A stretch of 61,217 nucleotides of DNA, filler included, from Bipalium vagum (lineage: Eukaryota), in the NCBI GenBank assembly GCA_037834085.1. It is 3 parts of 3 records of this genome, joined end to end, with 100 filler letters (N's around TTAATTAATTAA, not from the genome) between each part and the next. Parts side by side here need not be neighbours in the genome. Positions count along the whole stretch, not along the records: positions 44,204 to 61,217 come from JBBMKC010082682.1; 2 more parts are not named here. One strand, written 5' to 3'. The translations under genes were made by a program, and so were the position numbers. The notes below the pieces were generated by a model that did not search any database, had not been told where the DNA came from, and saw only the letters and a program-made list of their open reading frames with translations. Positions 1 through 61,217 of the stretch are shown in pieces (the first letter of the stretch is position 1; every line of letters starts with the position of its first letter).

Positions 1-12452: not shown

Positions 12453-15400
12453 TGAACAAATATCAAGCATTATCGTGATTCCCATCGCTTCTCAAAAACA
12501 GTAATTTTCATAGATTATTTCTTTAAAAGAGAAATATTGACCGATATTGACCAGAAGTAGCCAAGGATTTCCTGATTGGAATTGTATTTGTGTTGGTTTC
12601 ACCAGTGGAATGGTCAAGTTTTACGATCAGGTTCATTCATTTTAAAAAAGGACACTTATATAATGTTACCCTTTTCCATTGATTTCAAACAGAGCGGACA
12701 GCTGATTTTTACACAAAAGTTCCACAATGTCAAAGTTGAACAAATACAACTTCACGGCGGTCCTTCCTATAACAATTCGGGAATTATGGATGAAAACCTG
12801 ATGATTCTTTACAATAATTGCTGTTTCCAGATTGAAGGATCTCATCTTTACGAATCATTGAACAAATTTAAAAAACAATTGGCTCGTATACAGGCTGGAT
12901 TTTTGGAACAAGATTTGGAGATTTTTCAGTTAAGCTATAAAAAATGGCTTATCGATTATCAAGAAAATGTAACCGGTGCCATTTTCGGATGTAAGTAAAT
13001 GCTTTTTCTAAAAATTCATAAGTAATTGAGTTCATTGATCTATATCTCCGTTCGATTTAATTTTATTAATTATTTTGACAATTCTAAAAAGATTTTGTTA
13101 ATTAGTGGGTTTTTTGGTACATATCAATAAGATAATTTTTTATTGATTATTATTAACCTTTGTATCTTAAATTTAAAAAATGTGTTTTTCAATAAAATTT
13201 ATTAACAACTTTTATTGATTTTTAAAAATGAATTTAATTATTTTTAACGATGTTTTATTATGTTAATTAATATAAAATACCAAAATTGATTTTTTAATTT
13301 TACTAATCTTTTTACTGTGTTTATCGATTATTATTATTATTTTCATTATTATATGTTCAGATGAAACCAGTGATTGTGTCTTAGACAACATTTTTATACA
13401 TGCTTCAAACAAAGGACCATTTGCATCGGTACCTGATCAGGTGTCAAAGCACATAAATTGTGCTACAGTAGGCAAGAATCCGTTTATTGTGTTTTACCGA
13501 TTACCTTTAGTAAGATTTATTATTAACCTTTTATGAAATTTTTAAGTGAATTTTTTTAACAAAGGAAGCTGATTCTTTAAATATGGGAGACTTGGCTCAA
13601 GCAGTTTATAGCAAAGTGAAAGGTGCCATATCTTCATCGTAAGTTTTCTCTTAATCGATTTCTTTCAAAGTTTAAACAATCAATGAGAAACAGAAAGACG
13701 GTTCTTCTACTTCTTAAAAATCTATAAATCTAATTTTTTTCATACTCAGTTGTTTATTGATTTATTAATAATAATCAATATTTTTGTAAAATTAGTTTAC
13801 AATATCTTACAAAATACTTAAAATGCTCACTAGTTCAATTAATTTCTTTAAGTGGAAAAAATGTTTTATATAAAGAAAAAATATTGATTTTCTGTATTTA
13901 TGATATAATTAAATCTTAAGGTATAAATAAAACAATTTTTTTCCAAATTCCAAGAATACGTAAAATTTATTTCGGATTTTTAAGTATATAACCAGCCGAT
14001 CAAAAGTATTAGTCAAAGCAATCGAATTTTCAAATATAACATAAATAGAACTTTATTTACACATGAAAAAATGTTTTACAGCTAACTTATTTATTTATAA
14101 AATTTAACAACCCTTTTCATATTAATTATTGGGTTGTAAAGCTCAAAATCCAACTAATACAATTTATTTAAAAAATGAATTTTTACATAGATAAAATAAA
14201 AAACTAAAAAAGTAATTTCCATTGTTATGATCTTTTGCCACCTTGCAGGTAAATTCATGATTCCTTCCTCATAAAAACTGGTGGACTTAGACATAAAGAA
14301 TTTGTCCAAGGCGTTTTTGATATCGACCTCTTAAGAAAATTCTTTTCCATTCAGATAATTTTGAAGAGACCTGAACAGATGATAATCTGAAGGCGCGATA
14401 TCAGGTGAGCACGCCGGATGAGGAAGAACTTCCCATTCTAATGCCTTAAATTTTTCCTGTACGATTTTTGAAATATGGCGTCTGGCATTGTCATGTTGAA
14501 TGATGACATTCTTTCTGTTTATCAATCCTGATCTGGATTTTTTTTAATTCCACCTCGTCTTCCTAATTGGTCACAATAAAACTGTCCTGTGATAGTTATG
14601 TTACGTGGTAAAAGATCGTTATATATTACTCCACGATAATCCCACCAAACAGACATCATAATTCAGCGAGGATGAAGGTCTGGTTTGGCAGTGGGTATCG
14701 GCTTCTGGCCAGGCGTAAGTCATTGCTTTTTTCTTTTCATGTTGTCGCAGCACACCCACTTCTCATCTCCTGTTACAATTCTTTTTAAAAAATTATCGTT
14801 ATTGAATCTTTGGAGAAGAGAAGAACAAGTCAACAATCTGCGCTTTTTGTTGTTTTCACTTAAGCAATGAGGAATCCATAACCCTTGCCTATGGACTTTG
14901 CCTAATTCATGAAGATGAGGGGCAATGGTAGTGTGAGAGACCTGAAGGTGATCTTCCAAATGACACTTTGTACACAGAGGATCTCCATAGATAAGAGATA
15001 GAAGAATATTGTTATCCAAATTTGATGAACTTCCTCCTCTTCTTTCGGAAATATCAAAATTTCCGCCTTTTAATCTTCTAAATCATCTTTGACATTTATC
15101 TAGTGGTAGATTTCATTCAGAATAGGTTGTTGATATATTTTTAAATGCATTTAAGCTGGTTGATCCCTTTCTAAATTCATATATCAAACAATGCCTGAAA
15201 TGAATTTCTTCAGTATTCATCTAAAATTAATTTTATCTAATTATTTAAAATGTTGCAAAATTATTAAATCAAACTAATCAGTAAAACAACATGTTACTAA
15301 CATTTAATTAATAGTAGTTATTATTTTTTTTATTTATTATTGAGAAATATGGTCTCAAAAATTAGTTTATAATAAGTTGGATTTTAAACTTTACAACCTA

Positions 15401-18400
15401 ATAGAACTAAGAAGAAAAATTATTTATTTTATATCATATATAAAATTCATCAAAGTAGCCTCCGTGATTTTTAATAACAGCTACACAAATCTTTGGCATA
15501 CGATTGATCTATTTCCGTAGAGTTTCTGGTGTTATTGCAGCCATTGTACTTGTATTGTTTCCCAAAGACTTTGTGCTAAGATGGCTGTTGTTGCCGAACT
15601 TTTCTGTCAAATTTATCGCTTAGCAATTCAATAGGATTAAGATTTGGCGATTGAGGAGACCATTCCATTACTTGGAGGATATTCTGCTGTTCTAACTCCT
15701 CCAAGTAGGCTTTGCATATATTGCTGGTATGTTAATGATCATTATCATGCATATATTTCTTTTGAAATAAGTCTCCCAGATGGCCTAAAAATCTTTTCCA
15801 AAATATCCTTATAAACATTTTTTGTCACTGTTCCTTTTATTTTGTGCAATTAGCCAAAATTTTAAACCACTTCCAAACTTCACTTTAATAAAAAAATTTT
15901 TCTTATATCTTTTTGCAGCAAATCTTCTAAATCAAGTTCTGCGAAGAGAACCGAAAATTTGGAAGTTCGATTCATCTGTCTAAATATCCAATCCCAATGT
16001 TAATTGGTCCATCTCAGTCTGTTTGCTTTATTAACTTTTCTTAATAAAGGTTTTTTTGCACCTACTTGACCGTACAAGCGAAAACTGCTTAGCCTGCCTT
16101 TTATGGTAGATATATTGACATTCACTTAATGAAATTCGTTATATCTTGCAGCTATAATTCCTGATGTTAGGCGTTTATTTAACGGGCAAGTTTTCTTAAT
16201 TTCTCTATCTTGCACCACTGATTGACTTCATGATATCGTTGAACTTAGAATTTATGAAGAGCCCATTGCACGCAACATCTACAGATATTTTTATTTTCTG
16301 AATGATAAACCAGAGCTCGCTCTGTTATTGTTAATTCTCTTATTTTATACATTTGTCTAATTATATTTTTATGACAAATAAGCACAACTTACTTCGGAAA
16401 CTGCACAATACTAATAAAAATAAATCTATGTTATAAAACAATGAAAATTTGTTTAATGTGTTTGTTTAATAGTAGTGTCTTTAAATTAAATGCAACATAA
16501 AGCAATATAAAACTATAGTGGAATCTAAAAATAAATGCAAAAGTTAAGAAAGAATCTTATCTCCAATTTCGACATCCACGTACTCTGTAGTTTCTGAAAT
16601 CATTAACTTATATCAAATTTAAAATTTAATTTGAGATTTGCAAACTGACAGATAACACAGTATTTTTATAATCTGAATATATATATAGATTCTTTACAAA
16701 TATGATCTATTCATGATATATTTAAAATTGTTATATTTCATGATTTTTAAATTTCTATAATAAGAAATGTACAAAATTTTAAGTAATTTTAAATAATTAT
16801 GAAAAGAATGGGTAACTTATCTTATTTGACATAAATATTTTAAAAACCACATAATTATTGATTATCATGAAATGAAAACTTCAATAAAATATTTAAAAAT
16901 GTTAGAATAAAATAATTAATTTATCGATTTTTAAAAAAAAACTAATAATTTCAAGAATTATGAAAAGAACTGAAAAAATTATTGTTTTTATCTTGATATT
17001 TTAAAAAATATTAATAAGGCAATTGATTTTTCTCAATTGATATTGATTATTTTTTATTATTTTATTCTATTTATTAATTATTAAATATTTAATGACAATT
17101 ATTATTTCATTAATTATATTCTGTTGGACATTGAATATCAATTCATTTAAAAAAATAAGTAAAATTATCACTCTGTTGTTTTTCTTAAAAATATTTAAGA
17201 ATATTAATTTTGGTTTCTGATAATGAAAAAATGTATTGAAATGTGTTTAAAACCACTTCCCTTAAATCTAAGATCGATTGTGTTTCGATAAATGTAGATT
17301 CTCGTCGTGGCTGGGTTCTCAAGCTAAAGCTCAACCGGTTAAAAAGCCTGATGTTCCAAATTCAGAAGTAACTTTACGTCTTCAAACCAGACATTTGTTG
17401 GAAGAATCGAATCGGAAATCGATCTCGATCATCGGTTGTCCACAATTCAATGCACGTTCCAAATTGGCAGCTGTAACTGATAATTTTGGACGCGTATTTC
17501 TGATTGACATTGACGACGGTACCATTATTCGGATGTGGAAAGGTTGGTGAAGACTTTCAATTGAATTTAGAAAAAATCGGATTGGTTTTTTTTCATAGAA
17601 GACTTTTTTATATTTTCAAAATTCTAGGGTACCGTAACGCTCAAATTTCCATTACAACGTCCTCGGTTGACAGACGTGTCAACTTTCTTATCATTTACGC
17701 TCCAAGGCGATCAATAATTGAAATATGGACGATTCCTTTTGGTGATAGAGTCGCTACTTTTGATATGGGAGATCGAAACGGTCGATTATTACACGTCCCA
17801 CATCGATTGTTAGGATATTCTCGATCTTTGAAAAGGTACAATTTTCCTATTTCATTAATAAAATTTTTTCAAAAAATCAATTAAAACAAAGTGAGATCAT
17901 TTAGTTAAAGGATAATAATATTAATTTATTAAAAAGTTATTAATTTTTAATTAACTTCAATTAAATAATAATTTTTTTTAATTTTATTTAAATTTTATTA
18001 TTTTTTTTAAATTAAAGTTTAATTCATTTTAAAATGGTTATTTAAATTGATCTTAAATTATTATAATTATAAATGCTTTATTAAATTTAATGAATTAATA
18101 AAAATTATTAATTATTTAATAATGATGATCATTAATTAAAATCGATATATAAATATAATTATTTTAATACATTTACTTATTGGATTGTCTGAAAGTCACT
18201 TCGCATTTTTAGTAAAAAGTAAGACCAAAAGTTTGATTAATAAATATTTTAATTAATGATGTATTGTCCTTTTTTTCCAAGACCTTCTGCCATCTATCAG
18301 ACAATTTGAATATCCCAACCTTTAAAATGGCTTAAGTGCTTTAAATTAACATTTAAAGATAGATATAAAAAACGAAGTGACTTTCCGAACAGCCCAACAT

Positions 18401-19590
18401 TATAATTTTGAATTTAATCAATAACCAGTGATACTAAAATCAAGCAAACATTGTTAAAAATTAAAAATTTTTTTCCCGCAACTCTTGTTACACTATTGTT
18501 TTTTCTTAAAAACAGTAATTATTCAATTAGAGAGCTGTAAATTTATCGATCCTCATATATAATTTGTAAAGTTAAGGTTTTTTGAGAAGGCTATTTTCTT
18601 TACTAATATTTTATTGTCTTTGGATTCAATGGAAAAAGTGTAATCGGATTTAAATAAGAATAACATTCAGCCCTCAAAAACTGGGACAATGTTTTTCCAC
18701 ATTTTTTCTCGACAGTGTTGGTAAACTGTTCGTTATCGAGATACCATTCCATCTCAGTCTCGTAAATTCCAGTAACGAAAGATCTCAAGACCATTTAGTG
18801 CTGAAGCATTTCAAGAACTTGCTCAAAGAACAGAATTGTTCTAGTCCCGATTTAAAAAGTGAGAATGAAACCATTTTTTAAAAAAGATAAAGATCATACC
18901 TGTTTTGAAAATAATTTCTCTTTCCTATGTTCAGCAATCAGAGAAGAATTTTCCCTATCTCTTAACCTGATGAAGTTATCCGGATCGATACATTTGTTGA
19001 TAAACACAATAGTCTGGCAATCGTTTCTTTCTGTGGAGTTTTTGATTTCCATTTTCGAGGACGTGCTGCTCGGCGAATTCATGAAGAATTCAAGTTAAAA
19101 TCAGTATTTACTTTGTTAATTAATTTTTTGCTTGTCTTTCAAGAAACCCTAGCTCCTTGTTCACCAGCAAATGAGATTTCGAGACTACGTGTCAGCTCCC
19201 ATGAAATGCTTTTACTGTTAAAGTTTTATCAGGATTTGAAAGAAAGATCATCGACAAATGATAATGGTGATGATGGTCAGCAGAATCAAGAGCCTATCCA
19301 AGTATGAAAATCGATTTTTTTCGACCCTTTAAAATGTTTACATGAATCTATTTTGTATCAGGATTTGGAATCGTTATTGAACCTGGATATCGATGATTGT
19401 GAACGGGTTCAGAAGTTATTTTGTCTATATCGCAAATATCACGAGGCCTCCCGGTTCAGGTTTTCGGAAAATGATAATTTTCATCTTTTTACTGATAACT
19501 TTTCATCGATTGAATATAATTCTCCGAACAGTTCAGTTCTTACTTTCCAGTTAGCAAAGCACGTTCTAGGGAAGACCGTTTCCAATTTAG
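12453..19590 (+). CDS. RAB3GAP2: Rab3 GTPase-activating protein non-catalytic subunit (partial, multi-exon)
   Basis: In-phase GT-AG exons 12453-12500, 12555-12630, 12693-12990, 13361-13509, 13565-13638, 17298-17542, 17628-17835, 18659-18858, 18935-19093, 19144-19301, 19362-19590. They encode [59 protein letters not shown] and IPFHLSL, all characteristic of RAB3GAP2. 5' and 3' exons were not located. Confidence 0.9.
14129..15401 (-). mobile_element. Mariner (DD34D) element, full length, inactivated; in RAB3GAP2 intron
   Basis: ~27-bp TIRs (TTRGGTTGTAAAGYTYAAAATCCAACT) with TA on both flanks. Transposase from ATG 15220 with [19 protein letters not shown] and [12 protein letters not shown]; stops and frameshifts present. 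Confidence 0.93.
15440..16587 (-). mobile_element. Degenerate Tc1-like element in RAB3GAP2 intron
   Basis: Minus-strand motifs [28 protein letters not shown] and C-terminal [23 protein letters not shown] end at ~16587. Confidence 0.75.
18180..18397. mobile_element. 218-bp internally deleted mariner (MITE-like)
   Basis: Imperfect ~25-bp TIRs (ttggattgtctgaaagtcacttcg / cgaagtgactttccgaacagcccaa) with TA/CA flanks. The interior retains the mariner C-terminal RWQKV..GQYI remnant. Confidence 0.75.
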
Positions 19591-21231
19591 GTGAGGAGAA
19601 TATTTTGTTAATGACTGATTTTTCAATTAATATGTGCCATGGGCCGTTGGAAGGGTTTCCACGGATCTATTTGTTATTGATTATTATTTTTAAAAAGCAC
19701 ACATTTATTCATAGTTCATATCGATTGATATTTATTGGTTGACCTTAAACATCATATTTGACCAATGAAATTATTTCTTTTCAGATATATTTTAAAGATG
19801 ACTTAAATTAAAGCAAAATTAAAATTAAGTAATAATGTTCTGATTAATATTTTGTGTACTACTAAATATACAGTCCAATATTTAAAAATCAGAATCTCTT
19901 CACTAGCCAATAGCTAATCACCTTTTCCATTAGTTAATGAAGAATCCGACCGTTTTTAATTATTCAACTCAGTTAGAACGTATTCGTCAGAGCTGAAAAA
20001 TCAACTACCTTAGGTTTCCTTAAAAAATAAATGTTTTATTTTTAATATGGAAAAGCTAGTTAAAAGTTTTAGGAATTTTTAATTACTATATAATAATTAT
20101 AATTACTATATAATCATCAATTAAAATATTATTATCACTATCAATTACTAATACTATCCTATATATCATCAATTATTATTATAAAAATAAAAATAGTTAA
20201 AATGAATGAATTAAAAAATCAATTGTAAATGGGAATCAGATTGATCATTGGAAATCAATATTGCTCTGATATCATCATACAAAGCTGTCATAAATGATGT
20301 GGAAATTGTCTGCCTAAGTCTGGTCTACAATGCGATTATGATACTTATTTACGCAAATTTTTCTGCGAATTCATCCAATAAATAAATGAAATAAAAAAAT
20401 TCGATATCATTATGTTGATGTCCTTAAGTAAAAAATTCCTTCCAGTCCCATTGTTGTTTTTATCAGTAAAATTTGACAAGTAATTTTTTGCAACTATTTT
20501 TCCCAAAAAATATTTATAACAGCAACAGATTTACCAATGAAACAACACTAGATTTGGAAATACAAGAATGATTTGTTAATAAATATAATAAAAAATATAA
20601 TTGAATAAAATTACAATAAAAATAATTAGAAATAATAAAATATGTAAGACAAATTTTTAAAAAAATTTATTTAATCATTATTATTATTTTCATTTTTTTA
20701 TTATTATTATTATCATTATTATTATTACTTATCATAGTAATTCAAAAGTATTATAATGATAGGTTTTTCAATATTCAATAAATGTATTTCCGGTAAACAA
20801 TCCGTCGAAGAAATTTTACATTTGGTCATTGTTCAGACAAAACTTGAACCAGTTTCCTGTTTCGTAAGTTTTAACGTTTATTCATAATACATGTTAATCA
20901 AATCAAAAATTCCTCAATAATCTGAATAAAAATCGATTTAATTTTTGATTTATGTTAAATATTTTACTTATTGAATTGAATTTTATTTTTTCTATTTTAT
21001 AAACGAAAGGATTTTTCTTTTCAAAGGATTTTTCAAACATACTCATTCTCGAAAAATAAATTGAAAGAATAGTTAAATAATATGAAAGGAATTTTTTAAA
21101 GTATACTAACAGTTTTTATAATTTTTTCTGTGGAATCGATATTTTCAATTATTTTTTATATCAGGTTGTGTAGTATGAAATTTGTAAAATGAAAAACAAA
21201 GTTTATTAATAAATTACAAATAAAAGAAACT

Positions 21232-21331
21232 NNNNNNNNNNNNNNNNNNNNNNNNNNNNNNNNNNNNNNNNNNNNTTAATTAATTAANNNNNNNNNNNNN
21301 NNNNNNNNNNNNNNNNNNNNNNNNNNNNNNN
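21232..21331. other. Artificial contig-joining spacer (44N-TTAATTAATTAA-44N)
   Basis: Exactly 100 bp. The central 12-mer gives stops in all six frames. An identical structure occurs at 44104-44203. Confidence 0.97.
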
Positions 21332-21769
21332 AAAACAAAGGTTATGCTTGTAAATATTAATTACAGGACCTATTTGTATAATTAATCTTATTTTTTAAAA
21401 TAAATGTTTTTAAATATGTACTTGTTTTAGTTTTCTTTGTTTTCTATTGGTGTCCCTAAACTTTCCGCGGGTATTGTAATAAATTAAATGTAGAAATGGA
21501 AGCTTTGCTTCGGAGAGCGAGAAGTTTTTCTCTAAGCCAACGGCAGCTTCGCTTGTATTATTTAATTCAGAAATACTTCGATCACATAACAGCATAGAAT
21601 GTCGCAAATTTTCTTTCGTTGGCTGATATATTTACATCGAGATTATTAAATATTTTGAAATTTGAAAATTTTTTGACAATTAAAATTTTACCTTTAGAAA
21701 GCCATTACCATTACTAAAATGATAAAAAAATCATTAAATAGATATTGTTACTATTATCCTTAAACTTAT

Positions 21770-21832
21770 CTTAGCGGTCAGATAGGTCCATGCGCATGTG
21801 AAAGATCCTGGGTTCGAATCCCAGTATCTCCG
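21770..21832 (+). pseudogene. tRNA-derived fragment (tRNA-Ala-like 3' half; pseudo-tRNA or SINE head)
   Basis: Perfect B box/T arm CTGGGTTCGAATCCCAG followed by TATCTCC and preceded by GCATGTGAAAGAT. The 5' acceptor strand and D arm are not intact. Confidence 0.55.
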
Positions 21833-22369
21833 AGTAATTTTCAACTAGCAATTATTATTATGATCCTTAGTCTTCGTACCTTTGTTGAACCAAACATAAT
21901 TATATAAGCGAAGATTCAAAAGAGAAAATATTATTAAAAAATATTTTCAATTTCAATTTTTTATTATTGTTTAAAAGATGCTACGATTTTAACAAAAGCT
22001 TAGTTAATAGATAGATATTTATTTTTAAAAATACATATTAAACGAAAAAATTTTAAAATATGGTCATAAAATAATAAAGCTTATTTTGATAATTTTGATT
22101 CACTTTTGAAGCAAGCACGTTAATAACATAAATGGTGGGGTAAGTAAAACTCAAGAACTAAGGTTACATAGTTTATATTATATAAATATAACATTTAATA
22201 TTATTGTTAATCTTACCGTTCCGGGAAAACCCCAACATGAATAAGATTCTCAATAAATAAATATAATTGTAATTCGGATTATACAATTTCTATCGCTAAG
22301 ATAAATTTTTAATACATTGATTTTTTATTTATATATGATCAATTTTACGATTTTACAAAATACCACCTG

Positions 22370-23746
22370 ATGTGTCTTGGCGAGGGAAATTATCCCAGTT
22401 GTCTAGTTGTTATTTACACGTCTTTAATATTTTTTACAATTGGGTTGACAAACATGGCTGGAGTCCCAATATTTCCTTCGTTACTTCGACAAGAATTGTT
22501 GACTACTAAGAAGAACGAAAGTAAAGCTGACCGTATCGCTTTAATCAATATTAGAATGAGTTATATTATGGGCATAAGGTGTTTGGTACATCTTTTCTTA
22601 ACACCAGTTTTTGGTTATATTGCAGACAAGGCTGGTCCAATGACATTGGGTTTTTGTGGAATTTTAGCTGAAATATCTGGTTGCTTACTAATGGGATTTG
22701 GAAAGTCGTTTATCATTTTGTTTTTCTCTCGACTTGTTGAAGGAATCGGATCAAGTTCTTCAACCGTTTCTGCGCTCTCTTTCATTTCTTCACAATTTAA
22801 AGATTTTGAAGAACGTAGTTGTCTAATGGGTTTGACATCAATATCCATAGTTTTGGGGAATTATACCAGTCCACTACTAGCTGGATATCTTTATGAAAAT
22901 TTCAGATCTATCGGTCAATTAATTTTGTTTTTTTCAATTATTGGACTTAAGGTGTTGGTGATAATTTGCCATTTTCTTATTGATTTTAAATTACCCATAC
23001 ATCATAAGGTTCATGATGATCTTTCTAATAATCCCGAAACTGGAGAAACCAAAAAAGATTCGAGTTTAATCGAACCTATCATAGAAAAAATAGGTTCGCA
23101 TGAAAGCTTAAACATTATTATTGAATCAGATTTCGTAACTCATAAACATATAGCCACTCCAATTCATATTTTATTAATAGACCCATATATTGAAATATGT
23201 ATTTTTGGTATCATTATTTGTCATTTACCACACTATGGACTTTTGAGTACTCTGTCAATTTGGATGAATGTGAAGTTTGGTGTAAATGAAACAATTCAAG
23301 GATTGGTTTGGTTGCCATCTTTTGCTTATAATATTGTCACCTATCTCATAGGAATTGCCTTAATAAAGACTCAAGTAAAGTATAGTTATATTTATTTAAT
23401 AGTCTCATTCATAATTTGTGGATTGACTAGCATTGCCTTACCCCATGCTACTACTTGGTGGATCATTATGATACTGTTGGGAAACTTTGCATTCAATCTG
23501 ACCCTTGTTAAGTTTATTCTTTTACCTTTAGTAACTCTGGTTAGTGATTCAAGGCACAGCTCTGCTCATGGAACAGTAGCAGCTATCATCAATGAAAGTA
23601 TGCAAATTGCTGCAGCAACCTCATTTTTTGGAGCTGGTCCTATTGTCAACCATTTCGGATTTCTTACATTAAATGTCCTCATAGCAATTATTTCATTCGT
23701 TTATTGCCCGTTCTGTCTATTTTTGAAAGGATTTTTTCAAGAATAA
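22370..23746 (+). CDS. Intronless MFS transporter, SLC18 family, divergent vesicular acetylcholine transporter (VAChT)-like
   Basis: 458 aa with about 12 hydrophobic segments and MFS motif A (GYIADKAG). SLC18/VAChT-like blocks: VPIFP, SRLVEGIGS, TPIHILLIDPYI, GLVWLP, DSRHSSAHGTVAAI. Confidence 0.85.
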   Translation: MCLGEGNYPSCLVVIYTSLIFFTIGLTNMAGVPIFPSLLRQELLTTKKNESKADRIALINIRMSYIMGIRCLVHLFLTPVFGYIADKAGPMTLGFCGILAEISGCLLMGFGKSFIILFFSRLVEGIGSSSSTVSALSFISSQFKDFEERSCLMGLTSISIVLGNYTSPLLAGYLYENFRSIGQLILFFSIIGLKVLVIICHFLIDFKLPIHHKVHDDLSNNPETGETKKDSSLIEPIIEKIGSHESLNIIIESDFVTHKHIATPIHILLIDPYIEICIFGIIICHLPHYGLLSTLSIWMNVKFGVNETIQGLVWLPSFAYNIVTYLIGIALIKTQVKYSYIYLIVSFIICGLTSIALPHATTWWIIMILLGNFAFNLTLVKFILLPLVTLVSDSRHSSAHGTVAAIINESMQIAAATSFFGAGPIVNHFGFLTLNVLIAIISFVYCPFCLFLKGFFQE

Positions 23747-25769
23747 AACATTTACCACTGGAAAATGTTGAGCGTGAAATTTATAAATTAGCACCTGGAA
23801 CAATTTGATTGTTAAATGTCCTGATCCAGTGAATAAATAATTATATTTTTGTATTCTAAAGTGTAGTATATGATAAAATTACAATCAATTTGTTTTAACA
23901 TTTCTTTTAACTATTTATTAATATATTAATTATTTGTAAGTAATGATTTAAGTGAATAATCAAAATAAATCTTTCCACGGACAGAAATTTATTCGTTCAA
24001 TTTTATTATTCATAGCTTTATTTTTATTATTTTATAGTATATAGTAATTTTCGGATTGCTAAGCAACTCAAATAATCGTTGAATGTTGGTTTCGTGATTT
24101 TTTTTTATTACGAATTCAAAGTTCAGTTTGGACATGTTTGCTTCGTTGTTAATTAGAAATATTTATTGATTGTTTCCGTAAAACAATTAAAGGTAGCTTT
24201 AAAGAACAAAGTCCATTTTTAAAATTTTTTTTTATAATTTACTTGATTCATGATAAACTTTTAAAGAAATTTAGATTTCCACTAATTGGAATAACTTTTA
24301 TTTAATTCTGAACAATGGAAGCACTATTCTGAATTTTTTCAAAAATTATTTAGAAATTTCATTAAGAAAATCATTAATAGAAAAATTATTTGATTTTGTA
24401 CTAACATAAACAAAACCACAAAAACAGTTAAAAAATTAACATTAGACTGTTATATATTATGTTAATGTTATCTAAAAAAATTTTAACCATCAATGAAGCT
24501 ATATGAAACCATCATTGATACTTATCAAGTCACTTTTGTTCGTTCATTTTGAAATTCTCAGATAGAAAAGGTAATTTTTTGACGATAGTAACTTTAAATC
24601 TTTCTAAAACTATTTTAAAATATTATTTCATTTAATCACTTAATGTGGTACTTTTAAAAAAATGAAGTGAATTAAAAGCTTTGCAAATGGTCAAATCAAC
24701 TTTAAAAATAATTCTTATTATTATATTAGATTTTCTGATCTAAACACACTAAAACGGATATTTAAAGAAGTTTATAAATCAAATATAGAAAAGGAAACTC
24801 ATAAAAATAGGCTTAACAAATATAGATGAACTAAACAAATAAACCATTGATGAATACTGATATGAATCGTCGGTGAAGCAATGACATAACCTTAAGAAAA
24901 GCATGTATTTTCATATCAACAATGTTATCGAATTAATTACTCATTGCAGAAATTATGCAATACGACGCAGAAAGCGTGGCAAACCATGACTAATGCCCAA
25001 AATTAAACAATTCGTCATTGTCATAATTACCGCCATGAAGACACACAATATCTTTCTCTACCACAACACTTCTCTAAGTGAACCAACCCCACCATTATTC
25101 CTTTTCTCACGTTCCATCCACAATTACTCAGCCTAAATATTAAAATAAATAATCAATAATCGATAAAATATAAAAATACAACACATTCCAATTTTAACTC
25201 ACTAACAATTTTTAATGATCATTTGGCTTTAAGTTTTGCACCCTTATTCGGAATTTTTAATGCTTGTCGCAGTTTTTATTAAGTTTGCCCGGATGACAAA
25301 TGTATGACACACAAACACATTCTATATATCAATAAAACGTTAAATTCACTTCGTCTCTTCAGAGATCTCATCTCTCCTCTCTTTCCCCATTTTTTTCTCT
25401 ATCTCATAATTAAAAAAACGAAATTAAACAAAAAATTAACTGGAAAATTAAAGAAAAATAAATTAATTCATCATATTAATCAAATAATAATCAACACATC
25501 TGTATGGAGATAAATATAAATTTTATTATTAAATACAATTTTTAACAATCATGCTGCTATCGACGAGTTTAACAAATATTTATTGAAATGCTTTGATTGA
25601 TTTTTTTGGATTTTTCAATACGATACTTTCTAAAGTCAATATGAAATGCATTTTGATAAATAGATGCTATTTTTAACAAAGCAGCACCTACATTAATGAA
25701 TGCGATTCTCTCTCTCACTCTCACACACAGACACAATCTCTTTCTCATGGAAACACGCTCAAGGCGGTC

Positions 25770-26821
25770 TCACATGGGTCGAGAATATGGAGTGCTACGG
25801 TTATTCATTCGATCCATGCCGCCCGCTCCACCTAGACCACCACGCATCATTTTGCCACCGGCCCGTCCTGAATCTATTTTTATTATTATTTAAATCGTTC
25901 TATTTATTTTAGTTTATTTTACCAAAGCTGTTGTCGAAACCCATCGTTGGATAATCGTCAGTAAATCCACCTTCGTTGTTACCATTGAGATACATTTGGT
26001 TATACGTGTTCATCCTTGGAGCTCCACCTTGTGCACCCCGGTTAGCACCGCGATTTCCACCTCGACCGCGACCGGCACCACCGCGCTGGTTAATTTGTTG
26101 AGTCCTAATCCCACCATATCCGCCACCGTTGGGGCCGCTCATTAACGGAGTTACCATTGGCATTTGACCACCGGCCTGTTCGTTGGAATCTGGAGCCATT
26201 ACTTTTTTGACCTCAGCCAGAGCATAAGAAATATTGTAATAAGCTTCAGATGGATTTCCAATTGAATCGATTTGTAAATGAAGACGATCTCGTAGGTGGT
26301 TGTATTTCGGATCGCCGGAATTAAGTAGTTCTTGTTCTTTGTCAGGGTTTCTCAGTGAACCTGATCCCAAAATCGACATTTTCGTATTGGTTTGTTCTTG
26401 AACAGTTTTCAATGTTTTTCCAGCAGGTCCCAACAATTTTCCAACGAAATTTACGTTGGGGAATGATTCAACTGGAATATCAACTTTGGCTCTAACTTTT
26501 GTCTTTTTTCCCGTTAAGACATCAACAGTATCAATGACACCTCCTCGCAAACGAAACAATTCTGAATTAAAATATTAAATTTACTTAACGAAAAATTTTA
26601 ACATTCTAACCATTTCGAACCAGCATTGCAATATTTGGACATATCGATTCATCAACATTTTGTAATTCAGATTCATAGGCATCGATTAATCCTTGAAACT
26701 GGTTTTCTCGTTTAGGTTGCTGTTGTTGTTGCTGTTGATTACCACCCTGTTGAGATGGTTGAGTCGTTTGAGAAAATTGAGCATCAGTATTTTGTGTATA
26801 GTCTTGACTTTGAGCATCCAT
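25770..26821 (-). CDS. STAR-family KH-domain RNA-binding protein, Sam68/SLM (KHDRBS)-like
   Basis: Exons 26821-26611, 26561-25923 and 25873-25770 joined by two 49-nt GT-AG introns. Maxi-KH domain (FPNVNFVGKLLGPAGKTLK..KMSILGSGSLR), RGG boxes, and a C-terminal RSTPYSRPM PY-NLS-like tail. Confidence 0.9.
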
Positions 26822-28669
26822 TTTGATTAAATACGAAACTAAAACTTTCGCGTTGAAATAAATAAATTAGCTATTTTAAACAAATGACTTTTAAATAAAT
26901 ACTTATAAAATAGTAAATAATTAAAAATAGAAATTATTTAAATTTTCGTTTTCTAGAATTGAACTTTAAATTTTTTCACCAAAGGATTTTCCTCAGTTTT
27001 GGTGGAATGTTTATTTAATTTATTTTTAGAAAATCTAAGATTATAATAAATTCAAAAGATTAATTTTCCACCTAAACTTCTTTATAAGTTAAGTTTAGTT
27101 TAAAATAAAAAATAATGAAAACCTAACATTTCACAATCAAATTGAAATTTTTTACAACTTGAAATACAACTTAACAGTATATATGCTTAAAATTTATTAT
27201 TCATTTCTATTACCAGTTGAAAATTCATTGAAATTCTTAATTAATAAATGTTTGATTTTAATTTTGAATGTTAATCGACTCTCTTTAGACTCAATATGAT
27301 TTTTCAAATTTTTAGGTATTTCAAGGAAACTTTTTTTCACAATCACGATGTGTAGGAATTTGATTGTTCAAGAAACTGTTGTACAGACAAAACTTTTTAA
27401 ATAAGTTTCCATTGTTAAGGCTCTGTTTATTAATTTTCTATTCTGAATAAATTTTCTTTTAGAAGGAATTAAAATTTAACTTTAAATAAAATTTTCAATG
27501 AGAATGATATAAAGCATTGTTTAATGAATTAATGATAAATATCAAATTATAAATTTAAAATTTAAAAAATCTACAAACTAATTTAGAAACTTCAATTAAA
27601 ATTACAAAGAAATAGTAGCAAATCTTGATATCTTTGGAATTAAAAAATTGTTAGTGAAAAGTACAAGAGTTAACGAAAGTGCTACTTTATAAAATATAAC
27701 TTTAAGCTCTCAAATTTTCTGATCTCTAAATATTAGTTATTAATGTGTTCTTACACTGGTAAATCATAATCGTTGATAAATGAATCTAAAAATAACAGCA
27801 GTAAACCTTATTTCATAAGGTATAATAATATCAATCACAAATGTTGTTCAGTAAATCAAAAACTGTAATCGAACGATTATTATAAAAAAAAGACGAAGAT
27901 AAATAAATAACACTGGTATGACAAGAAATTTGCACTCGTAAAATTTTAAAAGTATTTAATCGATTATGCTAAGTTATGTACAAATCCAAATTTTTTTTAA
28001 TTCTATCGGACAGTTTTAAAATTATTGACATTTGAAGTAAAATTACATTTTTTTCAAATAAAATTACATACAATTTGTTTTATTGACCTTTTTTAAAAAA
28101 AAACAAGCAGGAATCTATATCGCCACAAAAAATATTGTTCAGATTTACAATCATTTAAGAAGAACAGTGAGAATGAATCAGATTATGAAGAAATAAAAGT
28201 TGAAGAATTTAGATAGTTCTTAGAAGTATTCAATAATTTTTGTAGAGAATTAAATCTCAGCAAATTAATCCAACAAATGCATTTTTATACTTAAAAAGCA
28301 TCCAGATTTGAAGAAAAAACTTATATCGGTCACTGCTTTCACTACATCTTAAATTAGACTTCTGATGGAAGATGCTGCTTTTCCAGTAACAATGTGAAAT
28401 AAGTAGCATATAGCTTGGACTAACTTTTGTTCTGTTGCTAAAGATGTGAATGAAGACTGAAAAAAAAGTCGATTTGTAAATGTATAGCTTTCAAGCTTTG
28501 GGCTGCTCAAGTGGGACCACTAAAATTAACATGTATTTTAAACACAAGGAGCAATATATTTAGATATTTTTTCCGATGAACATGAGGAAAGGCTGCACAA
28601 ATATATGCAATCAATAGAAAAGCGATATAACAAATACTTAGAAATAGAAATACAATGAATACATTTTTC

Positions 28670-29300
28670 CCAAACCTGTCTTGTTTTGGAACAGCCTTGG
28701 GCTTCTGGCCTGATTCCAACCATTGATTTCTTCTGTTCAGATTATAAAAATATATCCATTTTTCGTCGCATGTGACTATGCGATCTATAAAGCGTTCATC
28801 GAGCACTGAATAATATCGTCACTACTGCATAAATAAATCCACTTACATACCATGTTCTTTGTGTATAATCTTCTGCTAAGAAAGGCAATTAGGTGTCGAA
28901 CTTTTCGCTTGCATCAGTTCCTTCTTTCCATAGAAAAAACATGATATTTCTTTGATTGTTGACAGTGTCTTCCATGGTATAATACTAAGAAAAAACAAAA
29001 CATTATCTGTGTATGACTCATAATAATCGATTTTCATTTTCTTTGTTTGATTTCATTACCTGCTGCTTTCTACTTCTTAGACACTCAATTTATAATTTAA
29101 CAATAAAGACTCTCGTTATCAGAGTTAGTGAAAACACTTTCAACAAACTTTAACAATCCTTGTGGAAGGTAATATACTTTTTCCAACGTTCCACCAGTTT
29201 CTTTATTCATTTTCCAAGCTATTCAGAAAAGAATTGCTTTATGGAGTTCTTCAGAACTGTTTTCTCACGCTGACTCGTGAAATAAACACTAAGGAAAGGA
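28670..29300 (-). mobile_element. Mariner fragments
   Basis: RIVTCDEKWIYFYN..QWLESGQ at 28680-28805 and a mariner C-terminal remnant (KLVERWKK) near 29140-29220. Confidence 0.65.
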
Positions 29301-30116
29301 TCTGTCATAGGTGATAATTGCTGGCTCTTATGTACGACGAATACAGTGGAAGCAGTTGCCACTTCAGTTCACGGACTTTGATCATAGAAAGATTTGAGAT
29401 GTAGATTCCAACATTGCCTTGGAACAGCAAAGATTCATTCATGATTGATTTAGGAATATCCAAAATTTTCTGAAAAATATTCATGAATCCATAAAATTAC
29501 AGAGTATATTATTTTATACTTGCAATTCATATTCATATTTGCTTGAATAAACCAGTTAATTTAAATTTCAATAGATGAAATTTAAACATAGAACAACTAT
29601 TAAAAAAGATATTTACAACACTATTTTTACTACACCTGGAGCAGGGCGGTTTACAATTAAAAAACCTGTTGGAGTTATCAACTATTAATACAATAGAAAT
29701 GTTTAATAATCTAACCCAGTTTATTGAAAAAAAATGCTTCTTTTTTTAAGCTTAAAAGAACTAATGAAATAAAATATGAAGCAATTGACGAAGTGGAAAT
29801 TTCAATTATTAATTATATTATTCATACACGATTAATTTGATTTTCATTCTTTTTTAAACATTAAAAGTTTTTTTCTAAATTCAATTCATAATATAATTGG
29901 TAATTATTTCGTATAATTTATAGCTTTCTTCTTACCATTTTATCTCATATTTTAATTAAAAAACCCTGTTTTTATTTAATAGACCAACAGAATTTTCGGA
30001 TTTATTATAGTTGAGGTGCCTGAAAAAATTTTGTTTAAGTTAACTATTTAAATCCATTAATTAACATTTTTAAATTAAAAATTTTATAATTTAATTTTAA
30101 AATACTTAAATAATAT

Positions 30117-30340
30117 GGTAATTCGGGCATTATTACACGAAAAAGAATTTTAAAGTAAGACAATTTATATATCTCCATCCATATATGATTGGAAGACAAT
30201 TTTTTTGGATGAAATTCAGTGTATCAAATTTTTGTTGAATCGAAATATTTAAAACTCCATAAAAATATGTCAATTTTGTGCCAAACCTTTAAAACGGAAA
30301 TTGAAAAAAGATTTGCGGAGATGTGCAGATTATAAATGCT
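30117..30340 (+). mobile_element. 5' fragment of a Merlin (IS1016/ISXO2-like) DNA transposon
   Basis: GGTAAT terminus followed by YDWKTIFLDEIQCIKFLL..ICQFCAKPL..LRRCADYKC, resembling the N-terminal zinc ribbon of Merlin transposases. Truncated. Confidence 0.5.
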
Positions 30341-31247
30341 ACTAGACCTCTATTATTATGTATATGTGTAACTAGATTAATTTGAAGTCGATCTCCGGAA
30401 GACTGGGATCATTCCAAACGATCACAATTAAATGAAAATAGGGAAGTTCACTTATCATTTAGAAAATTTTCACTAACAATTTGTCTTTTAAATGATAGTA
30501 CGACCATATTAAACTGCTCAAATACACGATTTCCTCCGATGTTATGCATATGACTTTATTAACAAAAATCAATATTTTTAATATAAAATTAACAAGCACT
30601 TTAAAACACTAAAAGTACTATTTTTTTTCAAAATTATTTTTAGATGATAACCAACGCATATGGACAGAAATGACGACTATTTGGAATTTTTAAATAAAAA
30701 TATTAATAACTTTAAAGTAAAAAAATCTATCTCAAATTACAATCAATAAACAAAGTCTGCTAAATTTCTGTCTTTATATGTATAATTTATGAACAAAAAT
30801 ACATACTCATATCGACAAAATTAATAAAAAATTAACAAAGTCACATAATTTATGTACCATTTAAATCCATTTAAGCCTCGTCTACACTGGCTCTTTCAAT
30901 TCGAGAAGCATGTTTAGTGAGACATTTGATAACATCTGCTCCTGCTCTGCGATACCTTCACATGATGTAAAATTATAAATGCATAATTAAATCCAGCAAT
31001 TAAGCAATGTCAAAGTTGAATATTATTTGCATTTTACAGTTTTATTATTACGATCGACAAAATTAATCTTTTGTAAATTAATCATTTTTAAAGTGAACTT
31101 GAGACTAATTAAAACAAATATTAATTAATTATTTTTTGATTAAATATTCGATCTAAAAATCAATATTTAAATATTTTATGATTTTCAATTATAAATAAGT
31201 GGAATATATTTTATAAAAATGTATAAAATGTGATTGATAATGGTCAT

Positions 31248-32291
31248 ATGTTTCGGTCAAGTAAATCGTCAATTTCCGAAAAGTCAGAGTATCTGGTGGA
31301 TATTGATATTTTAATATCAAAATTAATTGAGGGGGGCCACCTTGGAGACCGTATCCAATTATCCTCATCTGAGTGCAAAGCGATCGCCGTTGTTATTCGT
31401 TCGGAATTTGATTCAAGCATATGTATTTATGTTAATGGCCCGGTTAATATTTGTGGAGACATTCATGGGCAATATTCAGATTTAATAAGAATTTTTGATT
31501 TGTGTGGATATCCTCCAGATAGTAGGTATTTGTTTCTAGGAGATTATGTGGACAGGGGACGACGGGGACTCGAAGTTTTGATGTTATTATTCTCTTATAA
31601 AATAAAGTATCCAAAATCGGTTTACCTGCTCCGAGGAAATCATGAATGCGAACGAGTGAGTAGAGTTTACGGTTTTCGACAAGAAATCAAAGAAAGATTT
31701 AAGTCCAGCAAAGTGTGGAAAACATTTATCAGAACTTTTGAGTTCATGCCACTTTGTGCAATTATAGAAAAGACAGTATTTTGCTGTCATGGAGGTTTAT
31801 CGCCGATATTACTGAGTAAAAATTGCAAAACAATTGAAGATGTATTTAGCCAGTTTTCGTTACCTGCCGAAATACCGAGTGAAGGCCTACTTTGTGATTT
31901 AGTATGGTCCGATCCGATGGATCAGACAAACAAATTTGAACCAAAAGGATGGATAAAAAGTAGACGAGGATGTTCATGGAATTTTGGATATGATGTTATC
32001 AATGAATTCTTAGGAAAATACCATCTCGACTTGATTGTGAGAGGTCATCAGGTCGTGGTCGATGGATACGAATTCTATTGCAATCGTTCTTTAGTAACAG
32101 TATTCAGTGCTCCCAGATATTGTGGAGAGTTCGATAATGCTGCCGCAATTTTCGTTTTGGAAAAAGAAAAAAACAAGGATGAACCAACCTCTTTGGAAGG
32201 ATCGTTTAAAATTTTATTACCAGATTACAATATTCCGCACCAGTGGTTCAGGAACTTGAAACCAAAAAAAGAATTCGGATTTTTCAGTTAA
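31248..32291 (+). CDS. Intronless PP1-like Ser/Thr protein phosphatase (PPP family)
   Basis: Intact GDIHG, GDYVDRG, LRGNHE, HGG, DLVWSDP, RGHQ and SAPRYCGEFDN motifs. First in-frame ATG at 31248. Confidence 0.93.
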   Translation: MFRSSKSSISEKSEYLVDIDILISKLIEGGHLGDRIQLSSSECKAIAVVIRSEFDSSICIYVNGPVNICGDIHGQYSDLIRIFDLCGYPPDSRYLFLGDYVDRGRRGLEVLMLLFSYKIKYPKSVYLLRGNHECERVSRVYGFRQEIKERFKSSKVWKTFIRTFEFMPLCAIIEKTVFCCHGGLSPILLSKNCKTIEDVFSQFSLPAEIPSEGLLCDLVWSDPMDQTNKFEPKGWIKSRRGCSWNFGYDVINEFLGKYHLDLIVRGHQVVVDGYEFYCNRSLVTVFSAPRYCGEFDNAAAIFVLEKEKNKDEPTSLEGSFKILLPDYNIPHQWFRNLKPKKEFGFFS

Positions 32292-33912
32292 AATTCCGTT
32301 TGATCTCAAGAATTTTTTTCTGAATATATTATTTGGTGACTAAAACGTTTTAAGTGAATTTTTTATTTTATAAATTCATATATTGACAATCAAGTTTGAT
32401 CTCACCTTAAAACATGATTGAGAAAGTTAACACAAATAGAGAAAATGTATGAATGAAAAATGAAAATATAAATAAATAAAAATATAATAGAAAAAGCTGA
32501 ACTTTTAAAGTTTTCTCATTCGAAAAGAACCGGATTGTTTGTGCTTCAGCAGAATGTTTCTTCGCCTTTGTCAGGCTATTTTCCGGGATTTTTGGGTAAG
32601 AAATTGACCTGTGCTACGCTTGTATGAAAGTCAAAATTCCGATACTAGTGTTTCCCTTCTGCACATTTTCCATGAAATCAGAAATCCGAGCGCAATCAGA
32701 ACGTCTGTTTTGTTGCCTTGTTTCTGTCATAGCCTCATAGTCTCTATTGCACTTTTCCAGTTATGTGTTGAACAGTTTTAACAGTGTTCAAAGAGCATTA
32801 AGAGGTGATTATAATATCACTATTTTAATAGCCGGGTTGTATCATCATGATACAAGTTATTATTTTCCATGATTCAGGTAGGTTCCAGCCATCTATTATC
32901 TTTTTCATTACGTGACTGACTTAAAAAGGGATTAAATTTTTACTGGAAGCGTTGTTTATGTAACCACTTTTAACAAATATTGGTAAACAATTCATTTTTT
33001 ATTATGTCAAATGTATCCCGAACACTCAGTAAGTAATTATCAAAACACAAAAAGGAATTTCTCAGCAAATGAAATATTTTACTAATTTGAAAACAAATAA
33101 AAAAGTTCTTTCTTTAAACAGATATTTGAAACATAATATTAAAATAAAACAATTTTTTTATTATCGTTTTGATCAAAAAGAGGTATTTTAAATATTTTAA
33201 AAAGAACAGTTGTCTACACTTCGATAAGATAGGAAGCTTTGAATAGGATGTCTTACCTCACCAGCCATAATCGTACCAAATGATTAACAATCATTGTCTA
33301 AATGCAGATTGGTCTTTCTGAACAAAACTTCAACAATCATTATGATGTCGAGAAATGTTTGATTATTGGGTAAATTCTAGGAGAAGAAATTTTTTCTTAT
33401 AGTGAAATTGATTTGTTGCCATTAGGTTGGGGAAATGTTATTAGCAATGATGGATGCTATTTTGAATGAAATTTCATGTAAAAATAAATGTATGTGTACC
33501 TTTTGTTTAATTTTCTTCTTATTATTAAGAACAACGAGTATTAATGCAACTACTCAATTTTTATTATCAGAACAACTTTTAATATGTAAAATATAAAAAG
33601 AAAAATATTTTAAAACTTCATTTTCAATTTTTTATTTTCATCACTTCCAATTTTTAGGTAGAAAAATTTACCAGATGAATAATACATTATTATATATTTT
33701 TAATATATAATAAATATAAATTAAAACTAAGCATTAAAATTTTTTCTTTTTAACCATTAAACATTTATATTAATAAATAAATTTACTTCTGTTTTTTTCC
33801 ATTTTCACAAGATAAAATATTTATTAAAAATGAATATTCTAATTTTCAATTTTTTTTTAAAAAGAAAAAAATTGGCGTGAAAAAAAACCAATGGTAACAG
33901 AGTTTGAAATTG

Positions 33913-34093
33913 GTTGCTTGATAAATTATATGCTTGTCATAATCATGAAATATAATGCTAAAAATCGAAAAAACATTATAAAGCACCAAATATTAAGAAG
34001 TAACCGATACAAACTACTGTTCAAAAAATTAAGTCAATATCGTACGAACATAAAAATTACATAAATTTATTGGAATTTTATCTTGACTACATA

Positions 34094-34158
<65 letters not shown>
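33913..34158 (+). repeat. ~190-bp repeat unit plus (TAA)n tail; inverted copy at 36584-36769
   Basis: Aligns by eye with the reverse complement of 36584-36769 with long exact blocks. (TAA)n microsatellite at ~34098-34158. Confidence 0.85.
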
Positions 34159-34575
34159 GCTATTATTGTTGGCTATTAAAAATAATTAAATAATAAGTAA
34201 TTATTTTAAATTTATTTATATTAATGAATAAATTTATTTCTCTTTTTTCATTTTCATAAGATAAATATTTATTAAAAAGAAATTCAATTTTTAAAAAAAT
34301 TTTTAAAAAGAAAAAAATAGGCGTTAAAATATTAATAGTAACAGAGTTAAATTACTATTAAAATAAATAAATATTGGTAATAAATTAAGGTGATGGTAAT
34401 AATGGTAATAAATTATATACTTTAAATTAATAAAAAAATATTTGTTCTGATTAAGTTTTTTATAATTTTTCATTAATTATCGTCATCGATTTAAGAAATA
34501 TCAAACATTTTGATGTTACTATTTATTCATGACAATAGAGAAAAGTAATAGTAATTATCGTTTAGTCGTAGAAGA

Positions 34576-35298
34576 CTAAAGGTATGGTAATAGCAAATTG
34601 GTCTCACAAGCATGACCACCAGCTACATCGGTTGTAGTTTTGACAGATAAGCCAAATAGGGATAATGATGTTACAACCTTTGGTGAATTCACGCAAGAAC
34701 TATGTTTGTTACTCGACCAATATTTTGGATCTATCAGTATTTTGGAATTGATCCATCGATAAGATCCAGATAAATTCGTTGAATAAGTTAAGCAACCACC
34801 TCCTACCCATATTGAGTCTAGTGGAAGTAATGGCTTCGACGTTTGAAATAATTCTGTACTTGTCAATTCAGCAAGAACCATGTCATTGTTTTGACATTCT
34901 TTTATGGCATTATCATATGATTCTGAGCTCAGCAAACCTTTCTTAAGGCTCAAAAACTTGACAGCCAAATAGTCTTCTCCAATATCAGTGAAATTTCTCT
35001 TATAAAACACCTGAAACAGACTGGTACAATTATTTACATTGGATATTACAGCCTGATTCGCGTAATTAGTACAAACATCGTTAGTGATCGTATATCCCGA
35101 GCAGGCATCCTTTTGGTCGGAGCACCATGATGCACAACGCACAGAGGTTGATTGGTAAAAGGATCTTGACGTCGAATACATCATTTCTATCAAACAAGTT
35201 GGTAACATTATTTTATAATACATGTAATTATTCATCTGGCAATACAAACCCTTCTGGAAACCCAAGAGAAGCCACGTTACTCTCGTTAATAAAAACAT
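34576..35298 (-). CDS. Secreted PAN/apple-like + C-type lectin-like domain protein
   Basis: 240-aa intronless ORF with signal-like N-terminus. CASWC..CSGY..C PAN-like segment followed by CTLD hallmarks (SYDNAIKEC..LAEL, IWVGG, YRWIN, HACE). Confidence 0.75.
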   Translation of the reverse strand: MFLLTRVTWLLLGFQKGLYCQMNNYMYYKIMLPTCLIEMMYSTSRSFYQSTSVRCASWCSDQKDACSGYTITNDVCTNYANQAVISNVNNCTSLFQVFYKRNFTDIGEDYLAVKFLSLKKGLLSSESYDNAIKECQNNDMVLAELTSTELFQTSKPLLPLDSIWVGGGCLTYSTNLSGSYRWINSKILIDPKYWSSNKHSSCVNSPKVVTSLSLFGLSVKTTTDVAGGHACETNLLLPYL

Positions 35299-35671
35299 TC
35301 AGATAGAACAAATGATTATCCATTACACAGACTGATAGATTTATATAATTTATTGTGTAACGTTAAGAAAAAGCTCTTCGGTCGATTGAAGAGAAAAATA
35401 ATTAATTACCTGAATTAAATTAATGAATTTTATTTGTTTTGGTACAAATTAACAATCTCTTTATTTGTTTAAATGGATAAGTTGTTTATTTGTTTAAATG
35501 AATAAGTTTAAAGTCGAAATGTTACAATGAATTGTTCTACAATAATAAGTACTGTATTAAAATAATAATTGATTAAATTTGTAGAATAAAAATGTCGGAG
35601 CAATATATATTATAGCTTTATAACAATATTTCTTGACTAAAGATAAATAGCAATCTCTAATTAGCAAAGAA

Positions 35672-36430
35672 TTAATTAGCTGGCTTGACAATTTGAAATG
35701 AACATTGTAAGTTTTCATCAACACTCATAAGCGCAGCTGCATTATCAAATTCGTTGCAATAGTTTGGGGCTGAAAAGATTGTGACCAACTTTCTATTAGC
35801 AAAGAATTCATATCCATTTTGAACGACTTGATGAGCTCTACACACAAGTTCCAGATCATTATTTACAAGAAATCCCAAAAGGACTTTGTTTCCAAAACAA
35901 TAGCTGACACCTCTTTCATTTGCATCATAGTAATCCACAAACTTTGAAGGATCAGACCATAATAAATCACATTCGAATCCATAATCTCCAACTTCAGCAG
36001 GCCTTTTACATGTATTTATAATGCTAATATCGTTCAAGTGTGGGAATATTCCTCCATGGCAGCAAAATATTCTTGAAACAATAACAGCAGCAAGAGGAAG
36101 ATAGTTGAAGCAATCTGTAATTTTTTTTTATCTTTTCATGTTATATTTTCTTTTACATTCCTCTAAAAAAACCAATAAAACCTATTTATATTTGAACATT
36201 CATGACCATGTATATCTCCTGCAATTTTCACTGGAGTAAATAATTCCAATAAAACTAATTGCTGTCTGAACACACCTTTTGCAAATTGACATAATTTTTG
36301 TATTTCTTGAAAAGTCAAAGAGTTTTCACAAATCTTTCCAGGAAGCTGCTTCTTTTTACTTGTTTTCTTTCCAACTTTCATCAATTTATTTATACAGTTA
36401 TCTAAGAAATCATGAGTAGTAGTATTGTAC
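35672..36430 (-). pseudogene. PP1 catalytic subunit pseudogene (intronless, internally deleted)
   Basis: GDIHG is fused directly to HECSNINRFY, so the GDYVDRG region is missing; stops and a frameshift follow. The C-terminal half retains CCHGG, DLLWSDP, RGVSY, CRAHQVV and [11 protein letters not shown]. Confidence 0.88.
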
Positions 36431-36583
36431 TAATTGGAAATAATAAGTTATTATTTATTTTTAATATGGTGCAGATCATTATCTGATTCTTATGATTTTG
36501 GAAATATATTCTTTCATCAAAAATATATTATTATTATTATTCATTATTATTATAATTATAATTATTTATCATTATTATATTAT

Positions 36584-36769
36584 ATTATATTATGTAGTCA
36601 AGATAAAATTCCAATAAATTTATATAATTTTTATTTTCGTACAATATTGACAATTTTTTGAACAGTAGTTTGTATCGGTTTCTTCTTAATATTTGGTGCT
36701 GTATAATGTTTTGCCGATTTTTAGCATTATATTTCATGGCTGTGACAAGGACATAATTTATCATGCAAC
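36584..36769 (-). repeat. Inverted copy of the 33913-34100 repeat
   Basis: Reverse complement matches 33913-34100, e.g. catgaaatataatgctaaaaatcg, accgatacaaactactgttcaaaaaatt, taaatttattggaattttatcttgactacataatataat. Confidence 0.85.
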
Positions 36770-37962
36770 AGAAGGGTGCACCATTTCTGATCCAAATTTT
36801 AACGTTAGTTATATTTGTAATAAAGTCAAAATAACAATTTATTTTAAATATCTGAATATCTAATGGAAGTTTATACAAGTCGAGAAATGATATTTGTTTA
36901 AATCAATAATATTAGAAGGCGCAATAAATGAATAGCTCAAAATTACATTTGAGACTAATGCTTTTATTCGATGTACGGAAAACAGTAGAGGAAGCTTATC
37001 AAATGCTTGAGAAAATATGTGCTTATGAGGCTCAATCGTTGTCACACTGCAAATTCTGGCTTACCAGATTTAAATCAGACGATTTCTATTTAAATGATAA
37101 AGAAAAATAAGGTCAGCAAAAGTAATTTGAAGATTGTGAATTGCAAGATGTAATGACAATCCTGCTCAAACAAAGAAACAGTTGGCTATGACAATAAACA
37201 CACAGGTTAACAATTTCCATTCGGCTAAATGTAATAGCAAAAATTCAAAAGGAATGAAAATGGGTTCTTTATAATTTGAGTGAAAGTGGTATCTGTAATC
37301 ATTTAAGTACAGGTACATCTTTATTTGCCAGACAGAGAAAGTAGTTTTTTATGGTGAATTGTTATGGACAATGAAAAATGGATTTATTTCCATAATCTTA
37401 AGCGAAAGAAATCATGGCTTGACCCAGAGCAGGCATCAACCACAATGCGCAAGAATTCTAATATGAAAGTTATGTTTCGTATTTAGTAAGATATGGGGAA
37501 TATGTTGTATAATATACTTTTGAGATCGAAGGAAACAGTTATGGGGGAACTATATCAATATTAACTAAACTGATGAATCGATTAAAACAAGATCTGCAAT
37601 AGCCAGTAATCGACATAAATATATTATTTTGTATGGCAATGCAAGACCAATTTTTACTTCAATCACCAAGCAAACGCTGCTAGGCCTGCAATGTGAGATC
37701 CTTCCGGCACCCAGTGTACTCTCCAAACATAGTTTCAACAGATTTTTATTCTTTCAGGTCAATATCACAGTCTCTGGATGATATGGAATTCAATTAATAT
37801 TTTAATTTTTCAAAATTTGGTAGCCACTGAATACCCATGTTGCCAAATTTATGGGAGAAAATCATTTTAAATGGTGGAAAGTACTTTGACTGATTTTAAC
37901 GAGTTTATTTGTCATAAAATAAAAATTTGTTTAAAAAATCTGAAATTGAAACATCCTTCTAA
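36768..37962 (+). mobile_element. Degenerate mariner, near full length
   Basis: ATG 36928 gives MNSSKLHLRLMLLF..WLTRFKSDDFYLNDKE, followed by remnants NEKWIYFHN, YGNARP, YSPNIVSTDFYSF and NGGKYFD. Decayed TIRs (agaagggtg / catccttct). Confidence 0.75.
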
Positions 37963-38074
37963 TGTTTTAAAGAATATATAATCGTCTGATAATAATAATT
38001 GATTATTGATACTAATAAATATAATATATTATTATTATTATCAATAAGACTATTAATATTTTAACTTTATAAAT

Positions 38075-38990
38075 TTGTTTTCATTTACAATGTTTTTGAG
38101 TTTTGGAAAGGTAGATGAAGATATGATTTTTCGACCTATTATGCTTCTTTATTTTCAAAAAGAAATATATGCTGCAAAGCGACCAGAAAAAAAAATTCAA
38201 TTCTCACAGAAAGGACGCAGTTATAGATCCAAATGTTTTAGGTATAGTTTGCGTCTTGGTAATATCAGCCCTGAAGTACACTTTATCTGGATGGCCATCT
38301 ACAGTTCATAATGACAAAATCAGTGCACTGATTTAGAATAAACCCCAATTAAAGTTATGCTAAATGTAGACCATTCCACAATTGGAACACACTTAAAATC
38401 ACTTTGATTGATAAAAGACATGTTTAGGTTCCATGTGTATTATCAGTATTATTATGACTGAATTTTTGATTGCACATTTTACTGAATAAACCCTGAGGTT
38501 CTATCAATTACCGTGCAGAAGCAGTTGATAAGGCTGTGCTTATAAGTGTTTACATTTCAAAAAAACGGATTATGTTTAAAATTAATAATTTACGCAAAAT
38601 CAGATATGAGATAATCAACATCAATCAATATTTGCTCATCTTTAATGATCTCATAGCAACAAAAAGGGAGTCAATTTTAAAACAAATTGTTATAGAAAAT
38701 GGAAAATGGATCCTGTACATTATGTACAATAAAAAGGGCTTTGGAAAATGAAACATGGGGGTTTGGTAACAACTCTGAAAACAGAGCTACAAAAAGAAGG
38801 TAATTTTGTGTATGTTGATGGGTTTGGAGGGAATAATCTATCATAAACTTCTACCAAGCAGCAAAACAATACGTTCTGAGCGTTACTGTGTACATTTTCA
38901 ATCACAATAATCCACTTTTATCAATAAATTATATATAAATTTCTGAACCTGATTTAACATCGTAGGATAATGTTTGATATGAAGTGCGAA
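38075..38990 (+). mobile_element. Highly degenerate mariner
   Basis: FRPIMLLYFQK, IVIENGKWILY and KVILC..GIIYHKLL remnants. Confidence 0.6.
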
Positions 38991-39762
38991 CTCCACAGCG
39001 TAATTTTATTATTGCATTTTTTCAGATAAATAAGGATCAGAAATCTTTATTTCAATGTAATATGTTTTGAGATATTGAACTTTTATTGACATTTCTCTTT
39101 TGATTAATTATAAATAAGTTAATTAAGGATCCGAGAATGATCTGAAAGGATCACGATATCACAACGAATTACAAAAGATCCATTGACTTAGAAAGCCTTG
39201 ACATCCAATATGAGTCCGAAAAATCGACTCCAACAAGATCAGTAAACAATCAGAAGGTGCAGATATTCATGGAGTTAAATCCGTCGTTAATACACCTAAA
39301 AACGAAGTTCGACCACGAGCTGTGGGTGTCAGACATAATACGAACATAACAATTTTCCTTTTTTCGTTAAGTGACAATTATTATTGGGATTTAATTGTCT
39401 CCACTCTTCATATTAAAGAATTAAATGAAGAGAATCTTTGGTCACGGACTGATTGATTGGCAATTTTCTTTCTGACAGCTAAAGCCCTCATTTGAGATTA
39501 CGACAGATATTTGACATTCACAATTCACCACAAGAAAACTGAGCTCAGAGTACCAGTTCACACGCTTTGACAGTGTTTTAATTAATGTTATTATTAAAAA
39601 CAGTATTAACTTTGTCAATTTAAATTTCATTAACTGATTTCTCATATTTTTCACAACTGAGGGGAATAGATCATGATAATAATTAAAACAAACAAAGTCT
39701 TTAATAATGATAAAAAATAGAAATAAAACCCAATAATTATTAATTGTTATATATAATGTTTA

Positions 39763-39920
39763 NNNNNNNNNNNNNNNNNNNNNNNNNNNNNNNNNNNNNN
39801 NNNNNNNNNNNNNNNNNNNNNNNNNNNNNNNNNNNNNNNNNNNNNNNNNNNNNNNNNNNNNNNNNNNNNNNNNNNNNNNNNNNNNNNNNNNNNNNNNNNN
39901 NNNNNNNNNNNNNNNNNNNN
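39763..39920. other. Ordinary scaffold gap (158 N)
   Basis: Run of N without the spacer motif. Confidence 0.97.
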
Positions 39921-40202
39921 TGATTACATTGGTAGGCCGTGTTCTTGGTAAACACTTCGTCAACGGTTGTCAAATTTGGGAAAGAGTAATCGAAGCAATC
40001 ACAGTCCAAATTTGAAATGGTGTGGAATAATTCCCTATGTCACGTGAAATCAATAATGCCATGTGGAAAATAATCAATTAAAATATATCTGAAATAAGTA
40101 TTTATTTCAAGAATTAGCTCTATCTCTCTCTCCATAGATATATATATTCCTATTTCCACAACAAAGAGCTTTCACATGGGATAAATTCACAGTTTTCCCC
40201 AA

Positions 40203-40515
40203 ATGGTTGCAAATCAATTCCTCGATTCGCTCAACAAATTCCAGTGGAACACGTTCGTTGGGGTCAATGATTTTGTGGACAAATTGAATTTTTTGTTTAC
40301 CGTGATAATTATTCTCGTTTTGATTTCCGTTGTTACAGTCCGTCAGTACGTTCTGAAGCCAATTTCCTGTTATCTCAGTACGGATATTGGCGGTGTTAAT
40401 CTGTTGGAATATTTGGAAAACTTCTGCTGGGTTCACGGAACGATCCCAGTCTCATACAACGGTTCGATTCCCAGTTCGGATATCGAATGGCAGGAAATGG
40501 AAAAATTTAAAATAC
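40203..40515 (+). CDS. Innexin, first coding exon
   Basis: MVANQFL..DFVDKLN..TM1..RQYVLKPISC..YLENFCWVHGT. Ends at a C|GTAAG donor (40516) just before the expected YYQW motif. Downstream exons were not found before the spacer. Confidence 0.92.
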
Positions 40516-40912
40516 GTAAGTTTTTTCGTTTATAAATGGGAACCCTTTTGTAAAATTATTTAAGTCTCTTCAAATTTCAAAGGTCGTTTAAGATTTGGTT
40601 AGGTAAAAAATTCTTTTCATTATTTTCTGATCAAATGTTTTAGCAGAAGAAAAGGAGAAGACCGTTTTCTATTTCAATCATTCCCTAGGCTATCTTATTT
40701 ATTAAATAATAATAAAATAATGATTAATTAATGATTAATTAATGATTAATTAATGATTAATTATATTTTATTGCCATTTTTGAAGTGATGATGAATTTTT
40801 CAGAAAAATTGTAAATATTGGAATTAACAAAATTTTATCCCATTCGTAAACGTTCTTAGATTCCAACGGTGCTTATTTAACGGAAATTTTTATAAATTGA
40901 CTTATTTATGAC

Positions 40913-41373
40913 TAGAGTAATCAATTTATTGGCAGTTTTATTTTTTCGGTAAACTGTAAAAACCGGTAAGTTATAAGTAAATAAAATTCACTTTGATTGG
41001 AAAGTTCATTGATGCACACTGGAAACAATGTATAGTATTATTATTTTGACCCTGTAAAAATAAATCAATTAAGTAACTTTAATTTCTTAAGGACAAGTTT
41101 TACTTTATAAAAACAATACATATTTATTCAGATAAATAATTGTTCCTCATCTATCGTACTCATTGAAAATAAGCTCTCAGCAAGCACAAGGCATTTAGCG
41201 TTTCGTTGTTTTATCTAGAACAATTTTTGTACAAAATGTCCCCGCTGCAGAGAAGGCACGTTCCGATTCAACACTTGCATCGTGAATTGTACTTAAACAT
41301 TTAAAAGCAAGTTCTAAATATTTTTCTCTGATACTTTTGACCGGTTTACCGTAAACTGGTATTGAATACCCTA
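40913..41373 (-). mobile_element. Non-autonomous hAT element (461 bp) in innexin intron
   Basis: TAG(A/G)G termini, subterminal CGGTAAAC/ACCGGT motifs, and an 8-bp TSD tttatgac/gttatgac (7/8 match). Internal ASVESERAFSAAG is a hAT dimerisation-domain remnant. Confidence 0.82.
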
Positions 41374-41749
41374 GTTATGACAGTTTAAAGTTTGGTTCCA
41401 AAATGCGCCATTACCTTCCGAATGACATATTAGTTATTTCATTTCCAAAGTGATTCTCAGTTTCCTTTTCTCTTAAATCCAAATTTCTGGTCGTTATAAA
41501 AGTATATTTCTAATATATATTATAAAACGTCTTTTGCCTTACTGAGAAAAAAGTACAAAACACAAAAATGAATAATTTTGTCAAATAATAAAATCAATTA
41601 TTCGAAAAAAACTGACCATTTAATTTATGACAGACATTAAGAAACTGTTTTAAATTTGTCAACCTTAGCATGGAAAGTTGCAAGAAGACTCTGGAACATG
41701 TCAAAAAGTCGTTTTTTATAAACATTGTACTATACAAAAGATTATATTT

Positions 41750-42820
41750 AGTATATCAAGAGTCAATCGTAATATATCCATCATTATCATTAACCAGAGC
41801 TTGAGCTTGTCTACCAAGAATGTTGTCACTTTTTCAAAGAATGAGGTCTATTTGGAAGCAAAATATGATTGGATCTCCTCTTTAATATCATCTTCGTTCT
41901 GACATTTTATCCTATACAAAAGGTATTGTAATCGGTTGCGATAATATCTGCAGAGTGGAGTCATTGCTTCTTATTCTAAAAATTTTATTTTCTTAGATGG
42001 GATTTTTGTGACGTATGTCAGGTTTTGTCCTATTGAAAAATCATACCTCTCTGTTTACTAAAGTTGGGGGTTTTTAAAATGGTTCTCATATAATTTGTCC
42101 AATTCACCAGTACCTGTTGTGATCAACAGTGTCATGCGATCTGATGGAGAGAATAGCTTTCTTATTACGATGACTTGACGTTGGTGTTGGCCGAGGGAAT
42201 TGAGCTGTAAAACTGTTTATTCTACTGGTGTTATGGAATAAAATCAAATTTATTTACCAGTGGCACTAGGTTTAAGAAAATACTCACCGTTATCCTTCAG
42301 AAGGATAATGATAGAAAAACAGAAACTCTGATTACTTTAATCTTGTTGGTTAATTCATGCGATCCTCAACCAATGTATTTCTACGACTTTCCAATCTTAT
42401 GTAAGTGATTATGAGCTGGTATTCCTCTGCAGCTGTGTACAGTTGTTGTGGATCGACTGTTATCATTAATTCCAGTAATTTTTCGTCAATCAGTGATGAA
42501 CGCTCACTTCTCTCATGATCATTGAGATCAAAGTAACCAGATATGAGGGCTAACCATTCCTGTGGGTCTTTTAATACTATCATTAATATTAACGACAACT
42601 AGTTTGACCGTAGATCAAAGAAGGTATTCTTAAAGCAGCCAATTTCGGACAATTTCTATGCTTGGCACAAATAAAGACAATCGAACATAAAAATTTTATC
42701 TACAGAATAATTCTGATTTGTATTACTTGAAATATTCGGCCAAAAGTAATTATAAAAAAAATTTTGACAATAATTTTCATTTAAATTAAGAAAACGAAGT
42801 TACTTTTTGACTTAGCTAAA
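41750..42820 (-). mobile_element. Degenerate mariner
   Basis: GYFDLNDHERSERS N-terminal remnant, IIATDY and IQSYFASK C-terminal remnants, and a TIR-like aaaacgaagttacttt at ~42790. Confidence 0.6.
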
Positions 42821-43248
42821 ACTCCTGAACTCAGTTTGTAATAGGACATTTTTCACCAAAACATTGTTTCTTATTTTAAATATTAAGGGATTATTATGTA
42901 AAGGCTCGAAAGGATTTTTGCAATACAAATTCTTGATTTTGAAATGACATGGTAATATCGACTTAAGTAGATCAATTCAAAAACGATCGATTCAATTTAT
43001 ATAATGATCAGTCAACCAACAAGCTAATCGAAACGAAATATAGATTGTTTATTATTATTATTTTTAATCTTGTGAACATCATAATAATATTTTTTAAATA
43101 GACGCATTTCAATAATTTTGAACAAATTTTTTCCGAACATTTATTATCAAGAAACATGTTTCGAACTATTATCAGTTCATCATCAGTCATTCATATTTAA
43201 AACAACACACTTTAATTATCTAAGCGTCGATATAATTTTTAATTTAAA

Positions 43249-43287
<39 letters not shown>

Positions 43288-44103
43288 TTATTATTATCAT
43301 TATCATCATTATTTTATTTATTTAACATTAATATTAATATCTATTTTTATAAAATGATGATAATAATAATTTTAATCAGTTATACAATTTTCGTTCCCTT
43401 TTCCTATTTTTAAGGAAATATATCATTTAATTTTTTAAAATAAATTAATTTCCAGAGTATATGTCATATATAATTTTGATCTTAAATAAATATAATCAGT
43501 GAAACCCTCGGATTTCCTTCACTGTCAACTTAAACTTTTGTTATGTTAATAAGTTTATAAGCACCATTGACCTTCATTGTAGCCTTCAATATTATTTTCT
43601 CTCTATTTTTCTATTTTTGAACCATTTAAACATGTCAATAAATGAAATACAACTTGCCTTTAATCATTTTCATGTGTAACATGTTCCAAATTATTAATCT
43701 CTTCCATTACGTCCTGGTGACACCACAGAGGATTCCTGGATTTCCTCTGAGATTTCTTTAAATGTCAAATTATTGTCTGACAGTATTGATGGTCTGAGAT
43801 GTCTGGAAATTTTTATGTGCTTTGCATCCGAATGTTCCTTCGTTTCAAACAAATATATATTATATGTATTATGTTCAAAACCTTTCAGGATAAGTGATAA
43901 AATCCAGTTCTTTTGGTTTGTTGGTATCTTCAAAGAAGTTTTATATTGGGTAGACATTTTGTAAAGGTTACTAAGAAGATCTTTGTCACCTTTCCTTCAC
44001 CTGCATGAAACGAGCGAACAATATTAACCACCTGTACTCTGTTTTTTAAATGATCTGTTGCTTTATACTTGAAAAATTCTAATTATATATATATATATAT
44101 CTA

Positions 44104-44203
44104 NNNNNNNNNNNNNNNNNNNNNNNNNNNNNNNNNNNNNNNNNNNNTTAATTAATTAANNNNNNNNNNNNNNNNNNNNNNNNNNNNNNNNNNNNNNNNN
44201 NNN
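44104..44203. other. Artificial contig-joining spacer (44N-TTAATTAATTAA-44N)
   Basis: Same 100-bp structure as 21232-21331. Confidence 0.97.
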
Positions 44204-44558
44204 AATCATGCCAAATTTTATTGAAATATAAATATTTTTTCGGCTTCATTCTAAGGACTTATCAGCCCAACCATGTACATTCAATTGGAAAAATAAATAG
44301 ATTTGACAAATGGATTTCACACCAACTTAGTCTTGAAAACGTGCATTTCTAATATCTTGATATTTAAAAATAAAATGCTTACAAATATCCTTATCATCCT
44401 AAGATAATAATATTCAATAAAATATTGATAAATTACAATATATTGTAATTAATGATAATCATAATAGTAATACTATAATTAATAATAATATTAATTTTTA
44501 ATTTACTGAATTTTAGGGCATATTTCCATAACATATTAAGGATAAAATTATTTATAAC

Positions 44559-45208
44559 CTTTATTTATATTTATTGACGAATCTGTCAGTCCAAGGCTTG
44601 GCCAGTTGGAGTTGAAGCATGGTTGATTGTTAGCGAAAATTAACTTTTCAGTAAAAGAAGAGCCATAATGCAATGCCAGTAAAGGGTTGATGTGATATGA
44701 AGAAGAAGGTTTGTAGAAAAGGTTGTGATTCGACTGCAATCCTCGCTTATTGGGAATTATGATCGAACTTTGGCCATTGATGGACTGTTCAGTCAAACTC
44801 GGCTGAAGCTTTTGTGCATTCATATGACTAGAACTTTTAAAACAATTGCCGTGGTTAAAGTAGGACATTTGAAAAAGGGTATTGGTTCTTTTCTTTTTTC
44901 TTTTCGTGTGAGACGCATAATTGTCTCTCGCCGACCAATTTGGATAGAGTTGTTGGTGGAGTTCCTTTTCCTTGCGAGCCATCTCATAATATTTGGTCTG
45001 CTCTTCTCTCGTTAGAGCGTGCCATCGTCGTCCGAGAATTTGGTTTATCGCCGCCGACTCTTTCAAAGTGCACTCTGCAACAACACGGGACCTCATCTCT
45101 TTCATGAAAAGCATAAAAGCGTTAAGCGGTTTCTTAATATGGGTCTTCATTTTGTCAAATTCATTTTGAGAAGTCAACTCTGTCATCACTTTTGAGGACT
45201 TGTCGAAA
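44559..45208 (-). CDS. TCF/LEF-family HMG-box transcription factor, HMG-containing exon
   Basis: [57 protein letters not shown] plus basic tail KRKKKR. Bounded by a tttatttccag acceptor (45209) and a probable G|GT donor (44558). Confidence 0.92.
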
Positions 45209-45529
45209 CTGGAAATAAAAAAAGTAATAAAAATTTTGGAAATATTGGTTTTGGTTTAAGAATATGAGACACTGTTTTTTTATAATATTTTCAAATTTTC
45301 TTTATACAACATAATAGTAATTAAAGAAATAATAATAATAATAATTAAAATAGTAATAATATTATAATAATATTTTGTCTACAAATTGAAAAGGTGCGTA
45401 TTTAGTAAATGGCTCCAAAGTCATTATTAAATCGCAGTTTTTTGCTAAATTGGTAAATATTAATATTCCATATAAATAGCGATAAATCAAATGGCATATC
45501 AAATAATACATAAAAGGCATTGTTTATTA

Positions 45530-45835
45530 TTTGCCTTACAATTGAAGAAAATGGCTTATGAGGCCACAAATATGATTATTTCCACTCTGGATAAAGGTGG
45601 TCAGCTCTAAAACCTCAAAAAGTTGTTTGATCGTTTTAGAAGTGAAATCTAGACTTTTAACGATGCAGAACGCCCAGGTGTATCAAAAATCAGTATGGAT
45701 GAAGGCCTTGAGAATTTGTTAGATGAATATTATAATATGTCAGACACAATCAGGACTTGCAATACAACTTGAAGTTACTCAGAAGCCAATTTCTTGTCGA
45801 CTCAAAAAGTTTGCAGGTGGGTACCGCATAATTTT
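45530..45835 (+). mobile_element. Mariner 5' fragment
   Basis: FDRFRS..DAERPG and WVPH remnants. Confidence 0.6.
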
Positions 45836-46559
45836 TAAAATAGAATATTTATTTATTATAGACACTACAAGCTGTTTTATATACAGTGTTAATAGTAAAT
45901 AAAGTGATAATCATCAGCTGCTCCCCCAGTCACTAGTGGTTGTCATCTGCGACACCTGAGAGCGACCATAAAAGCAATTTAAGGGTCGAGACAAAGCACA
46001 ATAATCTCATTAGTGAGATTAAATCGATCTCTATTCCCACTGCAGTCGACATCTGCTAGTGGGGATAGGAAAAAAAAGAAAAAACACAATAATTACAAAA
46101 TTACGTACAACTTATGTATAAAAGGTGGGTCAACAATAAAAGGATTTCTAGGATAAACAGTAAACATTGTAAAAGACTAGTATTAAATAAGCCCAAAAGG
46201 GATAAAAAGTTAAAGACAAGACAAATGCGGGGACTTTACAATCAACCAAACCAACAAAAATACTACTATGCAGCTGGAAAAAATACATTGAGGAGGACGA
46301 TTGACGGTGGGACTTGGTTCTGGGAGCTAAATTCGGATATATACACACAGGAAAGAAAAATTACACAATAATAATCACACAATCCGGGAGGAATACAACC
46401 ATTGGGAGGGATCAATGAAGATTGAAGGAAAATATGCAGATTAGAGTTGGGAGATAAGGCAAGGAGAAATAGATACAGGGGTGTAATAATAGTGATAAAA
46501 TAATAAACAAGGATAAAATATAGAAATATGGATAAATAAATAATAAGGAGTGCAGGTTA

Positions 46560-47295
46560 CCCCTGGCCAGAAAGGTAAGTAATATGCGTCAGATAAATGT
46601 GGAGCGATTCCCTAACTGCCGTTATAAGGAGAACATGGGCGAAAGCACCTCTCTGATCTTTGGAAAGGCCGAGCTTCCATGACATCTGAAACATACCTGG
46701 CGTTTCTTTGGACAATCCCTGTTACTATGTTCTTACTATGTTACAGGTCTAGCATTCCATTTGTTTTCTTGACAGTTTCTCCCTAAATGGCCCTTCTTAT
46801 TACATCTGTAACATTTAATATTTTCTTTGAATATTGTATTCCTTTAAATGAGTCGATCCGTTTTCATCACTTTGTGGTACTCTCCTTGTAATTCCTAACT
46901 TTACTCACCGACTTCATCAAATCTTATATTTCGCTTCCTTTCAAATTCTGAAATCCCGTGCAACCTTCTGATTTCCAATACTCTGTACCAAGACAGCGCC
47001 TCGAGATTAACAACGGTCAGTTCATGTGAAAGTGGTTTTTCTATCAATGCTCTTGTCTTTCTAAAAACAAAGCTTCAATATCATCGCTGCCACTTCTATA
47101 CGTTATTAACTTCTAGGAGTTTTTCTTCGAAACTTAATCGAATTCTTCAAATCCGCTTACGTTCCCCGATGCTTCATTGTAGATTTCCCATAAATCCTAA
47201 AGTAACACCACTAAAATCGCTGTTTTCTCATCTTTGTTGGTGTCTCCTTAATGTCAAAGTATTTGGCTGAAAATATTGCTGAAAATGGAGAATAT
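46560..47295 (-). mobile_element. Retrotransposon gag remnant (probably Ty3/gypsy) with CCHC zinc knuckles
   Basis: IKCYRCNKKGHLGRNC, a decayed second knuckle (H.NRDC) and VCFRCH. Many stops and frameshifts; no pol directly downstream. Confidence 0.65.
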
Positions 47296-47299
47296 ATTT

Positions 47300-48388
47300 A
47301 TAACGGAGCTCTAAATCATTATGATGAAGATGAAGAAAATGAAATAAAAGAAGTAAATTTTATTAGAAATGAAAGTGAAAATTAATTTTTAAATGTTACT
47401 GGAGATTCAATGAAAGGAATTTTAAATATGAATAATAATGAAATAGTAAATATAGTTGATCTAATAAATGATAATGATCTTGTACATTTTAAATTTGTAA
47501 AAGAGAGAATAAAAAATATTAAACCAAATTATTGAAAATAAAAGAGACTAATATAAATAATAGAAATATTAAAGGTTTTAATTTTAATTTTATTTTATTT
47601 AAAGAAAAATTTTATAATGATAAAAAACATTTAGAAGATAAAAAATTTAGATATTAAACACCTCAATTAAATCTTGAGAAAATTTTAATAAAGATATAGA
47701 AAAAAATATAAATAAAAAATATTCAGATATTGAAATAAAATATAAATCTATAGAAAAAGATGTTAATGAAATGCGAACTATGTTCTCGAAAGCAAGCACA
47801 CACAATTAAGTTTTAGAATATAGCATATTTCAGATATTATAAAAAACTTAAAATAAATATAAAATATTCTTATGCTGTTGATGATTATAAAAATGGAAAT
47901 CTTTAATAAAGTATATTTTCTGGAAAATTAAAAATAAATTTAAATGAACTTGTATATTTTGGTGGAGAAAGAATTTTTATTTGAAAAATGCATTTACAAT
48001 AATATCAGTTGCAGACAAAATTAATATGAAATTGATAAGATTGTAAATTTTGGAACAAAAATCATTATCATATTTTTGTATGGTATAATAATTATAGGAA
48101 TTATTTTATTGTAAATGGAAGACCTTTAGAGAAAACCTATGCTAAAGAATATAAAGGAATATATTTAGTATTTTTAAGATTTGGTGTGATAAAGTTACAA
48201 AAAAATTAATTTTTTATAATTCCGAAAATAAATTTGAATCTATTTGTAATGATTATAAAAATCTTAAATTAAAAATTAATTCACAAAATATAATAATTTA
48301 TGAGATTATAGTTTTTCATAGATATTTACAAAATAACGAGCTACAAAATAAAAGAAATAGAAATTTTTATGAAAAAAATTTATCCTAA
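47300..48388 (+). pseudogene. Viral fibre/receptor-binding-like protein remnant
   Basis: LNVTGDSMKGILNMNNNEIVNIVD..D tail-fibre-type repeat (~47389-47505), a coiled-coil-like middle, and a LamG-like C-terminal IYEIIVFHRYLQNNEL (~48297). Confidence 0.55.
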
Positions 48389-48490
48389 TATATGATTCAA
48401 TGTAGCGTTTTGAGTCTTCCAAACAATTCTTTACAATGTACAATATTAAAAAAAATCTTTACATTCATTTTTCAAAATTTATATTAAAAA

Positions 48491-49157
48491 ATGGAAATTG
48501 AACCAAATGCTCCTTTTGAAAAACTTTATCCAAATTTAGAAAGTAATGATAATAAGAGAAGATTATCTTCCAAATTTATTTAAGATTCTAATCCACTTAT
48601 GAAAAATAAAAAATTGAAAATTTTTTGAATGAGAAAAAAGTTTTAGAAGATCTGTTATCCCATTAAAAAACAAATTAAAATTTAGATATACAAAATAAAA
48701 TTCAGGTATAAAAACAGCAAGTAATGTTATAACTGGAGTTATTTGAGTTGGTACTGCAATAATGGCAGAAGTTTCAACTTCAGGAATTGGATTATTAATT
48801 TATATTACTGCTGCAACTGGAATTCTTGGTGTTATAAATTTAAACATTTTTGAAACTATTAGGAAAAATTTAAGAAGTAAAAAGAAAAATCTTTACAGAG
48901 AAATTTTCTGAGTCTATAGAAAAATCAATTAGTAAACTTTATTTTTCAAATGAAAGCTTTAGAAGATAAGATTTTAACTAATGAAGAAATTGAACAAGCA
49001 AAAATAATTATTAATGATTGCAAATATTAAAGCTATTAAAGCAGGAAATGTTATTGAAAATGTTAAAAGTAAAGCAAAAGACAATTTGAAAATTGTGTTG
49101 AAGAAAGAGTATAAGGCAGCTATAAAACAAACCCACGAGAAAATGAAAAATTTATAA
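48491..49157 (+). pseudogene. Adintovirus-type membrane-active ('GasderminX'-like) protein remnant
   Basis: Starts MEIEPNAPFEKLYPNLE. Contains a Gly/Ala/Thr-rich hydrophobic hairpin (VITGVI*VGTAIMAEVSTSGIGLLIYITAATGILGVI), a basic patch and a KALEDKILTNEE motif. Confidence 0.65.
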
Positions 49158-49399
49158 AATATTTTATTTTATTTTTAAAAAATGAGTGATCTATATAATG
49201 GGAAATTTTCACATTAAACAAAATTTTATATTTATTAGAATTTTAATCTGAATTAAAAAAAATATTGAAATCTATTCTTTTCAAGATATTTATGATTTTT
49301 TGGAAATAGAATATTTTATTTTTCCATGGGAATAATTATTTTAATTTTTTTTGAAAAAATTGAAATAGATTCAAAATAAAATTTAATTGATATTAAAAA

Positions 49400-50131
49400 T
49401 GAAATTGAAATATTAAAAAAATTAATAGCAGTAGAAGAAGAGTATAATAATTAAATAATAAATCAATGGGAGTTACAAAATAGAATACAACGAGAATTAA
49501 AAATTTTTCATAAACTAGTAACTGATATATTGGGAACAAAAATAAATAAATAAAAAATGATGAAAACAAAACTAAAAAATTAATTGTTTCTAAAAATAAT
49601 GAAATTACAAATGATCTCCATGATAATTCAATACAACGAGTAAACATTCAGTGAGATACAAATGCAGAAAAAATAACAGAAAGTATAAAACCAATTTTTA
49701 ATAACAATTTCTGAACAATAAATGACTGAATATTTTAAGTTTTTAAAAGATGTGAAAAACATTTTTAAGAAATAAAACAACTAAAAAAGATTTTAAAACA
49801 TTAATAGAAGGAAAATAGTGTTCAGAAAATAATTTAAAAGAAATGAACAATTATATAGAAATATTCAAAAGTGTAAAATCAAGTATGAAATCAGATTATG
49901 TTAAAAATATTAAAAACCAAACAAACAAACTTAATGAAATAAAAAGAGGAGGAGAAAGTTATAAAATTTACAAATCAAAAGATTCGCTTGTTCAATTTAT
50001 AACTTTAAGAAAATATTTAGCAGATAAAAAAGCAGGACATGATAATGTTGATCATTAAATTTTAAAAATTTTAAATAAATTAATAAACCAAACTAGAATT
50101 ACATATAAAAATTATGAAAAATATTTTTAAT
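49400..50131 (+). pseudogene. Conserved Polinton/adintovirus 'AGN'-motif protein remnant
   Basis: C-terminal LRKYLADKKAGHDNVDH*ILKILNKL resembles the L.LL.A...AGN....EI..I..EL motif of Polinton core-like ORFs. Preceded by a KRGG possible cleavage site. Confidence 0.55.
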
Positions 50132-50195
50132 AACTGACCACAATTTGACTTAAAATAATAAAAATATATTTAAAAAAATAACGAAATTAAATTTA

Positions 50196-50960
50196 TGTTG
50201 ACTTACAGAAAAAAAAACCTTTTATCTCAAAAATTTTCTTCATCATTTTAGTAAAAAGTAAAACATCAGAAATATTTTTTATATTTAATAATACTTTATA
50301 TATTCATCCTAATTTAAACAATGAACTAGGATTAGTTTATTTGTCAACTTATAATTCTATATTTAATATAAATGAAGATAATAATTGAATTAATATAACA
50401 GTAATAAATAGTAAAATTTTACCCGATACCTAAAATATCAGATTAACCCCGGGTGCTTATGAAATTTTAGAAATATCAAAAGTAATAGAAAATGAATTAT
50501 AATATGATAACACTTTAAAACCTATGGAAGCGACTGTAGTTTCAAATGGTAAAACCATTGATAAAGAATATTACATAAAAATTAAACCTAATTCTGTTTC
50601 AGGAAATTGTATAATGAAAATAGCCAAATGATGTGAAGTTCATTTTCACTAGCTAATTTTTCAGGGTTTGAAATTATGATGTATACTAAAGGAATTCATT
50701 ATTCTAAAAAAAATTAATATTTCAAATTTCAATAACATTATGATAGATTGTAATGTTGTAAATGGATCCTTTTTGATTTCCCAAAAAACACTGAACGAAG
50801 AGGATATAAGCTTATAGAAAGACCAGATTTTCCAATTTATTATTCCGTAATTGTAAGGATAATTGATAAAATAAATTTTAGAATTATAGATGATAATGAT
50901 GAGTTAATAAACTTTAATGGAGAATATATTACTTTTAGAGTTCATTTAAAGCAGGTGTAA
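50196..50960 (+). pseudogene. Minor capsid protein (penton, single jelly-roll) remnant
   Basis: LSTYNSIFNINEDNN, PGAYEI, IMIDCNVVNGSF, GYKLIERPDFPIYY and IIDDNDELINFNGEYITFRVHLK match the Polinton mCP pattern. Stops and frameshifts present. Confidence 0.8.
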
Positions 50961-50986
50961 ATTTTCATTTTCTTTTTTTTCAAAAA

Positions 50987-51570
50987 ATGGAGTTCTATTG
51001 TGATGGTTTCTTAAATAATAATTCTGTAAAAATTAAAAATAATTCTAATTTACCAGAAATTTTTAGAATATTAATTATTGGTCCTTCTAGATCTGGTAAG
51101 ACAATGTTATTATATAATATGTTATTAAAAAAGGAATATTTCGATTATAAAAATTTGATTATTTTTTCTAAAACGCCTTTGCTAAAATTACACTTATAAA
51201 GTCCATGAAATTAAAGTAACATTATCAGCAAATGAAATTCAACCTCCGGATAAATTGGATAAAACTAAAAAATATTTTAACTATTTTTGATGATGTAATA
51301 AATGAAAAAAATCAAACTATTATGGAAATGTATTTTACAAGAGGAAGACATAATAAATGTTCAGTAATATATTCATCTCAATCATTTTTGGATTTACCTT
51401 TAAAAAGTATAAGAAATAATACTAATGTTTTAATTTTCTTTAAAATTTCAAAATCAGATAAAAATCGAATTTATTCAAAAATATTAGCTCATTTTTTGAG
51501 AGAAAGATGTGTCTGATTATTTGTATGATTTCCATATAAAAGAAAACTATAATTATTTTTTATAAATTAA
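50987..51570 (+). pseudogene. A32/FtsK-HerA-family DNA packaging ATPase remnant
   Basis: Walker A RILIIGPSRSGKT, Walker B LTIFDD, arginine motif TRGRH, sensor SQS and IRNN. Split over two ORFs. Confidence 0.9.
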
Positions 51571-51679
51571 GAGAGCAAAACTCTTACAATCAGCATTCAA
51601 CTAAATTGAACTAGCAACAAAGCTGCACATTTTAATATTTTAAAAACCTTCGGATTTATTTTCAATTTTTTTCTCAAAA

Positions 51680-52922
51680 ATGAGGAATAATTTGAACTTA
51701 GATAAAAATACATATCATCAAGATTTAACAATTAAAAAATGTGATTATTTAGAAGTTCCTTTAAATCCTACAACAGCAACAAATTTAAATAAAAATGGAA
51801 ATTTAACTTTTAGTTTATTACAATCAGCATATGCTTTAGATTTATCAGAAACACTTTTAGTTTTTGAAATTGAAATATTTGATATTAAAGCAGATGAAAA
51901 TATAACTCTACAAATAAAGTTTTTTCCATATCTATTTTCTAATGCAATTTTAAAGTTAGGTTCAACAGAAGTAGAAACAATTCAATATTCAGGAGTCTCA
52001 AATTCTATATCAAATTTTATAATGTTTAAAAATGAAACTTTAAGGGAGAAATATTTTTATGGATTCCTCATAAAGAAAAAGAAAGTGTAGCAAAAGGCAA
52101 TAAAGGATATAAATCAAGAAAAAGTTTATACTCTCAAAATAAATATACAGGTGAATTTCCATTAAAATTAATGATTGGTTTTTTACAATATTTTAATAGA
52201 GTTATTTATAATATGCAAGGGGAATTAACATTTACAAGAATTATTGATATTGATAAAGAAATATTTTATGGAACGAACGGAGATAGAAAAATAAAATTAC
52301 TTGATTTAAAACTATTTATTCCAGAATTACAATTGAATCCTGAAACTGAATTAAAATTAATAAGTAGAATTGATGATGGAAAAAATATTATTGTAAATTT
52401 TTTATCAAGACATTGTGAAGAAAGAAATCTTACAGAAGGAACAACTCAAACATTACAATTATATAATATTCCAAATAAACCAATTTATTTATAAATTTTA
52501 GAGAGTCTGAATTTGATTTTACAAAAATTAATAGTTTGTTTTTTCAAGATAAAATAAAATCTTTAAGAATTCAAGTTAATAATTACTATCCATTAAATCC
52601 AATTCAATTTGAAAAAGGGAAAAATAATAGAACTTATTCAAATTATGTAAAAGCATGTGAATATTTTGGAAATGATCCTCAATTAAGTTTATTGGAATTT
52701 CAAAATTTATATTCAATATTTTGTTTTGATTTAAAAGATCAACCAGAAAATTTATGTTTAAATGGTGCAGTTGTAACTCTTCATATTTTAAAAGATAAAA
52801 ATTTTAAAGGAAAAATAAATGTTGTTTTGTTACAAGAACAATTTATGGAATTAAAATTAAAAGAAGGAGAAATGTTTAATATTGAAACATCTAATATGTT
52901 CACAAAAGAGAGTTTGAAATAG
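51680..52922 (+). pseudogene. Double-jelly-roll major capsid protein (hexon-like) remnant
   Basis: Three consecutive ORFs totalling ~410 codons. FFPYLFSNAILKLGSTEVE, GFLQYFNRVIYNMQGELTFTR, YYPLNPIQF and LSLLEFQNLYSIFCFDLKDQPE match Polinton PY/MCP patterns. Confidence 0.82.
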
Positions 52923-53117
52923 ATTTTTCCATAATGTTTTATAATTTTTTATTACATTTTTTTATTGCCTTTTTTACTGTTTTTTTTCTCATTTTATAAA
53001 TTTTTAAAAAGATCTTGAGAGATGATATTAGATAATATTTTTATTTTTTAAATTATTTAATTTATTGGTATATTCTAGAGATACCAATTTTTGATAATTT
53101 ATAAATTTCATAAAAAG

Positions 53118-53244
53118 ATCATCTGTTCAGGTCTCATTAAAATTATCTGAATTGAAAAGAATTTTCTATAGAGATCGATATCAAAAACGCCTTGGACAAT
53201 TTCTTTGTGTGTACGTCCACCAGTTTTTATGAGGAAAGAATCAT
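53118..53244 (+). mobile_element. 127-bp mariner fragment of the same family as 14129-15401
   Basis: Close match to the reverse complement of ~14257-14383 (atcatctgttcaggtctc..tcgatatcaaaaacgccttggacaa..gtccaccagtttttatgaggaa). Confidence 0.85.
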
Positions 53245-54060
53245 ACTCACAATATTCTTTATCATGAAATGTAACTTTTGATTCTTTGTGTTCTTGACAC
53301 AACCTTATATGTTCATTTATAAAATTTTATCATATATAGGAATTTAAAGATTTTGAAAAAACATATTTACTATGATTATTATTATTATTAGAAAATATGT
53401 ATATATTTCTAACATAATATTTAAAACATAATGTTACATTTTCTATTTCCATATTTGGTTTTGCATTAAAATGTTCTTGATATATTGGTAGTATGTTTTT
53501 ATTGCTTCTCAACTCCAACTTTGTTGGATCATTGTTTTTTAATTCAAATATATTTATACTAATATTGTTTTGCTTATTAAATTTTTTAACATCTTCTATT
53601 TTTAAAGGAAATTCAATATTAATTTTATTTTATTCATTACTATAAAGTTTATAATTATTTAATCTTTCCGAATGAATTATTACTGGGTGAAGATAACCTA
53701 GTACAAATATTTAATTTTTCTTATATTCAAAGGATAATTTAACATAAAATGAACCTATTGATATTTAATTAAATTTATTTGAATAAAATTTATATTTACA
53801 AACTTCCATCCTGAAACTGTCAATTCTCTTTCTACAATAATTGTGTTTAATTATTGAAGATGATGTTGAATTGATGTAGTTATTTCCGTCTTATTAGTTA
53901 ATACTTGTGGATGTGTATAAAATTTATATGCTAGTTCTTCTTCTTTGTTAGTACCATGATTTATAATATGAAGATTAATATATTTACATTGTATTAATAT
54001 TTGATATTTAAATTTATCTTTAGTATAATCACATTGTTGGTTGGTTTTTTTCATCATCAT
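53245..54060 (-). pseudogene. Protein-primed family B DNA polymerase (Polinton/adintovirus type), N-terminal region only
   Basis: SGWK, GSFYVKL, LGYLHP..SERLNNY and NIEFPLKIEDVKKFNKQNNISINIF match the conserved pre-exonuclease region of group-2 Polinton PolB. Catalytic domains are absent. Confidence 0.78.
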
Positions 54061-54099
54061 TTTTAATTAACTGTTTAATTATATATATTATTTTAAAGC

Positions 54100-55930
54100 T
54101 TGGGTGTTAGGAGTATTTGAAACATCCTTTCTGTAACTTCAAACAAACGACATCAAACAAAGCTGATGTAAAATTGGCTGATTTCACAAATATGAAACTA
54201 TATTTTGTATGCTTTGTCTTGCAGCACTCGATGAGAGAAATGTGCCACGAAGTTATAGGTAAATATAAGATAAATAGGGAGTTTTTATGAACCAGGTTTG
54301 TTATGATAATTATAAGCAGAAATCCAGAGCTAGTAGCCCCCATGCTTTTGCCAGACCAGGGAGTATTTACCAAAATGATGGGAGACTTCATCACTAAAAC
54401 GTGGAGAGAGGCAGTCATCGCAATTATCAGCAAATGAGCTTGGATATTTTGTAACCAGAGAAGAATTTCTGACATTAAACGAATTTGTCCTGCATTTCAA
54501 ACAATTTTTGTATGGTAAACACGATGAACACACAATTTCCACGTGGTTAGCGAGTTTATCGGAATTCAATTTTAAATTAAGATATCAGAAAGGAGAGGAA
54601 AATAGTAATGTTGGCAGTAGATCCAGAATTGGAGATATTTCGTGTGCACAATGTCAAATTAGACATGAGGGAGCCAAGTTGGAGTAACCGAAAAAAGAGG
54701 TACTAATGCAACTCATAGTGTTTATATACAGTTGGAAAGAATTATGTCAGAACAGGTGGCCGATTTCTCTATTGCTAATATGATAGCATGGTTGTTGGAG
54801 TGGAGGAGTAATGTACAGGAAAAATTTCAAAATATTAAATTTTTCAATGGAGAAATGACCAGGACATGGTGTATGAGTTGTTGGTGTTAAGAAAAGATGA
54901 ACGAAATTTGATTATAAATTCAGAAGAATTTGTGAAAGAGGTTCACGTAGTATTGTGTCATTTCGGAAGAAAATATTCTATTCTAATATTCTATTATTTA
55001 AAGGACCTATATTCTTGGCCGTCGATGTGAAGCTCGATCAATACATGCTTGAAAACTTTTATTATTTGTGTAAAACGTAAAATATATAAGACCTGCACAA
55101 AAGAGATTCTTTGATTCCCAGAAGATTTTAAAATTTAATGAAATAGATTGTAATTTACGTGGCCTACATGGATAAGGCTAGAGCGTATTATAAATACTTA
55201 ATTGTAATTATCGACCATTTCAGTAAGCTGGTGAGTTTGAATGCATTAACTAATCTGAATGACAACTCCATCTTCAAGGCCGTGATGAATCAGTGGATCT
55301 AAAAATTTGGTAGACCAAAAAGTATTTTAACAAATAGAGAGAAGAATTTTGAAATTTCATGGTTTCAACAAAATTGAAGGAGTTGGAAATTAGGCAAGAT
55401 TTTAGTTCAAATTATCAATATTAAATGAAGATAAAAACAAGCACGAATTGTTACCAAGAATCGAATTCATTATTAATGTTATCCGACAAAGTTCCACGAC
55501 TTTTTCTCCTTTTGAAATCATTTTGTGTTACAAAGTAGGTCTACATGCCAGTGTAGAGGATCACAATTATCACGATACTGAAATTATCAGTCTAGTCAGA
55601 AATGTCGTGGTGTGAAAATGAATGAGTTTAAGAAGGATAAAAGAGATCACCGATAATTTGAAATTGGAAAATTATTCGTCAGGAAGGAACCTCAGAATTG
55701 AGAGAACGATTTCAAATATGATAGCCCAGACCTCAAAATTTATATCTCTGCATCAAATCAAATTGAAGGGTCTGGGTGGTTTTAAAACAAGAATTAAATG
55801 GCTAAAGTGGCAGCAATCTTCTGCGAAGAGGGAGTTAAAGATTAAATAAGACTTTAGTTTGAATAAATACTTTTTGATCTCAATTCCATTTATTAATTAA
55901 CATGAAAGAAGATCTAACTCTAACTATAAG
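54100..55930 (+). mobile_element. Ty3/gypsy pol remnant (RNase H + integrase) with PPT
   Basis: ELGYFVTREEFL..HFKQFLYGK, WLASLSEFNFKLRYQKGEEN, an HHCC-type VHVVLCHFG..ICVK, YLIVIIDHFSK and KFGRPKSILTN. Purine tract gaagagggag near 55825. Confidence 0.8.
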
Positions 55931-56406
55931 ATTTATATTTACAGAACCAAAGTTTTCTAAACCTATGAGAAAGTACTAAAACCAGCTACTGGATGTTTTC
56001 AAACATAATCACAGTATGTCCAACAATACAAGGTTTAATTTTCCACTTGAAGTAGAATTCGATTATTTTTATGAGATTACAAAATAAAGTACAATATGAA
56101 CCAATACTCACCAATGAGAGGTTATTGGTTAAAAGCAAAATCTGTTCAAATAACTTCATCTCACAATAATATAAAATATTTATAAAAATAATGTGGCAGT
56201 CTCCTAAGAATTTATATTAGACAGCATTAATAATTATACTAATGCGGGAGTCTGGGTTTGTATGTATAAAATTGTAAAGCAAAGAAATAAGAAAATTTCA
56301 CTAACTTCTAATAGATTTACAAATTATTGAGATTCACAAACGAATGGAATTATAAATGTTGATGAGTTCTAAAACTGACCCATGTTACTTTCAAAATAAT
56401 ACAACT

Positions 56407-59220
56407 TTATTGAGTTTTCAGTTCATTAATTCTGCTCTTGAGTTTTGTTAATTCCTCTTTAATCTGATTTGGTAAATAGTCTCCAATTTGTTCTTTGAAA
56501 TATTTTTCAATTTCATTGACCTCACTTTCCCAAAATTCTATTGGAATACTAAATAATTCTTCCATATCAATTTCCGATTCATTCAATCCATTTAAGTTAA
56601 AGTCAGAAATAATTGGTAAGTTTCCTATAACCGTTTCGTTACAGCGAACTTTTCCATCTAATCTTTTCAATATCCAATCAAGGACTCTACAATTCTCTCC
56701 AAATCCAGGCCATATATAGCGACCCTTGCTTGATTTTCTGAACCAATTTACATGATAAATTTTTGGTAATTGAAGTCCACTTTTAGTTGAAAAGCTAAAA
56801 AAATTATATTTTATAACGCTTATTATTATTTGATTACCTTAACCAATGTCTAAGATAGTCTCCAAAATTGTAACCAAAAAATGGACGCATAGCAAATGGA
56901 TCATGCATTATAATATTTGCTTTATGCTCGGCAGCAGCAGTCGATTCTGATTTCATTGATGCCCCAACAAATACTCCGTGAACCCAATTTGTAGCTTCAT
57001 AAATAAGAGGAACTCCTTCAGGTCGTCGACCTCCAAAAACTATTGCACTGATAGGTACTCCATCTAAAGATTCCCAATTTTCGTCAATAATTGGACATTG
57101 TGATGCTGGCGTACAAAATCTAGAATTAGGATGAGCAGCTTTGGTATTTTTTGTCTGAAATACAATTATTGATAAGAAAGTTATAAATATTTTTAAGATA
57201 GTATTTGCAAAATTCTTAATTTTCATGAGATTTCTAGTTCGAGAAAATAACAGATTGGACCATTGTTAAATGTTTTGATAGAAAAGTCAGTAGCACAAAT
57301 ATATATAATTATATTGTAAAAATTGGCTAATAAAATGAGTTTATTATAAAATTCTAAGTAATTAATAAAACATATATATATATATATATTATATATCATT
57401 GCGTGACATTCGGAATATGTACGTGATACATCTATACATATATTTTATTAGATTTTAATAGTATAGAGCCCTGACCAATAATGAACCCCTCAATGTATTT
57501 TTGACGAAAAAATAATAATCAGTCAGACTGTGAGAACCATATTTGTAAAGCAAAATATGAAATTAATGTTTTGTTAATCTAGATAAATACAATGAATGAA
57601 ATTTATATGGAATGAAATTTAAGTAGTCAATTAAGATATGAAATATATTTTTATAAAATCTATATTTGAGAATTTAGCATATTTTAAATTTTTTTATTTT
57701 CAATTTTTGAATAGAAATTATTAATTTAAACATTTTGTCATCAAATGTATTACGATTCTTCATTAATTTAAATGCAATATATTGAAATAGATAATGAATT
57801 TGATTCAATAAAACAAATTTTGAAAACTCAATAAATAAATAAAAATCATGCGTTAGCACAATTCTAAAAATTAAGGTATTGGTATTGAAAATTACTTTGT
57901 CCCACGGATTTCCTTGCCAGTCAATTATCTTAACATTACTCCAATCGATTTCATCTTCCATTCCTTCCCAAAAAAACCCTCCATCACTTGTCTCAGCGAC
58001 ATTTGTAAAAATTGTGTTCTTTTGAATACAACGCATTGCATTTGGATTGGTTTTGTAAGATGTTCCTGGTGCTACACCAAAAAATCCATTTTCTGGATTA
58101 ATTGCTTTTAGAATTCCATTTTTATCAAATTTCATCCACGCTATGTCATCTCCTACACATTCAATTTTATATTCTGGCAAACTGGATTCTAGCATGGCTA
58201 AGTTTGTTTTGCCACAAGCACTGGGAAAAGCAGCAGCGATATAATGTTTTGCCTGATTAGAATCTGTTACACCAAGAATCTTAATAAATAATTAAGTTTT
58301 AAAAATTTGCTTAGTGAAAATTGTTACCAGCATATGCTCAGCTAACCAACCTTCTTTGTAACCAAGTATTGATCCCAACCTTAAAGCAAAGCATTTTTTT
58401 CCCAACAGTGAATTTCCGCCATATCCACTTCCAAAGCTGCAAATTTCATTTCTTGAAGGGATATGAGCTATTATAGTTCGTTCAGGATCACAAGGCCAGC
58501 CGTTAATAATTTTTTCTGGAAAAAGATAATTATATTTCATAATTATTTATTTTACTTGTCGTTGGTAAAGGAACTCCTACACTATGAGTGGATCTTACAA
58601 AATCATTACTATTTCCGAGTGTCTTTAAGACTTGTACACCAATTCTTGTCATGATTCTCATACTTGCTACTACATATGGGGAGTCTGTCAATTCAATACC
58701 AATTTTAGACAGGCTCCCTCCTACTGGACCCATACTAAAAGGAATTACGTACATTACTCTTCCTAAAAATTAATTTCATAAAGAAACTAAAAATAATTTA
58801 AACCTTTCATACAACCCGGAAATCGTTTATTTAATTCATTATCCATCATAGCTGGAGACATCCAATTTCCTAATTTTCCTTGAATATTACTATCGATTTC
58901 AGGAATTGTTGTCTCTTTTTTTGCTGTACTTATAAAAGTTTTTGATTCAACTCTAGCTACATCTGCTGGATCCGTTCTAACCAACCAGCAATTTTCATAC
59001 TTTGATAACTTTTTAATGGCTCCTTTAAAAGTGGTCAATAATATATTAATTATAATGATAATCTTATACCTTGAGATAACATTATTTCTATCATCAATTG
59101 ATTTTCTTCTTCAGACCCATCACATACATGAACCGAATCAGGTTGACAAAGATTAGCCTTTTTTAATACATATTCCTTAACTGGTTCTGATAATCCTTCA
59201 ACATATTTCATATAAGACAT
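56407..59220 (-). CDS. PCK: Phosphoenolpyruvate carboxykinase (GTP), complete 7-exon gene
   Basis: Exons 59220-59070, 59022-58804, 58762-58556, 58515-58328, 58279-57896, 57154-56838 and 56794-56407, all GT-AG and in phase. Motifs [51 protein letters not shown] and WPGFGEN. Confidence 0.97.
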
Positions 59221-60589
59221 GAGTTGTTAATATAATAAAGATATTTGAATAAAATAAATAATTTATATTGTTTGTTTCAAATTATAACTCTACAGATAAA
59301 GTAAAATTAACAGCAACAAATGTCTATTTATATGAATGTGTGTAAGGAAGTCTATTAGTTTGTGTGTAGGCGTTATTTGTAGAAAATATATTCTAAAACG
59401 ATACGTTCATGGCCTAGTAGAAAAAATTCTTCTCTCATTGGATGTATTTTATTGCGTCAATAGATCAGATCGATATTTTAAATTAATACAAGTCTAATGG
59501 TGAAATAATAAAAAAATATGCTTATCTTATAAAAAAAATCTTATATATAGCACATAATTTCAATTTTTTATGTAATATTTCAAATTTTGAGTTGTCTGGC
59601 ATATGGAAATTTTCGGATTATAATTTTGCTATATTTAAGTTAAGAAAACTGATTTTTAAAACAGAACTGGGACTTTCACAAGTCTCTTGCTCTCAAATCT
59701 AAATTTTGAAGATATAATTTGCTTAAAATTTTCAAATTAAAGAGTAAATTTTCCATTTGACATAATCAAATGTTTATTCCTTGTAGTTTACAATTATTTC
59801 CATATAACACATTAATGTAAATATCATTGATAAAACTTTGTTTTGTGTTATTAAATAAATTTTTTAATTTGCATTTTTTAAATGCATTTTATTACAAGTT
59901 CTTAATAAATAAAATTTTAAAAATAATAAATTAGAAATATATTCTCATATTTTAAAGGACCACTGTTGTGGATCAACATGTATAACAAAGGGTTGTACTA
60001 TTTTTGATTGAGCAGATATGCCATATTAATTAAGCCATTTTGAATTAATATCTTCATGTCAAGATCAGACTAACAAGATCACCAAAAATGTATAAAAAAG
60101 CAATAAGATTTCTTCAGAATATTGTCCTTCAAAGCTGCAAGAAGATTCTTAGAATTATTATTAATGTGAAGACTATTTATTTTGAAGATTATTAACATGA
60201 AGACTATTCCGAAGGTAATCAACCTGGAAGACCACTGTCGTCGCTATATCAGAAGGTTATTATTCACAAGTAATGATGTTTTCCTTTTTCCTGGGATTAT
60301 TTTTAAGTTTCCGATCAAAGGGCTATCTGTGAGCAATCGTAAGAGTATAGCTAATAGTTCGGGAATTTAGACCGTAAGATTGCTTTTGTTTTTTTTATTT
60401 TAAATTTAAATTGTTATTAATGACTTCTTTGTAGTTTGTTTTAATTAACTGAATGGACTATTAATTTGATTAAATTTTTTAATTAACTGATTGCTTTTGA
60501 TTAATAATTTACTATTTGAGACATTTTGAACAATGTGGACTATTTTAATTTTGGAGATCCCTATATTGATGGTTATTGCTGTTATTCGT

Positions 60590-60684
60590 GTGTGATATAA
60601 ATAAGTTATTGCATTACTGATTGTTGATATTTTGCATCACTTAAGAGTCGGGGAGTCAGGTTAAATTTGATACCCTAGGCATTG
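60590..60684 (+). repeat. Dispersed ~95-bp motif also present at 30-124 (LTR-core-like)
   Basis: Shared blocks TATAAATA, TTACTGATTGTT, TTTGCA and GGAGTCAGGTT(T)AAATTTGATACCCTA. Confidence 0.7.
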
Positions 60685-61140
60685 GTCAAAATAAAACGAT
60701 CTCACCAGGAACCACAAGGGGTCCCCGGGTCGTTATCTAGGTCCTTTGCACGTCACCTAGGCATTTCCAAAATCGATGGGTCCCCTTGGTAAATCCTCTT
60801 GCACCAGTATATCCATAAAAGATGATGATTATTGGAATCCTTGAATTGTCCTCCCGTTTGTCAATCGTGTCCTCTGAAAAATCATGTCCTCTTTGTAAAC
60901 TGTGACTTTCTGAAAAATTATTTGTGGGAACTTTTCTGTGAATAGCAGTCTTTTTCTGTAGCCTATAGATTAGTCTACTATCACCAATCCCTGCGCTTCA
61001 AGACGACTGTTTCAACTAATAGTCCACAAAGTTAGACAAAGGGATTAATTACTCCGACGACGGAGTTTAATCCCCTATTCTTCTCAAACAAAAAATAATA
61101 ATCTCACTTCATAACCTGGACACCGAGACTTTTATTTCTT

Positions 61141-61164
61141 TTATTATTATTATTATTATTATTC

Positions 61165-61217
<53 letters not shown>
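61141..61217. repeat. (TTA)n microsatellite
   Basis: Near-perfect trinucleotide run to the window end. Confidence 0.95.

What the first reader, a model, noticed from the sequence alone, without database searches (positions are those of the whole stretch)
47295..54095. Fossil endogenous Polinton/adintovirus-like DNA virus with a near-complete virion module in a probable flatworm genome
Seen: six co-oriented, intron-free, decayed genes (fibre-like, membrane-active, AGN-motif, penton, A32 ATPase with GPSRSGKT/IFDD/RGRH, ~410-codon MCP) facing a convergent pPolB N-terminus. Most are only readable across frameshifts. Established: MCP + penton + A32 ATPase + pPolB defines Polintons/adintoviruses (Preplasmiviricota). 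Inference: this is a relic of a dsDNA virus lineage that infected the host germline or neoblasts, probably of group-2 Polinton type. The compact gene order could define a new lineage. I cannot tell whether this family is already catalogued.
Basis: partly seen in the sequence, partly recalled or inferred. Interest (0 to 1): 0.88.

Follow-up and report, generated by a model that had tools for sequence, protein, structure and literature searches.

The report
Broken Polinton virus relic in animal
Broken capsid and DNA-packaging genes of a Polinton virus lie among retrotransposon debris beside ordinary animal genes, likely a dead relic of a virus group already known to integrate into flatworm and other animal genomes.

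Summary
Window 47295-54105 is a decayed Polinton/Maverick remnant. Its major capsid gene lies in three frames, collinear with an intact unnamed relative (51% identity), whose model folds as a double jelly-roll. The penton, A32 ATPase, AGH-motif gene, fibre-like start and a polymerase fragment match profiles of intact relatives; the membrane gene is only weakly supported. It is less complete than claimed: no protease, pX-like gene, Polinton integrase, polymerase core or terminal repeats were found. Gypsy fragments flank both ends, on a contig carrying host TCF and intron-bearing PEPCK. Capsid-encoding flatworm Polintons are in print (Schmidtea Polinton-1/-2_SM; 748 copies in 8 of 73 flatworm genomes). 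Gene order varies among relatives, so it does not define a lineage. 'Group 2' is not supported: relatives carry the divergent (Beta-like) polymerase. The host phylum is untested. What stays open is that the capsid sits in a clade for which I reached no named member. The scan noted a Polinton in another flatworm-like genome before, not this stretch. Verdict: new member of a known kind.

The parts
47295..48390 (+). Fibre-like pseudogene, probably cut at its 5' end; only 47371-47508 has a measured match, the rest is inferred from broken frames
   Evidence: Profile of 2 relatives iE 3e-4; a wider 9-sequence profile gave only iE 0.18-0.28; the name 'fibre-like' is recalled from the repeat motif
48491..49140 (+). 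Small membrane-protein pseudogene with one hydrophobic stretch; weak support
   Evidence: Pairwise to L025:5313-5753, 1 of 1000 shuffles as high; hydropathy about 2.0; 3-sequence profile iE 0.08; 2-sequence profile no hit
49440..50135 (+). AGH-motif (KKAGHDN) conserved Polinton gene of unknown function, broken; start uncertain
   Evidence: Profile iE 5e-7 at 49894-50124, 1e-4; tblastn from L003 E 9e-4
50196..50960 (+). Penton (minor capsid) pseudogene, 3 stops and about 5 frame changes
   Evidence: Profile iE 1e-18 and 5e-18; break count; model of intact relative matches mavirus penton, E 7e-11
50987..51540 (+). A32-like packaging ATPase pseudogene, at least 2 frame changes
   Evidence: Pox_A32 E 9e-4, below curated cut-off; profile iE 2e-16 and 8e-29; 58-60% identity to relatives over 77 aa
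51680..52922 (+). Double jelly-roll major capsid pseudogene, no stops, 2 frame changes (near 52050 and 52490)
   Evidence: PF21738 E 2e-9; three pieces collinear with P0002 at 46/49/60%; break count; P0002 model matches PBCV-1 Vp54, E 1e-15
53264..54105 (-). Fragment of protein-primed DNA polymerase: terminal-protein/vOTU region only, no exonuclease or polymerase motifs
   Evidence: Profile positions 129-237 (iE 2e-5) and 276-415 (iE 1e-10) of 1246; domain names from PMC11071308 passages plus motif recall
46560..47290 (-). Flank: decayed Gypsy-like gag with zinc knuckles, pointing away from the block
   Evidence: zf-CCHC E 2e-4; GC 0.38 against 0.20 in the block
54105..55800 (+). Flank: decayed Gypsy-like pol (RNase H, H2C2 finger, rve integrase), pointing away from the block; not the Polinton's integrase
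   Evidence: RT_RNaseH E 6e-3, Integrase_H2C2 E 0.02, rve E 6e-6, all below curated cut-offs but in Gypsy order

Best explanation
The block is a decayed remnant of a Polinton (Maverick) capsid module plus a piece of its polymerase gene, which likely entered the host's heritable DNA through the element's own integrase and then died. Shown: the genes, their breaks, the missing parts, the Gypsy flanks and host genes on the same contig. Inferred from intact relatives and the literature: the parent was a 12-20 kb element that copied itself by protein-primed replication, integrated by an rve integrase, and could package DNA with the ATPase into a capsid of double jelly-roll MCP and penton. After insertion, deletions and neighbouring Gypsy activity likely removed both ends, the integrase, the protease and about three quarters of the polymerase, while stops and frameshifts accumulated neutrally. 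The copy can neither replicate nor make its capsid; at most it could feed piRNAs (untested).
For: MCP, penton, ATPase, AGH and pPolB matches with reversed-window controls. Folds of intact relatives. Capsid relatives on contigs that also hold rve integrase (L001, L003), pPolB and a protease-like gene (L002). MCP nests with support 100 and 99-100 among them. Block GC 0.20 is like relatives' 0.23-0.28 and unlike flanks' 0.33-0.38. No N gap or linker between host TCF, the block and multi-exon PEPCK. Long host ORFs in the window are open, which argues against assembly indels as the cause of decay. Flatworm Polintons with capsid genes are documented.
Against: Integrase, terminal inverted repeats and target-site duplication, the direct marks of Polinton integration, are absent here, so the route of entry is inferred. 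Junctions were not checked with reads. The folds are of relatives, not of the window's own broken genes. No named reference Polinton could be put in the trees. The MCP is less broken than the penton (2 breaks in 400 codons against 8 in 245; p about 0.01-0.03, post hoc), which uniform neutral decay does not predict.
Confidence: 0.88

Rival explanations
1. The parent was a non-integrating Polinton-like (MELD) virus whose DNA was captured passively, for example during double-strand break repair or Gypsy-linked recombination.
For: No integrase, terminal repeat or target duplication at this locus; both ends abut Gypsy fragments.
Against: Members of the same capsid clade carry rve integrase next to the capsid gene (L001, L003). 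Both ends are truncated, so absence is expected. Flatworm genomes hold many integrase-linked copies.
Confidence: 0.06
2. The capsid and ATPase genes stayed under selection after the other genes died (a co-opted or helper-dependent capsid module), and their few frame changes are recent or assembly errors.
For: MCP 0 stops and 2 frame changes in 400 codons, ATPase 0 stops and 2 in 156, penton 3 stops and 5 in 245; binomial p 0.009, 0.019 and 0.03 for three ways of counting.
Against: Tests chosen after seeing the data. The penton alignment is weaker and may over-count: two of its frame changes are adjacent. A further ATPase frame change seen by eye is not counted. Both genes are still broken. No expression data.
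Confidence: 0.04
3. The block is a contaminant or mis-join from another organism or a free virus.
For: Sharp GC steps at both ends; the window is built from contigs joined by linkers; junctions unverified by reads.
Against: A free virus would not carry many stops and frame changes. The linkers lie outside the contig that holds the block and host genes. The flanking Gypsy DNA is decayed in the same way.
Confidence: 0.02

Closest known systems
Polinton-1_SM and Polinton-2_SM of Schmidtea mediterranea (PMC4028283 Table S1, read whole)
   Different: Those are 14.9 and 15.9 kb with intact genes; this copy is 6.8 kb, broken and lacks protease.
Eupolintoviridae (formerly Adintoviridae; Amphintovirales, Polintoviricetes), Beta-type polymerase class (PMC8502044; PMC12451622)
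   Same: Hexon, penton, FtsK/A32 ATPase and OTU-bearing pPolB; degraded endogenous copies are reported across animals. Relatives' polymerases are the divergent, weak-PF03175 kind.
   Different: No adenain, integrase or inverted termini here. The MCP is only 25-29% identical to two IMG/VR capsids with stronger PF21738 scores (L043, L052) and gave no hit to a third (L055), in a separate clade. Relatives carry PLA2 on or beside the integrase, which that paper ties to Alpha virion modules, so Alpha/Beta placement of the module is unresolved.
Unnamed environmental capsid clade (P0002, P0089; contigs L001-L004, L007, L022)
   Same: Nearest relatives, 51% identity over about 430 aligned columns; support 100; same penton, ATPase and AGH families.
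   Different: Intact genes and different gene order; no names or hosts on record for 20 of 20 clusters looked up, apart from placeholders.

Membership tests
Polinton/Maverick (Polintoviricetes) | Double jelly-roll major capsid protein | tested here: met
   PF21738 above cut-off on one window piece; collinear with P0002, whose model matches PBCV-1 Vp54 E 1e-15. Gene is broken.
Polinton/Maverick (Polintoviricetes) | Single jelly-roll penton | tested here: met
   Profile iE 1e-18; relative's model matches mavirus and adenovirus pentons.
Polinton/Maverick (Polintoviricetes) | A32/FtsK packaging ATPase | tested here: met
Polinton/Maverick (Polintoviricetes) | Protein-primed PolB | tested here: inconclusive
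   Only the N-terminal region remains (profile 129-415 of 1246); no catalytic motifs.
Polinton/Maverick (Polintoviricetes) | rve integrase | tested here: not met
   No hit in the block; the only hit is the Gypsy integrase. Present in capsid-clade relatives L001, L003. Loss by truncation is inferred.
Polinton/Maverick (Polintoviricetes) | Cysteine maturation protease | tested here: not met
   Profile of 6 relatives finds nothing under iE 0.46 in the window; the protease label of the relatives is from motif recall, Pfam gave no hit.
Polinton/Maverick (Polintoviricetes) | Terminal inverted repeats and 6-bp target duplication | tested here: not met
   No flanking inverted repeat in 44000-57000; the recalled terminal hexamer occurs once per strand on the contig, not at the block ends. 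Both ends are truncated.
Group 2 Polintons / Alpha adintoviruses | Archetypal PF03175-type pPolB | tested here: inconclusive
   Relatives: 1 weak hit, 0 of 5 (four of these were fetched by likeness to L025/L002, the fifth is L025 itself). Window fragment matches that class but was not scored against Alpha sequences.
Beta adintoviruses (group 1 binning in PMC8502044) | Divergent OTU-PolB; GasderminX and Cupiennin accessory genes | tested here: inconclusive
   Polymerase class fits; reference accessory proteins were in a supplement part that could not be read.
Eupolintoviridae (formal taxon) | Phylogenetic placement with exemplar genomes | not testable with these tools
   No exemplar sequence was among fetched proteins; trees hold unnamed rows only.

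The most novel reading that the evidence does not exclude
The relic is the first animal-host anchor for an uncatalogued Polinton clade known only from anonymous environmental contigs: a distinct capsid lineage (51% to its nearest kin, under 30% to the IMG/VR capsids tested) that infects small invertebrates such as flatworms and is separate from the Schmidtea Polintons in Repbase.
Probability: 0.25. Interest if true: 0.5.

Novelty: new member of a known kind. Interest (0 to 1): 0.3.

Why it matters
Modestly. Dead Polinton copies are common in animal genomes, and capsid-bearing flatworm Polintons have been in print since 2014. The value of this copy is as a host label: its capsid groups with unnamed metagenome sequences, so naming the host would tie an environmental virus clade to an animal lineage. 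Planarian Polintons are piRNA targets (PMC8532177 passages), so relics like this could serve as piRNA sources; that is untested here.

Tried and rejected
No whole genome was held, so copy number and intact sister copies could not be sought. Word-index search with one MCP piece: 0 of 190 candidates. Capsid scans of viral contigs: 0 of 10 and 0 of 144 stretches; prokaryote genomes 0 of 34; polymerase single query 0 of 6; ATPase piece 2 of 53, both 14-residue matches, not used. One run holds 0.57 of 1049 words of 46000-55900 and may be the source sample; no RNA holder listed; no read layout was obtained, so junctions are open. Idea that 52990-53250 is the polymerase C-terminus (clean internal deletion): 16 of 300 shuffles as high, no profile hit; rejected. 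Idea that the open frame starting at 47251 is the fibre start: GC there is intermediate, 0.26, and the opposite strand continues gag-like by eye (no Pfam hit), so 47295 is kept as approximate. Host naming: PEPCK search gave 3 uninformative hits; Atlas innexin hits were nematode and arthropod clusters, and the innexin lies on another contig. My sense that it is flatworm-like is recall only. PHROGs gave nothing useful. Paper searches with no result: adintovirus+flatworm, Maverick+Polinton+Platyhelminthes+capsid. PMC3671162 and PMC11131425 hold no 'group 1/2' wording. Motif search of the PMC8502044 supplement found nothing, but the file was cut before its protein files and Table S1.
Full report
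Setting. The window is made of contigs joined by N44-TTAATTAATTAA-N44 linkers at 21232 and 44104. The block lies on the contig that starts at 44204, with no N gap after that. This contig carries an HMG-box gene (PF00505 E 6e-22; TCF-like by recall) and a GTP-PEPCK gene split into at least six pieces. Innexin, protein phosphatase, MFS and Tc1-like genes lie on the other contigs. The host is an animal; its phylum was not established. The block has GC 0.20 against 0.38 and 0.33 in its flanks. The flanks are a Gypsy-like gag on the minus strand and a Gypsy-like pol on the plus strand, both pointing away.

Capsid. One of three MCP pieces passes PF21738 (E 2e-9). It found 37 proteins at E up to 0.001 among 1.84 billion; the Atlas put it near DJR clusters at 0.97, with low recognition. 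The three pieces cover residues 1-406 of the 413-aa P0002 in order at 46, 49 and 60% identity, 51% overall. The P0002 model (pLDDT 83) matches PBCV-1 Vp54 (E 1e-15), iridovirus and virophage capsids and viral DJR models.

Other genes. A capsid alignment fetched 38 loci from 461 candidate stretches, and a polymerase alignment 21 from 102. Profiles from their genes hit the window: penton iE 1e-18, ATPase 8e-29, AGH gene 5e-7, fibre-like start 3e-4 (weaker with a wider profile), pPolB 1e-10 and 2e-5. The reversed-window control stayed above iE 0.07. The membrane gene is weak (iE 0.08; 1 of 1000 shuffles; no hit). An intact penton relative folds like the mavirus penton (E 7e-11).

What is missing. 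Profiles for protease, pX-like, cupiennin-like, integrase and polymerase core found nothing in the block. The polymerase remnant covers profile positions 129-415 of 1246 and stops before the first exonuclease motif at 437. No terminal repeat flanks the block. This is a truncated, internally deleted copy. On the strict test it fails three defining features as a locus; it is filed as a remnant because its capsid clade holds contigs that have them. L001 and L003 carry rve integrase, and L002 a 1403-aa pPolB and a protease-like gene.

Decay. A frameshift-aware count gives MCP 0 stops and 2 frame changes in 400 codons, ATPase 0 and 2 in 156, penton 3 and 5 in 245; the polymerase piece has 4 stops in 218 codons. 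The MCP is less broken than expected under even decay (p 0.009-0.03, post hoc). I leave this unexplained and give lingering selection low odds.

Placement. The MCP groups with P0002 and P0089 (support 100) inside a clade of 21 of 53 rows (99; quick IQ-TREE, careful search unfinished) or 14 of 36 rows (100; FastTree). The trees used subsets of the fetched full-length capsids, with near-duplicates left out. It is 25-29% identical to two IMG/VR capsids and gave no hit to a third, which scores 566 bits on PF21738. None of 20 clusters looked up had a meaningful name. Gene order differs among the 17 of 61 loci with four or more labelled genes. None repeats the window's order; AGH before penton recurs in 5 and fibre before membrane gene in 1. 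Order is thus no lineage mark. Relatives' polymerases fit the divergent Beta class rather than group 2/Alpha, but the window fragment was not scored against Alpha sequences.

Literature. PMC4028283 (part 1 of 4 and all of Table S1) lists Schmidtea Polinton-1_SM and -2_SM with MCP, penton, ATPase and protease. PMC10748475 (passages and supplement rows) counts 748 integrase-linked pPolB1 copies in 8 of 73 flatworm genomes. PMC8502044 (parts 1-2 of 6 and passages) reports degraded endogenous adintoviruses and presence in all eumetazoan phyla; its protein files and Table S1 could not be read and may hold members of this clade. PMC8532177 (passages): planarian Polintons are piRNA targets. PMC11071308 (passages): TP-vOTU layout of pPolB. 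PMC12451622 (passages): family renamed Eupolintoviridae. PMC6431247, PMC3671162 and PMC11131425 (passages) added nothing. I make no claim that the clade is absent from print: Repbase and most subscription papers were not searchable.

Verdict. A real, well-supported relic of a known class of endogenous DNA viruses, less complete than first described, with an open question about whether its capsid clade is catalogued. Interest 0.3.

Noticed in passing
window 21232-21331 and 44104-44203: N44-TTAATTAATTAA-N44 linkers: the window joins separate contigs, so genes left of 44204 are not neighbours of the block.
   Followed up: yes
window 46560-47290 (-) and 54105-55800 (+): Gypsy gag and pol fragments point away from each other around the relic; an inversion of gag plus relic would make them collinear, but no protease or LTR was found to show it.
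   Followed up: partly
window 753-1757 (+) and 6244-7032 (-): Two similar intron-free paralogues (334 and 262 aa) with a hydrophobic start and no Pfam family.
   Followed up: partly
window 31227-32291 (+) and 35672-36429 (-): Two protein-phosphatase-1-like genes, one intron-free (Metallophos E 2e-39), suggesting a family expansion.
   Followed up: partly
window 34576-35298 (-): 240-aa cysteine-rich, probably secreted protein with no Pfam hit; lectin-like by eye.
   Followed up: partly
window 10482-11262 (+), 14720-15082 (-), 28507-28818 (-): Tc1/mariner transposase fragments (Pfam for the first two; third by eye).
   Followed up: partly
L006:106-1713 and L013:124-1761: Packaging ATPase fused to the AGH-motif protein in two relatives, separate in others, hinting that AGH works with the ATPase.
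   Followed up: no
L003:5191-6513 (-) and L011:2-1171: Parvovirus-like phospholipase A2 domain fused to the rve integrase.
   Followed up: no
L049:10220-11251: One ORF matches the pX-like, PLA2/integrase and protease profiles together, a possible fusion.
   Followed up: no

Follow-up and report, generated by a model that had tools for sequence, protein, structure and literature searches.

A candidate ESCRT-recruiting family of SLATT-like hairpin proteins in Polinton-like viruses, traced from a broken gene in Bipalium vagum

Introduction

Polintons and adintoviruses are known mostly from genomes. A broken gene in the DNA of Bipalium vagum (GCA_037834085.1; plus strand, 48491..49157 of the window, i.e., the whole 61,217-nucleotide stretch analyzed here) bears on how such viruses leave the cell. 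In a preliminary description it was read as a viral membrane-active protein that begins with two motifs resembling ESCRT-recruiting late domains and through which the virus may recruit ESCRT for endosomal escape or quasi-enveloped exit. At issue are whether the motifs are conserved in a gene family and which of these steps such a family would serve.

SLATT genes are common in Polinton-like viruses (PLVs), and the accessible parts of the PLV literature (PMC12220804 and 10.64898/2026.10.13.758929 among the sources) either regard SLATT as a putative pore, used in endosomal escape, lytic exit or defence, or give it as a label only, with ESCRT not mentioned in those parts. For adintoviruses, the text and the portion of the supplement available from Starrett et al. 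2021 (PMC8502044) name PLA2X, GasderminX and Cupiennin, label SLATT genes on the maps and make no mention of ESCRT; the figures and full supplements of that study may annotate the hairpin family described here. ESCRT and late-domain terms were not found in the available portions of PMC11071308, PMC8097293 and 10.1101/2023.10.06.561300, to which that of PMC7923801 added nothing. Throughout the literature searched, which covers few subscription papers, no link of Polintons or adintoviruses to ESCRT, TSG101 or a late domain was found, nor one of an iridescent virus late domain to ALIX, and none of the papers searched describes an enveloped Polinton particle. SLATT genes in Polinton-like viruses are already known, and the absence of an ESCRT link from the literature searched agrees with the preliminary description, which held the coupling to be uncharacterized for these viruses.

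The broken hairpin gene

The gene at 48491..49157 is what remains of one predicted to encode a SLATT-like membrane protein with a hairpin and, at the N-terminus, late-domain-like motifs. It is recognized by tblastn with the relatives P0002-P0009, by the profile of an alignment of the family (A2, described below) and by phmmer, in which a 75-residue hairpin piece gave 2 matches among 1.84 billion proteins (E 4.3e-9 and 5.1e-5). The gene lies in six pieces and three frames, with five frame changes and at least two in-frame stops, on which grounds an intact gene at this place was rejected; the window copy encodes no whole protein and is a dead copy. An ATG at 48491 starts MEIEPNAPFEKLYPNLE, the frame of which ends after 30 codons (TAA 48581-48583) and includes PNAP at 48503..48514 and, at 48524..48538, LYPNL, an ALIX-type YPxL motif found as the same pentapeptide in P0008. 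The pieces that follow, all on the plus strand, are a part of the first conserved helix in another frame (48601..48663; tblastn to P0002 residues 11-31, 67% identity, E 3e-4), a basic patch, hydrophobic Gly/Ala/Ser/Thr-rich hairpin and second basic patch (48672..48905; tblastn 28-49% identity to five relatives), and a C-terminal helical region in three pieces (48880..49157), of which 48920-49027 has a profile E of 5e-8 and the flanking pieces are weaker (E 0.11 and 0.16). The preliminary description had the motif pair followed by the hairpin and did not mention that this copy lacks a whole protein; peptide and hairpin are both real, but the Gly/Ala/Thr-rich hydrophobic stretch (48699-48910) is in a frame other than that of the motifs, contains an internal stop (48744-48746) and is part of a dead gene.

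Translated in six frames, the window has LYPxL alone three times and P[ST]AP never. A PxAP at most 12 residues ahead of a YPxL occurs once (48503-48538) and is absent from all 1000 sequences simulated on the dinucleotide composition of the element, by a search pattern that was picked after the motif pair had been seen.

Related copies of the element were read as contigs of a single sequencing run, possibly that of the source sample. On 47200-49100 there are 1933 contigs, and as 1384 of these are under 95% alike, they point to many diverged copies. At 48507, the middle base of the PNAP Asn codon, 42 contigs read a Thr codon and so give PTAP among the differences listed. These contigs make up a depth of 4982.5 of 5841.1, a measure that does not equal copy number, and most related copies therefore have the canonical, TSG101-type PTAP where the window copy has PNAP; PNAP as a working variant was rejected on this basis. 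The LYPNL site shows no difference among the rows listed for the related contigs. PNAP had earlier been proposed to be a decayed or variant PSAP (AAT for AGT), and a canonical motif is what most related copies have, but with a codon for threonine rather than serine, so that the proposed codon is wrong.

The degraded provirus and its setting

Judged by its gene remnants, the host of the broken gene is a degraded jelly-roll Polinton-like provirus, truncated in this copy. The remnants begin with a stretch similar to the N-terminus of a fibre-like gene at 47368..47484 (+; tblastn E 1.9e-4 to L009:705-1868, a stretch that matches a tail-fibre PHROG at E 4.4e-6 and belongs to a fibre-like gene preceding the hairpin gene in that locus). 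Beyond the hairpin gene lie a broken frame at 50250..50960 (+), likely a minor capsid protein from its position and with no informative match in Pfam, and a broken A32-like packaging ATPase at 50987..51516 (+), in which a Walker A motif is visible and a 70-aa piece matches Pfam Pox_A32 at E 5.2e-4 and 20 bits, under the 22.8 cut-off. The broken double jelly-roll major capsid protein at 51680..52922 (+) matches PF21738 (E 4.2e-9) and, with 45% identity, the capsid end of L002 (tblastn E 3e-22), which bears out the earlier call of a jelly-roll virus. The opposite strand holds, facing this capsid module, what is left of the N-terminal part of a PolB-like gene (53480..53704, -; tblastn E 2.7e-5 to a 1342-aa ORF of L004), where the name PolB comes from motifs read by eye in the L004 ORF and Pfam, PDB and PHROG give no confirmation. 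The double jelly-roll capsid and the A32/FtsK-type ATPase agree with an element of the Polinton/Maverick (adintovirus-like) group. A few queries found neither a retroviral-type integrase nor a cysteine protease in the window; a protease-like ORF in L009 and an integrase-end-like ORF in L010 are named by eye only, without a library match. The window has 289 inverted repeats, and the 25 longest include no pair that flanks the element as terminal repeats would.

The window itself is AT-rich animal DNA with Pfam matches to innexin, an HMG-box gene, a KH-domain gene, PEPCK and a Tc3-type transposase, and GC drops to ~20% across about 47.2-53.8 kb, the degraded viral module. A 127-base piece at the PolB-side end of the element (53118-53244) recurs inverted 39 kb off at 14257-14383 (91% complementary), beside a mariner-like remnant (14720-15082). 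Broken frames with Cys/His zinc-knuckle-like words on the minus strand of 46600-47250 are probably a retrotransposon Gag remnant abutting the left end of the element; one of these frames was run against Pfam and gave no match. On the plus strand, a broken frame at 45600-45830 ends in the word WVPH, which we take to mark a likely mariner transposase remnant.

Other features of the window include inverted arms of ~190 bases, 92-96% alike, at 33913-36769 around a single 240-aa ORF (34576-35298) with PAN and C-type-lectin-like cysteine spacing (domains by eye), apparently a host-like gene within a transposon-like frame. Single-exon paralogous ORFs at 753-1757 (+) and 6244-7032 (-) are inverted relative to each other and 74% alike over 290 bases. 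An intronless PP1-like phosphatase lies at 31248-32291 (Pfam Metallophos E 1.5e-39), with a second PP1-like fragment at 36163-36381. Runs of N (assembly gaps) at 21231-21331, 39739-39944 and 44104-44204 are flanked by TTAATTAA words.

Relatives of the hairpin protein

Of the two phmmer matches the whole one, P0003 (227 aa), led to 7 further relatives at 42-50% identity, none with an informative name, and their alignment led to 11 metagenome loci, 8 of which share one dataset prefix. The hairpin gene adjoins a capsid end in L002 (PF21738 E 4e-4), adjoins PolB-like ORFs on the opposite strand in L004 and L006 and a protease-like ORF in L009 (all by eye, no library match), and has fibre-like genes directly upstream in L001, L003 and L009. 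The upstream stretches (L001 1-1636, L003 3-704 and L009 705-1868) contain a single gene or a pair, made up of a coiled stalk and a lectin-like end rich in beta structure. They are likely fibres or receptor-binding proteins, and only the L009 N-terminus has a library match. No family in Pfam or PHROGs is named for the hairpin protein. Word-index homologue searches with pieces of the window (hairpin and capsid piece) gave no match, and pattern scans of viral and genome contigs gave no confirmed locus, the patterns being so narrow that absence is not implied.

Alignment A2 has 17 rows and excludes P0011, P0013 and P0014 (near-duplicates or cut) as well as L005, L006, L007, L010 and L011 (cut or broken). 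Motifs were counted in the 12 rows whose N-terminus is complete, after L002, L004, L009, P0002 and P0010 had been dropped; the starts of L001, L003 and L008 are the analyst's choice.

Conservation of the N-terminal motifs

A YP-x-hydrophobic motif is present in all 12 full N-termini (0.99 expected by shuffling), YPx(1-3)L, which is the pattern given in the literature, in 7 (0.55 expected), strict LYPxL in 3 (0.01), P[ST]AP in 4 (0.04) and [PA][ST]AP in 7 (0.06), with at least one canonical motif in 9 (0.58); the shuffle expectations ignore shared ancestry, the sample is small and partly dependent, and the YP-x-hydrophobic and [PA][ST]AP patterns were widened after the alignment had been inspected. 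Where YPx(1-3)L is missing (5/12), the YP motif ends in I, V or F, and the 3 of 12 without either canonical motif are P0003 (LYPNV and ATAP), P0005 (tandem YP motifs and ASAP) and L008. Counted over seven clusters, which were drawn by eye on core identity, YP-x-hydrophobic is found in 7, YPx(1-3)L in 5, P[ST]AP in 2, [PA][ST]AP in 4 and any canonical motif in 5. Neither [LIVM]YPx[LIVF] nor P[ST]AP occurs in the 2082 core residues of the same proteins or in 3035 residues of the other ORFs of the loci, and PPxY is found in 0 of 12 N-termini and once in the 2082 core residues.

The N-terminal tails reach local alignment scores of 17-50 vs 228-492 for the cores. With cores only 35-60% identical, the motifs are kept and the remaining tail is unalignable. 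The YP motif lies 14-59 residues ahead of the first helix, and four sequences have it twice; [PA][ST]AP precedes it in L001 and the window and follows it in the others. Independent origins of the motif order are unsupported, since the tree of the 17 cores resolves few groups, with stars on 3 of its 14 inner branches. The cut or broken loci add PSAP in L002 and L009, PTAP in L006 and IYPDL in another frame of L002; L009 has IYHNL at the place of the YP motif. Short tandem repeats are seen in the tails of P0007 (residues 45-80, NPM/NNP units) and P0006 (residues 30-50, PTAP-containing units), and these repeats suggest that the tail grows by slippage, a process able to copy the motif.

Short words that shift in place and become doubled within a variable tail are the picture expected of binding motifs under selection. 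The motifs of this family match the late-domain consensus (LYPNL in the window, PTAP in the related copies and a canonical motif in 9 of 12 relatives) and are conserved in a region predicted to be disordered and exposed, presumably on the cytosolic side. Conservation among homologous N-termini had been proposed as a test of the preliminary description; with P[ST]AP and YPxL far above shuffle expectation, and strict LYPxL at only 3/12, it lends the late-domain reading real support.

Core anatomy and fold

The core is ordered as helix, basic patch, hydrophobic hairpin of 49-61 residues, basic patch and helices. The hairpin is 43-53% G/A/S/T with 1-2 charges, 4-6 basic residues stand on each side in 10 of 12 sequences (the pattern is unmatched in 2), and these flanks suggest that the tail and the C-terminus are both cytosolic. 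A model of P0003 (9 sequences; pLDDT 69, pTM 0.46) has helices at 24-96, 100-159, 164-186 and 189-226, no structure at residues 1-23 (pLDDT under 50) and a weak hairpin tip (pLDDT 46-59). The Kyte-Doolittle 19-mer maximum of 1.8-2.25 denotes moderate hydrophobicity and, because of this and the weakly modeled tip, a soluble protein that inserts late in the membrane is possible.

By hydropathy, hairpin length and model, the family is predicted to have the two membrane helices and helical C-terminal region of SLATT proteins. As 0 of 17 members match the SLATT or DUF4231 Pfam model at E up to 1, the family is filed only as SLATT-like. A viral fold search gave four matches at E <=0.001, three from invertebrate iridoviruses (A0A5B8RH66, A0A068QKD3 and S6DF61) and one unnamed (Q06VM1); these uncharacterized 214-276 aa proteins match at E 1.6e-5 to 6e-4 with a TM-score of about 0.5, but differ in their 15-20% identity and high rmsd (12-28). 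Among the best 50 rows of that search are 8 SLATT-labelled giant-virus proteins (best E 0.046), in a class of long helices that match loosely. The PDB gave three chance-level rows by sequence and none by Foldseek at E 0.001. The VIA-align matches, which reached Z 10.9 at best (rmsd 4.6, 175 aligned), were BAR domains and coiled coils and were set aside as uninformative, being within the range of any long helical hairpin. Atlas neighbours, which are leads only, are unnamed clusters with Nucleocytoviricota or Mollusca members (0.88-0.90) and a DUF4231 cluster (0.85); a further lead at 0.90 is a cluster of 159 members, 58% viruses with Preplasmiviricota the commonest, auto-named for an RTX N-terminal domain.

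Comparison with known systems

Among the late domains of retroviral Gag p6/p9, HIV-1 has paired P[ST]AP and YPXnL motifs, as in this family, and hepatitis A virus is a quasi-enveloped virus whose use of ALIX resembles the proposed route. YPXnL binds ALIX, P[ST]AP binds TSG101 and hepatitis A virus is released via ALIX (available text of PMC10159163). Among jelly-roll DNA viruses, the iridovirus TFV (tiger frog virus; VP031L/VP065L/VP093L) buds through ESCRT, with an ASAP motif that binds Tsg101 (available text of PMC4880917). In Gag, hepatitis A virus and TFV the motifs are in capsid or structural proteins (three separate proteins in TFV), whereas in this family both are on one hairpin membrane protein. 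SLATT proteins of Polinton-like viruses and Nucleocytoviricota share the helix, two hydrophobic helices and helical C-terminus, and differ in that none of the 17 members here has a Pfam SLATT match. The family combines known parts: a SLATT-like viral hairpin protein and paired ESCRT-type motifs.

Adenovirus protein VI and adintovirus PLA2X, GasderminX and Cupiennin are, as is predicted for the present family, membrane-active accessory genes of jelly-roll animal DNA viruses. The family has no PPxY in its N-termini, no N-terminal helix in the P0003 model and no Pfam or PDB match to any of these four, and no gasdermin C-terminal, PLA2 or cupiennin-like domain is among the Pfam matches of the 17 members. 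A parallel with protein VI had been drawn earlier and does not hold: membership was rejected on the lack of PPxY (0/12), the disordered N-terminus predicted for P0003 (no helix at 1-23) and the SLATT-like hairpin core.

The layout appears to match NS3 of bluetongue virus better than protein VI. The late domains PSAP and PPRY at the N-terminus of NS3 are joined with a coiled coil, polybasic motifs, a pair of membrane helices and a C-terminus that binds the capsid, and the protein drives release of a non-enveloped virus without lysis (available text of PMC7409164 and PMC6949946). Both are small proteins with N-terminal late domains, a helical or coiled region and a basic patch before the first membrane helix, and both have two membrane helices and a cytosolic C-terminus, a topology that is predicted for the present family. 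NS3 differs in belonging to a dsRNA virus, in pairing PSAP with PPxY instead of YPxL with P[ST]AP and in having a 21-residue glycosylated loop in place of a tight hairpin. The likeness is by analogy only, with no orbivirus family among the Pfam matches of the 17 members.

Proposed function and alternatives

The best reading, with a probability of about 0.5, is that the family is a putative ESCRT adaptor, anchored in the membrane, by which particles would exit without lysis; that it binds ESCRT, to whatever end, is probable. The family has capsid, PolB-like and fibre-like genes as neighbours, and its unalignable tail retains YP-x-hydrophobic and [PA][ST]AP. The tail is predicted to be disordered, and the hairpin of 49-61 residues with its basic flanks would enter the membrane in such a way that the two termini stay in the cytosol. 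To judge by known late domains, YPxL would bind the ALIX V domain and P[ST]AP the TSG101 UEV domain, and the two may back each other up so that lineages can lose one. If bluetongue NS3 is taken as the model, the C-terminal helices, which are conserved, would hold the capsid at the endosomal or plasma membrane (the putative capsid binding is pure analogy) and ESCRT-III would then cut the bud, giving quasi-enveloped particles that exit without lysis. The hairpin may also leak ions in the manner of a viroporin.

An unlikely alternative, drawing on the same motif conservation, is that the motifs bind ESCRT to sort or shed the protein itself, limiting its toxicity, or to reshape the nuclear envelope for capsids that are assembled inside it. 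Precedents can be cited: herpesviruses use ALIX at the nucleus, Toxoplasma GRA14 carries PTAP and YPXL on the vacuole membrane that serve uptake rather than exit (both in the available text of PMC10159163), and SLATT proteins are described, in the sources as available, as predicted pore formers. The full NS3-like layout fits exit better, however, and the sequences analyzed show no sign of nuclear-envelope targeting.

Somewhat less probable is a role at entry, in which a particle-borne protein would pierce the endosome and the motifs would bind ESCRT to steer the endosome or hinder repair. The hairpin, rich in small residues and moderately hydrophobic, is of the kind found in proteins that insert from a soluble state, the gene follows fibre-like genes in L001, L003 and L009, and the RTX N-terminal auto-name of the Atlas cluster at 0.90, a lead only, points the same way; PLV SLATT proteins have been proposed for pore-based endosomal escape (available text of PMC12220804). 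On the other side, YPxL and P[ST]AP are known above all for their part in exit (available text of PMC10159163), PPxY is absent from all 12 N-termini and the P0003 model has no N-terminal helix. ESCRT repairs membranes, so that recruiting it works against rupture. The earlier label of membrane-penetration protein is kept only as a rival because the PPxY and N-terminal helix of protein VI are absent and the core is SLATT-like, and of the two roles first proposed exit is the better-fitting.

Clathrin-adaptor sorting offers an improbable account, in which the YP motif is a YxxPhi signal, SAP/TAP is a by-product of the Pro-rich tail and the protein acts as a viroporin in lytic exit. Each of the 12 motifs agrees with YxxPhi, a final I, V or F suits it better than strict YPxL, and polisuvirus SLATT proteins have been proposed for lytic egress or abortive infection (available text of 10.64898/2026.10.13.758929). 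Proline nonetheless stands at Y+1 in 12 of 12 motifs, YxxPhi without Pro is depleted (2 vs 6.7 expected) and, among the 51 N-terminal Tyr, 22 have Pro as the next residue, the Pro frequency being 0.10. A YxxPhi signal does not require this proline, and the excess of [PA][ST]AP over expectation also tells against a by-product. Inherited, functionless words in a low-complexity tail are very improbable: the motifs are short, the sample is small and partly dependent and the patterns were widened after inspection, but the motifs persist across cores of 35-60% identity in an unalignable tail, with change of order and duplication.

Implications

The dead copy in the window is valuable as a pointer to the family, whose conserved ESCRT-type motif pair offers one named gene family bearing on non-lytic, quasi-enveloped exit. 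The wider proposition, held at somewhat less than even odds, is that animal Polinton-like viruses, and probably the invertebrate iridoviruses that share the fold, made an NS3-like ESCRT adaptor out of a pore protein of the SLATT type, and that supposedly naked DNA viruses exit wrapped in host membrane. Binding to ESCRT would supply viral SLATT-like proteins, whose present annotation is that of putative pores, with their first host partner, and the family would be a case of convergence with NS3 of the dsRNA orbiviruses. Membrane-wrapped exit could, if the wider proposition is true, carry these viruses between tissues and into the germ line.
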